Assembly (NCBI GenBank): GCA_038127535.1
Contig: JAYPHU010000010.1
Coordinates: 21,786 to 85,785, forward strand
DNA: 64,000 nucleotides
Direction of reading: 5' to 3'
Origin: Rhodospirillaceae bacterium
Lineage (GTDB): Bacteria > Pseudomonadota > Alphaproteobacteria > Rhodospirillales > UBA2165
Position numbers and translations under genes: made by a program. Of this stretch, positions 1 to 64,000 are shown piece after piece (the stretch's first letter is position 1; each line of letters begins with the position of its first letter). Under the pieces are notes generated by a model. It had not been told where the DNA came from and ran no database searches. It saw nothing but the letters and a program-made list of their open reading frames with translations.

Positions 1-391
1 GATTTCGGGATAAGGTAAGAAAGACCGTATCCACAGGAAATCTCATCCCGTGGTCAACCATCGGCGGGGTAAACACCATCTCCCCTTCCTTGACGGTGAG
101 CAGCTCCGGCTCCTGGTCACTGCCGGTGGGACGATGGAAATACTCGATAAGGCCGGAAACCACATAGCAATAGTGCCAATCTGTTTTGTGATAGTGATTG
201 GCCCGCAGGGTGCCCGCCTTGGACTCGATCATCACCGCGCTTTTCATAATTACATCCGCCAGCGGCTGAATTTTTCCGCGAACATCTTCAAACGGCTTTT
301 CCAGCTTTACGACACCGTGAGCGGGCCAGCGGGACATTTCCTCATCGGACAAGAGCTCCAGAACCGGAAATTTGGAAGATGAACTGGTCAT
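1..391 (-). CDS. Cupin-fold sugar-modifying protein (NDP-sugar isomerase/epimerase-like); 3' end runs off the left edge
   Basis: Not in the supplied ORF track. ATG at 391 (plus-strand cat at 389-391) and the frame stays open to nt 2. Translation: MTSSSSKFPVLELLSDEEMSRWPAHGVVKLEKPFEDVRGKIQPLADVIMKSAVMIESKAGTLRANHYHKTDWHYCYVVSGLIEYFHRPTGSDQEPELLTVKEGEMVFTPPMVDHGMRF... It has a cupin-like RANHYHK ... G..E ... H pattern. Plus-strand ORF 50..382 is its antisense shadow. Confidence 0.7.
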   Translation of the reverse strand, partial: MTSSSSKFPVLELLSDEEMSRWPAHGVVKLEKPFEDVRGKIQPLADVIMKSAVMIESKAGTLRANHYHKTDWHYCYVVSGLIEYFHRPTGSDQEPELLTVKEGEMVFTPPMVDHGMRFPVDTVFLTLSRN

Positions 392-406
392 GGGAAATAC
401 CCGTCA

Positions 407-1141
407 CTAACGGAACAGATTGTAACGAAGGATACAATAGATGGCACTAACACCGTCTTTCCATCCGATTTTTTTACCTTCGTTATAAGTCCGGCCGGAA
501 TACCCGATTCCCACTTCATAGATCCTGGGTTTAGGATCGACCTTACTGATTTTGGCAGTTATCTCGGGCTCGAAGCCGAAGCGATTCTCTCGCAACTCAA
601 TTCTATCTAGAAGCTCTCGCGTCAAAACTTTGTAGCAAGTTTCCATGTCTGTCAGCGTCAAGTTCGTGAACATATTGGACAAGAACGTCAGGAATCGGTT
701 CCCCACCGCATGCCAAAAATAAAGCACCCGGTGCACGTCTCCTCCCACAAATCTGGACCCGAATACAGCTTCAGCTCGGCCATCCAAGATAGGGGCCAGC
801 AACTTAGGATACTCATCGGGGCTATATTCCAAGTCCGCATCCTGGATTAAAACAATATCTCCGGTACTGATTTCGAATCCTTTACGCACGGCCGCGCCCT
901 TGCCCATATTCACAGGATGCTGGTCTGCGACGATACGGTGATCGTTGGCCGCCAATCTCTCTATAATTTCGACGGATTTATCGGATGACGCATCATCAAC
1001 AATCACCAGTTCGAGACTAAGGTTAGACGTATCGGCGCTCAGAACCCGCTCAATGGCCACGGCCAATGTCTGCTCTTCATTGTAACAGGGCATTACCACA
1101 GAGAGCTTGTTAAACGTGGTTTCAGAAGTGCTGGTGTTCAT
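407..1141 (-). CDS. GT2 glycosyltransferase, polyprenyl-phosphate sugar synthase type (DPM1/ArnC/GtrB-like)
   Basis: VVMPCYNEEQTL, VIVDDASSDKS and the DxD-type QDADLEYSP motif. Size (244 aa) and C-terminal region are typical of polyprenol-P glycosyltransferases. Confidence 0.85.
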   Translation of the reverse strand: MNTSTSETTFNKLSVVMPCYNEEQTLAVAIERVLSADTSNLSLELVIVDDASSDKSVEIIERLAANDHRIVADQHPVNMGKGAAVRKGFEISTGDIVLIQDADLEYSPDEYPKLLAPILDGRAEAVFGSRFVGGDVHRVLYFWHAVGNRFLTFLSNMFTNLTLTDMETCYKVLTRELLDRIELRENRFGFEPEITAKISKVDPKPRIYEVGIGYSGRTYNEGKKIGWKDGVSAIYCILRYNLFR

Positions 1142-1172
1142 GGAATTCGCTCGTTCCGCTGACGTCTATATT

Positions 1173-2918
1173 CTACGGTCTTATCTTGGAGTCCACGAGT
1201 TGCTTCAGCGCTGAATTTGTCAGCCTGGACTGCTGAATTGTTTTCTCATTGCCAAGTTTTCGATTTTCAACATTGGTAACAGGCGCTTCGTCTCCTTGGG
1301 ACAAGAGCCGATTGAAGTCAAAATCATTCGGCACGCTGTGTAGTTCGAAATCGGATTTCTTCAATGACCAGTACTTAATTCCAATATTGGTCCATACATA
1401 GACCCAATAATTGAAATTGATATCAAGATTGTATCCAAGCCGGGCCGCACGTTTGGCCAGTAGAACCGCTTTTAACACAGCCAAAATATTTGCCGGCCGC
1501 TTCAGCAAAAAGATCATTCGCAGGAACATCATCTTGCGGCTTTCAGCGTTGCCCAATTGAAGCTTTAAATATTCAAGCGGAGATCCGTACCCCACCCCGT
1601 CAATAGGTACGAACAGTTTACTTTCCACAATTCGGTCCACGTGGTTTTTAAATCTTGCCAGTTGGAATTCCGCGTCCGTGTATTTGCGGATAAAGTCGAT
1701 AAATCCGTCGGCCAACGCCTCGGAACCCTGCAGGTACCTGACATTAGTCGTTATTTTCCGCCGGACCGTCGCGCTTTCATCATCCGACACGAGACGATCC
1801 GTCCGCTTCATCCTCGCGTAAAGCGGTGTACCCGGCAGCGCCATCAAAAAGGATGGATCGCCGCCAATCGTCCCGGTATCCCGCATAAAATCTAATGTTT
1901 CATCAAAAACAGTGGCTGTATCCGAGTCAAATCCGAAAATGAAACCCGGTGCGATGATGAATCCGTAAGACTGAATTGTCATTACAGCCGTCTCTAAATC
2001 CTTCGTGTTTTGAACCTTTGCAGTTTCTAATAAGGAGTTCTGATTGACGGACTCAAGGCCAATGAAGACGATCGAAAACCCGGCGCGCCTCATTTTGTCC
2101 ATAAGGTCCGGGAACTTGTACAGGTTGATCGTCAGCCAGGTGAATATGGAAATCTTGGCGTTGACTCTTGTCCTCCATTCAAGAATGGCATCCACGCACT
2201 TGCGGGCCCATGCGGTGTCTCCAATGAAGTTGTCGCAGGCAAATTGGAACTGAGTAATCCCCAGCCGGAAATACTCGTCCAACTCCGCCACGATGATTTC
2301 CGGATTCTTATTATTGGCACGGTTATTTCCCGGTAATACCCGAATATCGCAAAACTCACACAGGAAAGGGCAGCCCCGAGACACCTCGACTACGGCACCG
2401 TAATATGTCGGAGCCTGAGACCGGTATAAACTAAAGTCTACCGACTTCACTTTATCCATCGGATACCGCTCAGCGCGGATAATCTTTTCGATCTTGTCCC
2501 GTTCGCCAAGGGCAATTTTGTTCAAAAAATCTGGGAACGTTTGTTCCCCGTCGAGAATGAACAAATAGTCGAAAAACTCCAAATTGGATAGCTTGCCCTC
2601 TTGCTCCATGGACCAAGTAATCGGACCGCCCAACACGAAAATTGCATTTGGATACTTTTGTTTCAGCAGATCAAAAACCGGTCTAATCGACTCGATATCC
2701 TGATTGATCCCCGAAAAAGCAAAGATGTCTGCCGCCCCGATCTCATCCGGGTTGCTTATACAGCAATCATAGACCGTCATATCCCATTCGTCGGGCACAT
2801 AGGAGGCAAGTGTATAGGCCCACAGGGGACTAAAAAGTGTCCCGTAGTTTTGGTCGTAGTGAATATTTGGGGCGTGGATGAATGAAAGTTTCATTGTCGA
2901 GCGCAAATCTAACAGCAA
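1173..2918 (-). CDS. B12-binding (class B) radical SAM protein with a long C-terminal extension
   Basis: N-terminal Rossmann-like B12-binding region (FVLGGPITW). Radical SAM cluster motif VEVSRGCPFLCEFCD (CxxxCxxC). The track start at 2918 is TTG. An ATG at 2894 (MKLSFIHAPN...) is an equally plausible start. Confidence 0.85.
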   Translation of the reverse strand: MLLDLRSTMKLSFIHAPNIHYDQNYGTLFSPLWAYTLASYVPDEWDMTVYDCCISNPDEIGAADIFAFSGINQDIESIRPVFDLLKQKYPNAIFVLGGPITWSMEQEGKLSNLEFFDYLFILDGEQTFPDFLNKIALGERDKIEKIIRAERYPMDKVKSVDFSLYRSQAPTYYGAVVEVSRGCPFLCEFCDIRVLPGNNRANNKNPEIIVAELDEYFRLGITQFQFACDNFIGDTAWARKCVDAILEWRTRVNAKISIFTWLTINLYKFPDLMDKMRRAGFSIVFIGLESVNQNSLLETAKVQNTKDLETAVMTIQSYGFIIAPGFIFGFDSDTATVFDETLDFMRDTGTIGGDPSFLMALPGTPLYARMKRTDRLVSDDESATVRRKITTNVRYLQGSEALADGFIDFIRKYTDAEFQLARFKNHVDRIVESKLFVPIDGVGYGSPLEYLKLQLGNAESRKMMFLRMIFLLKRPANILAVLKAVLLAKRAARLGYNLDINFNYWVYVWTNIGIKYWSLKKSDFELHSVPNDFDFNRLLSQGDEAPVTNVENRKLGNEKTIQQSRLTNSALKQLVDSKIRP

Positions 2919-3103
2919 TCGATTTAAACAGTTGTGTTCAGGCTAAGTCACAAGAATAACTATCTTCTGATCAAATACCGCTGACAAACAGACATCGGAT
3001 AAACACTAACATGCCATCATACTTTGTCTTCTCCAACCAGGAAACTTGTGATGTTCGTCTCTCACAAACATCAGAGTATGACGGTTCCTTCTGCCGATCA
3101 TCG

Positions 3104-5020
3104 TCAGAGTTTGCAACTTTTCGTCTGAAGTTCGTAGACAGCTATAATTTGCGATACTTCACTTACCGTAGACAGGGTGCGCGACAAAAAACCCCGAGCT
3201 TCTAACTCAACAACTTTCTTCGCACACCCCATCTGAACCAACGACCGCCACTGTTGGCTGCCTGTTGTTTGGTCCGTACTTACTTCCGAAACAAGTAAGT
3301 GTGTTATTCCTTCTCTGGCCAGCCGGTTATACAGTTTAGACGGATTAGAAACCCCCGGGCGCACATCTATTTTCGCTTCTTGCACGAAATGTCCGTAGTA
3401 GAACGGAATCTGCAAATAGTAGTTCAAATTCCGGAATTCGGTATACAGCTTCGAAGACGGCGACAGATTTTGATTGGCCCACTTAATTGCCCCGTAACCG
3501 GATAGGGTTCGATCTAGATAAGCATCTTTCGATTCGGACGAAAGTTGGTACGCCACCGCGTTGATCGAAAACAAACCAAGCGCGCCCGACTGTATACCCA
3601 ATACGGCGACAAAGACGCTGACCAACAGCCGTTTTGCAAATGGCCGCGACGCCCAATGAACCGCCGCAATCGAAAACAGAGCTAAAGCGACGGGATACAA
3701 CGGCAGGAAATGACGAACCCGTTGTGAGGGCCCAAGGAAAAACCAAAGAATGTAGAGCGAAAGTAGAAACCAGCCGACAGGCAACAGCGAGGAAGAGCCT
3801 ATCTTGTCTCTGAACTTCCACAAACCAGCGATCGTCAGCGGCAACAGCAAAACCAACAATGGCCCAAAACCAACGCGTCCCGATTCCAAAATCCGTAAAC
3901 CGGCAAATGTCGCCAGGAACGGATAAGAAATCAGTCCCATCAGTGTCCGGGGAATTTCTTTTTCTTCGGTGGCGAGATACTTGGACAATGCTATGTGATG
4001 ATTCATGTCCCAGATAGCGCTGTCAGGCATTCCAAGAACCGCAAACAGTGTGGGGAAGAATGGATCGCCGCTGTTAAGCCAGTTCCAAAAATACCACTGC
4101 CCGCCGGCCAATAGAGCAACAAAACAAAATAGCCCCGCCAGCAGTACTATTTCTTTTGTCTCACATCGCTTCAAAGCGACCGCGCCAAAGGAAACGAAAA
4201 TTGCCGTCATATAGACCAGCCCGGAATATTTGGATCCGGCAAAAAATCCACAAGCCATTGCCGCGACGATTAGGAAGGATCGTTGCTGGTTCTCAGTGAA
4301 TCTTGCCAGACAGATCACAGCCAGTAGAACAAACATTGCTGAGCGGGATTCAATGTGACCGCTGCCGCTGCTGTAAATAAAGGCTGGAACGGAGGCAAAT
4401 GCCAAAACTATGGCTAGGCTCCAGTTTCGTGAAAGGTGGGGCCGAATAAACTGATAAAACAGAGCCAGCGCACCCCAGGCCGACATTGATACCCAGATGG
4501 TTAGAGCCTCTTCGCCACCAAGCGCGTATGCGGCAAGGTAGGTCATGTGGGTCATCAGTGGAATGGCACCATCCATCGCTCTCGGGATGAATTCCACTAC
4601 GCCCCGTTCCGCAAAGTGTTTCGGAATATCAAAATGATACGCAAGCGAGTCTGCATCTGAGGGCGGCGCCAGCCCCTCAATACCATCGAGGACTGCGAGC
4701 GCAACGAACGCCATAACCAGAATCCAAGTTATAGCATTAGCGGGTTCTGGCGACGTTGCAGTGACATGTGCGTGACGCCAAATGAAATAGACGCCCGGGC
4801 TGCCGACAACCATTAGAATTGACAAGGACGCCGGACCGATACCGCTAAAAACTCCGAGAAAGAATAGTGCCCAGCCCAATACGCCAAACCCGATGGCAAA
4901 CGACCAGGACGCATATTCCTGCCGGGTTAGCCGGTCCGTCACCCTAACCAACTTGAGCACAGCGGCGCCAAAGCCGATACAAGCAATGGCCTGCCAGATT
5001 GTCACCGCAAAGCCTGTCAT
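3104..5020 (-). CDS. GT-C fold integral membrane glycosyltransferase (ArnT/PMT, GT39/GT83-like)
   Basis: More than 10 hydrophobic segments. Acidic first-loop motif PPSDADSLAYHF. Soluble C-terminal domain of about 150 aa. I trimmed the track ORF (..5101) to the ATG at 5020, which forms an ATGA overlap with the stop of the upstream GT2 (tcat at 5017-5020). Confidence 0.75.
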   Translation of the reverse strand: MTGFAVTIWQAIACIGFGAAVLKLVRVTDRLTRQEYASWSFAIGFGVLGWALFFLGVFSGIGPASLSILMVVGSPGVYFIWRHAHVTATSPEPANAITWILVMAFVALAVLDGIEGLAPPSDADSLAYHFDIPKHFAERGVVEFIPRAMDGAIPLMTHMTYLAAYALGGEEALTIWVSMSAWGALALFYQFIRPHLSRNWSLAIVLAFASVPAFIYSSGSGHIESRSAMFVLLAVICLARFTENQQRSFLIVAAMACGFFAGSKYSGLVYMTAIFVSFGAVALKRCETKEIVLLAGLFCFVALLAGGQWYFWNWLNSGDPFFPTLFAVLGMPDSAIWDMNHHIALSKYLATEEKEIPRTLMGLISYPFLATFAGLRILESGRVGFGPLLVLLLPLTIAGLWKFRDKIGSSSLLPVGWFLLSLYILWFFLGPSQRVRHFLPLYPVALALFSIAAVHWASRPFAKRLLVSVFVAVLGIQSGALGLFSINAVAYQLSSESKDAYLDRTLSGYGAIKWANQNLSPSSKLYTEFRNLNYYLQIPFYYGHFVQEAKIDVRPGVSNPSKLYNRLAREGITHLLVSEVSTDQTTGSQQWRSLVQMGCAKKVVELEARGFLSRTLSTVSEVSQIIAVYELQTKSCKL

Positions 5021-6042
5021 ATTAGCCCCAACCGGCGAAGAACCGGTTCGACCAACCACGAAAATTGTTGCAGATAGCCTGCCAGGACAGCGATCACCCA
5101 TATCGAAAGGCCAAGATTGACGGCCAACTGCCAGCGAGAAGTATCCGCAGGTCCATTGCGGTCCAACTCGTCAGAAATGGCTTCGATCAGGTTGAGTGGA
5201 AGCAGCAAGATGGTCGTCGCCGCAGAAACGATATGGCGCTTGGCCAGATGAACGGATAGGGCTTCCCAATGCAACGCCAATACCCGGAATCCCAAACTGC
5301 CGATCGCCGAACCTGGATGACGTCGAAGTCCGGAGAAGTGCCGAATTGCAATTCGCAATGTGTGGCGTAAGCGGGACCTTGTTTGGCTGGTGATGCTGCC
5401 CTCGGTGATGTGGTAGCGGGTCAGCGGTTGATCAAACACGAGGCACCGCGGTCCAAACCGGTCAATGAGTCTCAGCCAAAGATCAAAATCCTGACCGATC
5501 CGCAAATCCGTATCGAAGCCGCCAGCGTCAACGATTGCATACCGACGAACAACCACCGAACTGGTGGAAATAAATCCTCGTTTGTAGAAACCATGAAACA
5601 ACATAGACCTGGAAGATTGATACCGTTTCGCAATATCCAGATAGGTTTCTTCCCCGTTTCTCTCAATCCATCCATTGTGCGCTATCAGTACCAGGTCGTT
5701 GCGATTAATCTGCTCCATGGAACGTTCAAGCTTCTCTGGAAACCACTCGTCGTCGGCATCTAGAAACGCCACGTATTCGCTCTCGGCAAATTTCAACGCT
5801 TTGTTCCTGGCGGCGCCGGCGCCTAGATTCTCCTGCTGGCTGATCCGAAAATCTATTGATCCGCAAAGAGCCCGGCAGGCCTCGGCCGTTTCAAAGGTGC
5901 CATCATCGGAACCATCGTCAACGACAATGATCTGAGATGGCGGCAGCGTCTGTTTTGCCGCGCTGGCAATGGCTCGGGTGATGGTGGCCGCCGATCGGTA
6001 CGCCGGAATTACCACGCTGATGGAGCTCAACTGGCCGGACAT
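5017..6042 (-). CDS. GT2 glycosyltransferase with C-terminal membrane anchor
   Basis: VVIPAYRSAATITRAI, IIVVDDGSDDGT, FLDADDEW (DxD). C-terminal hydrophobic segment LAVNLGLSIWVIAVLAGYL. Confidence 0.85.
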   Translation of the reverse strand: MSGQLSSISVVIPAYRSAATITRAIASAAKQTLPPSQIIVVDDGSDDGTFETAEACRALCGSIDFRISQQENLGAGAARNKALKFAESEYVAFLDADDEWFPEKLERSMEQINRNDLVLIAHNGWIERNGEETYLDIAKRYQSSRSMLFHGFYKRGFISTSSVVVRRYAIVDAGGFDTDLRIGQDFDLWLRLIDRFGPRCLVFDQPLTRYHITEGSITSQTRSRLRHTLRIAIRHFSGLRRHPGSAIGSLGFRVLALHWEALSVHLAKRHIVSAATTILLLPLNLIEAISDELDRNGPADTSRWQLAVNLGLSIWVIAVLAGYLQQFSWLVEPVLRRLGLI

Positions 6043-7697
6043 ATCTCGACATCACCAGTCCAGGGCAGGTTTGTATAGTTGGAAACTATAATTCTAAAAG
6101 ATGGCTCCGATTGACCGTAGGCCAAGGAGCGTCGCGCCGGCAAAACGGAGACTTCTCCCTTGGTCCGCAATACCACGGGGCCAATTTGGATCTCTCCGCC
6201 GCTCGCCGTTACTGGAAAAGGAGTGTGGAATACCCTGTACATCCGATGCCGGCCATTTCCCGCGACCTCGTCCCTCAAGCGAAGGCCCTCGCCCTTGAAC
6301 GCCCAACTCCGCCGCCAGCTATCGACACCGGAAAGACGCGCAACCGCGCGGGTCGTTAAAGAAAACCCGTTAGATGTGTCTTGATAGTCTGGGGAAGGTC
6401 CGCACACCTTCTCTCGAAATTCCTTCCCGTAGTACGGCTTATTCTCGGGGTAGGCCCCCTGTCCGTCTATGAGAAGAGTATTGTGACTCTTCGCCGAGAT
6501 GTCGTCTTCTCCTTCGGGTCCGTAGGACAATCTGCCGGGGTCAATCAAAACCCGTTGGTTGCCGTAGTGAAGTTCAAATCCGCCGAAATCCTGATGCGCG
6601 TGTCCGGGCTGCTCGGGCCAGCCCAGCGGCGGGGCATGCCAAATCGCTGACCACGAGCCCATTTGGCGGCGGCGCCAGGCGCTGGGTTTCAGAGAGGTTC
6701 TAGCTTCGACCCGGCAAGACAGAATCGTTTCCGGGGCCGTGCCGGACAGCCGTTCCAGCCAACCGGTCTTCTCACCAAACGCCAAACAAACCAGATCGTC
6801 CGGCGGACAGTCTGGTGAAATATCACCGATTAACGGAAGTCCGCCGGGCATGGCAAACATTGACGCTGCGGATAGGGCATGGCAGGCAATGTCTCCCAGC
6901 CTGGCCGCTTCTGGCCGGCCCGCCTCCTCTGCCGCTAACCAGCACTCGGCATACCATTTGGTCGCTAGCAAGTGGTAGTGGCTGGATCCTTCGTTGAGAA
7001 ACCCGTGGTCATCAAATATCCGGTCGGCTTCATGTAGCAAAATGCGTGAACCCGCCTCTATCCAATCGCTTGCGTTTAATTGGAGCCCCCCGAGGTACAA
7101 ACCTCTGCCGTTGTTGGCAAGATGGTTTCCTGTGTAGGCGTCACCATAAAATTCAAGCTGATCCCATATGGATGGCCCGTGGCGCGCTAATACAATATGG
7201 CTTTCATCGGCCGGTGACGGAACGCCATAGTTGCGAAAAAAGTAAAGCAAGTTTATCAGCCGTTCGGCGGCTGTATACGGATGCCACGGCCAGTTACCCG
7301 GCACCGGATTGCTATACACGGATAACCACTGACGCCACAATCTCACAGCCCAGTCAGGCTCGACATCTTTGTCATAAATCCAGGCAAAGCGGTGCAGGGC
7401 GAGCAGTTGCTCCGTATCGTGGAAACTCCGAGAATACAACTCGGCCTCCTCGCCCGGCAAAATCGTATAGGTGGCGCCGGCCAGCGTAATTTTCAGAGGC
7501 TCTAGAGGGAGCTCAAAATCCTTTTCGGCAAATGGTTGAGCGCCGGCAGGCTCCGCCAAATCGTCGAAGTCCTGCAAAAAATCGGGTTTGCGATGATGCG
7601 GCGGATTGGCTGGCCATCGGCCCAACAATCGGCCGAATACCCATCGGCGTAAAACCTTATCATGCGCGAGTGATTTGACTTTGCGAGAGATCGACAA
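6027..7697 (-). CDS. Heparinase II/III-like family protein
   Basis: HAHQDFGGFELHYGNQRVLIDPG block, typical of the heparinase II/III C-terminal domain, with an alpha-helical alginate-lyase-like N-terminal half. TTG start, and no ATG nearby. Confidence 0.7.
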   Translation of the reverse strand: MSISRKVKSLAHDKVLRRWVFGRLLGRWPANPPHHRKPDFLQDFDDLAEPAGAQPFAEKDFELPLEPLKITLAGATYTILPGEEAELYSRSFHDTEQLLALHRFAWIYDKDVEPDWAVRLWRQWLSVYSNPVPGNWPWHPYTAAERLINLLYFFRNYGVPSPADESHIVLARHGPSIWDQLEFYGDAYTGNHLANNGRGLYLGGLQLNASDWIEAGSRILLHEADRIFDDHGFLNEGSSHYHLLATKWYAECWLAAEEAGRPEAARLGDIACHALSAASMFAMPGGLPLIGDISPDCPPDDLVCLAFGEKTGWLERLSGTAPETILSCRVEARTSLKPSAWRRRQMGSWSAIWHAPPLGWPEQPGHAHQDFGGFELHYGNQRVLIDPGRLSYGPEGEDDISAKSHNTLLIDGQGAYPENKPYYGKEFREKVCGPSPDYQDTSNGFSLTTRAVARLSGVDSWRRSWAFKGEGLRLRDEVAGNGRHRMYRVFHTPFPVTASGGEIQIGPVVLRTKGEVSVLPARRSLAYGQSEPSFRIIVSNYTNLPWTGDVEICPAS

Positions 7698-7703
7698 GTG
7701 AGA

Positions 7704-8492
7704 TCAGGGCCGGCTAAAAAAGTATGTCAGTTGGTGTTCAGGCCAATTCGCCAGCAAATGATCCCGCTGCAGTCCGAACACACTGCCGCCAACATAGTTC
7801 GGGCCTCGAGTGCCGGTAGACAATGACTGATAGCCGATTTCCGCGGTTAATGTTTTTTCCCGCTTTCCCACATCAATCCCCGGGGCGCCATAGGGAACAC
7901 AAAAGTGGTGGCAAATCTGTCCCGTTTCCCGCTCTATCACTGTTTTTGAAACATAGAGCTCTTCTCGGACACTTGTTTCACTCAGCTGTCCCAGATGCGG
8001 ATGCGATACCGTATGAGACCCGATGGCCATGCCGGCGGCGATCATTGATCGGCAGTCATCCCAGGTCATAAACTCCAGGCCGTGGCGGGCCATATTCTGC
8101 CCGAACACGGCGCCCGCCTCTCCGGACCCGGGTTCAAGAGTTCGCCCGACGAATGAGGTCACCACAAAAAATGTGGCCGGTATCCCCAGTTCATCTATTA
8201 TGGGGAGAGCATGGGTAAAGCAGGACCGGAATCCATCGTCAAAGGACAGACAAAAGTACCGGCCATCCAGTTTCTCGCCGCTTTGAATAAGCGAGACTGC
8301 TGCGTCCTGAGAAACGAACTCGCCAAAGTTCTTCAAATAACGCAGCTGTCGCTCAAATCCTGCTCGCTCGTCATCAAAAACATGATGATAGTAAGGAAAT
8401 CTGATCCAGCCTGCGCTGTCGTCTATATTTTTCCCAATCGACAAGCAGCGGAGGGCAACCGATCTAAATAGGGTGCGAAGAGAGACTGACAT
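7704..8492 (-). CDS. Polysaccharide deacetylase (CE4 / NodB-homology)
   Basis: FCLSFDDGFRS (DD motif) and GSHTVSHPHL (His motif). I trimmed to the ATG at 8492 (MSVSLRTLF...), because the track start at 8651 would overlap the upstream GNAT gene by 128 nt. Confidence 0.8.
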   Translation of the reverse strand: MSVSLRTLFRSVALRCLSIGKNIDDSAGWIRFPYYHHVFDDERAGFERQLRYLKNFGEFVSQDAAVSLIQSGEKLDGRYFCLSFDDGFRSCFTHALPIIDELGIPATFFVVTSFVGRTLEPGSGEAGAVFGQNMARHGLEFMTWDDCRSMIAAGMAIGSHTVSHPHLGQLSETSVREELYVSKTVIERETGQICHHFCVPYGAPGIDVGKREKTLTAEIGYQSLSTGTRGPNYVGGSVFGLQRDHLLANWPEHQLTYFFSRP

Positions 8493-8523
8493 TAAATGTG
8501 TATTTCCCGCAGAGGCCTTGGTG

Positions 8524-9570
8524 CTAGAACGTATCCACGTCCCCGCCCATAATCCCCCAACTATCGTGATCGAGGATATCCGACTTGAGGTTTGCATCGC
8601 CGAGAGACCGAACAATGAACGGGGCATTTCGATGCCGATGGAACGCCGCACGGCGGAGCACTTTTTCTATTCGCTCAACATTGCACACGGTTTCAAGGAG
8701 CACGGCGCCAAATGCAGATGCCTCTCGAACTACACCGGCAAGAACTGCGGACAGAGCCCTTGGATCTTCTCCTAAAAGTTCAACCAAATGAGCCCGATTG
8801 TCCGCCACCGCTCCCCAGACATCACTCTGCATACCCCAAACGCCAGCGGCCACAATCTCTCCGTGCAACCATGCAGTGACCCAGCGATATTTATTTTCCG
8901 CTTCCGTCGAATATCGCCACCGCATCCACGCGAGGGAACGGTCAACACCGCAGGATGAATGATGATTTTCCCACAGCGACAGCAACGGCTGCAGGTCCTC
9001 GTCCGGCGGTGTTCCGGATTGAATTTCAAACGGGCCGACCCGGCCGGTTGGTAGAACGGCCGCTACCATATCGGCAAGCGGGCCAAGAAGGTCTGGAATC
9101 TTGGGGTGACGTGACGGCTTAATAGGCCGCATCCAGTGCATAACATCGCCGGTATGGCTCCATCCCAGCTTGCGCACAAAACCGGGATAGCTTAACGGAT
9201 TCGGAAACCCGTACATAGTCATGTAGCCTCGGGCCCCCGCAATCTCATAACAGGCGTTTGCCAGCGTTGTGAACACCCCCCGCCCCTGGTAATCGGGATG
9301 CGTCATGGTATCCATGGACTGCGCCCCCAGCATTTTCTTTCCGGCGATCCGCAGTGGCGTCGGCCAAAGCGTGTAAGCGCCGGCCAACCGATCACCATCA
9401 ACGGCCAACGCAACGGGGCAAATTCCTATCGGATTAGATAGATAGCGCCAACGGTCATAGCTTTCGGGGCGGTAATATCCCCAGACATTAAAATAAAGCT
9501 CTCTCAGCGCACCAAAATCGTCAGGCGTCATCTCCCGAAATTTAAGTTCAGAATTTGATTTTGCTGTCAT
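8524..9570 (-). CDS. GNAT-family N-acetyltransferase (two-domain, 348 aa)
   Basis: Acetyl-CoA motif QGRGVFTTLANACYEIA. ATGA overlap with the upstream gene at 9567-9570. Confidence 0.75.
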   Translation of the reverse strand: MTAKSNSELKFREMTPDDFGALRELYFNVWGYYRPESYDRWRYLSNPIGICPVALAVDGDRLAGAYTLWPTPLRIAGKKMLGAQSMDTMTHPDYQGRGVFTTLANACYEIAGARGYMTMYGFPNPLSYPGFVRKLGWSHTGDVMHWMRPIKPSRHPKIPDLLGPLADMVAAVLPTGRVGPFEIQSGTPPDEDLQPLLSLWENHHSSCGVDRSLAWMRWRYSTEAENKYRWVTAWLHGEIVAAGVWGMQSDVWGAVADNRAHLVELLGEDPRALSAVLAGVVREASAFGAVLLETVCNVERIEKVLRRAAFHRHRNAPFIVRSLGDANLKSDILDHDSWGIMGGDVDTF

Positions 9571-11180
9571 CGTTTACCATCAGAAAACAGCACCGAGCGC
9601 CAGACGCTGTAATCGGGTTCTGAAAAAACCGAGTTTGGTCTAATTTTCGGACGATCTGAGGACCCGCACAAAACTCTACCTAAGTTCTGAAATGTTACGG
9701 AGGGGATTTTCAACCCATCTGGTAATATATCCAATGCAATTTTAGTGCTTGGTAGAAATTGGAACGTCGGCAATCCAGCTAAGATAGCCTCCAACCCTAC
9801 CGTCGTAGCGGAATAGACCACTGCTGAGAGCGCCCCTTGATCCTGAAGACGCTTGTTCGTTCTATGAATTCGAGGAGTCCCCATGAAGTAGTACGGGGTC
9901 ATCGGATGGTCCTTGATTAAAACATCCCGGTCTAAATTCGGTAGCGATTCAAAAGCATCAACCATCTCTGCGGAAATATCCCGATCAAACGGTAAGGCCA
10001 CAAAAATGGGCGCAGACTGATCATACGAATGTTTCACATTCGGTAATGTTCGGAGTGCTCCCCCTAACACAACACTCTCCTCTGTGTAGCCCAGTTGCTT
10101 TAACCTAACTTGCGACACGGGTCCGCTCGCTACAATTGTTTCAGGGAAGGTCTTGGCAATACCCTTGTCAGGAGTAGGAAAATAATTCAGTTCCTGTCTT
10201 CCAATAGTAGCATGCTGATAGCCTACCGTCCTGGTGCCGATTTTACGGGCATCACGCACAAAAACGCGCTCCCAGGAATGATTCTCCCAAGGCCATGAGA
10301 CTATTTTTGGCCTAGACTCTTCTAGCCATGCTGATTGACAAATTTGCTGCCAACGAATAATGGCTGGTTGAGCAGTTCCGCTTTCTATCGCTGCAGCTCT
10401 CCGGACGAGCCATCCGTTTGGTCCTGCTAAATCGGATCTTTTAGGTCGCCATTTGACCAATGGAAGCGCTAACGTAGCCATGGGCGCCCCCCATGCATGG
10501 AGACTGAAATTGCGCTTATCGCCTGTCAGTTCCTTGGCGCGGCGCAGACGGCAATCGACGTGAAACACCCTGACGATATTTTCGAACCTCTTCATCATAT
10601 CACCAAAATAACCGTCCTCGCCATCTCGGTTCGCTTGCGGGTGCCCATATACCAGCAAACTAACGGATCCGGCGGGAAACATTTTGCGCTGACCACGCAG
10701 AAAAAGAGAGGAAAAAAACAGTTCCACGGACAAGGCGATCCGTGCCACGTAACCTCGCAAAACCATTCGTAATTTTTGTTTCCATAGTAAGGGCGGTGGA
10801 CCCGCTTTTATTCCCTCAAGGGCTGCCAGGTGGCGATACATCCATGGATCGTCACAAAGAACCGTCACATCTTTATCCTGAATGATCCATTTTTTCACGA
10901 CCTCTGTCCAAGCTAGCATCTGTCCGAAATCCGATGCATTGGCGGCACAGGCAGGCATATGAGCTAAAATGGACGAGGGAACAGATGATAATTTTCGTGC
11001 GGCCGCGATCCATGCATCTTCGATGTCATCGAAGGCTCGGGCCAACTCTTCTGCAATATCTTCGACGAACGGCGCTTTAATCGCCGAAATCGTTGAGGCC
11101 GAAAGGGTTCCGATCGAGCACCATGGTCCGATTATTTTGAGAGACAGTGCCCGTTTCGATGTTACAAGGGTTACCGGCAT
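9567..11180 (-). CDS. Orphan GT-B-like surface-carbohydrate biosynthesis protein (paralog 1 of 3)
   Basis: No family motif recognised with certainty. The C-terminal half has a Rossmann-like pattern with GYQHATIG, VLIKDHPMTPY (K-x-H-P) and SATTVGLEAILAGLP. Trimmed to the ATG at 11180 (MPVTLVTSK...) to avoid overlap with the methyltransferase gene. Confidence 0.6.
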   Translation of the reverse strand: MPVTLVTSKRALSLKIIGPWCSIGTLSASTISAIKAPFVEDIAEELARAFDDIEDAWIAAARKLSSVPSSILAHMPACAANASDFGQMLAWTEVVKKWIIQDKDVTVLCDDPWMYRHLAALEGIKAGPPPLLWKQKLRMVLRGYVARIALSVELFFSSLFLRGQRKMFPAGSVSLLVYGHPQANRDGEDGYFGDMMKRFENIVRVFHVDCRLRRAKELTGDKRNFSLHAWGAPMATLALPLVKWRPKRSDLAGPNGWLVRRAAAIESGTAQPAIIRWQQICQSAWLEESRPKIVSWPWENHSWERVFVRDARKIGTRTVGYQHATIGRQELNYFPTPDKGIAKTFPETIVASGPVSQVRLKQLGYTEESVVLGGALRTLPNVKHSYDQSAPIFVALPFDRDISAEMVDAFESLPNLDRDVLIKDHPMTPYYFMGTPRIHRTNKRLQDQGALSAVVYSATTVGLEAILAGLPTFQFLPSTKIALDILPDGLKIPSVTFQNLGRVLCGSSDRPKIRPNSVFSEPDYSVWRSVLFSDGKR

Positions 11181-11235
11181 GAAATGATAGCGTCGGCGCT
11201 TAAGACGGAAACTGGTTTCGTAAACGCTGTAGCGT

Positions 11236-11931
11236 TTAGCGTGAAATTTGCCACGTACGCGTGATAATCTCGGGGTAGGGTGAAACGGCGAACTCAGAAA
11301 CTCCATGCCTGTATCCCCGCTGCTCAATTCTGTCAGCGTCGGCGAACATGGATTCGATCACCTCCAAGGCATCCGCTTCATTTATGATATTATAAGGCAA
11401 AACTGTGGCGCCAGCAGCTATCTCGCTGCGCGAAAAATCGGTTCGGAAATAGGAGATGGCTTTATCTTCAACGGTCTCCTCTTCCGTCTCACGCAAATCG
11501 AAAATTAGGTTTCTTTCGGTGAATTGCCACGCCAAAGCAAGTGTTTCCTTCCAAACCTCATGCAAGTGAAGTATTCCGAGGCAAAGTACGAGGTCGAAAC
11601 GGGCATCGTTCAAAATCGATAGGTCTGCCTCGTCGACCTTATGAAACGAGTGCTGAGGAAACTTTTCACGAGCCAGATCAATCATCCGTTGGTTAATATC
11701 AACACCTGTATAACTGAACCGTCGAATATTTTCGGATATTATCCCGGCAAATCCGCCCTGGGCGCACCCGACGTCAAGAACGCTCACGCCTTCTTTGAGG
11801 TTGTCCTTTAAGAAGAACCATTCCGATGGATAGACGTCTTCTGTCTTAAGCCGGTGGTGGTCGAAATAGTTCAACGCATCGGGAACGCCCCAAGCGCGAG
11901 CATTACCTAGCCTATTCCTTCGTACAGTCAC
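11236..11931 (-). CDS. Class I SAM-dependent methyltransferase
   Basis: Motif I VLDVGCAQGGFAG. GTG start. Confidence 0.8.
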   Translation of the reverse strand: MTVRRNRLGNARAWGVPDALNYFDHHRLKTEDVYPSEWFFLKDNLKEGVSVLDVGCAQGGFAGIISENIRRFSYTGVDINQRMIDLAREKFPQHSFHKVDEADLSILNDARFDLVLCLGILHLHEVWKETLALAWQFTERNLIFDLRETEEETVEDKAISYFRTDFSRSEIAAGATVLPYNIINEADALEVIESMFADADRIEQRGYRHGVSEFAVSPYPEIITRTWQISR

Positions 11932-12015
11932 AGTTCAAGGTTGCCATTCTTGATGGACGCTGCAGTAGTTGGAGTCATTTTCTGTATTTAAGATAGGCTA
12001 GTCCATATTCGCGGA

Positions 12016-13062
12016 CTACTTGACAGCGACGATATTCCACGAAAACCCGGCGATATTGCCCAGATATAACTCGATAGGCGTGTCGGGCACTACAGTACGA
12101 CCGTAAACCAGACGTCCACCGGAGTGTTCCTTATATCCCAGTAACCGTAATATACCGTGTCGAATTTGGGTCAGCCTGGGAATACAAAAATTGTCAAATT
12201 GAAAGCTTGCCTTGCGGAGCCTAATTTCCTTGAAATCTCCGAGTAAGCCCCGAATTTCGTTCGCTGAATATACCCTGGTATAAGGATTTTTGGTTTCGCC
12301 AAATTTTGGCTTTCCCTCTGTCAGCCTTCCGATCCATTGTGCCTCGGGCCAACATAACATCTCTCCGGTAAAGAGTGCGCGCGGCACTATATTGAACCAA
12401 TAGATCGCCGAGTGACGCGAATAAAGCATTAATACGGCTTTGCCGCCCGGCTTAAGGACGCGATTGACCTCGGCAATACACTGTTCGGTATTGGTTGAAT
12501 GATGGAGAACGCCGTTGGAATAAACGATATCAAAATAATCGTCGACAAAGGGCAAATTTTCGGCATCGGCGTTAAATACGGAACTGTCGAGGCCGGAAAC
12601 CAGTTGTAATTTGCGCGCCGTCGCTGCTGCGCGTTCAGGCGTAATATCTACAGCAGTAACATTTGCACCGTGATGCTTGAACAAAGCAGAATGGGCGCCC
12701 GACCCAGACCCGATCTCCAAAACGCGCTTCCCAGCGAGTTCGTTAACCGGCATCTCGACGACGGCCAAGTGCCGTCGCTGATGGAACAAATCCTCCAACT
12801 CTTCTAGCTGGCCCGAAAATTTCTCTCTGTCGATATTTTCTTCATGCCCAAGATACGCTTGCTTGTAGAGATCAGCCCACCAAGATTGGATGTCAGCCTT
12901 AAGGTCGCCTTCCATAAAAGGCCTAATCAGTGAAAACATACGAATTTCGGATTGAGCGGGAAAATTCGCCCGGCAGTTTCCGCAAATTACGCGGGATGGG
13001 GCTTCAAACGTCAACTTGCGAGCACAACAGTTTGGGCACCTTAAATAATCGGGCAGTTTCAT
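12016..13062 (-). CDS. Class I SAM-dependent methyltransferase with N-terminal zinc ribbon
   Basis: CPNC...x...CGNC ribbon at the N-terminus. Motif I VLEIGSGSGAHSA. FDIVYSNGVLHH. Confidence 0.8.
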   Translation of the reverse strand: MKLPDYLRCPNCCARKLTFEAPSRVICGNCRANFPAQSEIRMFSLIRPFMEGDLKADIQSWWADLYKQAYLGHEENIDREKFSGQLEELEDLFHQRRHLAVVEMPVNELAGKRVLEIGSGSGAHSALFKHHGANVTAVDITPERAAATARKLQLVSGLDSSVFNADAENLPFVDDYFDIVYSNGVLHHSTNTEQCIAEVNRVLKPGGKAVLMLYSRHSAIYWFNIVPRALFTGEMLCWPEAQWIGRLTEGKPKFGETKNPYTRVYSANEIRGLLGDFKEIRLRKASFQFDNFCIPRLTQIRHGILRLLGYKEHSGGRLVYGRTVVPDTPIELYLGNIAGFSWNIVAVK

Positions 13063-13101
13063 CGTCAGTCCTAGAATCGGAATTTCCTTATCATTAAAAT
13101 T

Positions 13102-13875
13102 TCAATACTGACCCCACAATGCGTCTTCACGGATGTGCGATTCGACGCGTTCGATATCGTCTGGACTATCCACAGAAAAACTGGGTTGGTAGGCAATGGG
13201 GGCGATATATTGATGGTATCCGTTATCATAAAGGCGATTCGAATCACACGCTTCTTTTAGCTCAAGGGGGCTTTCCGGAAGTTTGGTAAACAGTTTCAGA
13301 AAATGCCAACGGAAGCCGAAAATTCCATAGATTCGCTTGGCGCCAAGTTCCGGCGAGAACATACCGGGCTTGCAATGAGGGATCGGCTGGCGGGATGTGT
13401 ATAAGATGCGGCCGTCGAGATCGTGAATAATTTTAAGAATATCCGGGTTTTGATACTGCGCGTCGTCGACGATATTCATGGCGAGCACGGTGCCGTTGAT
13501 ATCCGCGCGCGCCTCCATCGGCTTGATGGTCGCTGCGATCATATCCGGATACATCATGGGTTCATCCCCTTGGACGTTAAGAACGATATCGCCGTCGCCA
13601 ATACCGACCCCGCAATTCTCGGTCGCTTCCGCAACCCGGTCGAGGGCCCGCGTATGCGTGTCCGCCGTCATAATAACGGGGTATCCTTTCGATTCGGCAA
13701 ATTCTCGGATTTCATCGTCGCAAGTCGCCAGGAACAATCCATCCCAACGATCAAATAGTTTTGCACGTTCGAAAACGTGTTCGATCATCGGCCGGCCGCA
13801 AATCGGGTGAAGGGGTTTGCCGGGAAACCGGCTGGCCGCCATACGGGCCGGAATTATGCCAATGATTTTCGTCAT
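13102..13875 (-). CDS. KdsB/KpsU-like 3-deoxy-2-ulosonate cytidylyltransferase (paralog A, 257 aa)
   Basis: IIGIIPARMAASRFPGKPL and NVQGDEPM motifs of CMP-Kdo synthetase-type enzymes. Confidence 0.8.
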   Translation of the reverse strand: MTKIIGIIPARMAASRFPGKPLHPICGRPMIEHVFERAKLFDRWDGLFLATCDDEIREFAESKGYPVIMTADTHTRALDRVAEATENCGVGIGDGDIVLNVQGDEPMMYPDMIAATIKPMEARADINGTVLAMNIVDDAQYQNPDILKIIHDLDGRILYTSRQPIPHCKPGMFSPELGAKRIYGIFGFRWHFLKLFTKLPESPLELKEACDSNRLYDNGYHQYIAPIAYQPSFSVDSPDDIERVESHIREDALWGQY

Positions 13876-13943
13876 TTTGCCAGATACGCCTTTTCCAATT
13901 CATAATTTCCCACGAGAGATTCGGACCTGTTAGTAACAGCCGT

Positions 13944-15464
13944 TCAAAAGACCATATAAATAAAGTCGTTGGAGTGAGACCCCTTTGCGACAACCACCAA
14001 CAGTCCGATTAAACCGAACACGCTGACCAGAGGAACTATCGCACTACGTGGAAACAAGCGGTGGCCAGCGTCCCGTTCAATGCACGCTGCCATTATCTCT
14101 CTAGTATTCGGCAATACCAAAACGAATATTCCCAAACAAAACAGAACACCCAATGTCCCATATTGATATGGAAGTGTTTCAGAAAACTGAACCCCGACAG
14201 ACGTAAGCACAGTCGAGCCGTCATCGAACAACGCGCGCCAGGAAGCCGGCAGAATCAAGCCGTTCAAACCTATCATACCCCGTAACGTCGCAATCGCATC
14301 GGACCAGCTTTCCGCTCGGAAGAACACCCAAGTCACAACAACCGCAAGCAAGGTGATGGTTCTGGAGACGGCGCGCCCAAACCAAGAAGAACGATTCAAC
14401 TCTAAGCCCAGTGCTTTGCGGCCTTCACGCCACAAATGATTGATGACGATAAATACGCCATGAAGGAAACCCCAGAATACGAACGTCCATGCGGCGCCAT
14501 GCCACAAACCGCCGAGAAGCATTGTAATTAAAATATTCAGATAGCGCCGTTGCGTGCCGTTTCTATTGCCGCCAAGCGGGATATAAAGATAATCCTTTAG
14601 AAATCTTGAAAGCGTCATGTGCCAACGCTGCCAAAACTCAATAATACTTTTCGCCTTGTAGGGCGAATTGAAGTTCTCCGGCAACCGGATGCCAAACATT
14701 CTGGCCAGACCGATTGCCATATCTGAGTAACCGGAGAAATCAAAATAGATTTGGAATGTATAAGCGAGAGTTCCGACCCAGGCCTGGATCATGGTCGGAT
14801 CCTGGCCGGAAATATTTTGAAAAAAGTTCTCCGCGTGTGCACCGATACCATCGGCGATAACAACCTTCTTCTGGAGCCCGATAATGAATATCGCCACACC
14901 TGAAAAAAATTCCGAAACGTTGAATTGTTTGGTGTCGCGCGCCTTGAATTGGGGAATAATTTCCTGGTGGTGAACAATAGGGCCGGCAATCAACTGAGGA
15001 AAGAAACTGACAAACAGGACATAGTCCAGAAGACTGGTATCCGTTACGTAGCCTTTGTGAACGTCCACCAGATAGGCAATTTGCTGGAAAGTAAAAAACG
15101 AGATTGCCAAAGGTAGGATGATTTCCGGCGACGGCAGGGAGGCGGCGAATACCGTGTTAACTGAACCGACGAAGAACCCGAAATACTTGAACACCCCGAT
15201 TATTGCCAGATTGAAAACGACCCCGGTGATTAAGAGGGGTCTCGATCTACGCGACATCAATGCCCGGCCAATCAGATAGTTGACGAGAATCGATCCGAGC
15301 AACAAAGTCAGATATGGGGGATTCCAATAAGCATAAAAAAATAGGGAACAGACCGCGAGCCATCCGAAAACAGTCGTCCGCCCAGTATACCGCGCCACAA
15401 AAAGATAAACGCCAAATACGATCGGTAGAAATATGAAAACGAATGACTCTGAACTAAATAACAC
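13944..15464 (-). CDS. MBOAT-family membrane O-acyltransferase (AlgI/DltB-like)
   Basis: WQRWHMTLSRFLKDYLYIPLGGNR and LLGGLWHGAAW (conserved His) in a polytopic protein. GTG start overlaps the upstream stop by 1 nt. Confidence 0.9.
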   Translation of the reverse strand: MLFSSESFVFIFLPIVFGVYLFVARYTGRTTVFGWLAVCSLFFYAYWNPPYLTLLLGSILVNYLIGRALMSRRSRPLLITGVVFNLAIIGVFKYFGFFVGSVNTVFAASLPSPEIILPLAISFFTFQQIAYLVDVHKGYVTDTSLLDYVLFVSFFPQLIAGPIVHHQEIIPQFKARDTKQFNVSEFFSGVAIFIIGLQKKVVIADGIGAHAENFFQNISGQDPTMIQAWVGTLAYTFQIYFDFSGYSDMAIGLARMFGIRLPENFNSPYKAKSIIEFWQRWHMTLSRFLKDYLYIPLGGNRNGTQRRYLNILITMLLGGLWHGAAWTFVFWGFLHGVFIVINHLWREGRKALGLELNRSSWFGRAVSRTITLLAVVVTWVFFRAESWSDAIATLRGMIGLNGLILPASWRALFDDGSTVLTSVGVQFSETLPYQYGTLGVLFCLGIFVLVLPNTREIMAACIERDAGHRLFPRSAIVPLVSVFGLIGLLVVVAKGSHSNDFIYMVF

Positions 15465-16483
15465 TATGGCAGGTTCTTTGTCGTGTGTAACAGTTGCCAG
15501 GCCAACGCTTTCGCCGCAAGTTCATGCCCAACTGGCCGCCAATGGCCGTCATTTACAAAATGATATCGCATCGGGTTTCCATCGCGCTCCTGTACACGAC
15601 GCATATCGATATAATTTAATCCGGAACGCTCAAGGGCTAGAATCAAAGCGTCGTGAATTTGACGTTCAGACGCTTGGTTGTTGCCAATCCACAATCCACG
15701 GCTCGGTATCACCATGATCACAACCCGATAAGTCTCAGCGATTTTTTTAAGGCTGTTCAGCGTGGATTTTACCGCCCGCCTATCAAGATCTCGCCGATGT
15801 ACCTCCGACAAAGGAACAATAAGCCCGACCTTAACAGCAATGGCGCGAAACCATTGAATTCGGCCCAAAACCGACGTCGCCAAAAAATAAAGGCTGGAAT
15901 GCTCCAATAAAAACCCCTTAACGGTGTTCAAGTTGAATAATGTCCCCGGCGGCGGACGCGCCGCTTCGGATCGGACAACGGGCTTTACAGCGGCAATGTC
16001 GTAATCGTTGATGTCGTCGTACATGTTCAAAAGGATAATTACGTCTTTGGCGGCCGAGCCACGAGCACGCGCGTACCGTAACAATTTATCGTATCCAGGA
16101 ACATCGGTCGGTACAGCAACATTGAAGACTCGCCGACCGATCAACTTTTCCAACCGTTCCGATACCCGATCCTGTTGTTCCACACCCCAACCGAATGCGA
16201 AAGAATCCCCAACCAGGATGACATCTTTGTCGGTTGCCGTGCTTAAATCTTTTAAATCTCGCAGTCCATGCTCGTTAAAAACAACTGACACGTTGTAATC
16301 GCCCGAATTTTTTACCTGACGGAAATGGCCGTTAGCGGGCCCGAGAACAGGTAAATCCGGCTTCTCCGGATTAAATCGTAAATGGTTGTTGGGATTATAA
16401 TCGGGCAGCGTAAGACGGACGCCTAACTCCTGTATAATTAGCGCAAGCGCAACTCCACAGAACCCCAGCGCCAACCTACCCAA
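15464..16483 (-). CDS. SGNH/GDSL-like acyl-transfer partner of the MBOAT (AlgJ/AlgX/PatB-like role), N-terminal membrane anchor
   Basis: Block I LVGDSFAFGWG. Block V-like FVNDGHW. N-terminal hydrophobic anchor. TTG start. Confidence 0.7.
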   Translation of the reverse strand: MGRLALGFCGVALALIIQELGVRLTLPDYNPNNHLRFNPEKPDLPVLGPANGHFRQVKNSGDYNVSVVFNEHGLRDLKDLSTATDKDVILVGDSFAFGWGVEQQDRVSERLEKLIGRRVFNVAVPTDVPGYDKLLRYARARGSAAKDVIILLNMYDDINDYDIAAVKPVVRSEAARPPPGTLFNLNTVKGFLLEHSSLYFLATSVLGRIQWFRAIAVKVGLIVPLSEVHRRDLDRRAVKSTLNSLKKIAETYRVVIMVIPSRGLWIGNNQASERQIHDALILALERSGLNYIDMRRVQERDGNPMRYHFVNDGHWRPVGHELAAKALAWQLLHTTKNLP

Positions 16484-16497
16484 AAGTACCGAGTTTC

Positions 16498-17541
16498 TCA
16501 GTTTACCGAATCCCCGAAATCACATTGACGAGCCCAATCAGGATCGGCCCGGTAGATTCGATCAACCAATTGCATCGTCCGTAATGCATCGTCGGATGAG
16601 CCGTTGATGATTTCGCCGCCTTCGATAATCGCCGTCGCAAACTCATCGATTTCACTGGACCAGGAAGGATCGCTCTCATAACAGGTTGTCACTTCCTTTG
16701 GATCACCTTGGTCGTCTTCGGCGGCGTAGGCGACGGTCATTGTTTCATCACCATAACTCTTGGATCCCGATAATATCCCGGACAAGGTAACAGCTCCTTT
16801 TTCAAGAGTGATATCCAGTTGGAACATGTGCTTCCATTGCGTGGCCGACGAGTGAAGCATGGCGACGACACCATCTGAAGTACGCATCAACGCATAAGCG
16901 TTATCTTCGACATCATGCTTCCAATAATCATTGCTGACGAAACTATGAATTGTTTCGAATTCGCCGGCGAACAACCGCATTAAATCGACCATGTGGATTC
17001 CTTGGTCCAACAGGATTCCGCCACCGGCAACGGCTTTTTTAGTACGCCAATCGGAATGTTGCCCGAAGCTGATAAATTTTGATTTTCCGTATACACCACG
17101 CAGGTTCATGACACGCCCTAGTTCGCCGGAGGCAACGATATTGAGCGCATCCTGGACGGAGTCGTGATAGCGGTGGTTAAAACCGTATTTCAGCTTAAGC
17201 GTGGGCTGTTTTGCTTCGACTGCGCGAACACGGATAACGTCTTCCACCGTCCGGCCGGGCGGCTTTTCGCAAAACACGTGAATACCGCTCTCGAGACCGG
17301 CGATGGTCACTTCAGGCGCGATGTCATTCGTCATACACACGAATAACGCATCGAGATCTTCGCCAATAAGGTCCTGATAGTTTTTGAATTTTTTCAAACT
17401 CCTGCCGGATAATTCGGAATCTGAAGAATTACGATCACAAACGGCAACAGTAACGAGATCCGGGTGCTGGTCGATAAAATGATGGCGCCGTTTGCCGACA
17501 ATGCCATAACCGGCAATTCCTACGCGCAAAGGCTTTGTCAT
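16498..17541 (-). CDS. Gfo/Idh/MocA-family NAD(P)-dependent oxidoreductase
   Basis: VGIAGYGIVGKRR Rossmann start and VFCEKPPGRT (EKP motif). Confidence 0.85.
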   Translation of the reverse strand: MTKPLRVGIAGYGIVGKRRHHFIDQHPDLVTVAVCDRNSSDSELSGRSLKKFKNYQDLIGEDLDALFVCMTNDIAPEVTIAGLESGIHVFCEKPPGRTVEDVIRVRAVEAKQPTLKLKYGFNHRYHDSVQDALNIVASGELGRVMNLRGVYGKSKFISFGQHSDWRTKKAVAGGGILLDQGIHMVDLMRLFAGEFETIHSFVSNDYWKHDVEDNAYALMRTSDGVVAMLHSSATQWKHMFQLDITLEKGAVTLSGILSGSKSYGDETMTVAYAAEDDQGDPKEVTTCYESDPSWSSEIDEFATAIIEGGEIINGSSDDALRTMQLVDRIYRADPDWARQCDFGDSVN

Positions 17542-18632
17542 AGTATTTTCTGGATTCGGTAGAGATCCGAAATCGCCTCGTTGGCGCGTCCGAGCCGCGT
17601 CGACTCACCATCGGAATCGGGATGAATCCAATTACTTTCCTCATCGGACCGATAAAAAGCGTGTAGGAGTTTTAAGCTCCCCAGGCAATCCTCTCGGCTG
17701 ACCGGGTATTCGGCTCCCTCCCGAAAATGTCGGACGATATCGCGGTACATCTTTTCGTGCCCGTTTCCATAAACACTGAAACCGAAATCCTCGGAGTTGG
17801 CCTCGCAAGCCGACGGATCAGGCGTAAAGACCTGAAGCTCGTTGACTGCAATTCCTCCCAGTTGAGCCAACCCCTCGGATCCGACGATACTGAGCGATGC
17901 CTCGAAATCGTCTGGGCGAGCGGCAGTGGTGACTTCAAGGTTCCCGACGGCGCCGGACGCATAGGTAAACGTCGCCACCACCGTATCCTCGGCTTCGATA
18001 TCGGCGCCAAGGGTTCGCATGGTCGCGCTTACTTCCTCAATTTCACCGCCGAGATAACGAAGTAGGTCGATATGATGGATTCCCTGGTTGGTAAGCGCGC
18101 CACCGTCGTGGGACATGGTTCCACGCCAGGGCGCTAAATCATAATATCGTTGTGGGCGGCACCAGCGGGTGCGCACACCGACGACTCTGATCTCGCCCAA
18201 CTCGCCCTGCTCGAGGGCTCGCCTAACGCGTTGAACAGCCAGGTTATAGCGGTTTTGAAAAACGGGAAAAATTTTAACCCCGGCTTTATCGGCGGCGGTA
18301 CTCGCCCGCAACAAGTCACTCGGTTTTAGAAATGTCGGCTTCTCGACGATAATATTCTTTCCATAAAGCTCGATGATTTCCAGGCCGTGCTCGAAATGCA
18401 TACCCGAGGGCGTTATGACGGCAACCGTATCGATCTCCGGATGATCGCGGAGCATCTGGTGATAGTTGGTGTAATGACCAGCGCTAAATTCATTGGCGTA
18501 ATTTTCAGCCTTCTCGGAAACCAGATCGCAAACTGCAATTAGATTCGCGTCATCGACCATATCGATGGCGCGTGCGTGCTGTCCGGCAATCCGCCCGCAT
18601 CCGATTAAAGCGATGTTTATTGACTTTAACAA
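17538..18632 (-). CDS. Gfo/Idh/MocA-family NAD(P)-dependent oxidoreductase
   Basis: IALIGCGRIAGQHARA and IIVEKPTFL. ATGA overlap at 17538-17541 with the downstream paralog. Confidence 0.85.
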   Translation of the reverse strand: MLKSINIALIGCGRIAGQHARAIDMVDDANLIAVCDLVSEKAENYANEFSAGHYTNYHQMLRDHPEIDTVAVITPSGMHFEHGLEIIELYGKNIIVEKPTFLKPSDLLRASTAADKAGVKIFPVFQNRYNLAVQRVRRALEQGELGEIRVVGVRTRWCRPQRYYDLAPWRGTMSHDGGALTNQGIHHIDLLRYLGGEIEEVSATMRTLGADIEAEDTVVATFTYASGAVGNLEVTTAARPDDFEASLSIVGSEGLAQLGGIAVNELQVFTPDPSACEANSEDFGFSVYGNGHEKMYRDIVRHFREGAEYPVSREDCLGSLKLLHAFYRSDEESNWIHPDSDGESTRLGRANEAISDLYRIQKIL

Positions 18633-18640
18633 AGGGGCTC

Positions 18641-19852
18641 CTACTCTTTTTCTACTGCTGTATTCCCCATGAGGCGCGAGCGCACACGTTGGACGGTATT
18701 GCGGATAGGGTTTTGAAGGTTTTCCGGTAGTTTGACGAGTGTCTTACGTGCATGATCTTTCGCCATGAAAAACGCTAAATTATTGTTACTGCGCCGATGC
18801 AAAATCAGGCTCTGTCGAAGAATTTTCAAAGACACTTCAGAATCAACCAGACCACGTTCCGTTACCTTAACGATGCTGCGGTCGATTTGTGCAAACATTT
18901 CGTCAAATTGGTCATGATCAAATTTTAGGTAATTTTTCTGGAAACCTAACGAATTGTCCGGATTTGCGACCAGATTGATATCCGGTTCGGCATCATACTT
19001 CAGTCCTAAGGCAACGAATCGTTCGATTTCTTCACAGTTGACTCGGTTCAGCGTCATGCTGATAGAAAATTCAAAATCCGTTTTGTTTTTTCTTTGCTTC
19101 AACCATTCGAGATTTTCGAGCACCTCGTTCCACGAAGCTTTTCGCCCACGAAGACGCAAGGCATCAAAACTTTCTTCGGTCGCGGCATCCAGCGAAACCG
19201 CCACGCCGAGCAACTCCTTGGTTGCCAGAATAGCCTTAACCCGCTCGGTAAACAAAGTCGCATTCGTAATAAAGTAATATTTACACCCGTCGGTCAGTTG
19301 ATCATTTTCCATAAAGTCCAGAACCGGGCGGTACAAGAACGGTTCTCCACCAAACGGGAGTACGACTTGAAAATGCGGAGACATTTCGGTGATCTGCTGC
19401 ATAAATGACGCTGGCAGCTTGAGCCGCATCAACGCGTCGTCGCGCTGATAACAGTGATAACAATCGAGATTGCAGGCATAGCTATAGGCAAAGCGCATCC
19501 AACGGGGTTTCGATTCTAGGGTTGTGAGCCGCTGATCGAACTCGATCTCGTTCTGGGCCGCATTCTGACGTGCTAGGCTTTGTGTGGGTAAGTCTTCGTA
19601 CCAACTCAGATTCCGATATCGTTTTCCGCCCTGTAGAATGGGGCAGGTGTGTGGGCACAACAAATGGGCGCCCTCATTAGCCATCTTTTTGCGTATACTC
19701 TGGAACCTTTCACCGTTCCAGATGTCTTCCACGGAACCCTCGTTGACATTTCCCAACACGGTCGCGTTGTCGCAACACATGGTTACGTTGCCATTGGGAT
19801 TATTTACTTCAAAGTGAGTCCAAGGATGGTCGCAAACGAATTTATTTTTCAT
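18641..19852 (-). CDS. Radical SAM enzyme with an N-terminal twitch/SPASM-like Cys domain
   Basis: C7-x13-G21-x4-C26C27 ... LGNV ... EDIWNG ... C66-x3-C70 precedes the core cluster motif C127-x3-C131-x2-C134 (YACNLDCYHC). Confidence 0.8.
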   Translation of the reverse strand: MKNKFVCDHPWTHFEVNNPNGNVTMCCDNATVLGNVNEGSVEDIWNGERFQSIRKKMANEGAHLLCPHTCPILQGGKRYRNLSWYEDLPTQSLARQNAAQNEIEFDQRLTTLESKPRWMRFAYSYACNLDCYHCYQRDDALMRLKLPASFMQQITEMSPHFQVVLPFGGEPFLYRPVLDFMENDQLTDGCKYYFITNATLFTERVKAILATKELLGVAVSLDAATEESFDALRLRGRKASWNEVLENLEWLKQRKNKTDFEFSISMTLNRVNCEEIERFVALGLKYDAEPDINLVANPDNSLGFQKNYLKFDHDQFDEMFAQIDRSIVKVTERGLVDSEVSLKILRQSLILHRRSNNNLAFFMAKDHARKTLVKLPENLQNPIRNTVQRVRSRLMGNTAVEKE

Positions 19853-19877
19853 TCGTTAAATTTCCGAATTTTTATGA

Positions 19878-20975
19878 TCATACTTCGATGCACTCCGATA
19901 TGGTTGCGACGACAGGCCGGAACTGCTCAACGGTCGTTACTGAAAATCGGCTATATCTTGAAAGGCAGGGCTCAAAAAACGATTGTCGATAATATACTAT
20001 CGAGTCCAAACGATTATGAATTTCGGGGGCATAATGGCCAAAACCGACCAACTGAAAATTACCCTCCGTTTTCGGCACCTCAAATCCCAATTGGCGCATT
20101 GATTCGGCGAAATAGTCTTTGCCGTTCAAGAGCCTTCGAATTGAGGCGTCCATTTCCTGCATGTTGTCCAGCAAGTGATCCAAAATTGCGGCGGCAAATC
20201 CGCCCAGCTCATACATAGGCTTAACTTTGTGAAGTATGTCGGTTAATTCGGGCGATGCGACACAGTAGCCAATACGAATTCCGGCTAGTCCCCATGACTT
20301 ACTGGCGCTACGAATAACAACCAAATGTGGATACTTCTCCGTTAGCCCTAGGACGGTTTTAGGATAGAAAGGCACATAGACTTCGTCGACGAGCATAATC
20401 GCCCCAACATTACCCGCAGCCTGAGTAAGCGCCTCAAGTTGCTCAGGTTCGAACACCGATCCTGTCGGACTATCTGGGTTGGGGAGACAGACAAGTTTTG
20501 GCCGGAGATCGTGAATCGCCGAAACAAACCGATCGAACCCTATTACAGGACCGTTCTCAGAATACTCATACGGAATCGTTTTTTGGTGGGCACCGAAAAT
20601 TTTGCAATAGACGTCATACATTGCAAAGGTCGGATGAGTCCGCAGCACAAAGTCTCCTGGATTAATAAACGCCTGAAATACGGAGCTTATGGCTGCGTCA
20701 GAGCCGTTTGTTAATAGCAACTTGTCCGCACTCACGCCCAAAAAAGAGGCTAGTTTTCTGTAGACCGGCGCAACATTCGGATAAGTGGCAACGGCCTGAT
20801 TTGGCAAGTCCGACACTACACCGACAATATGGGCAAGTAATTCTGGATCCAAATTCTCATTTTTGTCGAGCCAAAGCTTTTCAGTTTTCCTCCCGCCATC
20901 TTTCAGCCAGTCAGGGCGAACCAGAGAAATATCGGATACGGAATCTCGAGGTTTAGGGGTAGTATACTTCGTCAT
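19878..20975 (-). CDS. Class I/II PLP aminotransferase (HisC-like)
   Basis: PLP-lysine motif SASKSWGLAGIRIGY. LPNPDSPTG. Confidence 0.8.
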   Translation of the reverse strand: MTKYTTPKPRDSVSDISLVRPDWLKDGGRKTEKLWLDKNENLDPELLAHIVGVVSDLPNQAVATYPNVAPVYRKLASFLGVSADKLLLTNGSDAAISSVFQAFINPGDFVLRTHPTFAMYDVYCKIFGAHQKTIPYEYSENGPVIGFDRFVSAIHDLRPKLVCLPNPDSPTGSVFEPEQLEALTQAAGNVGAIMLVDEVYVPFYPKTVLGLTEKYPHLVVIRSASKSWGLAGIRIGYCVASPELTDILHKVKPMYELGGFAAAILDHLLDNMQEMDASIRRLLNGKDYFAESMRQLGFEVPKTEGNFQLVGFGHYAPEIHNRLDSIVYYRQSFFEPCLSRYSRFSVTTVEQFRPVVATISECIEV

Positions 20976-21041
20976 CGTGAAAAATTCATTGGGTGGTTTC
21001 TATACGGTCATTGAAGAGATTTACAAGGTGGCACCGTCAGA

Positions 21042-22832
21042 TCACTGAGCTATCTCGCCAGCAGTAGTAAATTGCCTAAAATCCGGACAAGTTTCGATAA
21101 GCGAATCAAAATCACCCACCGCTGTCACTCGCCCCTCCTTCATGAAGACCAGGCGGTCGCATTGGCGGACCGTATTTAATCGATGCGCTATAATCAAAAC
21201 CGTCATGTCACTGGACAACGAATTTATCGATTTCGTTATTTCCCGTTCTGTCTCGTTATCAAGAGCAGACGTTGCTTCATCGAGAACTAATAACTGTGGA
21301 TCAATGTAAAGGGCGCGCGCAATGGCTAATCGTTGGATTTGCCCGGCTGAAAGACCATGACCGCCCTCGCCTATCTGTTCGTCAATTCCGTTTGGCAGGG
21401 TTTCAACAACGTCTTCTAGACGGGAGAGATTGAGAGTTTCGTGGATACGATCATCGTCAATATCCGAGTCGTCAATTCCGAAAGCAATATTTTTCCGGAC
21501 TGTATCGTTCAACACACGAATGTTTTGAGGGACGTAACCAATTCGTTTCTGCCAATTCGACATGTTTTCGGACGGATCAACTCCATCGACCTTTATCGTT
21601 CCCGACGTTGGCGTAAGGAGACCCATAATGATATCGACGACCGTAGTTTTGCCCGACCCTGACCGGCCGACGAACCCGATCCGCTCTCCAGGGCGGATGA
21701 TAAGATCGAATTCATTTATCGCAGCAAGTGACGTATTGGGATAGACATAGGACACATTGGCCAAATGTATCTGACTGTCGAACCTAATAACGCGCGCGGT
21801 TGTTCGTTGGGGCTGGTCGACCACCACGTTGTATTGTTGCAAATCGGCGTACAGCTCGTTGATATAGGCTGTACGATCTCGAAGTGCCGCAATATTCGAG
21901 AGAATTCTGTTCAGCGTCGGCATCAACCGGAAACAGGCCATGCCGAAGAGACCGAGCACGGACACGGCTTCGCTAGGTGAACGGTTAGATGTTAATGCCA
22001 GCGCCGCTACTATCAACGCGACAACCAGAAACGATTCCAATCCTAACCGCGGCAAATGTATGGCCGTTGACGTGTTCGTGTAATACCACGCGCGCCAATG
22101 GGCGATCTGGCTAAACGAGCGAGAAAACGCCTCATGGCTATGCGATAACTTAATATGACGTATATTGGCCAACGTCTCCGTAATCAGGCCGATGAGGCTC
22201 CCTTCATAGCGCATACCGTCATGTCCCCAGCGAACAAAAGCCCGGGCGGTCGATTTCTGGAGGAAATAAGAGAAACCAAGCAGTACAGCAGCGGAAACGC
22301 TGATTGCAACCGGCTCAACGAGCATCAGAAGCACAACGATGCCTGCTAGCATCAGGATGTCCAAAACAATCAATATAACGAAGCGCAGGCCCTCAAAAGC
22401 CTGGCCGCAACCGGTCACCAAGTTTCTCAGCAACTCCGAATAGGGTCGCCGCAAATGAAATACCAGGGGCTGATGCAGGTAGGTCTTATAAAGTTGCGTC
22501 GAGAAATTCGCGCCTTTCAAATACATCACGATATTGACGAGATACACAATCCCCAACTGCAGCAAACTTTTGAAAATAAAAACAGCGATAAAGATTGCGG
22601 CAATAACTTTAAGGCCCGCATCCTTGAAAACATCGGGTAAATATTGAAAAACCGAAATCGTCGCCCCCACCTCGCCCTCACCCAAGAGCGCAAGGTGGAT
22701 AACGGGCAATATCAAAGCAATGCTGAACATCTCGAACAGGGCAAGCGCTAGCATCGGTATCAAAAGCAGACCCAGGTGAACACGATCCGGCAGGCTGACA
22801 AACATTGTTAGCTTTTTTAAAAGCTCAATCAT
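21042..22832 (-). CDS. ABC exporter, fused permease-ATPase half transporter (MsbA/PglK-like)
   Basis: Six N-terminal hydrophobic helices. Walker A GRSGSGKTT, signature LSAGQIQR, Walker B LLVLDEATSALD. Confidence 0.9.
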   Translation of the reverse strand: MIELLKKLTMFVSLPDRVHLGLLLIPMLALALFEMFSIALILPVIHLALLGEGEVGATISVFQYLPDVFKDAGLKVIAAIFIAVFIFKSLLQLGIVYLVNIVMYLKGANFSTQLYKTYLHQPLVFHLRRPYSELLRNLVTGCGQAFEGLRFVILIVLDILMLAGIVVLLMLVEPVAISVSAAVLLGFSYFLQKSTARAFVRWGHDGMRYEGSLIGLITETLANIRHIKLSHSHEAFSRSFSQIAHWRAWYYTNTSTAIHLPRLGLESFLVVALIVAALALTSNRSPSEAVSVLGLFGMACFRLMPTLNRILSNIAALRDRTAYINELYADLQQYNVVVDQPQRTTARVIRFDSQIHLANVSYVYPNTSLAAINEFDLIIRPGERIGFVGRSGSGKTTVVDIIMGLLTPTSGTIKVDGVDPSENMSNWQKRIGYVPQNIRVLNDTVRKNIAFGIDDSDIDDDRIHETLNLSRLEDVVETLPNGIDEQIGEGGHGLSAGQIQRLAIARALYIDPQLLVLDEATSALDNETEREITKSINSLSSDMTVLIIAHRLNTVRQCDRLVFMKEGRVTAVGDFDSLIETCPDFRQFTTAGEIAQ

Positions 22833-22905
22833 GGAAATCTGTTTCTGATCAAACAGCGGCTCAGGTTTGGATTAAACAAACTGGCCCGGAACAATCGGCT
22901 TCCGG

Positions 22906-24102
22906 TCAATCGATTTCCCGAAAGTACGGTAAAGTAAGTGGGTCACCTGCCAAAACACGGAAGAAAAGTCCGTAATAATATCGAACGCGCCGGATATACG
23001 CGTAACCGGCGGCGATAACCGCATGAAATTTCCCCCTACTCAGACAATTGAATAAATAAACGGGGCTGACGAACCGTAATTCGTAGGTCGTAGGCAAGGG
23101 GATCGCAAAAAAGGAAAGAGCTCCGTGAATGAATAACGGCCTGTGTTTTCGATCAAAGCCGCAATGATCGAGTCTATTTTTTAATATGAAGTCGAGAACG
23201 AATTTTTCCGTCCCGAGAAGTTTCTGCTGCCAGTTATTGCTTCTAATCCGGCTCGTAAACTCCCGCTCATCCATACCAGGCTCTCCCTGCACGGGAGATA
23301 AATTATCGCCCCACCATCTTAGGCCGGCCCATGTTGATTTCATTACGCACGGATGAAATTCAACGCCAAGCCAGCAGCAAAGCGATCGCAAGACGGACTC
23401 GTTTGACAAATCCTCCATCCGCATAACTCGGAACCGGTCGGCAAGCGCAAACAGCGGTGCAGGATCGTCGATCAATCGTTTTAAGGCGAGGCGTGGAAGC
23501 GACGGTTCATCGATCAATTTTGCTTCTCGGAGAACCTGTTCCATTTTGGAAACGTATGCCGCACGTGGATCTCTCGTCGTGGCTATCATTTTGCTTTGCG
23601 GAAAATCTTCGAAATACGGGTCCAGCCGGCTGATGTCATGGATATGGTGAAAGAATACTTTCTTGATCATCGGATCTTGCCCAAGCGCCAACGCATAGGA
23701 AACGTAAACGGCCGATAAAACGTTTTTTCTCGTTACCGCCCGATTTTTAAAAAGGGCTGCCATATGGCCTTTAAACGCTGGAATATCGATACTAATCGAT
23801 TGATCCATGCTCTCGCCCAACCGATCCTTCCGTTCGACGACATCGTATTTCGACCGGAATTTGTCGATATGGCTGCCGATAAATTCTTGGGTGATATCTT
23901 CGATATCTAAATATTCGGAGCAGACGGTGCTTTTAGCGTTCTGCCAAAACTCGTGAAAAAATAAAATCCCATTGAAATTGAATATTTCCGGATGAGAGTC
24001 GAGCTGGCTTTGCAATGCGTCGCTCCCGGCCCGCCCCGTAGCCACCAGCCCGCACCAACCGCAACGATCAACATGAGCCCAGATTTGATCATAGTTTATC
24101 AC
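22906..24102 (-). CDS. Putative PAPS-dependent sulfotransferase
   Basis: 5'-PSB-like ATGRAGSDAL and 3'-PB-like TTRDPRAAYVS. GTGA overlap with the APS kinase stop at 24099-24102. Confidence 0.6.
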   Translation of the reverse strand: MINYDQIWAHVDRCGWCGLVATGRAGSDALQSQLDSHPEIFNFNGILFFHEFWQNAKSTVCSEYLDIEDITQEFIGSHIDKFRSKYDVVERKDRLGESMDQSISIDIPAFKGHMAALFKNRAVTRKNVLSAVYVSYALALGQDPMIKKVFFHHIHDISRLDPYFEDFPQSKMIATTRDPRAAYVSKMEQVLREAKLIDEPSLPRLALKRLIDDPAPLFALADRFRVMRMEDLSNESVLRSLCCWLGVEFHPCVMKSTWAGLRWWGDNLSPVQGEPGMDEREFTSRIRSNNWQQKLLGTEKFVLDFILKNRLDHCGFDRKHRPLFIHGALSFFAIPLPTTYELRFVSPVYLFNCLSRGKFHAVIAAGYAYIRRVRYYYGLFFRVLAGDPLTLPYFREID

Positions 24103-24647
24103 TCGCCACCGGCCTCCACGGTGAAATCTGGAAGCGCCACCCTTAACCGCGGCACGGCCATTGCCACCTCCCGAGCCATTTCCACCGGCGAACGCCGATT
24201 ATCCGCGTCCAAAACCATGTCTGGGTTGACCGGCTCATGCCACTCGATATCCATGCCCACGACATTGCCCATTTTCCCATCCCGAGCCTGCGCGTAGAGA
24301 GCCTTGGTATCCCGCGCTATCACGGTATCCAGAGAAGCGTGAAGATAGACTTCGAAGTAGTCGTCTAGATTGGTCCTGTTCCAGTCCAATAAATCGGCAT
24401 TGCCGTATAGGACGGCAACAATAACGACCAACCCCTGCTCCGCCAGAACCTTCGACATGGCCTGTAAGCGCCCAACCTGCAAAATCCGATCCGTTTCGGA
24501 ATAGCCGAGGTTATGCCCAAAGGCAGCCCGAACGATATCGCCGTCCAGAATGACGAGTTCAGGAAGCCGAGGCTTTAAGAGATCTCGCAACGCCGAACAC
24601 AGCGTCGTTTTACCGGCCCCGGAAAGGCCCGTGATCCATACAATCAT
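24099..24647 (-). CDS. cysC: Adenylylsulfate (APS) kinase
   Basis: MIVWITGLSGAGKTT P-loop, LDGDIVR, YSETDR. Confidence 0.9.
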   Translation of the reverse strand: MIVWITGLSGAGKTTLCSALRDLLKPRLPELVILDGDIVRAAFGHNLGYSETDRILQVGRLQAMSKVLAEQGLVVIVAVLYGNADLLDWNRTNLDDYFEVYLHASLDTVIARDTKALYAQARDGKMGNVVGMDIEWHEPVNPDMVLDADNRRSPVEMAREVAMAVPRLRVALPDFTVEAGGE

Positions 24648-24678
24648 TTTGTGTCGAAATGTCCTGTGATTTAATTTT

Positions 24679-25860
24679 TTAAACGAGTGTTTTACGGGTT
24701 ACCGCATCAGGCGACGACGAAGACGTCTGGGTTTCAAAGGATTCAAAGCTTTTGCGGGCAAGGTCACGAGCAGCCGGCCCATCGATACTCCGGATATTGT
24801 TGGCTGCACGCGCCCGGGTTATCAGCCCGTCACCCATTTCGGCAATATCTTCCGAACGCAGATACGGGGATATATACTTGCCAAGGTCCAATCCCCTCAA
24901 CCATCTATCTAATAGATCGGGAAATTCCTGTGTTTGGGCGCCAAAGGCATCCGCAGCGATCGCCACGCGGTCCGCATCTTCGTCCATATTAAAACGCGCG
25001 ACTTCCGGTAACGTGAAGCTGCAGGCGAACCCATGCGGCATATCGTATCGCGCCGTAAACGGATAGGACAATGAATGGGCAAGCGCTGTCTGGGTTGTGC
25101 CCATGGCCAAGCCACTCAAAACCGCAGCCGTTTGCATTTGCCGGCGCGATTCCACATTTTCGGCATCTTTCATGACTATCGGCAAGTGGACCTTAATAAT
25201 CTGGATGGCGTTAGCAGCAATCTGATCCGACAAATCCGTTTGATTGCGGTTCCAGATGGATTCAAGAGCATGTGATAATGCGTCCAGCCCGCTCGCCAAC
25301 GTAACGTCCGGGGGCATGGATAGGCATAGCGCTGCATCGAGAACTGCGGCCATAGGAAATAGTTTCGGATGCGTAAAAGAAAACTTAACCTGATCGTCGC
25401 CCCAAACGGTCGCCCACTGAGTAACTTCCGATCCGGTGCCGGAGGTTGTAGGGACGGCAATAACCGGTAACGGCTCAAAGTCGGGGGGCAGGTTCTCACC
25501 GTCTCTCAAATGACTCGTCATTACCTCGTCATTTTTCCCCAGACCACAATATCCCGCGATCGATTTTGCACAATCGATAACCGACCCGCCTCCCAGGGCA
25601 ACAATAATTTCGGCGTCACCGGTCAGCTTATCGGCCAAACCGACGACATCGGAAACCTTCGGGTTTTCGGGTATCGTTTCAATACACGCAACCGGTTCTC
25701 CGGCAAATCGGTATACCGATTCCAGCGCCCCGCGTGCGCGCCATCCTCTGCTGGTCGCAATCGCCCAGGACCGGCCTGAAATGAGCTGGCCAATCGCCTC
25801 CCCGTAGGCCTGCGTATAATATACGCGCGTCGGGCTGTAATAAGGACGGTTCAGAACCAT
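24679..25860 (-). CDS. Iron-containing (group III) alcohol dehydrogenase; by context a phosphonoacetaldehyde reductase candidate
   Basis: LGGGSVIDCAK and LSHALES His region of Fe-ADHs. Its ATG lies 10 nt inside the end of the HEPD/MPnS-like gene. Confidence 0.75.
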   Translation of the reverse strand: MVLNRPYYSPTRVYYTQAYGEAIGQLISGRSWAIATSRGWRARGALESVYRFAGEPVACIETIPENPKVSDVVGLADKLTGDAEIIVALGGGSVIDCAKSIAGYCGLGKNDEVMTSHLRDGENLPPDFEPLPVIAVPTTSGTGSEVTQWATVWGDDQVKFSFTHPKLFPMAAVLDAALCLSMPPDVTLASGLDALSHALESIWNRNQTDLSDQIAANAIQIIKVHLPIVMKDAENVESRRQMQTAAVLSGLAMGTTQTALAHSLSYPFTARYDMPHGFACSFTLPEVARFNMDEDADRVAIAADAFGAQTQEFPDLLDRWLRGLDLGKYISPYLRSEDIAEMGDGLITRARAANNIRSIDGPAARDLARKSFESFETQTSSSSPDAVTRKTLV

Positions 25861-27212
25861 TGGGACGTTTCTTCGATTGCGCGTTTTTTCCCGCTCGGCG
25901 CGAACGAGGCAAATTCGTCGAGGACGGAATCAGTGAAAGCTCCCGGTACGCGAATCATCGCCAGTTTGCCGTCTTCCGCACCCGTAACTCTCTCGAAGCG
26001 ATGGGTAACCAATGGGAGCACATAGGCCGAATCTCCTGGCTGCAAGGTCCGGCGCTGGTCGTCCGCCCAAACCAGATCAACCGGCGCATCGCCATAATTA
26101 TAGATATATTCGTGCAGCGCATGATACATATCACCCCCCGGTCCACCGAGAACGGCAACGTCAAAGCCTTTGAGCAATGGTTGATGCGAACAGCGGGCAA
26201 GCTCAACCAATTGATAGGCCGGTTGATTTCCATCAGGATATCCGCGCCCTGGGGTGGTGCTTAGTTTGCGCACCACAACGCGTCTCTCGGATGGAACGGA
26301 ATCGGCCATGAGATCGGCCGGTCGAACGTTCAGCAGCTGCGCCACAGACTGTACCTCGTCCCATGTCGGCACTTCACCATCGAGAAGGGCCTGGGCGCGA
26401 GGTGCCTCGCACCCGTTTTCGATCATGCGTGAAACGAAACTCGGGACGGTCATGCTCTCGGCGGCCAACTGACGCTTCATCCTAAGGGCGAACGGCGCAT
26501 CGACGTCTAAATTTCCGGCATGATCCATGAGTGACTGACCATCGACCGAGGCGAATTCACGATAGGCACGGCGAACCTCCCCGCCATAGGTGATGGCGAT
26601 GATCAAGCCCCTTGTCTCCGAATCCCGGCTGGTGAAACTATGAGGAACAAACGGCGTGATATAGTTCGAATCGCCGGTATTCATTTCTTCGCAATAACGG
26701 CGTCCATCGATTTCCCAGTAAAAATTCACGGGGCCGATGAAAAAGGTCGTTTGGTGCATAAAATGTCCCTTGTTATAGGCGACATCAGGGTTTTCGGGAT
26801 CGGCGTTGTCGACATAGCGTATTTCGGCGATCCACTCCGGCTTAAAGGGCGCAAGCTGGCTCATGGCCGTATCGCGGTATTCATAGTAGGGAGATGTCGA
26901 TCCGGTACGATCGACCCTGTCGAAAATACGCGAAGACCGGCGGGATTGTTCGGCGGTCATGACCAGAACACCGTTGTCGGTGTCGTCGCTGTCCAGCCAA
27001 ATATCGGCAAGCGAAATCGGATAAACTTCGGCCATAGTTTTCATAACGTTCTCGGCGGTCGTCAAATCCGTCTGTCCGGCAATCGTGGATTCGATAATTT
27101 CCAATGGGATGCCGATATCCTGCGCGAGCGCTGACGGAGTGCGTTTAAGATCGTTTGCCTCACTTAGTATACGTGCGCCCAGTTTTTGCAGAAACTGACC
27201 CTGTTTGGTCAT
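25851..27212 (-). CDS. HEPD/MPnS-family (HTH-cupin)x2 non-heme iron oxygenase; methylphosphonate synthase-like
   Basis: Two repeats of an XRE-like HTH plus a cupin. First cupin: GH150FMHQ154TTFFIGPVNF164 ... YI185TPFVPH191. ATGA overlap with the upstream nucleotidyltransferase at 27209-27212. Confidence 0.7.
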   Translation of the reverse strand: MTKQGQFLQKLGARILSEANDLKRTPSALAQDIGIPLEIIESTIAGQTDLTTAENVMKTMAEVYPISLADIWLDSDDTDNGVLVMTAEQSRRSSRIFDRVDRTGSTSPYYEYRDTAMSQLAPFKPEWIAEIRYVDNADPENPDVAYNKGHFMHQTTFFIGPVNFYWEIDGRRYCEEMNTGDSNYITPFVPHSFTSRDSETRGLIIAITYGGEVRRAYREFASVDGQSLMDHAGNLDVDAPFALRMKRQLAAESMTVPSFVSRMIENGCEAPRAQALLDGEVPTWDEVQSVAQLLNVRPADLMADSVPSERRVVVRKLSTTPGRGYPDGNQPAYQLVELARCSHQPLLKGFDVAVLGGPGGDMYHALHEYIYNYGDAPVDLVWADDQRRTLQPGDSAYVLPLVTHRFERVTGAEDGKLAMIRVPGAFTDSVLDEFASFAPSGKKRAIEETSQWF

Positions 27213-28015
27213 ATGGATTCCTCGTTCAGAGATTGAAGGGTGCTCAACCGTTGGCGGTCGGCAATAGTGTTCAATCGATTATAATCTTGGAGCGTGTCGA
27301 GTTCGGCCCACCCACGTTCGACCAACGCCGCGTCGATGCGGTGCCCCCTGTCGACAAGCTCCTGGAACATATCCGTTATGTAGGCGATACGCCAAGCACG
27401 AGCCCGTTGAAACGGTTCTTCGGGGTCAAGCCGTTTGTCTAGTTCGTCAAACGTCTCCCGCATGAGCGTAGTTCCGTCCGCGCTCATACGCCATAAACCA
27501 AGGAATTCACCTTGTTCTTCTATCTTTTCCTGCGGCTCCTTCAGCCCTTTTCCAAATCTATGCAATCTGCCGTCGGCGTCGAAGTGGGCGTTCTCGGCTT
27601 CTTCGGGGGGATGTTCCGAACGGCCGATATAATAATCTTTCCAATCCGTATCGACCGCCGCGACGATGTCGCCGCCGGTGTTTACAAGCGCTGTGTAGAT
27701 GCCGGGTTCGACCCAAATATCCGAATAGGTACAAATCAACGGCCCGTCGAGTGCATCCCGGGCACACATCAATGAATGCAGGATATTATTGTTTTCGTAG
27801 TTGTTATTCCGGACGAAGCGGACGCTATCTGTTTGGACGGCCTCGCTCATATGGCCGACGATAACGATAATTTCATCGCAACCGGCGGCACGAAGATTAT
27901 CTTTCGCGCTTTCAATCAGGGGGCGCCCGCCGACCGGTAACATGCATTTAGGGCGCACTATTGTCAGTGGACGCATACGCATCCCCATCCCCGCCGCGAT
28001 AATTACCCCTTTCAT
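27209..28015 (-). CDS. LicC/PntC-like nucleotidyltransferase (cytidylyltransferase candidate for a phosphonate or phospho-alcohol)
   Basis: MKGVIIAAGMGMRMRPLT (GxGxR) with a small-molecule NTP-transferase fold length (268 aa). ATGA overlap at 28012-28015. Confidence 0.75.
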   Translation of the reverse strand: MKGVIIAAGMGMRMRPLTIVRPKCMLPVGGRPLIESAKDNLRAAGCDEIIVIVGHMSEAVQTDSVRFVRNNNYENNNILHSLMCARDALDGPLICTYSDIWVEPGIYTALVNTGGDIVAAVDTDWKDYYIGRSEHPPEEAENAHFDADGRLHRFGKGLKEPQEKIEEQGEFLGLWRMSADGTTLMRETFDELDKRLDPEEPFQRARAWRIAYITDMFQELVDRGHRIDAALVERGWAELDTLQDYNRLNTIADRQRLSTLQSLNEESI

Positions 28016-28911
28016 TGTTTCGGTCTTCTTTCAAAAAAATTGTTGGTATCGATTGTTTCGGTGTCAGGCTCCCCGCCGGACGTCGAAACCCGGAGCTTCA
28101 AGTCAAAACCGGCATCAACCATCTCTTGCGTGATGAATTCGAAGTTTTGCCGGTTTGCCGTCGTATTAGTCGGCGGCAATTCAATCATCACTGTCTTCAA
28201 ACGTGTGTCCCGAAGCGTCGTCTGGGCTCCTCTGATTACCCTCTCCTGAATACCGTCGATATCCACTTTCATGTGGGTTGGAAATGGCACATCAAACGTT
28301 TCCAGGAAAGAATCGATCGAAAACCCGATGGCCGGAAATTGCTTCACCGCATCGACGGGACTCCCGTGATTGTCGAGCGTTTGACCGAACACCCCACCGG
28401 CACCGCCGGCCATATCACCCTCCACCGGAACGGAAAGGGGAGAAACCTCTGTCTTGTCTGACAACGCTAAACAGAATGGCCAAACGCGGTCGGCTAGACC
28501 ATTCAAGTGGATCGTCTCGACTATATTGGCATGATTCTGAGGCAACGGATCGAATGCCAGAACGCTCGCGTCCGACTTGACGGCCGCATAAAGGCTAAAA
28601 ATTCCGATATTAGATCCGATGTCCCAGAAGTTGTCGGCCTTCGCGAAACCGGCGATCCACCGCAGTGTATCGGGCTCCCTCTCGAGCATCCTCTCAACGC
28701 GGATTCGAACCAAATCGCTGTCGATACGAAATTTGATTTCATCGCCACCTATGTCGACGGAATAACTGCGATCGAAACGGTCGAGAGAGACAGCTAGTAA
28801 CTTGAAGTAAAAAGCCGGAGAAACTGACCGGGCCAAGGTTTCAAACGAATTTATTAAAAGATTGAATGACCGGTGGGCAATCGAGGAGTTCAAATCGTTA
28901 GGTCGTGGCAT
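28012..28911 (-). CDS. FkbM-family methyltransferase
   Basis: FWDIGSNIGIFSLYAA motif. Trimmed to the ATG at 28911 (MPRPNDL...), preceded by GAGAAGG. The track start at 29010 would overlap the SDR gene. Confidence 0.75.
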   Translation of the reverse strand: MPRPNDLNSSIAHRSFNLLINSFETLARSVSPAFYFKLLAVSLDRFDRSYSVDIGGDEIKFRIDSDLVRIRVERMLEREPDTLRWIAGFAKADNFWDIGSNIGIFSLYAAVKSDASVLAFDPLPQNHANIVETIHLNGLADRVWPFCLALSDKTEVSPLSVPVEGDMAGGAGGVFGQTLDNHGSPVDAVKQFPAIGFSIDSFLETFDVPFPTHMKVDIDGIQERVIRGAQTTLRDTRLKTVMIELPPTNTTANRQNFEFITQEMVDAGFDLKLRVSTSGGEPDTETIDTNNFFERRPKQ

Positions 28912-28921
28912 GGGGCCTTCT

Positions 28922-29635
28922 CTATTCTCCACCCGCGATCGTAACCGTTTGGCCGGTGACATAGGTATTGTCTTCCGAACCGTACCAATAGACAAAATTC
29001 GCAATTTCACCGGGCAGTGCCATTCGCCCCATCGGTATCATCGAAACGCGTGCCGACATATCTTTCCCTGAATCTCGATCATGGATTCGTGTTTCGGTAA
29101 CGCCAACCCTAACGGTATTGATCAGGACGTTGCTGGCTGCCCATTTCCTATAGTCGGACGGCAAAAATTCTAGTGCATGCTTGGTCAGGGAGTATCCAAA
29201 TGTCGATGATCCTCCGCCAAATTTCGCCCCGATACTGCTGAGGTTAATTATCCTGCCCCACCCGCGCTCAACCATCGGCGGCACGGCCATCCGAGTTATG
29301 AGAACCGCCGGCACAACGTTGACTGCAAATAAGTGCATTAGATCCTGTGGCTGAATATCGGCGAACGGCTTCGCCTGCAACTCAGCGGCCGCATTGATTA
29401 CGCAGTCGCTTTCCTCAATCGCGGATCTAATGTCACTGAGTTTCGATTCCAGCGCGGCATGATTCGAAAAATCAATTTGGACCGGCGTTACTCTGTCCGA
29501 CGATTCCGTCAAACGCCAAAACGAATTTTGCCCTCTATTGTAATGGGCGAGAACCTGCCAACCCTTTTCGAGATAAAGCCGGCAAAGTTCGATCCCGATA
29601 TCCGAACTGGCCCCGGTTATAAAAACTTGGCGCAT
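28922..29635 (-). CDS. Short-chain dehydrogenase/reductase (SDR)
   Basis: ITGASSDIGIELC (TGxxxxIG) and YSLTKHALE (YxxxK). Confidence 0.85.
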   Translation of the reverse strand: MRQVFITGASSDIGIELCRLYLEKGWQVLAHYNRGQNSFWRLTESSDRVTPVQIDFSNHAALESKLSDIRSAIEESDCVINAAAELQAKPFADIQPQDLMHLFAVNVVPAVLITRMAVPPMVERGWGRIINLSSIGAKFGGGSSTFGYSLTKHALEFLPSDYRKWAASNVLINTVRVGVTETRIHDRDSGKDMSARVSMIPMGRMALPGEIANFVYWYGSEDNTYVTGQTVTIAGGE

Positions 29636-29637
29636 CG

Positions 29638-30597
29638 TTAACCTTTTGACGAAATCGTACCCTTCGGCACGATCCTTTCAAATTTCTCCCAGGCCTCGAC
29701 ATGGTCCGAACCCATTAGGGTTCCTTTTACGTCACACAATCTGCATGGCCCGAAATCTCGGTCTGCGGCGGCTAACCGTTTCCGCGCGATTCTCATTCGG
29801 CGTCCGGCCCAGATCTCCAGGAAATTCGATTCGTTCATGTTCCCTACCACGAGCATTTTTCCCCAATCATGAGGGCACATTAAAACGTCGCCCGTATAAT
29901 CCATAAAAAAGGTGTAGTGAGGGTAATTACACGCGGCCTTGATTGGCTCGGGTGGTGTATCAATCGAGTACTCCGCCGAATCCATCATTCCTGCCCGGTT
30001 ACTTAATGTAATGCCAAAGTCCTGTTCCGGTGGCAAATACCGTTTTCGAATGACGAACTGATGGGAATCCAGCCCTTCATCGCGACACAAATTTTCGAAA
30101 CGTTCCACATCCTCGGGGCCGTCATAGACGCTTATCAGAAGCGTCGAAAGACCGTTTTCAAATAACAGTTTTAGGCGTTTAGCGTCGAGAACGTCCCCAT
30201 TGGTGACAAGCTCCAGACGAACTTCGGGAAGGTTTGAACGGACAATTTTAAGTAGGTTAAAAATATTCTTATCAAGTAGTGGCTCTACAAAACCGGAAAA
30301 TAGAAATATGCCTTTGTAATTTAGTTCCGCGAGTTGCCGAACTAGCTTTTCGATAAGCTCGTCGGAAATGAACTCCTTCACGTCGGGGAAGGCTGGGGCG
30401 CTTCGCGGGCAAAACGAGCAGGTTCGATTACATGTTCCGGACTCGCTGATTTCAACCACCGAAGGCAACGGCACCTTATCGCCATGAAATGTAAGGTTTT
30501 CGTCAACGATCGACGACTTCCTTTTTATGGAAGGATCGAGGAAAGTTTTGCCCCTGTTGGTTCTCACGTTCATGGCGTCTAATTCGTTAGTTTTCAA
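29638..30597 (-). CDS. Radical SAM enzyme with canonical C-terminal twitch/SPASM-like domain
   Basis: SGTCNRTCSFCPR (CxxxCxxC). C-terminal C-x12-G-x4-C (CNYPHYTFFMDYTGDVLMC) ... LEIW ... CRLC. The track start is TTG (TTGA overlap). An ATG at 30573 is the alternative. Confidence 0.8.
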   Translation of the reverse strand: MKTNELDAMNVRTNRGKTFLDPSIKRKSSIVDENLTFHGDKVPLPSVVEISESGTCNRTCSFCPRSAPAFPDVKEFISDELIEKLVRQLAELNYKGIFLFSGFVEPLLDKNIFNLLKIVRSNLPEVRLELVTNGDVLDAKRLKLLFENGLSTLLISVYDGPEDVERFENLCRDEGLDSHQFVIRKRYLPPEQDFGITLSNRAGMMDSAEYSIDTPPEPIKAACNYPHYTFFMDYTGDVLMCPHDWGKMLVVGNMNESNFLEIWAGRRMRIARKRLAAADRDFGPCRLCDVKGTLMGSDHVEAWEKFERIVPKGTISSKG

Positions 30598-32342
30598 TGA
30601 AGCCGATCAAGGATCTCACATTTCATATCCCGTGCAATATCGCCGTCAACAACTTCGCCCATAGACTTACCCGACAGATCGATAAGCCCTGCCAATTGTT
30701 GAGTGGGGTAATACCATGTACCGGCCTCAGCCTCGCGAATGCGTTTGGCCGCCGTGGCGGAGTCTTTGACACATATGTCAGGAATCTCACGAAACATCGC
30801 TGTCGGCTGAAACGATGCTGTATCAAGCGCGAATGCCTGCATACCGAGCTGGGCCGCCTCGAACAATACGGACGAAGGGTCCGAAAACGCATATTTGCCT
30901 TTAAACATCAGGTCGTAGACGGGTTCGGTCGTGTATCTCACGTTTGGACGGCCGGCACTGCATTTTTCGACTAGCCGATCGCCGATTTCGCTTTCGTTCA
31001 TAACGCGCTTCACCTGCAGATAAACGGTTCTCTCGGGAAACGCCGCCGACAGGCCCCGCACAATATCGACAACGTCATCATGGTCCGAAAAGACGCCAAT
31101 AAAAAACACGATGTCGTTAGGCTTCGGCCTAAGCCGGTTTTGAAGTTGTGCATCTGTTAAACTATGGCTGGCGGCACCGATAACCCCCATATCCGCAGGC
31201 CAATGATCCCGGTAATGCCTCTCATAATGACTTGGGCCATATACGTAAAAGCGGTCAAAACTAACATAGCGCAAATGCGGAAATAGGTCGCAGTAGACGG
31301 GTATGCCGTCGGACATTCCGAACGACTTCGCACCTATTTTTTTTAGTTCTTGGTGCCGAAGAATATGATCGACATTGTAAGGGTCGCGCCCCCAAAAATA
31401 CCGCGGCCGGAACCTCAATACCAACCCTCTGATCTGAACACGCTTTTGCGCCAAATTCACTATCCAGAAAAAAAGACTCGGAGGAAAGTAACGGCCGGCC
31501 CTAGCCAAATCCCATGTATGCCGAATAAATTCGTCGAGATAACTCAGGGTGTCCGCAAGGCTAAACCTGCCGTCACGCCGCTCACAAACCGCCACCGGAT
31601 CCAGGCCATCAAGCTTGCTGCGGTCAACCGGCCCCATTCGCCCGACCAAAACGATATCGCCCCACCGGCGCAGGGCTTTTAGCATCGATATGTCTCTGGA
31701 ATCTTCCATATGGTCGGTCGCCATAAAGACGTCATTCAATCTTTCAACTTTCAAGCGCGTCCGCGATAAAATAAATAACACTCCCCGTACAACAACCATC
31801 ACGGCAATCAAGGCATTCACCATCATCCTTGGCAGGGATTGACGCATCTTGTCGGACGCAGACCCCGGTGAGGCGTATTCCCGGCTCATCGCCAGAAGAT
31901 CTTCGGGAACACCCACATTCTTCGCGGAATTCAACTCCTTGTCGGCAAACAGCTTCGAAAGGAGCAACGCCTCGACTTGGCGGTCCCAACTCAGTTGGCA
32001 GACCGCCTTTCGGGCCGCCATGGCATAATCCGGTATTTGGCGGTCTAGCCGCTCAAACTCGTAATACCGTTCGAGCCAGGGTTCGACGATGCGAAAAATG
32101 TCATAAAGTAAGACACTGGGCGGATAGAGCATCACCATCTTAAGTTCCGGATAACGTTTGCCCAGATCCCTTGCCCAACCTCGGCTCTTAGCCCATTGCG
32201 CCAAGGATTCGAGCAACCGTTGGCTTGGCCCAAAAGCCCCGTGGACCGATAAAATCAAGGGCGACCGCCTGAAAGCGACTTCCAACAGAAATCTCGGACA
32301 ACTTGATTCCGTTAGCCGGATGACAACTGGATTACGCGACAT
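30594..32342 (-). CDS. Orphan GT-B-like surface-carbohydrate biosynthesis protein (paralog 2 of 3)
   Basis: 582 aa with no motif I can assign. The C-terminal half is patterned like the 9567 and 35986 proteins (FGMSDG..., GPSHYERHY, FFIGVFSD..., SSVLFEAAQLGMQAF). Confidence 0.6.
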   Translation of the reverse strand: MSRNPVVIRLTESSCPRFLLEVAFRRSPLILSVHGAFGPSQRLLESLAQWAKSRGWARDLGKRYPELKMVMLYPPSVLLYDIFRIVEPWLERYYEFERLDRQIPDYAMAARKAVCQLSWDRQVEALLLSKLFADKELNSAKNVGVPEDLLAMSREYASPGSASDKMRQSLPRMMVNALIAVMVVVRGVLFILSRTRLKVERLNDVFMATDHMEDSRDISMLKALRRWGDIVLVGRMGPVDRSKLDGLDPVAVCERRDGRFSLADTLSYLDEFIRHTWDLARAGRYFPPSLFFWIVNLAQKRVQIRGLVLRFRPRYFWGRDPYNVDHILRHQELKKIGAKSFGMSDGIPVYCDLFPHLRYVSFDRFYVYGPSHYERHYRDHWPADMGVIGAASHSLTDAQLQNRLRPKPNDIVFFIGVFSDHDDVVDIVRGLSAAFPERTVYLQVKRVMNESEIGDRLVEKCSAGRPNVRYTTEPVYDLMFKGKYAFSDPSSVLFEAAQLGMQAFALDTASFQPTAMFREIPDICVKDSATAAKRIREAEAGTWYYPTQQLAGLIDLSGKSMGEVVDGDIARDMKCEILDRLH

Positions 32343-34269
32343 TCAAAATGACCTTCAGAACGTCGCCCGATTGACTTTTTTCCCATCCCTCCTTGAACTC
32401 TGAAAGCGGCATTGAACATTCGAAATAGGGGGCAAGATCCAATTCAGCGAGAAGACCAATTGCTTCTAAGAAATCTTCCCTTGCGCTTCCAACGGACCCG
32501 ACCACTGCCTTGTCGTATGCCGCAATCGTTTCAAAAGAGAACTCGGTTGGCCCGTAGGGAAGGCCGAGAAGCAAATGTGTCGATCCCGCCCGCGTCGCGC
32601 GCAAGCAATTTTCCAATGCGTCCCGGCTTCCCGTCACCTCGACTATGACGTCGAATTCGGAAAGGTCACCGATATCGTCATGGGTTGTGATGTTTGCACC
32701 GGCGATTTTCGCTAAGCGTGCCGGGTTCCGGTCGACGGCCGCAACCGAATGTCCGCGATGAGCGAGAACCTTGGCAACCAAATGGCCGAGCGGACCGGCC
32801 CCGACAACGGCACATTTTTTTGGACAGGTTTCCAGCACCCATCCGATCCGGCGCAATCCTTTCAGGACAACCGCCAACGGTTCCGTCAACGCCGCGAGCC
32901 GAAGATCTAAATCGGACGGCAAGCGGTGCACGAAACGGGCCGGCGTCATGACATAGTCAGCGTAGGCTCCATTTCGGCGCATGACGCCGATCTCCGCGCG
33001 GTCCGGACAAGCAATATTGTTGCCACTGCGGCAATAACGGCAATTTCCGCAACTTTGTATGGGCTCGACGACAACTCGGTCACCCTCGTTCAAATCCTTT
33101 ACGTTCATACCCACTGCTACAATTCGTCCAGAGAATTCGTGACCTGGGACGATCGGGAATCCGGCTAAACCGTCATCAAAATAGCCCAAAGATCCGTCGG
33201 CAACCTCAAGGTCCGTGGCGCACACGGCAACATGTGCGACCTGTATCAACACGGATGATGGGGTTAATTCCTCAACGGTATAGGGCTCTAACCTTGCTTC
33301 GCCAGGACCGCGAATAACGACGGCATGGGCCGGCCGGTCGAAGAGAAGTTCATGACGTTCGTTTTTGGTCATTACGGTATGCTTTTCAAGCGCGCCTTTG
33401 ACCGAACCGGCGTTCTTATGAAATCGAAAATAAAGAACTTCGCGAAACCGCTGCATGCGCGTCAATCGTCCGGTCACGGGATTGCCGGTGGATTTAAAAG
33501 CCGCAACCAAATCAGCCAGAGTCATTCCGAATTCTCGGATCAGGAGCTTTGGAATATGACGGCGCCCAGTGGCCCCGAATAAACGGGCACTGACAGCCTC
33601 GCGAAAATAGCGGCGCCGGATTTGGGCCCAGCTCTCTTCATGTATATGTTCGATCGCCGCGCGCGGTTCATATAAAACCCTATATCCCCTGTCGATCCAG
33701 TGCGTCGCCCATTCAATATCCTCGAGCCCCAATAATGCTTCGTCAAACCCGCGCTCAAGCCATAGATCACGCCGGATCGCGGAATTCGCATTATTGACGA
33801 ACAAATGCCCTCGTTTTTCTTCCCTGGGGACCGGTCCGAAAACCCGTTCGAAGTCTTCCGCTTCCGAGAAGCGAGAACTTGGCACCCCCTTCTGCCGCCC
33901 ATACGTCATCGCAACAGTCACATCATTTTTCATCGGCGCGATCAGTGTTTCCAGCCAATCGTCACCGTCGGGAATAGTGTGAGCTGAAACGATCACCGCG
34001 TACTGCCCTCGCGCTTCCCGGAGCCCCACGTTCAGCGAATAACCGAAGGTAAAATCTTCACTGCTGATCCGCAACAACCGATCCGCCCGCTCGGAGGCGA
34101 TGCGGCGCGTATCGTCGTAGGATCCAGAGTCCACGGCAATTACCTCGAAATCACGGTAAGTCTGCCGGTCGAACGCATCGAACAAGGCCGGTAAATGCCG
34201 GGCCTCATTGAACGCACGCACGATAATCGAGGTCTCGATCTGATCGCCCGAACTTGTTTTAACGTCCAT
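32332..34269 (-). CDS. Fusion protein: N-terminal GT2 glycosyltransferase plus C-terminal zinc-dependent MDR alcohol/polyol dehydrogenase
   Basis: GT2 part: SIIVRAFNEARHL, VIAVDSGSYDDT. MDR part: PGHEFSGRIVAVG, structural-Zn CGNCRYCRSGNNIAC, and VVGAGPLGHL Rossmann. One uninterrupted 645-codon frame. Confidence 0.8.
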   Translation of the reverse strand: MDVKTSSGDQIETSIIVRAFNEARHLPALFDAFDRQTYRDFEVIAVDSGSYDDTRRIASERADRLLRISSEDFTFGYSLNVGLREARGQYAVIVSAHTIPDGDDWLETLIAPMKNDVTVAMTYGRQKGVPSSRFSEAEDFERVFGPVPREEKRGHLFVNNANSAIRRDLWLERGFDEALLGLEDIEWATHWIDRGYRVLYEPRAAIEHIHEESWAQIRRRYFREAVSARLFGATGRRHIPKLLIREFGMTLADLVAAFKSTGNPVTGRLTRMQRFREVLYFRFHKNAGSVKGALEKHTVMTKNERHELLFDRPAHAVVIRGPGEARLEPYTVEELTPSSVLIQVAHVAVCATDLEVADGSLGYFDDGLAGFPIVPGHEFSGRIVAVGMNVKDLNEGDRVVVEPIQSCGNCRYCRSGNNIACPDRAEIGVMRRNGAYADYVMTPARFVHRLPSDLDLRLAALTEPLAVVLKGLRRIGWVLETCPKKCAVVGAGPLGHLVAKVLAHRGHSVAAVDRNPARLAKIAGANITTHDDIGDLSEFDVIVEVTGSRDALENCLRATRAGSTHLLLGLPYGPTEFSFETIAAYDKAVVGSVGSAREDFLEAIGLLAELDLAPYFECSMPLSEFKEGWEKSQSGDVLKVILNVA

Positions 34270-35210
34270 TATGGTGAATCTTTTAGGACGGCTACCAATT
34301 GATCGATGGTGCTACGATGGACGTTATTCCAGGCACGCGGACTGGAATTGCTGTTATGGGGCGCTAGCATCACGTTATCCATCGACCTAAGCGGACTGTC
34401 GGCGGGCAATGGTTCGTCTTCAAACACATCGAGCCCAACGCCACCAATTTCGCCAGACTTAAGCGCAGCCACCAATGCCGACTCATCCACAACCGGGCCG
34501 CGCGCAGTATTGATCATCACGGCGGTCGATTTCATACGGCGAAATTGGTCGTGACTTAATAGATGATGCGAGGTTTCGTTAAGATCGCAGTTAACACTGA
34601 TGAAGTCGGATTCCGCAAGCAAATGATCCAAACTGGTCATTTGAACGCCCAGTTCCGTTTGCTGATGCCGATCGATCTCCCGAATATCGGTTCCCCGCAA
34701 TTCAAAACCAAAGCCTCTTGCGCGCCTCAAAACCGCCGAACCAACGTCTCCGACACCAATAACACCCAAAACCGATTCATTCAGCGCTCGGCCCGGCAAT
34801 TTGTCCCAAACGCCGTTTTTCATCATGCGGTCCATCCAGGGCAAGCGCCGAGCGAAGCATAGGATATACCCCATAACCGAGTCGGCGACTGGCTGAGAAA
34901 AGGCGTTCGGTGTCCGGCAAACTCGAATACCGCGGCGTTCAGCCTCTTCTGACGCGATCGAATCAATTCCGGTACCCCATTTGGCAATAACTTTTAGCTT
35001 GGGCGCCGCATCGAGAACGCGCTCGGTTATTCGGTCGTCACCACATATGATGCCGTCCATGTCGCCGACAACGGCAAGCAAATCGTGTTCTTCGAGACGC
35101 TCTTCGACGTCGGCTGTGGTTACTTTGATATCGTGAGCCGCAAATTCTTCGGCGAATTGACCGACAACGGGCAGTAGATAGGGCGCGCTAATTAAAACAT
35201 TCCAGGTCAA
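34269..35210 (-). CDS. D-isomer-specific 2-hydroxyacid dehydrogenase (PGDH-like)
   Basis: VLGVIGVGDVGSAV (GxGxxG), NTARGPVVDE, APHNSNSS. TTG start in a TTGA overlap with the upstream stop. Confidence 0.85.
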   Translation of the reverse strand: MTWNVLISAPYLLPVVGQFAEEFAAHDIKVTTADVEERLEEHDLLAVVGDMDGIICGDDRITERVLDAAPKLKVIAKWGTGIDSIASEEAERRGIRVCRTPNAFSQPVADSVMGYILCFARRLPWMDRMMKNGVWDKLPGRALNESVLGVIGVGDVGSAVLRRARGFGFELRGTDIREIDRHQQTELGVQMTSLDHLLAESDFISVNCDLNETSHHLLSHDQFRRMKSTAVMINTARGPVVDESALVAALKSGEIGGVGLDVFEDEPLPADSPLRSMDNVMLAPHNSNSSPRAWNNVHRSTIDQLVAVLKDSP

Positions 35211-35980
35211 GAGTTCTTTTCTCCGGCTTCAAGATATTCCGCACACAATGGATCTGACCTCATCAGAGTTTCAACGCGGGTCAGGTCGGACGGAGTGTCG
35301 ACGGCGAAGGTAGAAAACGACGTTTCAACCATATGGACCCGCACACCGTTTTCAATGAATCTCAGCATGTCTATGGATTCGGATATTTCCAGCGGGGTCG
35401 GTGCCAGGGAGGCAAAGTTTTCGAGGGCGTTTCGCCGGAACGGCATGATGCAGACCTGTTTGTAAGCGGGAATCTCCTTAAAGGCCGCCTTGCCCGGATG
35501 AGGTATGGCCGAGCGCGACATGTACAAGGCGCGCCCGTCTAATCCGGTGACGACCTTAATCGTATTAGGATCGCGCCATTCTTCCTCCGATTCGATCTTC
35601 TTCATTAGGTTGACACAGGGTATCGAAGAGTCGCCGGTCATCGCCGCAACAGCCGCGTCTATCATATCGGGGTGAACCATTGGTTCATCACCCTGCACCA
35701 TGACGGCGATTTCGGCGTCTAAACTCTCCATCGCTTCGGCGATGCGGTCGCTAGCCCGTTCGTGTCGATCCGAGGTCATACTGTACTGTCCGCCAAACCG
35801 CTCAACAGCTTGGCAGATTTCGGTATCACAGGTGGCAACATAAACGCCGGACAACGACTTGCACATGGCGGTTCGATGATAAACGTGCTCGATCATGCTG
35901 AGCCCTAGGATCGGTGCCAGCGGCTTGCCCGGAAACCGCGAAGATCCCATGCGCGCAGGTAGGATGGCGACTGTGGACAT
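35207..35980 (-). CDS. KdsB/KpsU-like 3-deoxy-2-ulosonate cytidylyltransferase (paralog B, 257 aa)
   Basis: VAILPARMGSSRFPGKPL and MVQGDEPM. Trimmed to the ATG at 35980 (MSTVAIL...). Same length as paralog A at 13102..13875. Confidence 0.8.
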   Translation of the reverse strand: MSTVAILPARMGSSRFPGKPLAPILGLSMIEHVYHRTAMCKSLSGVYVATCDTEICQAVERFGGQYSMTSDRHERASDRIAEAMESLDAEIAVMVQGDEPMVHPDMIDAAVAAMTGDSSIPCVNLMKKIESEEEWRDPNTIKVVTGLDGRALYMSRSAIPHPGKAAFKEIPAYKQVCIMPFRRNALENFASLAPTPLEISESIDMLRFIENGVRVHMVETSFSTFAVDTPSDLTRVETLMRSDPLCAEYLEAGEKNS

Positions 35981-35985
35981 AATAT

Positions 35986-37926
35986 TTATTCCTCTGCGGT
36001 CGACATGAGGTTGGAGACGACCTCCCACGTACGGCGCGCCGGATTCGGAATTTCTCCAAGCGCTGCGTGGTTTTCTATCAAGGCGCCAAAATCTGGAAAA
36101 TGCTCCGATTTGACCGCTTCGGCGATTTCATCCACGTCTTCATAAAACGAGCTATCCGCAAGATAATCACGATTGACTGCACTGTGTTTAAAAACGACCG
36201 GAAAATACGGTTTTCCCGCACCGAGAACCTCGATCATTGCGGCTGATACCGCGGGGCCGATTGCGATATCGGCCCAGGCAAGAGATTCCGAAAACGGTTC
36301 ATCTTTCCGGATGTTGATGTCTAAATCATAGTAATCGGCGATCGTAGCGTAATAGGCTTGGTTATAAGGGCCTGGATGGATTTTCAACTGAATCTCATAT
36401 TCGCCGCTTTCAAAAAGTTTGCGGACCAAGTTAACCGTAAAGTCGTACTGCATGGCCTGTGGACACAAGTGATCTTCACCAGTTGGAACAAATTGCAGAA
36501 GGAGAATGCGTTTTACCTGGTCAGGTTCCATCGCTTGATAGCCGGCGCTAACCGCCAAGGGATTTCCTGTTCTAATTTGGCCAACCGGCGAGCCCATATT
36601 GTCGAGCCATTTTTCGTTTGCAATGCCCCAGGTAAAAAACCAATCGATCGGAGAGGTGACGCGGGAATCAGCGCCGAGAATACTCATTTTGACGTCTTGG
36701 ATATATTGCCCGTGCCAAGTTGCAATGGTCTTTATGCCTAATTTCCTCCCTACGGTATAAAGAATGTGCCCCAAATAATAATCGAGTCCGTCTGACAAAA
36801 GCATCCGCGGTTGAAGCATATTTAATAGGGATTCGATATGCTTAACTTCACGTGCCATTTCCCCCAAGCGGCCCGTGGATATGATATTTTTGATCGCGTA
36901 TTCAAGGATCAGCTTGAAACGATCGTCTTTTGGCCTATCTGCTAACCGGGTCAATTCTTGCTCGATCACGAGGACCCGCGCTTGATCGCCTTTGGTAAGG
37001 TTGGGTATTGATGAATTAATTGGAACCACACCGCGAATTAGGTTCCGAAAGGTCCACCGCCACTTCAATTTGTTCGGCAGCCAAGGAGCATAAATGCATG
37101 CAAAAAAGTCGCTTTGATCAAAGGCCGAGATAAGTGGCATTGAAGTAAGCTGGGTGGAGGCAACCAAAATACGTGGCTTAGTCGGATTTATGGATAACCG
37201 AAGGCGTCCCACAATACCCCAAATTGTGACCAAAGAAGACTGCAGGCCATTAATAAACGTGTTTTTCAGTTTTGGTTTTGCGGGCGGTCTCCATTTGTAG
37301 TCTGCCGAAAACGGGAGGTTGGGATCGTCATCATCCGGCGGATCGCTCGCATCTATTGTTTCGATTGAATGGCGATCCGACACCGTTTCTACCAATTCCA
37401 ACCTGGCTTTTGTATCGAGGAGGTTATGCTCAGCACGAAAATCGACAAATATAATTTGGCGGGGTGAATAACGAGCGATCATGGTTTCGAGCGCTCTCAC
37501 CAATCGATCGTATTCCTGGTTGATGAGGGAAATTTCCCTTGAAAACCTCGCTCCTAAAGATACACCCCGGAACTCGGTCGGATCAGGTCCATCCGAATAG
37601 AGCCAATCATTGACCTTCACAAACATATCGGAACGCTGGTCCAAATCGGCACGATTTATACTTTCTGCCTCGTAGTGAACGCAGTGGCGGCCTTCGGCAA
37701 TCGCCTGCTGCCAAAGAAGCCACCCATGCGCGACCAGCAAGATACTGTCATCGAATGGATCAAACTTGGAGAAATGCCGAGGGTGCGACACCAACGCCAA
37801 GCATGAGTAACGTTCTCGCATATAATCCGGGTTCTGGCCGAATTGGTACAGAACAGGTTTACTTCGACTACTCGTATCGATGAGTGATCGCTGTGCATTC
37901 CCGACCGAATCGTTTTTCATGAACAA
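35986..37926 (-). CDS. Orphan GT-B-like surface-carbohydrate biosynthesis protein (paralog 3 of 3)
   Basis: 646 aa. C-terminal half has ATWHGQYI, IQLKIHPGPY (K-x-H-P) and AAMIEVLGAGKP, patterned like the 9567 protein. Confidence 0.6.
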   Translation of the reverse strand: MFMKNDSVGNAQRSLIDTSSRSKPVLYQFGQNPDYMRERYSCLALVSHPRHFSKFDPFDDSILLVAHGWLLWQQAIAEGRHCVHYEAESINRADLDQRSDMFVKVNDWLYSDGPDPTEFRGVSLGARFSREISLINQEYDRLVRALETMIARYSPRQIIFVDFRAEHNLLDTKARLELVETVSDRHSIETIDASDPPDDDDPNLPFSADYKWRPPAKPKLKNTFINGLQSSLVTIWGIVGRLRLSINPTKPRILVASTQLTSMPLISAFDQSDFFACIYAPWLPNKLKWRWTFRNLIRGVVPINSSIPNLTKGDQARVLVIEQELTRLADRPKDDRFKLILEYAIKNIISTGRLGEMAREVKHIESLLNMLQPRMLLSDGLDYYLGHILYTVGRKLGIKTIATWHGQYIQDVKMSILGADSRVTSPIDWFFTWGIANEKWLDNMGSPVGQIRTGNPLAVSAGYQAMEPDQVKRILLLQFVPTGEDHLCPQAMQYDFTVNLVRKLFESGEYEIQLKIHPGPYNQAYYATIADYYDLDINIRKDEPFSESLAWADIAIGPAVSAAMIEVLGAGKPYFPVVFKHSAVNRDYLADSSFYEDVDEIAEAVKSEHFPDFGALIENHAALGEIPNPARRTWEVVSNLMSTAEE

Positions 37927-37974
37927 ATAGGGAGTCGGCTCAATTTAATCCGGAATCGGCGACTCCGCGAGAAT

Positions 37975-39474
37975 TTAGGTATTGCCTTTATTATTGGCAT
38001 TCCAAATACGTTCATACTCATTGATCCTGCGGATATCCCGCTTGACCATCATTTCCCGCAAACCGACGAGTTCAACGGCATTGAAATTGCGTGATATCGT
38101 TGCGGATATAGATGTAGCATCGCCGAGATCGAGGATAAATGCCTCAAGATTACCTTCATACTGCCGCTCGATATCCTTACGAAATACGGTAAACCATTCT
38201 GAACCAGGGTAAGGCGTTGCGAAATGCGGCTTTACCATTATTCCGAGAACGTCCCAAGCCTCCATATTTAGGCGAATTGACTCGAAATCTTCGTCCGGAA
38301 ACCCAATAATTTGATTTGGGATCGGACGGATTCCAGATTCCAGCGTCCAAAAGAAACTACGGAAATTCGAATCCCTGGACGCCCCTTTTCCAATGGTTTT
38401 TAAAACATGAGGCGCAAACGACTCGTAACCATAAACCAGATGCGAGCAGCCAGCTTCTCGCATAATTTTTAATATTTCTTGCGTGCAAAGCGTAGCATGG
38501 CTGGTTCCTCCCCAATGAACACCGTCCCAGGTTCCGTCTTTATTCTTTTTTGGCGCCAATTCGTATTCGTGCCATAAACGGCATATCTCCTTGAGCCACG
38601 TTCTCCCTGAAAATTTGTCCATTGTCATTAAATTTTCGTCGAGAAAACCAATAAAATCGACCTTGTACTTGTCGCGCATGTGTCGCGCCATACGAACGAC
38701 ATATTCCGGACTGTGATAGCGAATGGTCCGGGTATAATTTCCTGGCCGATCGAAGACGACGGAAACTTTCCCGTTTTTGTTTTCTTCGTAATGCATGTCG
38801 CCGGCGATTCCCAAATGATAACAGAAGCGGCAAATCAACGAACAGCCATACGAAGCGTTTATGTCCAACCGCCGCTTCGATAACATTCCTTCTTCGGAGT
38901 AAAGTGCTTCACTATTCTTAAAATAAACTTCCTCAAGGGGGAACAGATCCCATGCCGGATACGGCAACTGGTCGAGATCATCAATCAATTGACGTTGCGG
39001 CGATATCGCAGTCTCACCTTTTGGAAGACGCGAAATCGTGCCATTGATTTTACGCCAATCCGGTTTTCCGGAGTCTACGGCCTCGAGAATTTCAGGAAAG
39101 GTTTCGAAGGCTTCACCTATCACTCCAACGTCTACCTCGGGAAGCCAAGACATCATTTCATATGGCAATGATGTCAAAATTCCTCCGCCCAGCACAATCA
39201 GTGCCTTGGGGCAAACGGTGCGGGCGATACGGACGATCTTTTTCACAGATCCATAGGCTGTAGTAATCCCGCCGAGCGCAATAACCTCCCATTCGTCCGC
39301 GGCCAGAACTTCCTCGATAACGCTGTCCTTTTCGCGCCAGGCGTTGTGGTCATAAACTTGGACAAGGTGCCCCCGATCCACTGAAATGGCCGCCAACAGG
39401 GCGATTCCATAGGGAACATGTCTCGGAACATCTTCTTCCCGGACCAGTGGATTAATAAAAAGAACTTTTACCAT
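37975..39474 (-). CDS. B12-binding (class B) radical SAM protein
   Basis: N-terminal B12-binding-like region (VIALGGITTAYGS ... IVLGGG). SYGCSLICRFCYH (CxxxCxxC). Confidence 0.85.
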   Translation of the reverse strand: MVKVLFINPLVREEDVPRHVPYGIALLAAISVDRGHLVQVYDHNAWREKDSVIEEVLAADEWEVIALGGITTAYGSVKKIVRIARTVCPKALIVLGGGILTSLPYEMMSWLPEVDVGVIGEAFETFPEILEAVDSGKPDWRKINGTISRLPKGETAISPQRQLIDDLDQLPYPAWDLFPLEEVYFKNSEALYSEEGMLSKRRLDINASYGCSLICRFCYHLGIAGDMHYEENKNGKVSVVFDRPGNYTRTIRYHSPEYVVRMARHMRDKYKVDFIGFLDENLMTMDKFSGRTWLKEICRLWHEYELAPKKNKDGTWDGVHWGGTSHATLCTQEILKIMREAGCSHLVYGYESFAPHVLKTIGKGASRDSNFRSFFWTLESGIRPIPNQIIGFPDEDFESIRLNMEAWDVLGIMVKPHFATPYPGSEWFTVFRKDIERQYEGNLEAFILDLGDATSISATISRNFNAVELVGLREMMVKRDIRRINEYERIWNANNKGNT

Positions 39475-39504
39475 TTTAAACTCTGCCTCTTTTTATGCTT
39501 TTTC

Positions 39505-40548
39505 CTATCCGTGGCTACTCAGAAAGTCTTCCAGCGGCTGAAAATTGATGTGTTCACCAAAAAGAATGCCTCCACCGGTACAATTGTAAGTAAGGCTTTC
39601 CGACTCCGCTGCCATCTCTAAAAAACACTCCCGATACCACATATAGGCGGGATCGGTATAAAACCATGTATCGATATGAGGATTGTGAACCCACATGAAA
39701 ATTGAATCCAATTCCGCTTCACCGACCAGATCGACGGCCTCATGATAGTATTGGGTCGCCGTATAAGGCGTATCAGAGTAGTACGAGAAATCCATCCCCG
39801 TTAGAGCAACGTGCTTTATTCCGAGCACTTCACACGCGATCATCCAACTTGCGGCACCAACATTGCCGCCCGCGTTTATGCATGGAAGCTTATTGAGACG
39901 ATATAGCTCTCGCGTAACGCTGGTCTGCTCATCCGGGTCATCAAGCATCGGGTTCCACCAAAATATTTGCATTCCAGCCCGCACCACCCGCCGAATTACT
40001 TGGTCAGACGTGCAGCTGGCGAGAGCTATCCGCATATCCCCAGCGTTTCGATCGATCAATTCAATCATTTCGCGGTTTGTTTCCAATTCACGAGCGAATC
40101 CCGTATCCATATCTTGCCGACGGTAATAGTCGTCCTGTTCGATCATGTCCTGAGTTAATTCCGGATCACCAAACCATCGGATAATACGCCCGGGAAGCGG
40201 ATCAACCGAAACGACCAAATCAGGCATAACGTCGTTTTGGAGACAATAACGCATCGCACTTTCCGTCGCGATTATCGCCCCGCCATAGTCAACCTTCTTA
40301 ATCGCCTTTATTGGATCCTGGTGACGGATACTTGGACCGGCAGCAATAATAACGGCGCTGTCTTTCGGCTTAAATTTTTGTCCCTTCAGCGCCGCGATCG
40401 ATCTACCGTTTTCCAGATAGCGTACGTTAGCGCGCGCATTTGTTAGGGAACGGTCGCGAATCCGGTCAGCCGTCATGTTCTCCATGTTTTCGACCAACCG
40501 ACGGCCAACGTCGCCGTGTTTAACCGGCGGCGTAACTGAGCTATTCAT
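39505..40548 (-). CDS. DUF115 / Maf (motility-associated-factor)-type putative nonulosonic-acid transferase
   Basis: SAVIIAAGPSIRH ... GAIIATESAMRYCLQNDVMPDLVVSVDP, the pattern I associate with the DUF115/MAF_flag10 core. Confidence 0.65.
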   Translation of the reverse strand: MNSSVTPPVKHGDVGRRLVENMENMTADRIRDRSLTNARANVRYLENGRSIAALKGQKFKPKDSAVIIAAGPSIRHQDPIKAIKKVDYGGAIIATESAMRYCLQNDVMPDLVVSVDPLPGRIIRWFGDPELTQDMIEQDDYYRRQDMDTGFARELETNREMIELIDRNAGDMRIALASCTSDQVIRRVVRAGMQIFWWNPMLDDPDEQTSVTRELYRLNKLPCINAGGNVGAASWMIACEVLGIKHVALTGMDFSYYSDTPYTATQYYHEAVDLVGEAELDSIFMWVHNPHIDTWFYTDPAYMWYRECFLEMAAESESLTYNCTGGGILFGEHINFQPLEDFLSSHG

Positions 40549-40571
40549 CGCTCGAAGCTGTTCGATAGAAG

Positions 40572-40742
40572 TTAATTATCGTCAAGATTCCATTTCACTT
40601 TTTTCTTCGAAACGAACGCGATACTACCACCAAGCCTTTTCATAGCTCTTCTTTCAAACTCCTCTTCGAGATCGGACGCGTCTCCTTTGCTAGTCGAAAC
40701 CTTTTTTTTCGGTTCGAAATTTCCCTTTAAAACATCTGACAT
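40572..40742 (-). CDS. Small hypothetical protein (56 aa, Lys/Glu-rich); below the ORF-track size cut-off
   Basis: ATG at 40742 preceded by AAAGGAA 8-9 nt upstream. Translation: MSDVLKGNFEPKKKVSTSKGDASDLEEEFERRAMKRLGGSIAFVSKKKVKWNLDDN, then TAA at 40572-40574. It fills the otherwise empty 223-nt gap between two genes. No homology evidence. Confidence 0.35.
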   Translation of the reverse strand: MSDVLKGNFEPKKKVSTSKGDASDLEEEFERRAMKRLGGSIAFVSKKKVKWNLDDN

Positions 40743-40771
40743 TTCTCGGTTCCTTTTATCTATTGAGCGGA

Positions 40772-41452
40772 TTAGGTTTTGAACATCGATTGTAACAACA
40801 TAGCGCGGGCCAGGACGATATCCATCTCGGAATCAACGTCGACCGAACGTTCCCGAGGCATTACGTGGCCAACGGTATCGTTTCCAAAGAAACTTTTTTG
40901 GGTTCTCAGCCAATCAGATTTAGCGACATACACCGCACCGTTTACAGTAAAATGTTGTGGAAGGTCTTGGCGATTTACAAGCGGTCCGTCGGCACTAGCA
41001 AAAGGATGAATCCGACCTGTCCCATCACGATTGAAGTAATGGTATGGAGATTTATCCGCTGGTGTGATCGACACACAAGATGATGCGTTCAATTTCACGC
41101 AGGTCTCTATGCAGTCGTCAATATCGCCAGCGGTTCTAAGGGGCGAGGTCGCCTGTAAAAGCACGACCATATCATAGCTGCGATCAATTGAATCAAGAGC
41201 GTGCGTTAAAACGTCATAAATTAGGCTGTCATCTCGCCCGAGTTCGGCAGGCCGCGTAAAAGGAATATCGGCGTTCCACTCCGTTGCGACCGCAATGATT
41301 TCCCGATCATCCGAGGAAACGATCGTCCGGTCGAGATATATTGACGCGTTTGCAGCCTCGATCGACCAAGCAATCATGGGTTTACCGCCAACATCTAGAA
41401 CATTCTTGCGCGCAAGGCCCTTCGACCCTCCTCGTGCGGTAATAACAGCCAA
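40772..41452 (-). CDS. neuA: Acylneuraminate (nonulosonate) cytidylyltransferase, NeuA/LegF-like
   Basis: MAVITARGGSKGLARKNV and LLQATSPLR motifs of CMP-NeuAc synthetase-type enzymes. Confidence 0.85.
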   Translation of the reverse strand: MAVITARGGSKGLARKNVLDVGGKPMIAWSIEAANASIYLDRTIVSSDDREIIAVATEWNADIPFTRPAELGRDDSLIYDVLTHALDSIDRSYDMVVLLQATSPLRTAGDIDDCIETCVKLNASSCVSITPADKSPYHYFNRDGTGRIHPFASADGPLVNRQDLPQHFTVNGAVYVAKSDWLRTQKSFFGNDTVGHVMPRERSVDVDSEMDIVLARAMLLQSMFKT

Positions 41453-41475
41453 TATGGAAAGGTTTTTATACAGCG

Positions 41476-42117
41476 TTAGTTTACTGCAAAAAAGTTGCGT
41501 AATATCTGCAACCCTGTTTCACCGCTTTTTTCAGGGTGAAATTGGCACCCACAGATATTCTCCCTCTGAACGGCGGCGGAAATCCGATAACCGTCGAAAT
41601 CGCTGTCAGCAAGACGAACATCGTCTTCGACAGGCACCGCCGAAAAGGAATGAACAAAATAGCATGTTGCGTCTTGCCGTATACCCTCCAAGAGGGTGCC
41701 GTTCCACGCGCGTCCTGTCACGGGCACCTGCAATGGCGACCAGCCAATGTGCGGCACCTTTCTGCGAATATTATTGTCGCCCTTTTTCGGTATCTCTCGA
41801 ATGCTGCCCTGAATGAGACCTAAACCGCGATGTACCCCGAACTCCTTGCTCTCTTCAAACAACAGCTGCATGCCTAGGCAAATACCGAGGATAGGCCTTC
41901 CCGATACGGCATGGTCTAAAATAGGTTCGATTAGCTTTCGACGGGACAGTTCTGCCATAGCATCGCCGAATGCGCCGACACCCGGAAGAATCAACCGGCC
42001 GACGCTGGCGACCTGTTCTGGGCTACTCGCGAACCCTACGTCGACACCGCAATATTCCAACGCTTTGCGTATGCTGAACAGATTGCCGCGATCATAATCT
42101 ATTATGGCAGTATGCAT
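41476..42117 (-). CDS. hisH: Glutamine amidotransferase subunit, HisH paralog (glycan-associated)
   Basis: GICLGMQLLFE (nucleophile Cys) and CGCQFHPEKSG (His/Glu). Trimmed to the ATG at 42117 (MHTAIIDYDRGN...). Confidence 0.85.
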   Translation of the reverse strand: MHTAIIDYDRGNLFSIRKALEYCGVDVGFASSPEQVASVGRLILPGVGAFGDAMAELSRRKLIEPILDHAVSGRPILGICLGMQLLFEESKEFGVHRGLGLIQGSIREIPKKGDNNIRRKVPHIGWSPLQVPVTGRAWNGTLLEGIRQDATCYFVHSFSAVPVEDDVRLADSDFDGYRISAAVQRENICGCQFHPEKSGETGLQILRNFFAVN

Positions 42118-42878
42118 TGGAAGTCTTGACGCACAAAGCGGCCGCACGACGCAGCAGTCGATCGAATATCATGTAAGCTTAATTTGTTGTAATGCAAAAC
42201 GTTCGCGATTGCTACGGCGTCCGCGCAACCAGTCACGACGACGTCGTGGACATGATCGACACTCCCCAAACCGCCGCTTGCGATAACCGGGACGTCTACA
42301 ACGGAGGCTATCGCACGGACCAGGGCAATATCAAATCCTTTTAACGTTCCTTCGCGGTCGATGGATGTAACGAGAATCTCACCGGCACCCAAATTTTCGG
42401 CTTCGCGCGCCCACTCAATAGCATCCCACTCCGAAGGTTCACGACCATTATCACCATAAGCCTTCCATCCGCCGGCAGTTGATTTCGCTTGAATCGACAA
42501 GACCACACACTGAGATCCCAATTGCCTTGACATATCCCTTATCAAATCGGGATTTTTGATCGCGGCCGTGTTAATGGCTATTTTATCAGCTCCGGCCCGC
42601 AATAAAATCCGGGCATCGTCTACGCTCCGAATGCCACCACCAACCGTGATTGGCACAAATACTTTTTCCGCCGTGCGGCTGACCAAATCGACAATCGTGT
42701 TGCGTTCGTAAAGGCTTGCCACTGAATCAATGTATATAATTTCATCGATACCTTCGCGGTAATATCGTTCCGCAAATGACCGTGGGTCACCGACCTTGCG
42801 CAACCCTTCCAAATGGGTGCCTTTGATGAGGTATGGTGCCTTGACATCCAGCCTTGCTATCAAACGAAGATTAGCCAT
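42102..42878 (-). CDS. hisF: Imidazole-glycerol-phosphate-synthase cyclase-like subunit, HisF paralog (glycan-associated)
   Basis: LIARLDVK, DEIIYIDSVAS, VGGGIRS, IASGGLGS. Confidence 0.85.
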   Translation of the reverse strand: MANLRLIARLDVKAPYLIKGTHLEGLRKVGDPRSFAERYYREGIDEIIYIDSVASLYERNTIVDLVSRTAEKVFVPITVGGGIRSVDDARILLRAGADKIAINTAAIKNPDLIRDMSRQLGSQCVVLSIQAKSTAGGWKAYGDNGREPSEWDAIEWAREAENLGAGEILVTSIDREGTLKGFDIALVRAIASVVDVPVIASGGLGSVDHVHDVVVTGCADAVAIANVLHYNKLSLHDIRSTAASCGRFVRQDFQCILP

Positions 42879-42884
42879 TTAATA

Positions 42885-44207
42885 TTATGCGTCCTCGGAC
42901 CAAGCAGCCGAGCGCAATGCCCATTCTCCATTTTCTATTTTCCAAATATGCGGCGAACGAAAATTGTCGCACAAGAGGTTGAAATATTCACGATCCAAAA
43001 TCGGTGACTCGAACGCCTTATGGGCTGTTTTGAATTCTTCTTTGGGAATGGAAAGATAGCGGAACAATTCTTCGGCAAATCTTTTCGGAAACTCACCATC
43101 ATAACGCCGGACCAGAGCGACACCTTCCTCTCTTGTGATATCGTCGGACCGAATTTCCTGGGCGGCGTCCGCCGTGGCCCTACCAATGCCGAATTTGATG
43201 AACGTCGTGAAATAGTGGAAATCATCCATCCGGTCATCAATGGAATTATACTTGCTGTAGGTCCCAGGCGTTCGCTCGGGCGAGGGTTCAAATCCACAAT
43301 GTTCCTGTGAGTAGTAATAACAACTCTGCGGATGCCACTTGAGATAATATCCAAGATAGTGAACCTCGGTTCCTACCCGCTCAAGTTCGCCCAGCTTCGC
43401 GGGAAGGTACGGATTGAGATCCACGCTTTCTACGCCGAACGTATTTTTTAAGTCGTCGACACTGACACCGCCGATAAAAATATTCCTGTCGTCGGTTTCG
43501 GTAAAAAAGGAATTATCACGCAACGCCGTCGAGACATCGGATCGCGGATTTCCATATTCGGCTTCGTTTTCGCCATAGAAAACCAGAGGAATGTCATAAA
43601 GCGCTGAATATCGCGGGGCCAGTGCTTTCTGTCCGATAATGAAGGGCTGAAACGGGTGAAAAAGAACGTCAACCGCCAATCTTGTGAGAAGCCGATGCAC
43701 TCGGCCGTTCGGCGTAACCAACACGTTGTCAAATCCAGCATGGATCCAGCGCTGAAAATTGCGCCACCCCCAGTCCGTATATATGTGGGGCGCCCAAGTC
43801 ACGGTCAAAGGATGCATGTTGAACTCGGTTTTTAATACGTGGGCGGCATAAAAACTATCCTTTCCACCAGAACCGGGAACCAAGCAGTCGTAATGCCCGT
43901 CATTTCTCCTAAACCGGTCACATAACTCTTCTAACATCTGGCGGCGTTCCGACCAGTCGATCGATTTTTTTTCTTGGGCTACGTGGCACGCGTCGCAAAT
44001 TCCGTCTTCATCCAAATTGATCGTTTTTTTACTGGAAGTCGCGACGTGTCTGAACTCAACAGCGGAATTGGGGCGTTGATTGGATATCACACAGGTACGG
44101 CAAAAGCACACCTCTTGCGGAAGGCCATATCGCGCAGGCTTTTCCGAAAGCGCCGGCAAGAAGTGATTGGGATCGATGGGCGAGGGGCGAGAAATACGTA
44201 TCGTCAT
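42885..44207 (-). CDS. N-acetyl sugar amidotransferase (WbpG/LfnA/PseA-like PP-loop enzyme)
   Basis: Cys pairs CRTC ... CDAC. PP-loop VPGSGGKDS. Trimmed to the ATG at 44207 (MTIRISRP...), 1 nt after the upstream stop. Confidence 0.8.
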   Translation of the reverse strand: MTIRISRPSPIDPNHFLPALSEKPARYGLPQEVCFCRTCVISNQRPNSAVEFRHVATSSKKTINLDEDGICDACHVAQEKKSIDWSERRQMLEELCDRFRRNDGHYDCLVPGSGGKDSFYAAHVLKTEFNMHPLTVTWAPHIYTDWGWRNFQRWIHAGFDNVLVTPNGRVHRLLTRLAVDVLFHPFQPFIIGQKALAPRYSALYDIPLVFYGENEAEYGNPRSDVSTALRDNSFFTETDDRNIFIGGVSVDDLKNTFGVESVDLNPYLPAKLGELERVGTEVHYLGYYLKWHPQSCYYYSQEHCGFEPSPERTPGTYSKYNSIDDRMDDFHYFTTFIKFGIGRATADAAQEIRSDDITREEGVALVRRYDGEFPKRFAEELFRYLSIPKEEFKTAHKAFESPILDREYFNLLCDNFRSPHIWKIENGEWALRSAAWSEDA

Positions 44208-44208
44208 T

Positions 44209-45267
44209 TTATTTTTCACTAAATACGGAACTGAATTCACCGTTCGCGCGGCGGTAATCTTCATATTGGCCAATGTCGAGCCAGTACTCTCTCACCGGGA
44301 ATGCTGCCGGAAAATCTCCTTGGTCGATCAGCATTTGGAATAAATCTGTCATGTTCAGCGGCGATCCTTTCTCTATTATCGACAAAACGGTTGGTTCCAG
44401 AACATAGATTCCGGCGTTCACATAATACGTTTTCGATGGCTTTTCGATTAAACGCGTTATTTTTCCATGGCCGATATCCACGACGCCGTAAGGAACTTGG
44501 AATTCAAATTCTCGAACGCACATTGTTGCTTGAGCGCCGTGTTCCGAATGAAATGCGAGTAATTGACTAAAATTCGTCTTGGTCAGAACGTCGGCGTTCA
44601 TGACAATCAACGGGTGCTCTATTTCTTCCTGGATAAGGCTGAGCGAACCAGCCGTTCCCAAGCTGTTATCTTCCTCGAGGTAGACAATATCCACACCCCA
44701 ACGGTCGCCGTCGCCAATATATTCCTTTACGCGATCGGCCATATAATTGACCGAAATAAAAAATCGGTTGAAATTGTATCCGACAAACGACTCCAGGATT
44801 GTTTCCAACAGCGGCTTCCGGCCAACCTCCAGAAGCGGTTTAGGCAGATGATCCGTCATAGGGCGCAGTCGTTGGCCTAATCCCCCAGCCATTAATACAA
44901 CCCAATTGTCCAGTGGCGCCGCAGTTTCGATATCGTCACGGATAACCAAGCCGACTACCGTTCCGGTGGTGTCGAGCAAAGGTAGTTGCCGCACACTGGC
45001 ACGTAACATGATCTCGTTATGGACAGCCTTCTCGACGTCCGGAGAACTCACAAGCGGATTGGGGTTCATAACGTCTTCAACCGTGCTTGATAGCGAGTGC
45101 GTCCGGATTAGGCCACGCCGGATATCACCGTCGGTAACCGTTCCCAAAAGGCGGTGGCCGGTATCAACGACAAGACAGATTTGCAAAGAACTCGCGTCGA
45201 TGATTTCGATCGCACGCTCCAGCGTTTCTTGAGGAAAAACCAGAGTATTTCTCCAATCTTTCACCAT
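44209..45267 (-). CDS. CBS-domain nucleotidyltransferase (PtmE-like sugar-1-phosphate nucleotidyltransferase of legionaminic-acid-type pathways)
   Basis: Tandem CBS region (GTVTDGDIRRG ... LPLLD). NTP-transferase core VLMAGGLGQRLRPMT. Confidence 0.8.
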   Translation of the reverse strand: MVKDWRNTLVFPQETLERAIEIIDASSLQICLVVDTGHRLLGTVTDGDIRRGLIRTHSLSSTVEDVMNPNPLVSSPDVEKAVHNEIMLRASVRQLPLLDTTGTVVGLVIRDDIETAAPLDNWVVLMAGGLGQRLRPMTDHLPKPLLEVGRKPLLETILESFVGYNFNRFFISVNYMADRVKEYIGDGDRWGVDIVYLEEDNSLGTAGSLSLIQEEIEHPLIVMNADVLTKTNFSQLLAFHSEHGAQATMCVREFEFQVPYGVVDIGHGKITRLIEKPSKTYYVNAGIYVLEPTVLSIIEKGSPLNMTDLFQMLIDQGDFPAAFPVREYWLDIGQYEDYRRANGEFSSVFSEK

Positions 45268-45283
45268 TTCCGATCCTTCCGCT

Positions 45284-46414
45284 TCACTTCGAACGTCTGC
45301 GCCGGGCTACGATCAGATCGTCTGTATCATAATGCCGTGTCGCTTTCTCGCCCAAATAAGACCAGAACATTTTCGGCGATACACCATTTCCGGGCCGTTT
45401 GATTCCGAGGTTTTGTTCGGTAAAAACATCGCCTTTTCTGATTGGCTGGCGGGCGACAAGACTTTTTCGGGCAATGGGCATATTCTTTAACTCGGATTCT
45501 GTTGGAGCTTTTTTTGTTGACCCCAGCGCAGCCTCTACCTCGCGAATTTGACGTACGAATTCTATTAATTCATTTGGTATCAGAGATGCTTTATGATCGG
45601 GACCGGGCAACGTTCGGTCCAAAGTGAAATGTTTTTCGATTATTCTTGCCCCTAATGCCACAGCAGCAGGTGCGGCTGAAATTCCAAACGAATGATCGGA
45701 GAACCCGACGGTCGTTCCAAAATTTGCTCGAATTTCTCCGATTGCCCCTAAATTTAGTTCGTCGATGGGAGCCGGGTATTCAGTCGTGCAGTGCAACAAT
45801 GAAACTTGATCGGTAATCCAATCCCGAACCGAGCTTTTCATTCGGGATTTTTTGAACCCGACCTCATATCGCGTCGGCTTCACTCCTTCATGCCCAGCGG
45901 CCAAGTATCCCAACGCGGAATCGATCTCGGAAATATTCGCCATTCCGGTTGAAAGAAAAACTCGATTGGCCAAACTGCCGACGCGAACGAGCAACGGAGC
46001 GTTCGTTATTTCGCCGGACGGTACTTTGATCGTATCGAGGCCTAGGCCATACACCAGAAATTCCAGACTCAATATGTCGAACGGGGTTGAAAGAAAATCG
46101 ATTTTATTGTGGCGGGCGTGTCGGACCAATTCACGATGAGCTTCTTTATCGAGCTCCAGTTTCCGGACCATTTCGAGTTGCGATGCTTCGTTTTTGACAT
46201 TTTTCACTTGATACGAAGCCATGGGCGCGTGGCTAGATATAACTTCGTCGGGAACGAATGTCTGAAACTTAACGGCATCGGCCCCGGCCGCCGCGGCGGC
46301 TTTTATCATCGTCTTTGCCCGCCGCAGACTTCCGTTATGATTAACCCCGGCTTCTGCTATAATATATACTTTTTGATTTTTTGATTTGTTAGACAACATG
46401 ATGAACCTGGACAT
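45284..46414 (-). CDS. neuB: Nonulosonic acid synthase (NeuB/LegI-like) with C-terminal SAF domain
   Basis: VYIIAEAGVNHNG, FSDHS, and a C-terminal SAF-like RKSLVARQPIRKGDVFTEQNLGIKRPG. Alternative ATG at 46399. Confidence 0.9.
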   Translation of the reverse strand: MSRFIMLSNKSKNQKVYIIAEAGVNHNGSLRRAKTMIKAAAAAGADAVKFQTFVPDEVISSHAPMASYQVKNVKNEASQLEMVRKLELDKEAHRELVRHARHNKIDFLSTPFDILSLEFLVYGLGLDTIKVPSGEITNAPLLVRVGSLANRVFLSTGMANISEIDSALGYLAAGHEGVKPTRYEVGFKKSRMKSSVRDWITDQVSLLHCTTEYPAPIDELNLGAIGEIRANFGTTVGFSDHSFGISAAPAAVALGARIIEKHFTLDRTLPGPDHKASLIPNELIEFVRQIREVEAALGSTKKAPTESELKNMPIARKSLVARQPIRKGDVFTEQNLGIKRPGNGVSPKMFWSYLGEKATRHYDTDDLIVARRRRSK

Positions 46415-47567
46415 CGATTAGGTCGTAGAATTGTTTTCTTTTCAGATCTTCTGCATTTGTTTGCCTGAGCGTGTCCGCGATGATATTCGACGCGTTCCCA
46501 ATAAGATAAGGAGAGCTCCCGTCACAATATTTTTCTCGGAATCCCAGATCGAGGCATTTCAATAAGCCATCGCGAATAGCTTCTCGCGAGGGATCGCAGT
46601 CAACCACCGAATTGGCCCGGAGCCTTCCTTTCTGCCGATCACCTATGTTGAGCGTGGGGGTTCCAAGGATCGGCGCTTCGAGCATTCCGCTCGATGAATT
46701 TCCAACTACCGCTGCTGATAGGGCAATAGCGCCGAGATAGAAGGTCTGACCAAGCGATTCAATAACCGCAACTCGTTCTGAATTCCTAGCAGAATAATCA
46801 CGAAAATAGTCGGAGATAAAATCGGACTTCGGATCGGCATTTACACCCGTAATGAGAACCATACGGTCGGGAAATTCGTCGATGGCCTTTGTGAGTTCGG
46901 TGACCGCCACCAAGTCGTCGATCCCGAGAGTGACAGGGTGATAGGTGACCAGGAAGAATTCTTCCCGGAGTTTTTGTCCTGCGCGTTTTGAAAGATCGCC
47001 CAGATTCGGAAGCTCGATACGGCCCAAAAAATCGATTCCTGGCGCACCCGATAAAATGACTCGCGCCGGGGCCTCTCCCAACTGGACAATCCTTTTTCGA
47101 TAAGCTTCCGCAGCCGCAAAATGTAGATGGGCCATTTTCGAAATTGCGTGACGAAACGATTCGTCCATTGCGCCTTCGGTAATTTCTCCGCCGTGGATGT
47201 GGGCGATTGGCACCCGCATTATCGTCGCCGCCATTGCCGCCGCCATCATCTCATAGCGGTCACCGAGAATGACCACGATCTCCGGCTTTAATCTGTCCAA
47301 CGACTCTGCCAGTTTGCCGACAGCCATGCCGACAGCATTCGCCACGGACAAATTTGTATCATCAAAAAGATCTATCTCCACTTTTTCGTGTATATCAAAC
47401 CCGTCAGCCTCGATCTCACGATAAGTAAGGCCAAACTTCTCCCTCAAATGTGCGCCGGTGACGATCCATTGCAGATCGGATTCGGGATCATCTTCGATAA
47501 TGCGCGCTAGCCAGCGTAAGTGGCCATATTCGGCCCGAGAGCCCGTTACGATACAAATAATTCGCAT
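46389..47567 (-). CDS. neuC: Hydrolysing NDP-N-acetylhexosamine 2-epimerase (NeuC/LegG-like)
   Basis: MRIICIVTGSRAEYG, VPIAHIHGGE, GNSSSG. Confidence 0.9.
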   Translation of the reverse strand: MRIICIVTGSRAEYGHLRWLARIIEDDPESDLQWIVTGAHLREKFGLTYREIEADGFDIHEKVEIDLFDDTNLSVANAVGMAVGKLAESLDRLKPEIVVILGDRYEMMAAAMAATIMRVPIAHIHGGEITEGAMDESFRHAISKMAHLHFAAAEAYRKRIVQLGEAPARVILSGAPGIDFLGRIELPNLGDLSKRAGQKLREEFFLVTYHPVTLGIDDLVAVTELTKAIDEFPDRMVLITGVNADPKSDFISDYFRDYSARNSERVAVIESLGQTFYLGAIALSAAVVGNSSSGMLEAPILGTPTLNIGDRQKGRLRANSVVDCDPSREAIRDGLLKCLDLGFREKYCDGSSPYLIGNASNIIADTLRQTNAEDLKRKQFYDLIDVQVHHVV

Positions 47568-47622
47568 CGCTTGACTCGCGGCCTTTGACGGTCATAAAAG
47601 GCCTTGTCCGAAAACATGGACG

Positions 47623-48531
47623 TTAAAAGCACTCGGATTTGTAGGTGCGCGCGATACCGTCTAGGAGCGCAACATGAGGCCGGTACCCCAAAACGGTTTG
47701 CGCCTTCGAGATATCAACATTGAAACGAGAAATCGGTTCGCGAAGATCTGGTTTTTCCGACACGACCACCTTCCCGCGACCAACCGTTTGGACGCAAGCC
47801 CCAGCAATCTCATTAATACTGACCATATTCCCGTGGCCGATGTTGAAAATGCCTTCGGCGCCACGATCGGTGACTAGGATTATTGCCTGCGCCACGTCAT
47901 CTGCGTGAACGAGATTGATGCGATCGTCAGTCGGTGGATCCAGCTCCAACTCTTCTCCTCGGCTCGCTTTGGCGAGGAAAGATGAGATCAACTTATCCGA
48001 ACTTTGTCCCGTTCCATAAATTGCCGTTGCCCTTAAAATGGAAACATGAAGCCCTTTCCCGCGCAGGTTAATAAGTACCTGCTCACCAAGCGACTTCGAA
48101 AAACCATATTCACCCAATTGTTCGCCGGAGGCCAATGGAGCATTTTCATCTTTGAGAGAGGCACCATCCGAATCAGAGTATACAATCGCGCCCGAGAGAT
48201 ATATGAGCATAATCCCCCTCTCGGCTGCCCACTCTCCCAGGCAAAGGCACGCCCGAACATTAGCGTCGAACCAATCAGGCGAACGATATCGCTGCCCGCC
48301 CTCGGGGGTCTCCGCACCGATATGCAGGAATGCCTGGACGTCCGGAAACATTTCGTCGAGTTCTTCCGCCGACTTCCAATCCGACAAATCCCAGACAACC
48401 CAACCCGGCCGATGGGAGTTTACAGATCGCGAACTGCATATGCTTTCAACCCCCCTTTGATCGAGACGGCTCAGCAAATGGCGACCAACGATACCGGAAG
48501 CGCCGCTAACAGCAACCTTGCTTAAAGGCAT
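47623..48531 (-). CDS. NAD-dependent epimerase/dehydratase (extended SDR)
   Basis: VSGASGIVGRHL and YGFSKSLGE (YxxxK). Confidence 0.8.
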   Translation of the reverse strand: MPLSKVAVSGASGIVGRHLLSRLDQRGVESICSSRSVNSHRPGWVVWDLSDWKSAEELDEMFPDVQAFLHIGAETPEGGQRYRSPDWFDANVRACLCLGEWAAERGIMLIYLSGAIVYSDSDGASLKDENAPLASGEQLGEYGFSKSLGEQVLINLRGKGLHVSILRATAIYGTGQSSDKLISSFLAKASRGEELELDPPTDDRINLVHADDVAQAIILVTDRGAEGIFNIGHGNMVSINEIAGACVQTVGRGKVVVSEKPDLREPISRFNVDISKAQTVLGYRPHVALLDGIARTYKSECF

Positions 48532-49559
48532 GCATCGTGTCGCAGAAGAGATAACGATTCGATATCCTTTTCATTAGCCGTTTCAAAATAAATTTCCTCC
48601 AAATAACGCATGGCGACTCCGTTCTTTATTTCCGGCTGAACGATGTTTTCGCGAAGAAGAAAACTGCGGATTGCGAACTCAGGATCATTGAATCCGAAAT
48701 GTGCACGAATCGCCGTCGTACCCGAGAATCGAGCATTGAACTCAAACGGAACGGGGCCGTCCGAACCGACCATTAACTGGATATTGAACGGCCCAACGAT
48801 GCCGAGGTTTTCGACGCAGTTGCGAACGACCTCGGATATATTTGGAAAATCACCCACCTCGGCAATCCATGTGTCGCCGCCTCTAAGCGCGCGCCTTGCC
48901 GTAAATGGGCCAAATAGCGTGTTATCGGACGCGACGAAGACACTGCTGGTAAATTCATAGGATAACGCCGGACTTGGCTCGGCGATCATCCTTTGGAGCA
49001 TTGGGTTCGGCACATGATCAAACAACTGGGATAATTCATCCGAAGTCTTTATCAAATGAACATTCCGCGCCGAAGAGCCTGTTCTGGATTTTAGAACAAG
49101 CGGGTACCCGAATTCCTTGGCGTCGCCTAGTGCCTCTTCATGCGAGCGCGGAACAGAAGATTGCGCATGAGGCAGTCCCAAACGCTTCAGATGGCCGACG
49201 GTTTTCCACTTGTCATCGGCCAAATCGATTATTTCAGGCCCTGATACAACGATTACCGCGCCCGTATCGCGCTCGAGATCCATCCGATGCCGGGAAAAGA
49301 ATAAAAGATCGTGTTCAGAGCCAATGAGCACGAGGTCGATGTTTTCACTGCGTAACAATTCGGCAATCTCATTGTACTTCCCATCGATTTCAAGGCGGGG
49401 TAATAAAACCGCTGCATCGGTCCAATGAAAGCCAACGGCGTTGGGCGTGATATCCGCGCCAACGATTTCGAGGTCCAATTTACTCGCTTTCAGGGCCTTG
49501 ATAATCGCCTGCCCCACGCCACCGCCAACACCGGTTACGAGTACTCTTAAAGCTGCCAC
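48522..49559 (-). CDS. ATP-grasp family ligase
   Basis: Pre-ATP-grasp Rossmann start RVLVTGVGGGVGQAIIKAL. Central GYPLVLKSRTGSSARNV. C-terminal FEFNARFSGTT, typical of CPSase-like ATP-grasp proteins. Confidence 0.7.
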   Translation of the reverse strand: MAALRVLVTGVGGGVGQAIIKALKASKLDLEIVGADITPNAVGFHWTDAAVLLPRLEIDGKYNEIAELLRSENIDLVLIGSEHDLLFFSRHRMDLERDTGAVIVVSGPEIIDLADDKWKTVGHLKRLGLPHAQSSVPRSHEEALGDAKEFGYPLVLKSRTGSSARNVHLIKTSDELSQLFDHVPNPMLQRMIAEPSPALSYEFTSSVFVASDNTLFGPFTARRALRGGDTWIAEVGDFPNISEVVRNCVENLGIVGPFNIQLMVGSDGPVPFEFNARFSGTTAIRAHFGFNDPEFAIRSFLLRENIVQPEIKNGVAMRYLEEIYFETANEKDIESLSLLRHDACL

Positions 49560-50266
49560 GGATTTTCCGCTCCGGTCATGATCCGATGTATTTTACCGAC
49601 CTCTGCCGTGCTGTGCGCATTCGAGCCAAAGGACACTCTCGCTCCCGCACTAAGACACCATTCGAGAAACTTAGATGGTTTCGGGTGGTAGCGAGCATTG
49701 ATTTCGAATGCGATGTCCGTCTCCGCAGCAAGTTCAATCACTTCTTTTATCAGGTCGTCGGGCGGAGCAACCCCGAAACGTCGGTAGCTCATGCCAAACG
49801 GATGACCGAGCACATCAATCGGGCTATTGCGCAGAGCGGCGCACATCAATTCGAACTCCATATCGATCGCCAAAGCTGCTGATCTGTTTTTTGTTCCCGC
49901 ATCGGAATCCGTTTCGCCGGGGAACCGATGGACGCTGGCCATGACTTGATCACAACAAGCAAGAATATTATCGGTGGCATCCAACGCTCCGCTTTTATCC
50001 AGGATCTTGACTTCCACCCCGACATACGCGCGACAAGGGCTCGCAGGAAGGCTGCGAATTTCGTCCGCGAATTTTGGAAACCAACCACCACTGGAACCGC
50101 GCGCGTGCTCGCTGAACGCGATTGCTATCATCCCTGTGAGAACTGCTTGATCGTACATCTCGATCGACGAGTTTTCGCCGTCGGTCCAATTTGTATGCAT
50201 GTGAAGATCGACCGGCGGAATTTCGGCGTCATTCCACAACTCTTCAACGAATCGCGGCGGTTTCAT
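49547..50266 (-). CDS. PHP-family phosphoesterase (HisJ-like)
   Basis: VDLHMHTNWTDG (HxH), FSEHA, and later His residues of the PHP trinuclear site. Confidence 0.75.
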   Translation of the reverse strand: MKPPRFVEELWNDAEIPPVDLHMHTNWTDGENSSIEMYDQAVLTGMIAIAFSEHARGSSGGWFPKFADEIRSLPASPCRAYVGVEVKILDKSGALDATDNILACCDQVMASVHRFPGETDSDAGTKNRSAALAIDMEFELMCAALRNSPIDVLGHPFGMSYRRFGVAPPDDLIKEVIELAAETDIAFEINARYHPKPSKFLEWCLSAGARVSFGSNAHSTAEVGKIHRIMTGAENPWQL

Positions 50267-51423
50267 TGGATCAAACGTTCGAACAAGGGTACGAATACGT
50301 CGCCGGACAACCCGTATTTCGTTCTTCCGTCTGCGACGATCTCGCCGAAATAGGTCATCGCCGAAACAAAAATGACGGATACCTGTTTGTAGGACTCATC
50401 GCTGCAATGGCGGATCGGTTGAAGCGCCGCAGGCAGATATTTTCCTTTTTTGGAAATATCGCCATCAAAACATATGATGCGGTCCGAGTGGATATTAGTG
50501 GAATGCAAAAAGGAATTCAGGCCATTTGTAGCGCCGTGGAAACCAACCAGCTTGCCGCGTTCAAGGTGGCTAATTACCAGTTCTTGGCCGCGGGCCACAG
50601 AGTCTCTAAAAGCATTGCCAGCTTTCACCAGACTACCTGTTTCACGTATTTTATGTAGCTTTTGTGCGGGTAAATCGGTTTTCTCGGCAGCAATCCAAAG
50701 GCTGTCTTCGTGAGAGTCAAATGCGACCGGCTCCAAACCCGCAGACCGCAAAAGGTTCAGTGCAGATTCCCTATCGAAATAAGAAAGATGTTCATGCGAT
50801 ACCACGTTCAGATCACCGGACTCGAATTGTCGCTCCGTGTCCGGAAATGACAATATTGCTCGCCCCCCTTGCCGGAGCGACCTGTGGATCTCCGTCAGAA
50901 ACGAATAGGGATCGTCCACATGTTCAAGGCAATTGAACGATAGAACCCGGTCGAATGTCCTTTGCGAAAGCTGGCGCGAAGGAAAGTAATCGGTGATGAT
51001 TTCAATCTCCTGATCCGAGCACTTTCTCAATGCAGGATCGATGACGACCGGTTTTGCGGTTTCAAATTCGTGCGCTATCTCCGCTGACACAAGTCCGGAG
51101 CCTCCACCAATTTCCAGAACGCCGGCCCCCGCACAGAAATCACCATTCTCCAAGATAAATTTGATCTGCGTGCGGCCGAGGCGATTGGCCCAGTCAGACA
51201 ATCCCGGAGGTAGCGTAAAATGGACATAACTCTCGTTTCCGTATGCCTCAACGATTTCTCGGCGCGTTTCTATCGGCGTGGTTTGCCGAAAATAACCCAT
51301 AGAATCTTGGCCAAGACTGAGCGGCAACAGCGGCCCCATCCCTGGTGACTCCTGCGGGCCGTGCCAAACAGGCAGCGACGGAAAACGGATTTCAGCTCCA
51401 CAAATTTCCAAAAAGTCCTTCAT
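50263..51423 (-). CDS. SAM-dependent methyltransferase with C-methyltransferase-type C-terminal domain (TylCIII-like architecture)
   Basis: Motif I VLEIGGGSGLVS. C-terminal LVGFHGATNGLNSFL ... FDGDISKKGKYLP, resembling the sugar C-methyltransferase accessory domain. Confidence 0.7.
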   Translation of the reverse strand: MKDFLEICGAEIRFPSLPVWHGPQESPGMGPLLPLSLGQDSMGYFRQTTPIETRREIVEAYGNESYVHFTLPPGLSDWANRLGRTQIKFILENGDFCAGAGVLEIGGGSGLVSAEIAHEFETAKPVVIDPALRKCSDQEIEIITDYFPSRQLSQRTFDRVLSFNCLEHVDDPYSFLTEIHRSLRQGGRAILSFPDTERQFESGDLNVVSHEHLSYFDRESALNLLRSAGLEPVAFDSHEDSLWIAAEKTDLPAQKLHKIRETGSLVKAGNAFRDSVARGQELVISHLERGKLVGFHGATNGLNSFLHSTNIHSDRIICFDGDISKKGKYLPAALQPIRHCSDESYKQVSVIFVSAMTYFGEIVADGRTKYGLSGDVFVPLFERLIQ

Positions 51424-53480
51424 TCAGCGAATTCTTTTGAATTTGTGGGGCGTACTTTATAGAAGAAGAAATCCGCGCTAATTTCTTCGGACATTTTTCG
51501 AAGGGTGAACCCTTTTTTTTCCGAAGAGAACTGTTCCCGTTGGCGTTCAATTGCAGTGCGCTGCTGTTCCGGCAGAAAGAACTCGTAATCGTACCGGTCG
51601 CTCGAGCTAAGCTGCGCAGGCCGGCCTTTGTACCCGCTTTGTCTCCATGCCAGCAGATCGTAGTGAAAACTTTTACGCTTCACTTCAACGAGATCGTCCT
51701 GACCGGTTAATTCAATCCGCGTCTCGGCACCGAAGGATAGCACTTCATCGCAAAGAGCCAAAAATTCTTCGGCTTCATCCAAGCCATGATCCGCTGCCAA
51801 CTCCTTGGCAACATTTAGCAAAAGCGCATTGAAGGCCTCGTAATGCTGCAAAAGTATTTCGTAGGTGTATTGATAATTGAGCTTTCCGTATTGCCCGCTA
51901 CGCAACCGCTCGAGATTGTCGGGTATCTCCCAATAATCCGCCAGCGCTCCCATGGTCGGAAAGTTTTCCAGGTCGTGATCTGCCCGAAACCGTTCGTAAA
52001 GTCTCCCGATTTCTCCGTCGCTTGATTTAGCCGCCTCGGAAATTTTTAAAATAACATCGACGGGATGAATGCCCGCTTGATAGAAAAGATGCAAATAGTC
52101 GTAATACCATTTTCGACCCCACATCATTTGAATCAGAAAGTGAACAAAGCGGAAACCGCGCAACTCATCGACAGGCATCGAAGATGTTTCTAAAACAACC
52201 TCCTGTCCCTCGAAAATAGCCCTATTCTCGTAAACGCCGAACGCATTGTCGTGCAATCGCCAACCTGTCCGCAGGAAATACTTCTCCCGCGACTCTTCGG
52301 AATCCATTTCGGTTCCCGGAAGGAGGTGGAGGTTGTAGTTAAATACTTCGGCTCCGACATCGATCATGCGCCGGATGCTGTCCAAATGGGTTTCACTGGT
52401 TTCGTTAGGCAACCCAAGAATTAGCTCGGTAAATAAGGATGCTCCCGCACCTTCGGACTGCAACGCTTTAGTCATCTCGACCACATCTTCGAGTTTAAGA
52501 TTTCGCCTCTTGATGGCTTCGAGCACTTGGGGATTGAGCGATTGCATGGAAGCCCCCACTTCGCCGATATCGCCCAAGGCGCGGGCGACGCGCAATACCC
52601 GGTCGGGTCGGCTCTTATTCCATTGAGCGGAAACATGACTAGGATAGCCGTACCTTTTCTGACAATCGCGCAGATTTTCAGCAATCGATCGGTCGCGGTC
52701 CAAGATCGAAAAATTTGCGTCTGCGATAAATAGGTTCATCGATTTCTTGCAATTACGTCCCAGGTACTCAATTTCATCGAAAACCCGCTGATCGGAGAAC
52801 CGCGCAAGCTTTCCCGTACCAATACCCCATGCGCAAAACGTACACCGGTAGGGGCACGAGCGGTTTGTTTCCAGGATTGGCACGAACGGCTCATCAAAGA
52901 ATTCATCCATTGAGCCGTTGAGGTAAGGCGACGGAATTTCGTCGAGATCCCGGATCACGTCCAATTCAGAGCCAATATGAATTCGATTATGACCCTGGAG
53001 ATCATTAATCAATGCGCCGTCCAACACATCCGATACGAAACGCTTGCGGTCGCCATTTAGCGAAAGGAAGCGTTCCACCAAGGAAGCAAATCCGCGTTCG
53101 CCTTGATTGACGACGTAAGCGTCACAAGCCGACGAAGCGGAAAAAAATTTTCGCGCCGCCTCATCATTAGCGTTGGCGCTGGTAAAATTCGGCCCACCAC
53201 CGACGCACAAAGCGTTCGGAACTTCCTGACGAGTGATGTCAAAAACCAACGCATTGAGATTTGCGTTCCAAACGTAATGGGACAGCCCAACGACATCGGG
53301 TTTTTCGCGCTTGATGGCGTCGATCATCTGTTGGGGACGCTTAAACAGACGAAATTCAAGGTCTTCGGCGACCATTTTGTCCGTGTAGGCAGCGATGTAG
53401 CCAACATTGAGCGGAAAGGTCCAAAGACTGACCTTCTCCCAATCATGCACCAGATCAGCGAGAAAAATCTTAAGGCTCAT
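51420..53480 (-). CDS. B12-binding (class B) radical SAM protein, 686 aa
   Basis: N-terminal B12-binding-like region (VVGLSHYVWN ... VGGGPNF). ETNRSCPYRCTFCAWG (CxxxCxxC). First gene after the 334-nt leader. Confidence 0.85.
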   Translation of the reverse strand: MSLKIFLADLVHDWEKVSLWTFPLNVGYIAAYTDKMVAEDLEFRLFKRPQQMIDAIKREKPDVVGLSHYVWNANLNALVFDITRQEVPNALCVGGGPNFTSANANDEAARKFFSASSACDAYVVNQGERGFASLVERFLSLNGDRKRFVSDVLDGALINDLQGHNRIHIGSELDVIRDLDEIPSPYLNGSMDEFFDEPFVPILETNRSCPYRCTFCAWGIGTGKLARFSDQRVFDEIEYLGRNCKKSMNLFIADANFSILDRDRSIAENLRDCQKRYGYPSHVSAQWNKSRPDRVLRVARALGDIGEVGASMQSLNPQVLEAIKRRNLKLEDVVEMTKALQSEGAGASLFTELILGLPNETSETHLDSIRRMIDVGAEVFNYNLHLLPGTEMDSEESREKYFLRTGWRLHDNAFGVYENRAIFEGQEVVLETSSMPVDELRGFRFVHFLIQMMWGRKWYYDYLHLFYQAGIHPVDVILKISEAAKSSDGEIGRLYERFRADHDLENFPTMGALADYWEIPDNLERLRSGQYGKLNYQYTYEILLQHYEAFNALLLNVAKELAADHGLDEAEEFLALCDEVLSFGAETRIELTGQDDLVEVKRKSFHYDLLAWRQSGYKGRPAQLSSSDRYDYEFFLPEQQRTAIERQREQFSSEKKGFTLRKMSEEISADFFFYKVRPTNSKEFAE

Positions 53481-53628
53481 TCGAAATCGCGGCTAAGACG
53501 GCTGGAACAATCAATGACAACAAGTTTGGAAAAATCGTCGCACTCGGCAGGGGCAAAAATCGCTTTATTCAAGCCCCGCGAAATGGTGCAGCTCAATATT
53601 ATCGTTCGGAAACCCAATCGGATTTACC

Positions 53629-53640
53629 CAAGCTACCGCA
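53629..53640 (-). promoter_or_regulatory. ops-like element (candidate RfaH recruitment/pause site)
   Basis: The minus (sense, non-template) strand reads TGCGGTAGCTTG. The ops consensus as I recall it is GGCGGTAGnnTG. Only position 1 differs among the fixed positions. It lies in a non-coding leader about 150 nt upstream of the 53480 start codon. An RfaH-like gene is encoded at 57130..57633. Confidence 0.4.
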
Positions 53641-53660
53641 GGCCGGGTGAAAAGACACGA

Positions 53661-53693
53661 CCAAGCGTTCATCACCTGAACAGTAACGCTTGG
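53661..53693 (-). terminator. Perfect 9-bp inverted repeat hairpin (candidate terminator/attenuator)
   Basis: CCAAGCGTT, then 15 nt, then AACGCTTGG. On the minus strand it is followed by TCGTGTCTTTTC and preceded by a T7 run. The loop is long and the U-tract is interrupted. Confidence 0.3.
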
Positions 53694-53743
53694 CGCAAAA
53701 AAAGCAAGGAAAATTAAGCCCAAAACGCCATATATTTAAAACC

Positions 53744-53764
53744 GCCACTATATTTCTTAGTGGC
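53744..53764 (-). terminator. Short hairpin just downstream of the aminotransferase gene (weak terminator candidate)
   Basis: GCCACTA, then 7 nt, then TAGTGGC. On the minus strand it is followed by GGTTTTAAATATA. Confidence 0.2.
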
Positions 53765-53814
53765 CGATGTTGTTGCTATGTTCACGGCGCCTTACCGCAA
53801 AAATTTAGCCAAAC

Positions 53815-54972
53815 TTATTGGTCAGCTAAACGGGGGCTGGAAGGCAAACAAATCAACTGGTTATACAACAATTCAGTCATTCTCAGATCAGCCCGAGGTG
53901 CATCCTTGTAAGCGTCCAACAAGTGAATTGGACGCCACAAGGGGCGGCTCATGAAACCGGCATCATTAAGTTCCTGCAATAATATGTCTCGAAAAGACGC
54001 CGATTCTGAACTGAGACGGACCGTGTTCAGCCAATAATTACTGAGGCATTCCGGTGGCTCGGATATAAATACTGCTGAACTAAGGCCATCAAACGCTTGA
54101 CGATAGTACTGAGCAAGCAGGCGTTTTCGCGCCACGAAATCGCTCAGATTCTCCAGCTGACCGCAACCGAGCGCCGCGTTCAAGTTCGGCATTCGGTAGT
54201 TATATCCTATTCCGTCGTGGATGAATTCCCAGCGATGGGCAATTTTCGCATTTGTCGTGAGGTGCCGGGCCCGTTCCGCTATACGATCATTCGACGTTAC
54301 TATTGCGCCACCGCCACCTGTAGTGACAATTTTGTTTCCGTTGAAACTGAATACCGAGACGAGCCCATCATTCCCAGTGTGGCGCCCATGATAATAAGAC
54401 CCAAGAGATTCTGTTGCATCTTCGATCAAGATGATTCCGTAACGCCTGCAGACCTCGGCAAGCGCATCCAGTTGCGCCGGATGGCCGAATACATGAACGC
54501 AAATAAGCGCCTTGATCGATCGGCCCGTCTTTGAGTTAACCAGTTTACCGTTTGAATCCCTGTCATAATTACTTAAATGCTGATCAAGCTTAACCGGATC
54601 GATTCCGAACGTGTATTGCTCGGCATCAACAAAATGAGGCACGGCGCCGGCGTGGGCAACCGCGTTTGCGGTAGCAACGAATGTCAAAGATGGAATGACG
54701 ACCTCGTCACCCCGCCCGACACCGGACGTCGTTAACGCGGCATGAAGTCCAGCTGTTCCCGAGGAAACAGCAATCGCATGTTTTGTTCCGATGATCTCGC
54801 ACAGCATGCCTTCAAAGCGATTTACATATGAACCGGCAGTAGACACCCATTCCGTATCCAAACACTCCTTCACATAGGCCCATTCGTTTCCGGTAATCTC
54901 GGGCGCATGCAATGGCGCCCCGTCCTTTACGACAGAACGTACGGCTGCGACAATCCGTTCGACTTCTTTCAT
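53815..54972 (-). CDS. DegT/DnrJ/EryC1/StrS-family sugar aminotransferase (LegC/PglE-like)
   Basis: PLP-Lys region VSVFSFNGNKIVTTGGGGAI. HAPEITGNEWAYVKECLD at the N-terminus. Confidence 0.9.
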   Translation of the reverse strand: MKEVERIVAAVRSVVKDGAPLHAPEITGNEWAYVKECLDTEWVSTAGSYVNRFEGMLCEIIGTKHAIAVSSGTAGLHAALTTSGVGRGDEVVIPSLTFVATANAVAHAGAVPHFVDAEQYTFGIDPVKLDQHLSNYDRDSNGKLVNSKTGRSIKALICVHVFGHPAQLDALAEVCRRYGIILIEDATESLGSYYHGRHTGNDGLVSVFSFNGNKIVTTGGGGAIVTSNDRIAERARHLTTNAKIAHRWEFIHDGIGYNYRMPNLNAALGCGQLENLSDFVARKRLLAQYYRQAFDGLSSAVFISEPPECLSNYWLNTVRLSSESASFRDILLQELNDAGFMSRPLWRPIHLLDAYKDAPRADLRMTELLYNQLICLPSSPRLADQ

Positions 54973-55811
54973 TTCACTGCTTCAACGTACAGCGATTTGT
55001 CAGGATAAGTGGTATCCAATCCCAACATTCTTTTTATTTCGAAAAAATCGCCCGTCGTCAGCCAGCCGCCCTCACCCTTAAGTTCGTTAAACCGGCTGGC
55101 CTGCGGAGACGAACGATAGACATTCGTGAATCCGGCATCCTGCAACATTTGTTCGAGTTTTTGATAATTAAACCAGTTGATGTGGTAACCGCCTTTCTCT
55201 TGTTGCACGGCACGAGATGCGTCGAGCGTGTAGCGATCGGCAAAATCTTCGGGCGAGAGTTGAGAGAATTCCCGCCGTATTTCCTCCGCCGACACCGAAT
55301 CAAGCATGGCTGTCGCGATCTGTTCGACGACCGCCTGTTCTATTGTCAAATCTCGCGCGGACGCAGCTAAAAAATAGGATAAATCGTTGCGGTCCGCAGC
55401 ATCCCGAATCAAGTCGTAGTCCGGCATATTTAGGCGCACTGCGCCACCTGGCCGAAGACAGCGATAGATTTCCATCAAAATGCTTGGGCAGTTTTCCTGA
55501 GGTATATGTTCCAAGGTATGAGACGAGTAAAAAAAATCGACACTATTGTCGTCAAATGGAAAGTGGCTTAGCGCCATCATATCGACATCGATATCGATGT
55601 AACGGCGCTGGAATGGGTAATAAGAGGAAACGTGATCCAATACTTTCCAATGTGGCCGAAAAAATAATCCTCCACCGATATTTACCATAAGACGTGCGCG
55701 TTCTCGTGATGGAAACAGCATCGCGTGTATTCGTTTGCGGACGAGAAGAAGTCGAGTGAGAATCTGGAATTTGGCGATCAGGAATAATCGTTGCGCTAAT
55801 GTGTTCATCAC
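54969..55811 (-). CDS. Class I SAM-dependent methyltransferase
   Basis: MVNIGGG ... FFYSSHTLEHIP ... IYRCLRPGGAVRL (Methyltransf_11-like blocks). GTG at 55811 or ATG at 55808. Confidence 0.75.
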   Translation of the reverse strand: MMNTLAQRLFLIAKFQILTRLLLVRKRIHAMLFPSRERARLMVNIGGGLFFRPHWKVLDHVSSYYPFQRRYIDIDVDMMALSHFPFDDNSVDFFYSSHTLEHIPQENCPSILMEIYRCLRPGGAVRLNMPDYDLIRDAADRNDLSYFLAASARDLTIEQAVVEQIATAMLDSVSAEEIRREFSQLSPEDFADRYTLDASRAVQQEKGGYHINWFNYQKLEQMLQDAGFTNVYRSSPQASRFNELKGEGGWLTTGDFFEIKRMLGLDTTYPDKSLYVEAVK

Positions 55812-56848
55812 TGATTCGAGTCGAGTGGATAATCGATATCATAATTGCCGAAGAACCGGGGTGGAGATTGAATGTCGCGAAACAGGCCTTGATCCATTGC
55901 CTTGATCAACTCCCCAACTCCATCTTCAACGCTAACGGCCGGAACGAAACCTATCTTTTCCCGGATTTTTGAAAAGTCGACTCGATAGTTCCGCGGATCA
56001 GAACCTTTCTCCTGGAAACAAACTTTCCCACGTTGCAGCCGGTCGGTGATCGTATCCACGATCATCCGTTTCGTAAAATTATTAATGTCGCCACCGGCAT
56101 TGAAAACGTCAAAGGCAACATCATCAACGTCAGCTTCAAGAACCATTTGCACAGCACGGGCAAAATCTCGGACGTGACAATAAGGCCTCCAAGTATCCGG
56201 ATCATAAACCAGAAGCTCCCTCCCCAGGTAAAGTTCGCGGGTAAACTCACTCACCGTTAGATCAAATCGCATGCGGGGGCTCAAACCGAAGGCTGTTGCG
56301 AAACGCAAAATCGTCGGAATGAAACCTGAATCTCGCGGAAGCTGCAAAATCTTTCGTTCGATATTTACTTTTGCGACGGCATACGCGGACAACGGATTTA
56401 ACTCGAAATCTTCGCTAGCAAGTTCATCCGTTTCGATCAGACCATAATTGGAACAGGTAGAAACATATATTACCCGGCCCAGCCTACGGTCGGACAGTAG
56501 ATCGAACGTTTGATCATAGGCTCGGTCATTAATCCACTCGGACTGTTCCGGAAATTTTCGCGTTATTGGATCACCTACCAAACCGGCCAAAAATACGATA
56601 TCGGTTATGCCATCCAGAGCGGCGATCATTTGATCCGAATTTGCAATATCTCCATAGCAAAATTCAAACCCTGGCTGGTTATAAAAAATTGGAACGACGG
56701 TCTGATTGTCGTAAATAAGCCGGTCAAACATGCGTACTTGGTAACCGGCTCGAATCAGGTGGTCGGCCATTATTGTTCCAATGTAACCGGCGCCTCCGAC
56801 AAGAAGCAATTTTCGTTCGCAACAAGTTATGCTTGAATTATTGGACAA
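55808..56848 (-). CDS. NAD-dependent NDP-sugar epimerase/dehydratase (extended SDR)
   Basis: LLLVGGAGYIGT and YAVAKVNIE (YxxxK). TTG start preceded by GAGAAAGG. Confidence 0.85.
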   Translation of the reverse strand: MSNNSSITCCERKLLLVGGAGYIGTIMADHLIRAGYQVRMFDRLIYDNQTVVPIFYNQPGFEFCYGDIANSDQMIAALDGITDIVFLAGLVGDPITRKFPEQSEWINDRAYDQTFDLLSDRRLGRVIYVSTCSNYGLIETDELASEDFELNPLSAYAVAKVNIERKILQLPRDSGFIPTILRFATAFGLSPRMRFDLTVSEFTRELYLGRELLVYDPDTWRPYCHVRDFARAVQMVLEADVDDVAFDVFNAGGDINNFTKRMIVDTITDRLQRGKVCFQEKGSDPRNYRVDFSKIREKIGFVPAVSVEDGVGELIKAMDQGLFRDIQSPPRFFGNYDIDYPLDSNQ

Positions 56849-57129
56849 AAAATTTGGCCTTTCTCAAATTTTAGGACTTAATCTAGCGTACGCGCTTCTT
56901 GCGCAAGCCCGCCATGCTGGTTATTGGTTCAAAGTTACTCGCTCCCGACGATCCGAATGCCACGGCACTCTGCCCTTCCTGATTAGCGGCAAGCACCCAA
57001 CCGACTCCAGTCGAAAGAAATGCGTAATTCGGCCCCTCTAGAATATCGCAGCGATGATTTTACAGGAAAGATCCCCCGCGCTCTGAGTTACCAAGAAATC
57101 GGGCCACCACGCAGGTCATCGATTAGTTG

Positions 57130-57633
57130 TCATAGACAAGCGACGACGTTTTCGCTGTGTGTCGTAACTCGAGTTTGGCGGCCTAAAATATTCAACAATA
57201 TAACAACGCGGTCTTCGTCACATTCGCTTTCAAAAACTCCAAATTGGTCAGCCAATGAGCCATTGAGAATTCGCACTTGGTCACCTGGGCTCCGTGGCAA
57301 AAAGCGATCGAGGCGGATGACACCGGAACTGTCCTCATGTAGTTTAATATCATCGATAAGGTCTTCCGGAATTGGAGCGGGCCCATGGTTATGACAAACG
57401 ATGTGACTTACTCCGAATGTAGAATTGATGGCTCTCCAATTGGAACCAAAAATATCGATTTTTACAAATAGGTATCGGGGAAACAAAGGCGCTTTAACTT
57501 TCTCAACACGCCGGGCATGGCGGCGCATTTTGAAATAACGAGGCAGGTAGACCTCAATATTTTGGCTCATCAAATTGTAGTTCGCCTTCGTCTCACTGCG
57601 AGGTTTTGTATGAACGGCATACCAATTCTTCAT
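57130..57633 (-). CDS. rfaH: RfaH-like NusG paralog (operon-specific transcription antiterminator)
   Basis: MKNWYAVHTKPRSE, APLFPRYLFVKID, FGVSHIVCHNHGPAPIPEDLI. KOW-like PGDQVRILNGSLADQFGVFE ... RVVILLNILGRQTRV. It is collinear by eye with E. coli RfaH. Confidence 0.8.
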   Translation of the reverse strand: MKNWYAVHTKPRSETKANYNLMSQNIEVYLPRYFKMRRHARRVEKVKAPLFPRYLFVKIDIFGSNWRAINSTFGVSHIVCHNHGPAPIPEDLIDDIKLHEDSSGVIRLDRFLPRSPGDQVRILNGSLADQFGVFESECDEDRVVILLNILGRQTRVTTHSENVVACL

Positions 57634-57635
57634 TA

Positions 57636-58385
57636 TTATACCTCGTTATCCGGATCGGATTGCCAGACTGTACGAAGAAGCTTCGGGGCAAATATACGAT
57701 CTCCCGGAAACTTATCCGCGATCTCATCGCATATGGAATCGAGGTCGCCAAAATCCGTGACGATAACGGCATCAATGGATGATGGCTCTGGAAATGTCCG
57801 AACAATCGGGGTTCCACAAAAATCTGAAGAACGAGTGGCGTCATCGTAAATTGCCACTATAGTTACGTCGCTCTCGCGCGCGACCATCAGCGCAATTTCC
57901 GTCAAGTCGGAAAGACCGTGAAGCGACACTCGATGATGTCCCTTTTGCTCGCAACTACCAAATATTTCACTAAGTTCCTTCCGTGCAATACGAAAAAATT
58001 GGAAGCCTTGGCTAAGATATTCCGCAGTCAAGCGGCTTTTTTCGGAGAATCCCCGTGGAGTGAGGTAGTAGGCATAGCGGTTTGCAGGAACCTGCTGAAC
58101 TTTAATCCAGCCCTTCTTAATACAACGTTTTACATAGGCATTAGCGAGACCGAGAGCGATTCCGAGTTCCTTTGCAACTGAACGCTGGCTCACACTAGCG
58201 TCATTAGCAACGGCATTAAGAATGCCCAATGTAATCGCGAGACTGCCATCGGATTTGCCCCTATCGGCATAATCCCGATTAACGTTTTCACTTCCTTCCT
58301 TAAGAGTGTTCATAAAATGAACGTAGCAGGGCCAGCCTGGATCGTCAACTAGATAAAGTTCACCGATCGCGCTGAAATATCTCAC
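57636..58385 (-). CDS. EPS-associated MarR-like winged-helix regulator with a C-terminal Rossmann-like extension
   Basis: wHTH region SQRSVAKELGIALGLANAYVKRCIKKGWIKVQQVPANRYAYYLTPRGFSEK. About 110 extra C-terminal residues (RVSLHGLSDLTEIALMVARESDVTIVAIYDD ... IDAVIVTD). The track start is GTG at 58385, and an ATG at 58313 (MNTLKEG...) is an alternative. Confidence 0.7.
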   Translation of the reverse strand: MRYFSAIGELYLVDDPGWPCYVHFMNTLKEGSENVNRDYADRGKSDGSLAITLGILNAVANDASVSQRSVAKELGIALGLANAYVKRCIKKGWIKVQQVPANRYAYYLTPRGFSEKSRLTAEYLSQGFQFFRIARKELSEIFGSCEQKGHHRVSLHGLSDLTEIALMVARESDVTIVAIYDDATRSSDFCGTPIVRTFPEPSSIDAVIVTDFGDLDSICDEIADKFPGDRIFAPKLLRTVWQSDPDNEV

Positions 58386-58425
58386 TTCCCGCTACAACAG
58401 CTCGAATACGCCTCGTTGAAATTTA

Positions 58426-58455
58426 GTTATAGGCTAATATTGGAAAAATTTTCAA
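58426..58455 (-). promoter_or_regulatory. Candidate sigma70-type promoter for the regulator/rfaH-like unit
   Basis: Minus strand: TTGAAA (58455-58450), an 18-nt spacer, then TATAAC (58431-58426), roughly 40 nt upstream of the GTG at 58385. This is a visual match only. Confidence 0.3.
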
Positions 58456-58462
58456 TTTTCCA
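58441..58462. promoter_or_regulatory. Inverted repeat overlapping the candidate -35 (possible operator)
   Basis: TGGAAAA, then 8 nt, then TTTTCCA. It sits in the AT-rich part of the 438-nt intergenic region, directly upstream of the MarR-like gene. Confidence 0.3.
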
Positions 58463-58823
58463 CTCTTCCTTTTACAAGCGCTTCAATTAAAATCGCCACA
58501 GTTCTAGTTGCTTGGACGGTTGACGAGATCGTTGAGCTCATCGTTTGTAACGGCACCAAAGCGTTGAATCATGAGGCTGGCAAATTCGCCGTGCGCTAAT
58601 CCATCTCAAAATCTCAGCTATAGTCCATGTATCACGCTTTATCGGGTGGACGGCTCCCGCCGCACGAGATCTTGGGTCTCAGGTCAGTGCCAAAACGGCC
58701 TTTTGAGTGATTCTCGGGGAAATTCGACTCACCCCGCAACAATGTTAACGAAGAAAACAAGAGCGGTGTAGAACGACTAAAGAAAATTTGAAGTTCTTAA
58801 TTTTTTGAACGAAACGCGGACTT

Positions 58824-59573
58824 TCAAATCGAACGCCGGAACAGCCTTAGCTTCATCAGATAAAATAAGTTTCGTACCATGAATTTAATAAAGGAATAGA
58901 CAGAGTAGGCCCATTTGGATTCTCCGGCGATACGCTCCTGGAATATGACATCAATGGCGACAATCTCCTTTCCCGACGCGACAGCCTTATCATATGCGTA
59001 AACATCCAACTCATATGTATCGGGCGGACGTCTGAATTCTTCTAAAAAACTGCGATGAAACAATTTCGGTTGTGCGTTGATCTCCTCTAAATGATACCCA
59101 AGTACTAGGTCGGAAAAGAAAGTATGCATCATGGGAAAAATTTTCATTTTTCCACGGTCATTAGTCCTACGCCCCTTACCAAAACACGATTTGGGAGACG
59201 GATGGGCCATGACAGCATCGAACAACCGAAACGGATCCTCCGGCGGGCATTGAAAGTCTGCGTGCGACCATGCCAGATATTCCCCGTCCGCCGCCTTTAG
59301 TCCAGCCATAATTCCGTTACCGTAACCTATGTTGTCGTCGATCCGGATTATACGGAATTGAAAACTCGGATCTTTTTTTTGCTCCGCCTCAAGCATTTCC
59401 AGCGTTCCGTCCGTAGAGCCGTTATCAACGATAATCAACTCACAATTCTCACGATCCGCCATCACCCTGCGATATTCGCCGATCACGCGGGGCAACGATT
59501 CCACTTCGTTGAATGCTGGCAGTACGATAGAAAGCGTCCTCGGTCCGGTCTGTGGCGTTGGCCTTTCTGTCAT
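58824..59573 (-). CDS. GT2 glycosyltransferase, polyprenyl-phosphate sugar synthase type (DPM1/ArnC-like)
   Basis: LSIVLPAFNEVESL, IIVDNGSTDGT, and a C-terminal amphipathic/hydrophobic tail. The ATG at 59573 forms an ATGA overlap with the upstream stop. The track start at 59597 is also ATG. Confidence 0.85.
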   Translation of the reverse strand: MTERPTPQTGPRTLSIVLPAFNEVESLPRVIGEYRRVMADRENCELIIVDNGSTDGTLEMLEAEQKKDPSFQFRIIRIDDNIGYGNGIMAGLKAADGEYLAWSHADFQCPPEDPFRLFDAVMAHPSPKSCFGKGRRTNDRGKMKIFPMMHTFFSDLVLGYHLEEINAQPKLFHRSFLEEFRRPPDTYELDVYAYDKAVASGKEIVAIDVIFQERIAGESKWAYSVYSFIKFMVRNLFYLMKLRLFRRSI

Positions 59574-61120
59574 AAGGGCACGCCATCCCGTTCCCATTTA
59601 AAAACTCCCTTATGCCCCAGCCAGAAGAAAAACTCGTTTAATTCCTCTTCCGTACCTAAATGCACGTAATCGTCAACCGGATAGGCCGCTATATGCCCGT
59701 CCGTCTCGACCCAATGCTTGAAAATATCGTCGACAAGTACCTCTTGTCCGTCTGGTTGAGGAACGTCGCTTAGACTGGAAAACATCTTACCGTCACCGAT
59801 CCAGAAAAACCCCGTTAGTCCCGGACACGTATCGTCTGGGCGAGATTTGACATGAACCGCCGTAATCCGGTCGCCATCGATCGAGACATGGGTGTGATTG
59901 GGTGCTCGTTTCGACTGAGTTAATGACGGTGAAAAAGTAAAAACAACGGCCTCCGGAAGCGTTCTTTCAATAAAATCGGAAAATGCATCGGCATCAAACA
60001 ATCCATAGGCGTCACACGCCGTTAAAAAGAAATCTTGCCGATTGATCAGGGCTTGCCGTGATTCCCATAACGTTTCGAATTGCGACGACGTTTGATGAGA
60101 GATTAGAAAACACTGCGACTCGGCCAGAGGCTTCGACTGACTATCAATTTCCTTCGCAATTTTTTCTGTCGTCAAAATAACGCGTTCGCGCGCCGGAAAA
60201 AAATCGGAAACGAACTCGTACATTGGCCTACCGGCCACGTGAATGAGCGCCTTGGGTTTTTCCGATATTCCGCTCACTCGCGTCCCCAGCCCCGCCATGC
60301 AAACAACGTTTCCTTGGCGCTCTGTTACAGGTAGCCGGCCACCGCGGGACGCTTCGAGTTGTCTCATAACCCGCGACCAGTGCTCGAAATCGGCAAGCTG
60401 TTCGGGAACACCCCAATGAATAAAAAAATCTACCGGCTGCAGAGCCACCGTCAGCCGGTCTGCGACCAATCGATTGAAAGCCAGAGATGGGAAGAACTCT
60501 CCTGCAACCCGCTCATTTTCTTCGATCATATCGGAGATGGCCTTCATCATGATGTGCCCGCGTTTGAAATAAAATGCGCCGACGGATAACGGCTCATCCA
60601 TCCAATCGTCCGTAAACGGCTGCTTTTCCCTGATTTCAGCCATAAGTCCCGGAGCAGAGGTTTCCGGCCTGCAAAATGCGGAAAAGGAATTATCGATCAA
60701 ATGCGGATGAAACCCTTCATGGGTAAACACCATTCCATCCGCATCCAAATTCGACCGGACGTCTTCAAAATTCCATGTCCAAAATATGTCGCAATAAGCG
60801 ACGAAGAACGCTTCTTCGAGCGGCAGGTCGTTGCTCGCCTGATAGATTGAATAAGCCGGGCCGTCTTTGTGCGGTGAAACATAGTGGATTTGGCAATTTA
60901 AGGTGTCGCGCAAAAAGCGTTCCTGTTCCGGCCTTAAAAGATCTGGAGCGGTAATGACAATTCGATGCACATCCTCTGGAAAAGCATCGACCACATATTC
61001 GACCATCGGCCGACCTTGGATCGGAATGAACGGCTTATATTCTTTGAAGCCCCCCTCGCGAAAACGGGATCCCCGGCCAACCATCGGTATAATGAGATTA
61101 AGGGCGGTGGGCGACGGCAT
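59570..61120 (-). CDS. Tandem nucleotidyltransferase-fold protein (two NTP-transferase-like halves)
   Basis: First half: LIIPMVGRGSRFREGGFKEYKPFIPIQGRPMVEY. Second half: VVCMAGLGTRVSGISEKPKALIHVAGRPMYEF. Each half has the GxGxR ... KP ... G+PM pattern. Confidence 0.7.
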   Translation of the reverse strand: MPSPTALNLIIPMVGRGSRFREGGFKEYKPFIPIQGRPMVEYVVDAFPEDVHRIVITAPDLLRPEQERFLRDTLNCQIHYVSPHKDGPAYSIYQASNDLPLEEAFFVAYCDIFWTWNFEDVRSNLDADGMVFTHEGFHPHLIDNSFSAFCRPETSAPGLMAEIREKQPFTDDWMDEPLSVGAFYFKRGHIMMKAISDMIEENERVAGEFFPSLAFNRLVADRLTVALQPVDFFIHWGVPEQLADFEHWSRVMRQLEASRGGRLPVTERQGNVVCMAGLGTRVSGISEKPKALIHVAGRPMYEFVSDFFPARERVILTTEKIAKEIDSQSKPLAESQCFLISHQTSSQFETLWESRQALINRQDFFLTACDAYGLFDADAFSDFIERTLPEAVVFTFSPSLTQSKRAPNHTHVSIDGDRITAVHVKSRPDDTCPGLTGFFWIGDGKMFSSLSDVPQPDGQEVLVDDIFKHWVETDGHIAAYPVDDYVHLGTEEELNEFFFWLGHKGVFKWERDGVPL

Positions 61121-64000
61121 TAGTATGATCGTTTTTGAAGTATGTCCCTGACAGCGCGGTACTTGATCCGGATTTCCTCATTGTCGCTGCCCCTTATAAT
61201 CGACCAGCCGGCGAAAATCTGGCCGCCGGCGTTACAACACAAGCGCAAGGATTCAAGCGTCAGCCCGCCGTCAACCTCTATCAAGAAGGGGCGCCCATCC
61301 CGCCGCGCGTACCAATTGAGTGAGGAAATACGGTTAATGGTAGATTGGTCGAAGATCTGGCCGCCGTACCCGATCGGCACCCCCATCACAACGCACCAAT
61401 CAATACCCGCATCACACAACGTCTGCCAAAACTGGTCGTCAATATGTTGCGACGTCTCGACAATGACCCCGGCGCGCACATCGCGGGACTGGATCAATTG
61501 AATTGCGTTATGAAATTGCCGCTTATTTGCGAAGGCGCGCTCGTGAATGGCTATTCCCGAACAACCAGCATCGATATATTCCTCGAGCGGCGATTTGCCC
61601 GGACTTTGGGAAACATGCGGCTCCTCCATCATGAGATGAGCATGCAACGTCACGCCCGCGAAGGTTTTACGCAGGTATTTCGCCTTCTCCAATCCATTGA
61701 TTTCCCGGCTGATAAACCGGCCATCGCCAGCATCGATATGAAAATTCCGAACACCTTCCTCCCATAGGATTTTAGCGATTTCCTCGAAAGATGGACCGAA
61801 CGGCACCTCTATCAACGAAGCCGAGAATGCATAAGCTGCCTCGGGGTCGCTACGATCCTGAAACGATACTTTCGGTTTGTTCGCTTTCCAACTCAACAAA
61901 GCATCGACGATAGTATCGACATGATTGGGCTCATATCGATAAAACATGTACCGAAAATAGTTGACGTCAATTGGCGTCAAGCGGGGCGAGCGGATTGTAT
62001 CGATAATCGACCTTGCGTGCGCCTTTAACGATTGCAGCAATTGTTTCGATTCGGATACCGGCATCAAGTCCATCCGATCTCGAATTTCGGGCAACATGTA
62101 TTTGGCCCCGGCCGGACCACTCTCGACTTCATCGCGAAGTGTATTCGGCAATCCTTGAACAAGTGTCCTTAAAAAATCGCCGGCAACGTTGACTTTGTGA
62201 CAACCCTTTGTCGCACGCGCTAGAATATCCGGATGAGAATTTGTCGTGCCGTGTAAAACAGCCGAGACGAAATTAAAGCTCTTGATCCTCGAGCCCCAAT
62301 CGACCGCCGCTTCGACAGTAATGTCGCCCGTATCAAAGCTGTGGTGTGTCGTTCCCAAATTCCCGATAATGAGTGTCGGACGTGCATTCACCGCGCCTAC
62401 GCCGCGCGAACGGGCCGCTTCACGGTAAATTTTGGCAAAAGCGAACATTTCGTCGCCGCTCGGAATAAACGTCGAACTATCCGAACCGACGTAATTCAGT
62501 TCGCCAGCACAAACTTCATGGTCAAAAATATAAAGGGATTCTTGCTCGTCGAGCAGATCGGTCGCGTAATTGGCAATTTTACCGAACGCCGCTTCCATCT
62601 CGTCCGAAGACCTGTCTTTAGCGTCGAATAGCGCCGAACCATCGAGCACGAAGTGGGTCACAGCCCCATTGTTGACCGCATCGTGAAGAAACCGCTTTGC
62701 CCGGCCTTTAGGCCGATCCTGGCGAATATCCACGTGATCCAACCCGATACCGAATAGCGGCGGAATCGCCCCTTCCAACAAAATTTTGTCTCGAGCCGCC
62801 GTGAGGACCGCTTTGGACAAATCCAACGCGCCGCCCGAAGGTTTAAGATATCCGTGAACCTCGGTTCCATCCTCATCTGTCTCGCGCTGTCCGAGCGCAT
62901 TCAAGGATCCTTGCAGAACGATCGGCGTCCCCTTCTCTGAAGCCGCGCTGAGATAAGCGTTGCAATCCAGGGACTGGGACCGAATATCATATACATTGGC
63001 GCCAAGAATTGCCGATGCCTCATTTCTCAATGCCAGCCAAAGATAAACCTCGCCGAGAATGGTCGGCGATATCTCAACAAAATTTTCCAACGGAATCTGT
63101 TCCCGTGCCCCATGCGGCACATCGTCCCAGAGTTTATTCACCGGAAGACTTAGGTTCGGAAAATTCTTAAGTATGAATTGGGTCGCCCGCTTTCTAACGA
63201 GGCGCGAGGAATGCATTAGCATCGAAGAAAGTTGGCTGACCATCCGCACCCATTGAGCGCCTCCGCTGTCGATGCTCAAACAAAACAGATGCCCGTCCAA
63301 TATCCTGAATTCGGAGCACGATTTAGATACGAATTGCTCCAACTCAGCCCGCTCAGAATCCAGTATCCGGTCATACCTATTCTGATCCGCAGCAGTTTCT
63401 TCTGCGTCCCCGATACGCTCTGACCAATCCTGGCGGACGCTATCGAACGCGGCACGTAGATCAGCGTTACTGGACCACAGAACAACCAAATAATTTCCGG
63501 CGGAGAACGCGTTGGCACCGCAACATTTAACAATCTCCTTGAAAAACTTTAATTCGGAAAATTTTGAAAATCGATGTATCCAAACACTAGGACCACCGAA
63601 TAGACGCTCCAGAGCCCGAGAGGCGGTAATGTTTTCGTCCTCACGCCCGGTGTAAACCGGATCGAATTCGAACCCCTTGAGAAATCCGGGCTGCATAAAT
63701 GGCGTCGGTGTCAACAGAACAAGCTGATCGCTCTGTGCAAGAGCTCTGTTCGAATGAGGAGTCTGGTCGGTAATACTGAATTGCGCAGACGATGCCAGCG
63801 TGCCGAGTTCGCGATCGAAGCGGAACCGCAAATACCCTGTTCGCGAGGCTGTCTGAAGCAGCAAGCAATCATGGAGAACGTCGATCAGAAGATAGACGCA
63901 CTGGCCATCACAACTGACTTTTACGCCAATTGAAGCCGGGAGATTACGGTGAAAAATGTTGTGAAAGGCATTGGTATGGCCAAGCTCAACAGAACATTTA
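61120..64000 (-). CDS. Multidomain protein: unknown N-terminal region, then a class II (Zn) ketose-bisphosphate aldolase-like domain, then a ribulose-phosphate 3-epimerase-like domain; 5' end probably beyond the right edge
   Basis: Aldolase-like blocks: PIVLQGSLNA, GIGLDHV, THFVLDGS, HEVCAGELNYVG, IIGNLGTTHH, AVLHGTTNS, HKVNVAGD. RPE-like blocks: NFHIDAGDGRF, LHAHLMMEEP, VMGVPIGYGGQ, IEVDGG. The track start at 63864 is TTG, and the same frame has no stop up to nt 64000 (...KCSVELGHTNAFHNIFHRNLPASIGVKVSCDGQCVYLLIDVLHDC-LLLQTAS...). Confidence 0.75.
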   Translation of the reverse strand, partial: KCSVELGHTNAFHNIFHRNLPASIGVKVSCDGQCVYLLIDVLHDCLLLQTASRTGYLRFRFDRELGTLASSAQFSITDQTPHSNRALAQSDQLVLLTPTPFMQPGFLKGFEFDPVYTGREDENITASRALERLFGGPSVWIHRFSKFSELKFFKEIVKCCGANAFSAGNYLVVLWSSNADLRAAFDSVRQDWSERIGDAEETAADQNRYDRILDSERAELEQFVSKSCSEFRILDGHLFCLSIDSGGAQWVRMVSQLSSMLMHSSRLVRKRATQFILKNFPNLSLPVNKLWDDVPHGAREQIPLENFVEISPTILGEVYLWLALRNEASAILGANVYDIRSQSLDCNAYLSAASEKGTPIVLQGSLNALGQRETDEDGTEVHGYLKPSGGALDLSKAVLTAARDKILLEGAIPPLFGIGLDHVDIRQDRPKGRAKRFLHDAVNNGAVTHFVLDGSALFDAKDRSSDEMEAAFGKIANYATDLLDEQESLYIFDHEVCAGELNYVGSDSSTFIPSGDEMFAFAKIYREAARSRGVGAVNARPTLIIGNLGTTHHSFDTGDITVEAAVDWGSRIKSFNFVSAVLHGTTNSHPDILARATKGCHKVNVAGDFLRTLVQGLPNTLRDEVESGPAGAKYMLPEIRDRMDLMPVSESKQLLQSLKAHARSIIDTIRSPRLTPIDVNYFRYMFYRYEPNHVDTIVDALLSWKANKPKVSFQDRSDPEAAYAFSASLIEVPFGPSFEEIAKILWEEGVRNFHIDAGDGRFISREINGLEKAKYLRKTFAGVTLHAHLMMEEPHVSQSPGKSPLEEYIDAGCSGIAIHERAFANKRQFHNAIQLIQSRDVRAGVIVETSQHIDDQFWQTLCDAGIDWCVVMGVPIGYGGQIFDQSTINRISSLNWYARRDGRPFLIEVDGGLTLESLRLCCNAGGQIFAGWSIIRGSDNEEIRIKYRAVRDILQKRSY

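Follow-up and report, generated by a model that had tools for sequence, protein, structure and literature searches.

Two described systems serve as precedents for the pathway proposed here. A nucleotidyltransferase can act on a ketose phosphate, CDP-6-D-fructose being formed from CTP and fructose-6-phosphate (PMC10918830); the other is three-component extracytoplasmic glycosylation (PMC11127046). The giant gene that we describe below heads a conserved, uncharacterised set of four genes whose products probably make an unusual cell-surface sugar, and activate it, in many marine bacteria. The window (the whole stretch of DNA analysed, 64,000 nucleotides) contains the 3' part of this gene and two of its partners, as follows:

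58824..59597 (-): short GT2 glycosyltransferase of ArnC/DPMS/GtrB type, 257 aa (PF00535, E 6e-24)
59570..61120 (-): tandem (duplicated) sugar-phosphate nucleotidyltransferase, 516 aa (PF12804 in two stretches)
61120..64000 (-): giant gene, 3' part, encoding a four-domain protein (C-terminal 959 codons and stop; full product 1,297 aa)
61165..61833 (-): RPE-like TIM barrel, fragment aa 723-945 (PF00834 and PDB matches)
61900..63042 (-): predicted class II (metal-dependent) ketose-phosphate aldolase-like TIM barrel, fragment aa 320-700 (AlphaFold, Foldseek, hhalign)
63043..63414 (-): connector, mostly helical, fragment aa 196-319 (secondary structure from the model)
63415..63999 (-): core of the middle domain, inositol monophosphatase/FBPase-like fold, fragment aa 1-195 (model of the P0002 region)

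Frame -1 has no stop codon from 63999 to the TAA at 61122..61120, leaving 959 codons open up to the window edge. The sequence-only reading had placed the true start past the window, and this is borne out by locus L032 (Logan assembly SRR26337524_48275), an independent assembly that matches 49570..64000 of the window at 100% identity over 14,431 nt and in which the gene extends 1,013 nt past nt 64000. The full gene (L032 6108-10001), for which the gene caller chose a TTG start, encodes 1,297 aa, the first 338 of which lie beyond the window. The ORF tool lists a TTG at 63864, which was rejected as a start because the 45 codons 5' of it encode family-conserved residues (ELGHTNAFHNIFHRNLP) and because full-length homologues already align at the first codon of the window, which falls at about their residue 350. 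Homologues of the giant protein (1,265-1,330 aa) align over their whole length at 33-55% identity.

The last ~230 aa had been assigned to ribulose-phosphate 3-epimerase (RPE), and PF00834 supports the assignment (E 4e-21, 75.7 bits against a cut-off of 21.1, fragment aa 727-929), as do RPE structures in the PDB, which match the giant protein at E 1.5e-15. When the protein is aligned to the RPE 2FLI, His34, Asp36, His67 and Asp176 correspond to H1092, D1094, H1126 and D1248. The His/Asp/His/Asp set is kept, including the catalytic Asp pair whose conservation had been in question (D1094 and D1248), while Gly stands at the position of Met38. The domain scores far below the equivalog cut-offs of both RPE (77 against 212.6) and AlsE (61 against 271), and it is therefore a divergent paralogue.

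The aldolase-like domain, also proposed earlier, is a very divergent class II barrel as judged by its predicted fold, and is marginal by sequence. PF01116 reaches 22.9 bits against the giant protein, below its cut-off of 25.5, and its match is confined to the C-terminal third of the profile; no aldolase was found in a PDB profile search, sequence searches stopping short of the canonical aldolases. PF01116 does exceed its cut-off in the homologues P0002 (26.1) and P0135 (38.1, profile positions 29-267), and the fold match is to class II. An AlphaFold model of fragment aa 300-720 (pLDDT 91, pTM 0.90), compared with the PDB using Foldseek, gave a best E of 2e-11 at 12-17% identity, and the top 48 matches were all class II FBP, TBP, sulfofructose-phosphate or YdjI aldolases. 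Alignment to E. coli GatY with hhalign (E 1.3e-4) pairs GLDH with HLDH, GTTHH with GTAHG, VLHGTT with VLHGAS and KVNVAGD with KINVATE, and each of the motif pairs first recognised by eye falls on the expected barrel strand. Residues D759, H760, H787, D791, D831, E833, H890, H891, H921, K940 and N942 (full-length numbering) are invariant in the family. The domain keeps the Asp-His of beta3, the His of beta6, the His of beta7 and the Asn of beta8, in the family alignment as in that with GatY, so the expected catalytic residues are conserved; those of the aldolase-like and RPE-like domains are invariant in an alignment of 51 family members.

The full protein begins with a P-loop kinase of the PRK/uridine-kinase family, followed in turn by an IMPase/FBPase-like domain, the class II aldolase-like domain and the RPE-like domain. 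The kinase is outside the window, and its N-terminal P-loop (VIGIDGPTAAGKT) was read in the L032 translation; PF00485 marginally reaches its cut-off in P0002 (22.3 against 22.0) and matches in several homologues. For the middle domain we used an AlphaFold model of the homologous region of P0002 (pLDDT 85), whose best nine Foldseek matches in the PDB are all IMPase, FBPase or SuhB; the best E is 2.3e-4, with a modest TM of 0.29 normalised to the query and 0.46 normalised to the target. Comparison with E. coli SuhB by hhalign is in the same register and is not significant (E 0.1). The canonical metal motifs DPxDG[ST] and WD were not found in this domain in the family alignment; as we interpret the motif comparison, 'L.HTNA..NVY.R.LP' and 'GGVWIHRF' occupy the sites of the IMPase motifs DPxDG[ST]xNF...P and WD. 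Because the metal motifs are missing and the fold match is modest, the middle domain may be a non-catalytic scaffold. It is this domain to which the N-terminal region of more than 300 residues, earlier described as having no recognised motif, corresponds. The connector contains invariant residues D565, D590, R621, R624 and K625 (P0002 numbering) and an R..RK(R) patch, seen as RLVRKRA at fragment aa 266-272.

Translational coupling ties the giant gene to its neighbour: the ATG of the nucleotidyltransferase gene overlaps the TAA of the giant gene (TAATG), and the nucleotidyltransferase is found directly 3' of the giant gene in every locus of sufficient length. Both of its halves match sugar-1-phosphate nucleotidyltransferase models, 4EVW is a weak match in the PDB, and all of 22 homologues keep the G-x-G-x-R...K signature in each half. 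The GT2 gene in turn overlaps the nucleotidyltransferase gene by 28 nt. Its product has ArnC as its best NCBIfam match (E 1.4e-15) and ArnC (three entries), P. furiosus DPMS and GtrB as its best PDB matches, and its W-x-H-x-D-x-Q motif is invariant among 20 homologues; in L037, GtrA and a GT2 form a single protein, whose GT2 half it matches over its full length (35% identity, E 9e-45). The fourth gene lies beyond the window, directly upstream of the giant gene in L032, and encodes a small protein of ~200 aa. Pfam and PDB searches with this protein gave no match; an hhalign comparison (E 1e-3) and one NCBI name weakly suggest that it is GDPD/PLC-like. In L012 it is fused with the nucleotidyltransferase into one protein. 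The sequence-only reading had missed these three partners, as well as the kinase domain and the phosphatase-like fold.

The giant fusion recurs in more than 25 genomes, among them SAR11, Prochlorococcus, Magnetococcus, Bdellovibrio and Gemmatimonadaceae, and occurs together with the tandem nucleotidyltransferase, the GT2 and the small protein in essentially all 26 loci, from at least seven lineages. Polytopic membrane proteins adjoin the cassette in most loci. GtrA does so in L035 and in Prochlorococcus L030, and GT-C proteins in L011 and L023 (PMT_2) and in L034 and L037 (GT87); neither GtrA nor a recognisable GT-C protein adjoins the cassette in the window or L032.

On balance, and with little more than even confidence, we favour the view that the giant protein is a sugar-phosphate enzyme acting as a supply module for a rare sugar phosphate, which would next be activated with a nucleotide and then attached to polyprenyl phosphate for the decoration of glycans. 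The architecture of the protein, its conserved catalytic residues, the cassette and, in relatives, the association with GtrA and GT-C proteins are shown; we infer which substrates are used, in what order the reactions run, which sugar is made and whether the phosphatase-like domain is active. The kinase would be an ATP-dependent P-loop enzyme of the PRK/uridine-kinase family, the class II aldolase-type barrel could stabilise a ketose/DHAP enediolate and thereby form or cleave the C3-C4 bond, or else invert C4, and the RPE-type barrel could invert C3 in a 2-ketose phosphate. Starting from common phosphates of trioses, pentoses or hexoses, the four domains would most likely yield, together, one specific and unusual sugar phosphate, probably that of a ketose. 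The tandem nucleotidyltransferase would turn this into a nucleotide derivative, the ArnC/DPMS-like GT2 would transfer the sugar to a polyprenyl phosphate carrier, and the polyprenyl-linked sugar would be flipped and moved by a GT-C enzyme onto a surface glycan; the GDPD/PLC-like small protein might provide a phosphodiester step. We propose the polyprenyl-phosphate route because the GT2 is nearest to ArnC, DPMS and GtrB, because its orthologue in L037 is fused with GtrA, and because of the GtrA and GT-C neighbours and the polytopic membrane proteins beside the cassette in most loci. Several points speak against the supply-module reading: the divergence of the aldolase-like domain, with its PF01116 score below the cut-off; the lost metal motifs and modest fold match of the middle domain; the lack of an adjoining GtrA or recognisable GT-C protein in the window and L032; and the weak GDPD-like assignment of the small protein. 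In addition, primary hydroxyls are what PRK/uridine-kinase family enzymes phosphorylate, and the products of aldolases and RPE carry their phosphate at C1 or the terminal carbon. None of these positions is the anomeric C2 of a ketose, so that these activities do not account for a true glycosyl donor.

A related and much larger cluster type keeps all three partners, the nucleotidyltransferase at 27-28% identity (E 1e-54 to 1e-56), the GT2 at 35-38% and the small protein at 51-67%, but codes for a PRK, a HAD phosphatase and an Aldolase_II protein where the giant protein would stand; GtrA and GT-C proteins are additional. Aldolase_II (PF00596) is metal-dependent and non-homologous to the giant protein, and HAD and Aldolase_II are missing from nearly all giant-type loci. 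Since the partners are kept while the giant protein is swapped, either version supplies kinase, phosphatase-fold and metal-aldolase/epimerase functions. This exchange lends indirect support to the earlier idea of an unusual ketose phosphate, which is plausible.

The non-anomeric phosphates of aldolase and RPE products would also suit a different activation, in which the cassette makes a phosphodiester-linked substituent and not a glycoside. An IspD/MobA-like nucleotidyltransferase would convert the phosphate of a ketose, or of a derived polyol, made by the giant enzyme into an NDP-linked open-chain sugar likened to CDP-6-D-fructose or CDP-ribitol; the GT2 would add a separate sugar, and the small GDPD/PLC-like protein would transfer, cyclise or trim the phosphodiester. 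The nucleotidyltransferase does match PF12804 and, weakly, IspD, CDP-6-D-fructose is a precedent (PMC10918830), and the small protein resembles a phosphodiesterase and is the one fused with the nucleotidyltransferase in L012. We nevertheless regard this alternative as unlikely: phosphotransferases of the TagF, LicD or CDP-alcohol-transferase type are not conserved in the cassette loci examined, both nucleotidyltransferase halves resemble sugar-1-phosphate enzymes, and the association with GtrA and GT-C suggests, as does the GtrA-GT2 fusion, that the glycosyl donor is lipid-linked.

Quite unlikely, in our judgement, is a soluble product such as a glycoside-type compatible solute or cofactor-like compound in place of a surface glycan, with the GT2 acting like glucosyl-3-phosphoglycerate synthase (GpgS) on a sugar-phosphate acceptor supplied by the giant enzyme and the phosphatase-like domain finishing the molecule. 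The GT2 has no transmembrane segments and also matches GpgS models and structures, but more weakly, ArnC and DPMS being clearly better. The hosts include oligotrophic marine bacteria, for which such solutes matter, and the cassettes of L002, L003 and L009 have no obvious glycan operon around them, whereas those of the window, L001 and L010 lie within glycan islands. GtrA, GT-C, GT87 and PMT_2 neighbours, and the GtrA-GT2 fusion, likewise speak against a soluble product.

Triads of kinase, epimerase and aldolase are typical of sugar catabolism, and the giant protein could accordingly be read as a catabolic or salvage enzyme that phosphorylates and epimerises a rare sugar and cleaves it to DHAP and an aldehyde, or as a Calvin-cycle or pentose-phosphate 'metabolon'. 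Its fold types correspond one by one to four enzymes of the Calvin cycle (PRK, FBPase, FBP aldolase and RPE), and it occurs in Prochlorococcus. This seems to us slightly less probable still, because the protein is constantly coupled to a nucleotidyltransferase and a glycosyltransferase, both anabolic, and is carried by heterotrophs such as SAR11 and Bdellovibrio. All of its domains score far below housekeeping equivalog cut-offs, the FBPase metal motifs are lost, Pelagibacter locus L003 has a separate housekeeping RPE of 219 aa besides the giant protein, and no transporter or catabolic regulator is conserved near the cassette in the loci examined.

Errors of assembly or sequencing that join separate aldolase and epimerase genes could be argued for only from the unusual length of the giant ORF and from the weak start codon given for it in the window. 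Such an artefact is refuted by the independent assembly L032, identical across 14.4 kb, and by the recurrence of the architecture: over 50 protein clusters and over 25 genomic loci show it, in different phyla and down to 25-30% identity. This recurrence excludes a frameshift or chimera and confirms the claimed fusion of class II aldolase-like and RPE-like domains as genuine.

The sequence-only reading had further placed the giant gene in a neighbouring glycan operon and tied its product to an unusual ketose or ulosonate precursor through orphan KdsB-like enzymes without KdsA, and this part is not supported. The 'KdsB-like' genes are CTP_transf_3 genes of the CMP-nonulosonate synthetase type, and their operon carries its own NeuB synthase, UDP-GlcNAc 2-epimerase, aminotransferase and Maf-like transferase, that is, a NeuB-type nonulosonate pathway. 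A MarR-EPS/NusG-like regulator pair separates this operon from the giant gene, which belongs to its own four-gene cassette, and the same cassette is also found in genomes and places without nonulosonate genes.

The aldolase-epimerase fusion that the sequence-only reading proposed at the right-hand end of the window is genuine, and the protein carrying it is longer still. On the minus strand, the frame of the giant gene is open for 959 codons, from nt 63999 to the TAA at 61122..61120. Because the 45 codons 5' of the TTG at 63864, where the ORF lister places the start, encode family-conserved residues (ELGHTNAFHNIFHRNLP), and because homologues align starting at the first codon in the window, this TTG is not the start of the gene, as had been suspected. 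We retrieved the missing N-terminus through a public-assembly look-up of the neighbouring complete nucleotidyltransferase (NTase) protein. The Logan locus recovered in this way (L032, SRR26337524_48275) is 100% identical to window 49570..64000 across 14,431 nt and runs 7,120 nt further. In it the giant gene spans 6108-10001, or 1,297 codons from a start that the gene caller gives as a further TTG; 338 residues thus lie outside the window. A search of JGI metagenome contigs found no match to the window protein's own N-terminus.

Could such a frame be the product of a frameshift or a chimera? This origin is ruled out by the recurrence of the same fusion in about 55 clusters of a 90%-identity protein collection and at more than 25 genomic loci. 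When 1.84 billion sequences were searched exhaustively, about 30 full-length representatives emerged, among them a subfamily at 25-30% identity that keeps the same domain order. The closest match in a scan of representative genomes, from which the window's own genome is absent, is 50% identical. We found no member of the family in viral contigs. The parts of the protein are as follows, where fragment residues are those encoded inside the window and all other residue numbers refer to the full-length protein.

61165..61833, minus strand (fragment aa 723-945): ribulose-phosphate 3-epimerase (RPE)-like domain, matched by PF00834.
61900..63042, minus strand (fragment aa 320-700): class II aldolase-like domain, from the predicted fold and a GatY alignment.
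Fragment aa 1-319: the region previously called unknown, assigned from an IMPase/FBPase-like fold match of the homologous segment of P0002.
N-terminal, beyond the window and read in L032: P-loop kinase-type domain with the P-loop VIGIDGPTAAGKT.

The epimerase domain is the most readily recognised. PF00834 reaches 75.7 bits, where 21.1 would suffice, with E 4e-21 and a match over positions 4-191 of the 198 in the profile; solved RPE structures match at E 1.5e-15. In an alignment to 2FLI, His34, Asp36, His67 and Asp176 correspond to H1092, D1094, H1126 and D1248, which are unchanged across 51 family members. The domain shares with RPE and AlsE (2FLI, 3CT7) the His/Asp/His/Asp metal and acid-base set, as well as the GxGGQ and DGG phosphate loops. 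It differs from them in having Gly in place of the first 'cushion' Met and G-W-S in its last phosphate loop, and in being part of a fusion and not a housekeeping enzyme. Since it falls far below the equivalog cut-offs (77 against 212.6 for TIGR01163, 61 against 271 for the AlsE model NF007266), and since a Pelagibacter locus (L003) has a separate 219-aa RPE, we consider it a specialised paralogue.

The two domain profiles expected from the sequence-only reading thus fared differently: PF00834 is well supported, whereas PF01116, the class II aldolase profile, stays under its cut-off of 25.5 bits with both the window protein (22.9) and the full-length protein (21.8), matching only profile positions 173-265. 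Two homologues pass the threshold, P0002 (26.1) and P0135 (38.1, over positions 29-267, nearly the whole profile). When we searched PDB sequences with a profile of the whole family, RPEs and kinases were matched without any aldolase or IMPase, so the aldolase and phosphatase-like assignments rest on fold prediction. Canonical aldolases were likewise not reached from the giant protein by an exhaustive phmmer search of the 1.84 billion sequences. The AlphaFold model of the aldolase-like domain is of high confidence (pLDDT 91, pTM 0.90), and its best 48 Foldseek matches in the PDB are all class II aldolases of the FBP, TBP, sulfofructose-phosphate or YdjI kind, with E 2e-11 to 1e-9 in the top matches and target-normalised TM scores of 0.6-0.74.

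Profile alignment with hhalign relates the domain to E. coli GatY (E 1.3e-4) and gives nothing significant with GatZ or FbaA. The GatY motifs HLDH, GTAHG, VLHGAS and KINVATE pair with GLDH, GTTHH, VLHGTT and KVNVAGD of the giant protein, and all six motif pairs picked out by eye in the earlier reading fall on the correct strands of the aldolase barrel. D759-H760, H890 (and H891), H921 and N942 do not vary among 51 sequences. By analogy with FbaA and AgaY, we take D759/H760, H890, H921 and N942 to be the catalytic Asp, the three His ligands and the beta8 Asn; aligned with the GatY motifs, the domain has this full set, so catalytic ligands are kept in both the aldolase-like and the epimerase-like domains. 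What it shares with the class II aldolases (FbaA, GatY/KbaY, YdjI, SqiA; PF01116) is the TIM-barrel fold (Foldseek E 2e-11) and the strand placement of Asp-His on beta3, His on beta6, His on beta7 and Asn on beta8, with the beta1 Asn and beta2 Ser. It is only 12-17% identical to them, however; it is about 100 aa longer than GatY, with additional helices, and forms part of a 1,297-aa fusion. Its activity could be that of a C4 epimerase instead of a net aldolase.

The fold match of the middle domain is modest. A model of the complete P0002 segment (pLDDT 85) has IMPase, FBPase and SuhB structures as its top nine PDB matches, the best at E 2.3e-4 and TM 0.29/0.46, and hhalign of the domain against SuhB and Fbp is not significant. 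In a manual register, consistent with the hhalign register for SuhB, the IMPase/FBPase motifs DPxDG[ST]xNF...P and WD are replaced in the giant family by L.HTNA..NVY.R.LP and GGVWIHRF. The canonical metal-binding aspartates are absent from the domain, which has no conserved Asp there. We therefore treat the modelled domain as phosphatase-derived and of uncertain activity. The kinase-type domain of the full-length protein contains GIDGPTAAGKT and scores 14.4 bits with PF00485 against a cut-off of 22; homologues reach 22.3 (P0002) and 25-27 (P0121, P0135, P0085). Among NCBIfam models, the homologues match best to the PRK09270 nucleoside/nucleotide kinase family and to uridine kinase.

The giant gene travels with three others, which together with it make up a cassette:

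Tandem NTase, 516 aa, adjoining the giant gene with its ATG overlapping the giant gene's TAA (TAATG): two nucleotidyltransferase-like halves.
GT2 glycosyltransferase, 257 aa, overlapping the NTase gene by 28 nt: best matches ArnC, DPMS and GtrB.
Small protein, 208 aa, encoded beyond the window, where L032 has its gene immediately upstream of the giant one.

Each half of the NTase has an invariant G-x-G-x-R...K signature. The GT2 belongs with the polyprenyl-phosphate glycosyltransferases, as ArnC, DPMS and GtrB top both its NCBIfam and its PDB matches, and from this similarity it is predicted to use a lipid acceptor. For the small protein, neither Pfam nor the PDB profiles gave a match. It carries an invariant HR...ExD...HD pattern (H6, R7, E24, D26, H38, D39), hhalign gives a weak but collinear alignment to E. 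coli UgpQ (E 1.1e-3), and one NCBI record names a member a PI-PLC/GDPD family protein; we call it, weakly, GDPD/PLC-like. Across 26 loci, which come from SAR11, Prochlorococcus, Magnetococcus, Bdellovibrio, Silvanigrellales, Gemmatimonadaceae and other lineages, the four genes are found together in essentially all cases. Their order differs from locus to locus, but the NTase gene comes after the giant gene every time. At one locus (L012, 9961..12006) the tandem NTase and the small protein form one 685-aa open frame, a natural fusion that links the two functions. The MAG containing L012 is labelled Pacearchaeota and that containing L020 Methanosarcinales; these archaeal labels may reflect binning error or horizontal transfer.

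Polytopic membrane proteins usually adjoin the cassette at loci with the giant gene. They are not one family at the BLAST/HMM level, the only recognisable ones being the PMT_2 GT-C proteins of L011 and L023; GtrA is present at L030, and neither a flippase nor a GT-C enzyme was found next to the window copy. In Magnetococcus sp. PR-3 (L002) the cassette is closely followed, at 16892..18676, by the gene for a 594-aa protein in which an APH/EcKL-type kinase is joined to an Inositol_P (IMPase) domain, and a HAD hydrolase is encoded two genes upstream of the giant gene. This fusion is another kinase-phosphatase pairing near the cassette.

The small-protein family comprises at least 6,581 clusters, and we examined a related, much larger and unfused type of gene cluster in four of its members (L034-L037). 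These clusters have a homologous GT2 (35-38% identity), a homologous small protein (51-67%) and, where the contig allows, a homologous tandem NTase (27-28%, E 1e-54 to 1e-56). They have no giant protein and instead encode a HAD phosphatase and a PRK-type kinase, with the motifs GIAGDSGSGKDT...GDDYHLWDR, fused to a polytopic membrane domain:

L034 8585..10699: PRK-membrane fusion.
L035 8603..10651: PRK-membrane fusion.
L036 8603..10657: PRK-membrane fusion.
L037 2904..4982: PRK-membrane fusion.

Aldolase_II (PF00596) is present in three of the four loci, the L037 contig stopping before that position, and both HAD and Aldolase_II are nearly always absent where the giant gene occurs. The unfused clusters also contain GtrA flippases, once fused to the GT2, and GT87-type GT-C enzymes. 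Both cluster types have the NTase, the GT2 and the small protein, which thus make up a conserved core working with lipid-carrier machinery; around it a kinase, a phosphatase-fold module and a metal aldolase/epimerase come either separately or as the giant protein. The giant's middle domain was not found in the 682-704-aa PRK proteins, whose extra part is the N-terminal membrane domain. The PRK-membrane fusion combines a genuine PRK-like kinase (GDDYH.WDR) with a polytopic domain of about 370 aa that has weak ALG3/MptA (GT-C-like) matches; the joining of a soluble-sugar kinase to a membrane glycosyltransferase-like domain is odd. The exchange of fused for unfused supply enzymes provides a natural 'module swap' comparison for dissecting the pathway.

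The synthesis of NDP-heptoses involves GmhA, the HldE kinase, the GmhB phosphatase and the HldE/HddC nucleotidyltransferase. By analogy, the cassette likewise appears to combine sugar-phosphate tailoring, a kinase, a phosphatase-type module and a nucleotidyltransferase ahead of glycosyl transfer. All of its components are nevertheless unrelated in sequence to those of the heptose pathway: the kinase belongs to the P-loop PRK/uridine-kinase type, an IMPase-like domain fills the phosphatase slot in the giant protein and a HAD enzyme fills it in the unfused clusters, and the giant protein adds aldolase and epimerase chemistry. With the three-component systems of extracytoplasmic glycosylation (GtrA/GtrB/GtrC, ArnC/ArnT, and the polyprenyl-phosphoribose synthase/MATE/GT136 system of Kelly et al. 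2024, PMC11127046), the cassette shares a GT2 of the ArnC/DPMS/GtrB type with a small soluble domain, and GtrA flippases and GT-C enzymes also accompany it or its relatives, including as a GtrA-GT2 fusion. Unlike these systems, it would use a donor other than a standard UDP-sugar or PRPP, and it brings a module of its own for making the sugar phosphate, together with a tandem NTase and a GDPD/PLC-like protein.

The four catalytic folds are familiar, each from a known superfamily; the fusion and the gene set that it heads are not. In the literature we searched, nothing relevant was found on the fusion or its Pfam pair, and there was no description of the four-domain fusion, the tandem NTase/GT2/GDPD-like core or the fused/unfused swap. 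Database entries for members of the giant family read 'class II fructose-bisphosphate aldolase', 'ribulose-phosphate 3-epimerase' or 'hypothetical'. The cassette is present in SAR11 and Prochlorococcus, which rank among the most abundant bacteria of the sea, and its locus offers a specific candidate, open to experiment, for an as yet unknown pathway of sugar activation.

In the pathway that we infer, the giant enzyme would convert common sugar phosphates to one unusual sugar phosphate. Its RPE-like domain would carry out enediolate chemistry at C3 and its aldolase-like domain the same chemistry at the C3-C4 bond or at C4, while the kinase, and possibly also the phosphatase-like domain, would reposition the phosphate. 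The tandem NTase would then make a nucleotide derivative of this product, the GT2 would put the sugar on polyprenyl phosphate, and its addition to a surface glycan would fall to a flippase and a GT-C enzyme. The main rival is that the cassette makes a phosphodiester-linked ketose or polyol phosphate substituent. It draws on an analogy with the HS:5 capsule locus of C. jejuni, where a nucleotidyltransferase of the CDP-6-D-fructose/CDP-6-D-glucitol pathway accepts a ketose phosphate with a non-anomeric phosphate (PMC10918830). Unlike the cassette, that pathway uses a single-domain cytidylyltransferase and a reductase, and it is without the kinase/aldolase/epimerase fusion, the ArnC-like GT2 and the GDPD-like partner (PMC10918830). 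A soluble glycoside as the product of the cassette is less likely, as is a catabolic or Calvin-type role for the giant enzyme.

A bolder form of the polyprenyl-phosphate pathway, which we think improbable, is that the giant enzyme builds a rare ketose phosphate de novo from central triose or pentose phosphates, and that the cassette is the first described case of a ketose being activated with a nucleotide and loaded onto polyprenyl phosphate. The ketose may then be of the xylulose, psicose or sorbose type, formed by aldol chemistry and C3 epimerisation. In a stranger sub-variant, the kinase could make a bisphosphate of which each phosphate is handled by one NTase half, with the GDPD-like protein trimming one diester. 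Ketoses occur in the glycans of E. coli O95/O97, Yersinia enterocolitica O:5,27 and C. jejuni HS:1, HS:19 and HS:53. Ketose donors in bacterial glycans are still without assignment, and no genes are known for NDP-D-xylulofuranose in E. coli O95/O97 (PMC7685785). If true, ketose activation would answer how ketofuranose side branches reach bacterial glycans, and would mark a surface-glycan modification system common in SAR11 and Prochlorococcus, with its unfused form in thousands of other environmental bacteria.

The rest of the window holds a glycan island whose main features are:

13102..13875, 35207..36028 and 39505..47567: nonulosonic-acid (legionaminic/pseudaminic-type) pathway.
39505..40548: Maf/MptE-like protein.
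41476..42878: HisF/HisH-like proteins.
44209..45267: CBS-NTP_transferase.
45284..46414: NeuB.
46389..47567: UDP-GlcNAc 2-epimerase.
57130..58385: MarR-family EPS-associated regulator (TIGR04176-like, 249 aa) and NusG paralogue (167 aa).

The nonulosonic-acid operon also has an aminotransferase and three CMP-sugar synthetases of the CTP_transf_3 type, and its presence suggests that flagellin or surface proteins are glycosylated. The sequence-only reading had taken the fusion, in an operon with KdsB-like enzymes but no KdsA, as a hint of an unusual ketose or ulosonate precursor; we reject the ulosonate (Kdo-like) idea because NeuB accounts for the CMP-sugar synthetases. Downstream of the giant gene, the MarR-EPS regulator and the NusG-like protein separate the cassette from the long operon, and are probably an operon-specific antitermination and regulation pair at that operon's 5' end.

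Three B12-binding radical SAM enzymes (686, 499 and 610 aa; window 51420..53480 and 37975..39474, and L032 2602..4434) adjoin several class I methyltransferases within or beside the island and may C-methylate sugars; in L001 and L010, too, the cassette has neighbours of these kinds. Inside the glycan region, window 24099..28015 encodes an APS kinase of 182 aa, an NTP_transf_3 protein of 268 aa and a 453-aa protein that contains a cupin, which hint at sulfation or another activated-sulfate step. About 6.7 kb past the right edge of the window, upstream of the cassette, a DDE_Tnp_IS1595 transposase fragment (L032 142..372) suggests that the island ends there or is mobile. Across window 1..64000 the minus strand carries nearly all large ORFs, and 36001..38000 is the only 2-kb bin in which GC skew is not negative; in essence the window is a single co-directional glycan super-operon, or a set of operons.
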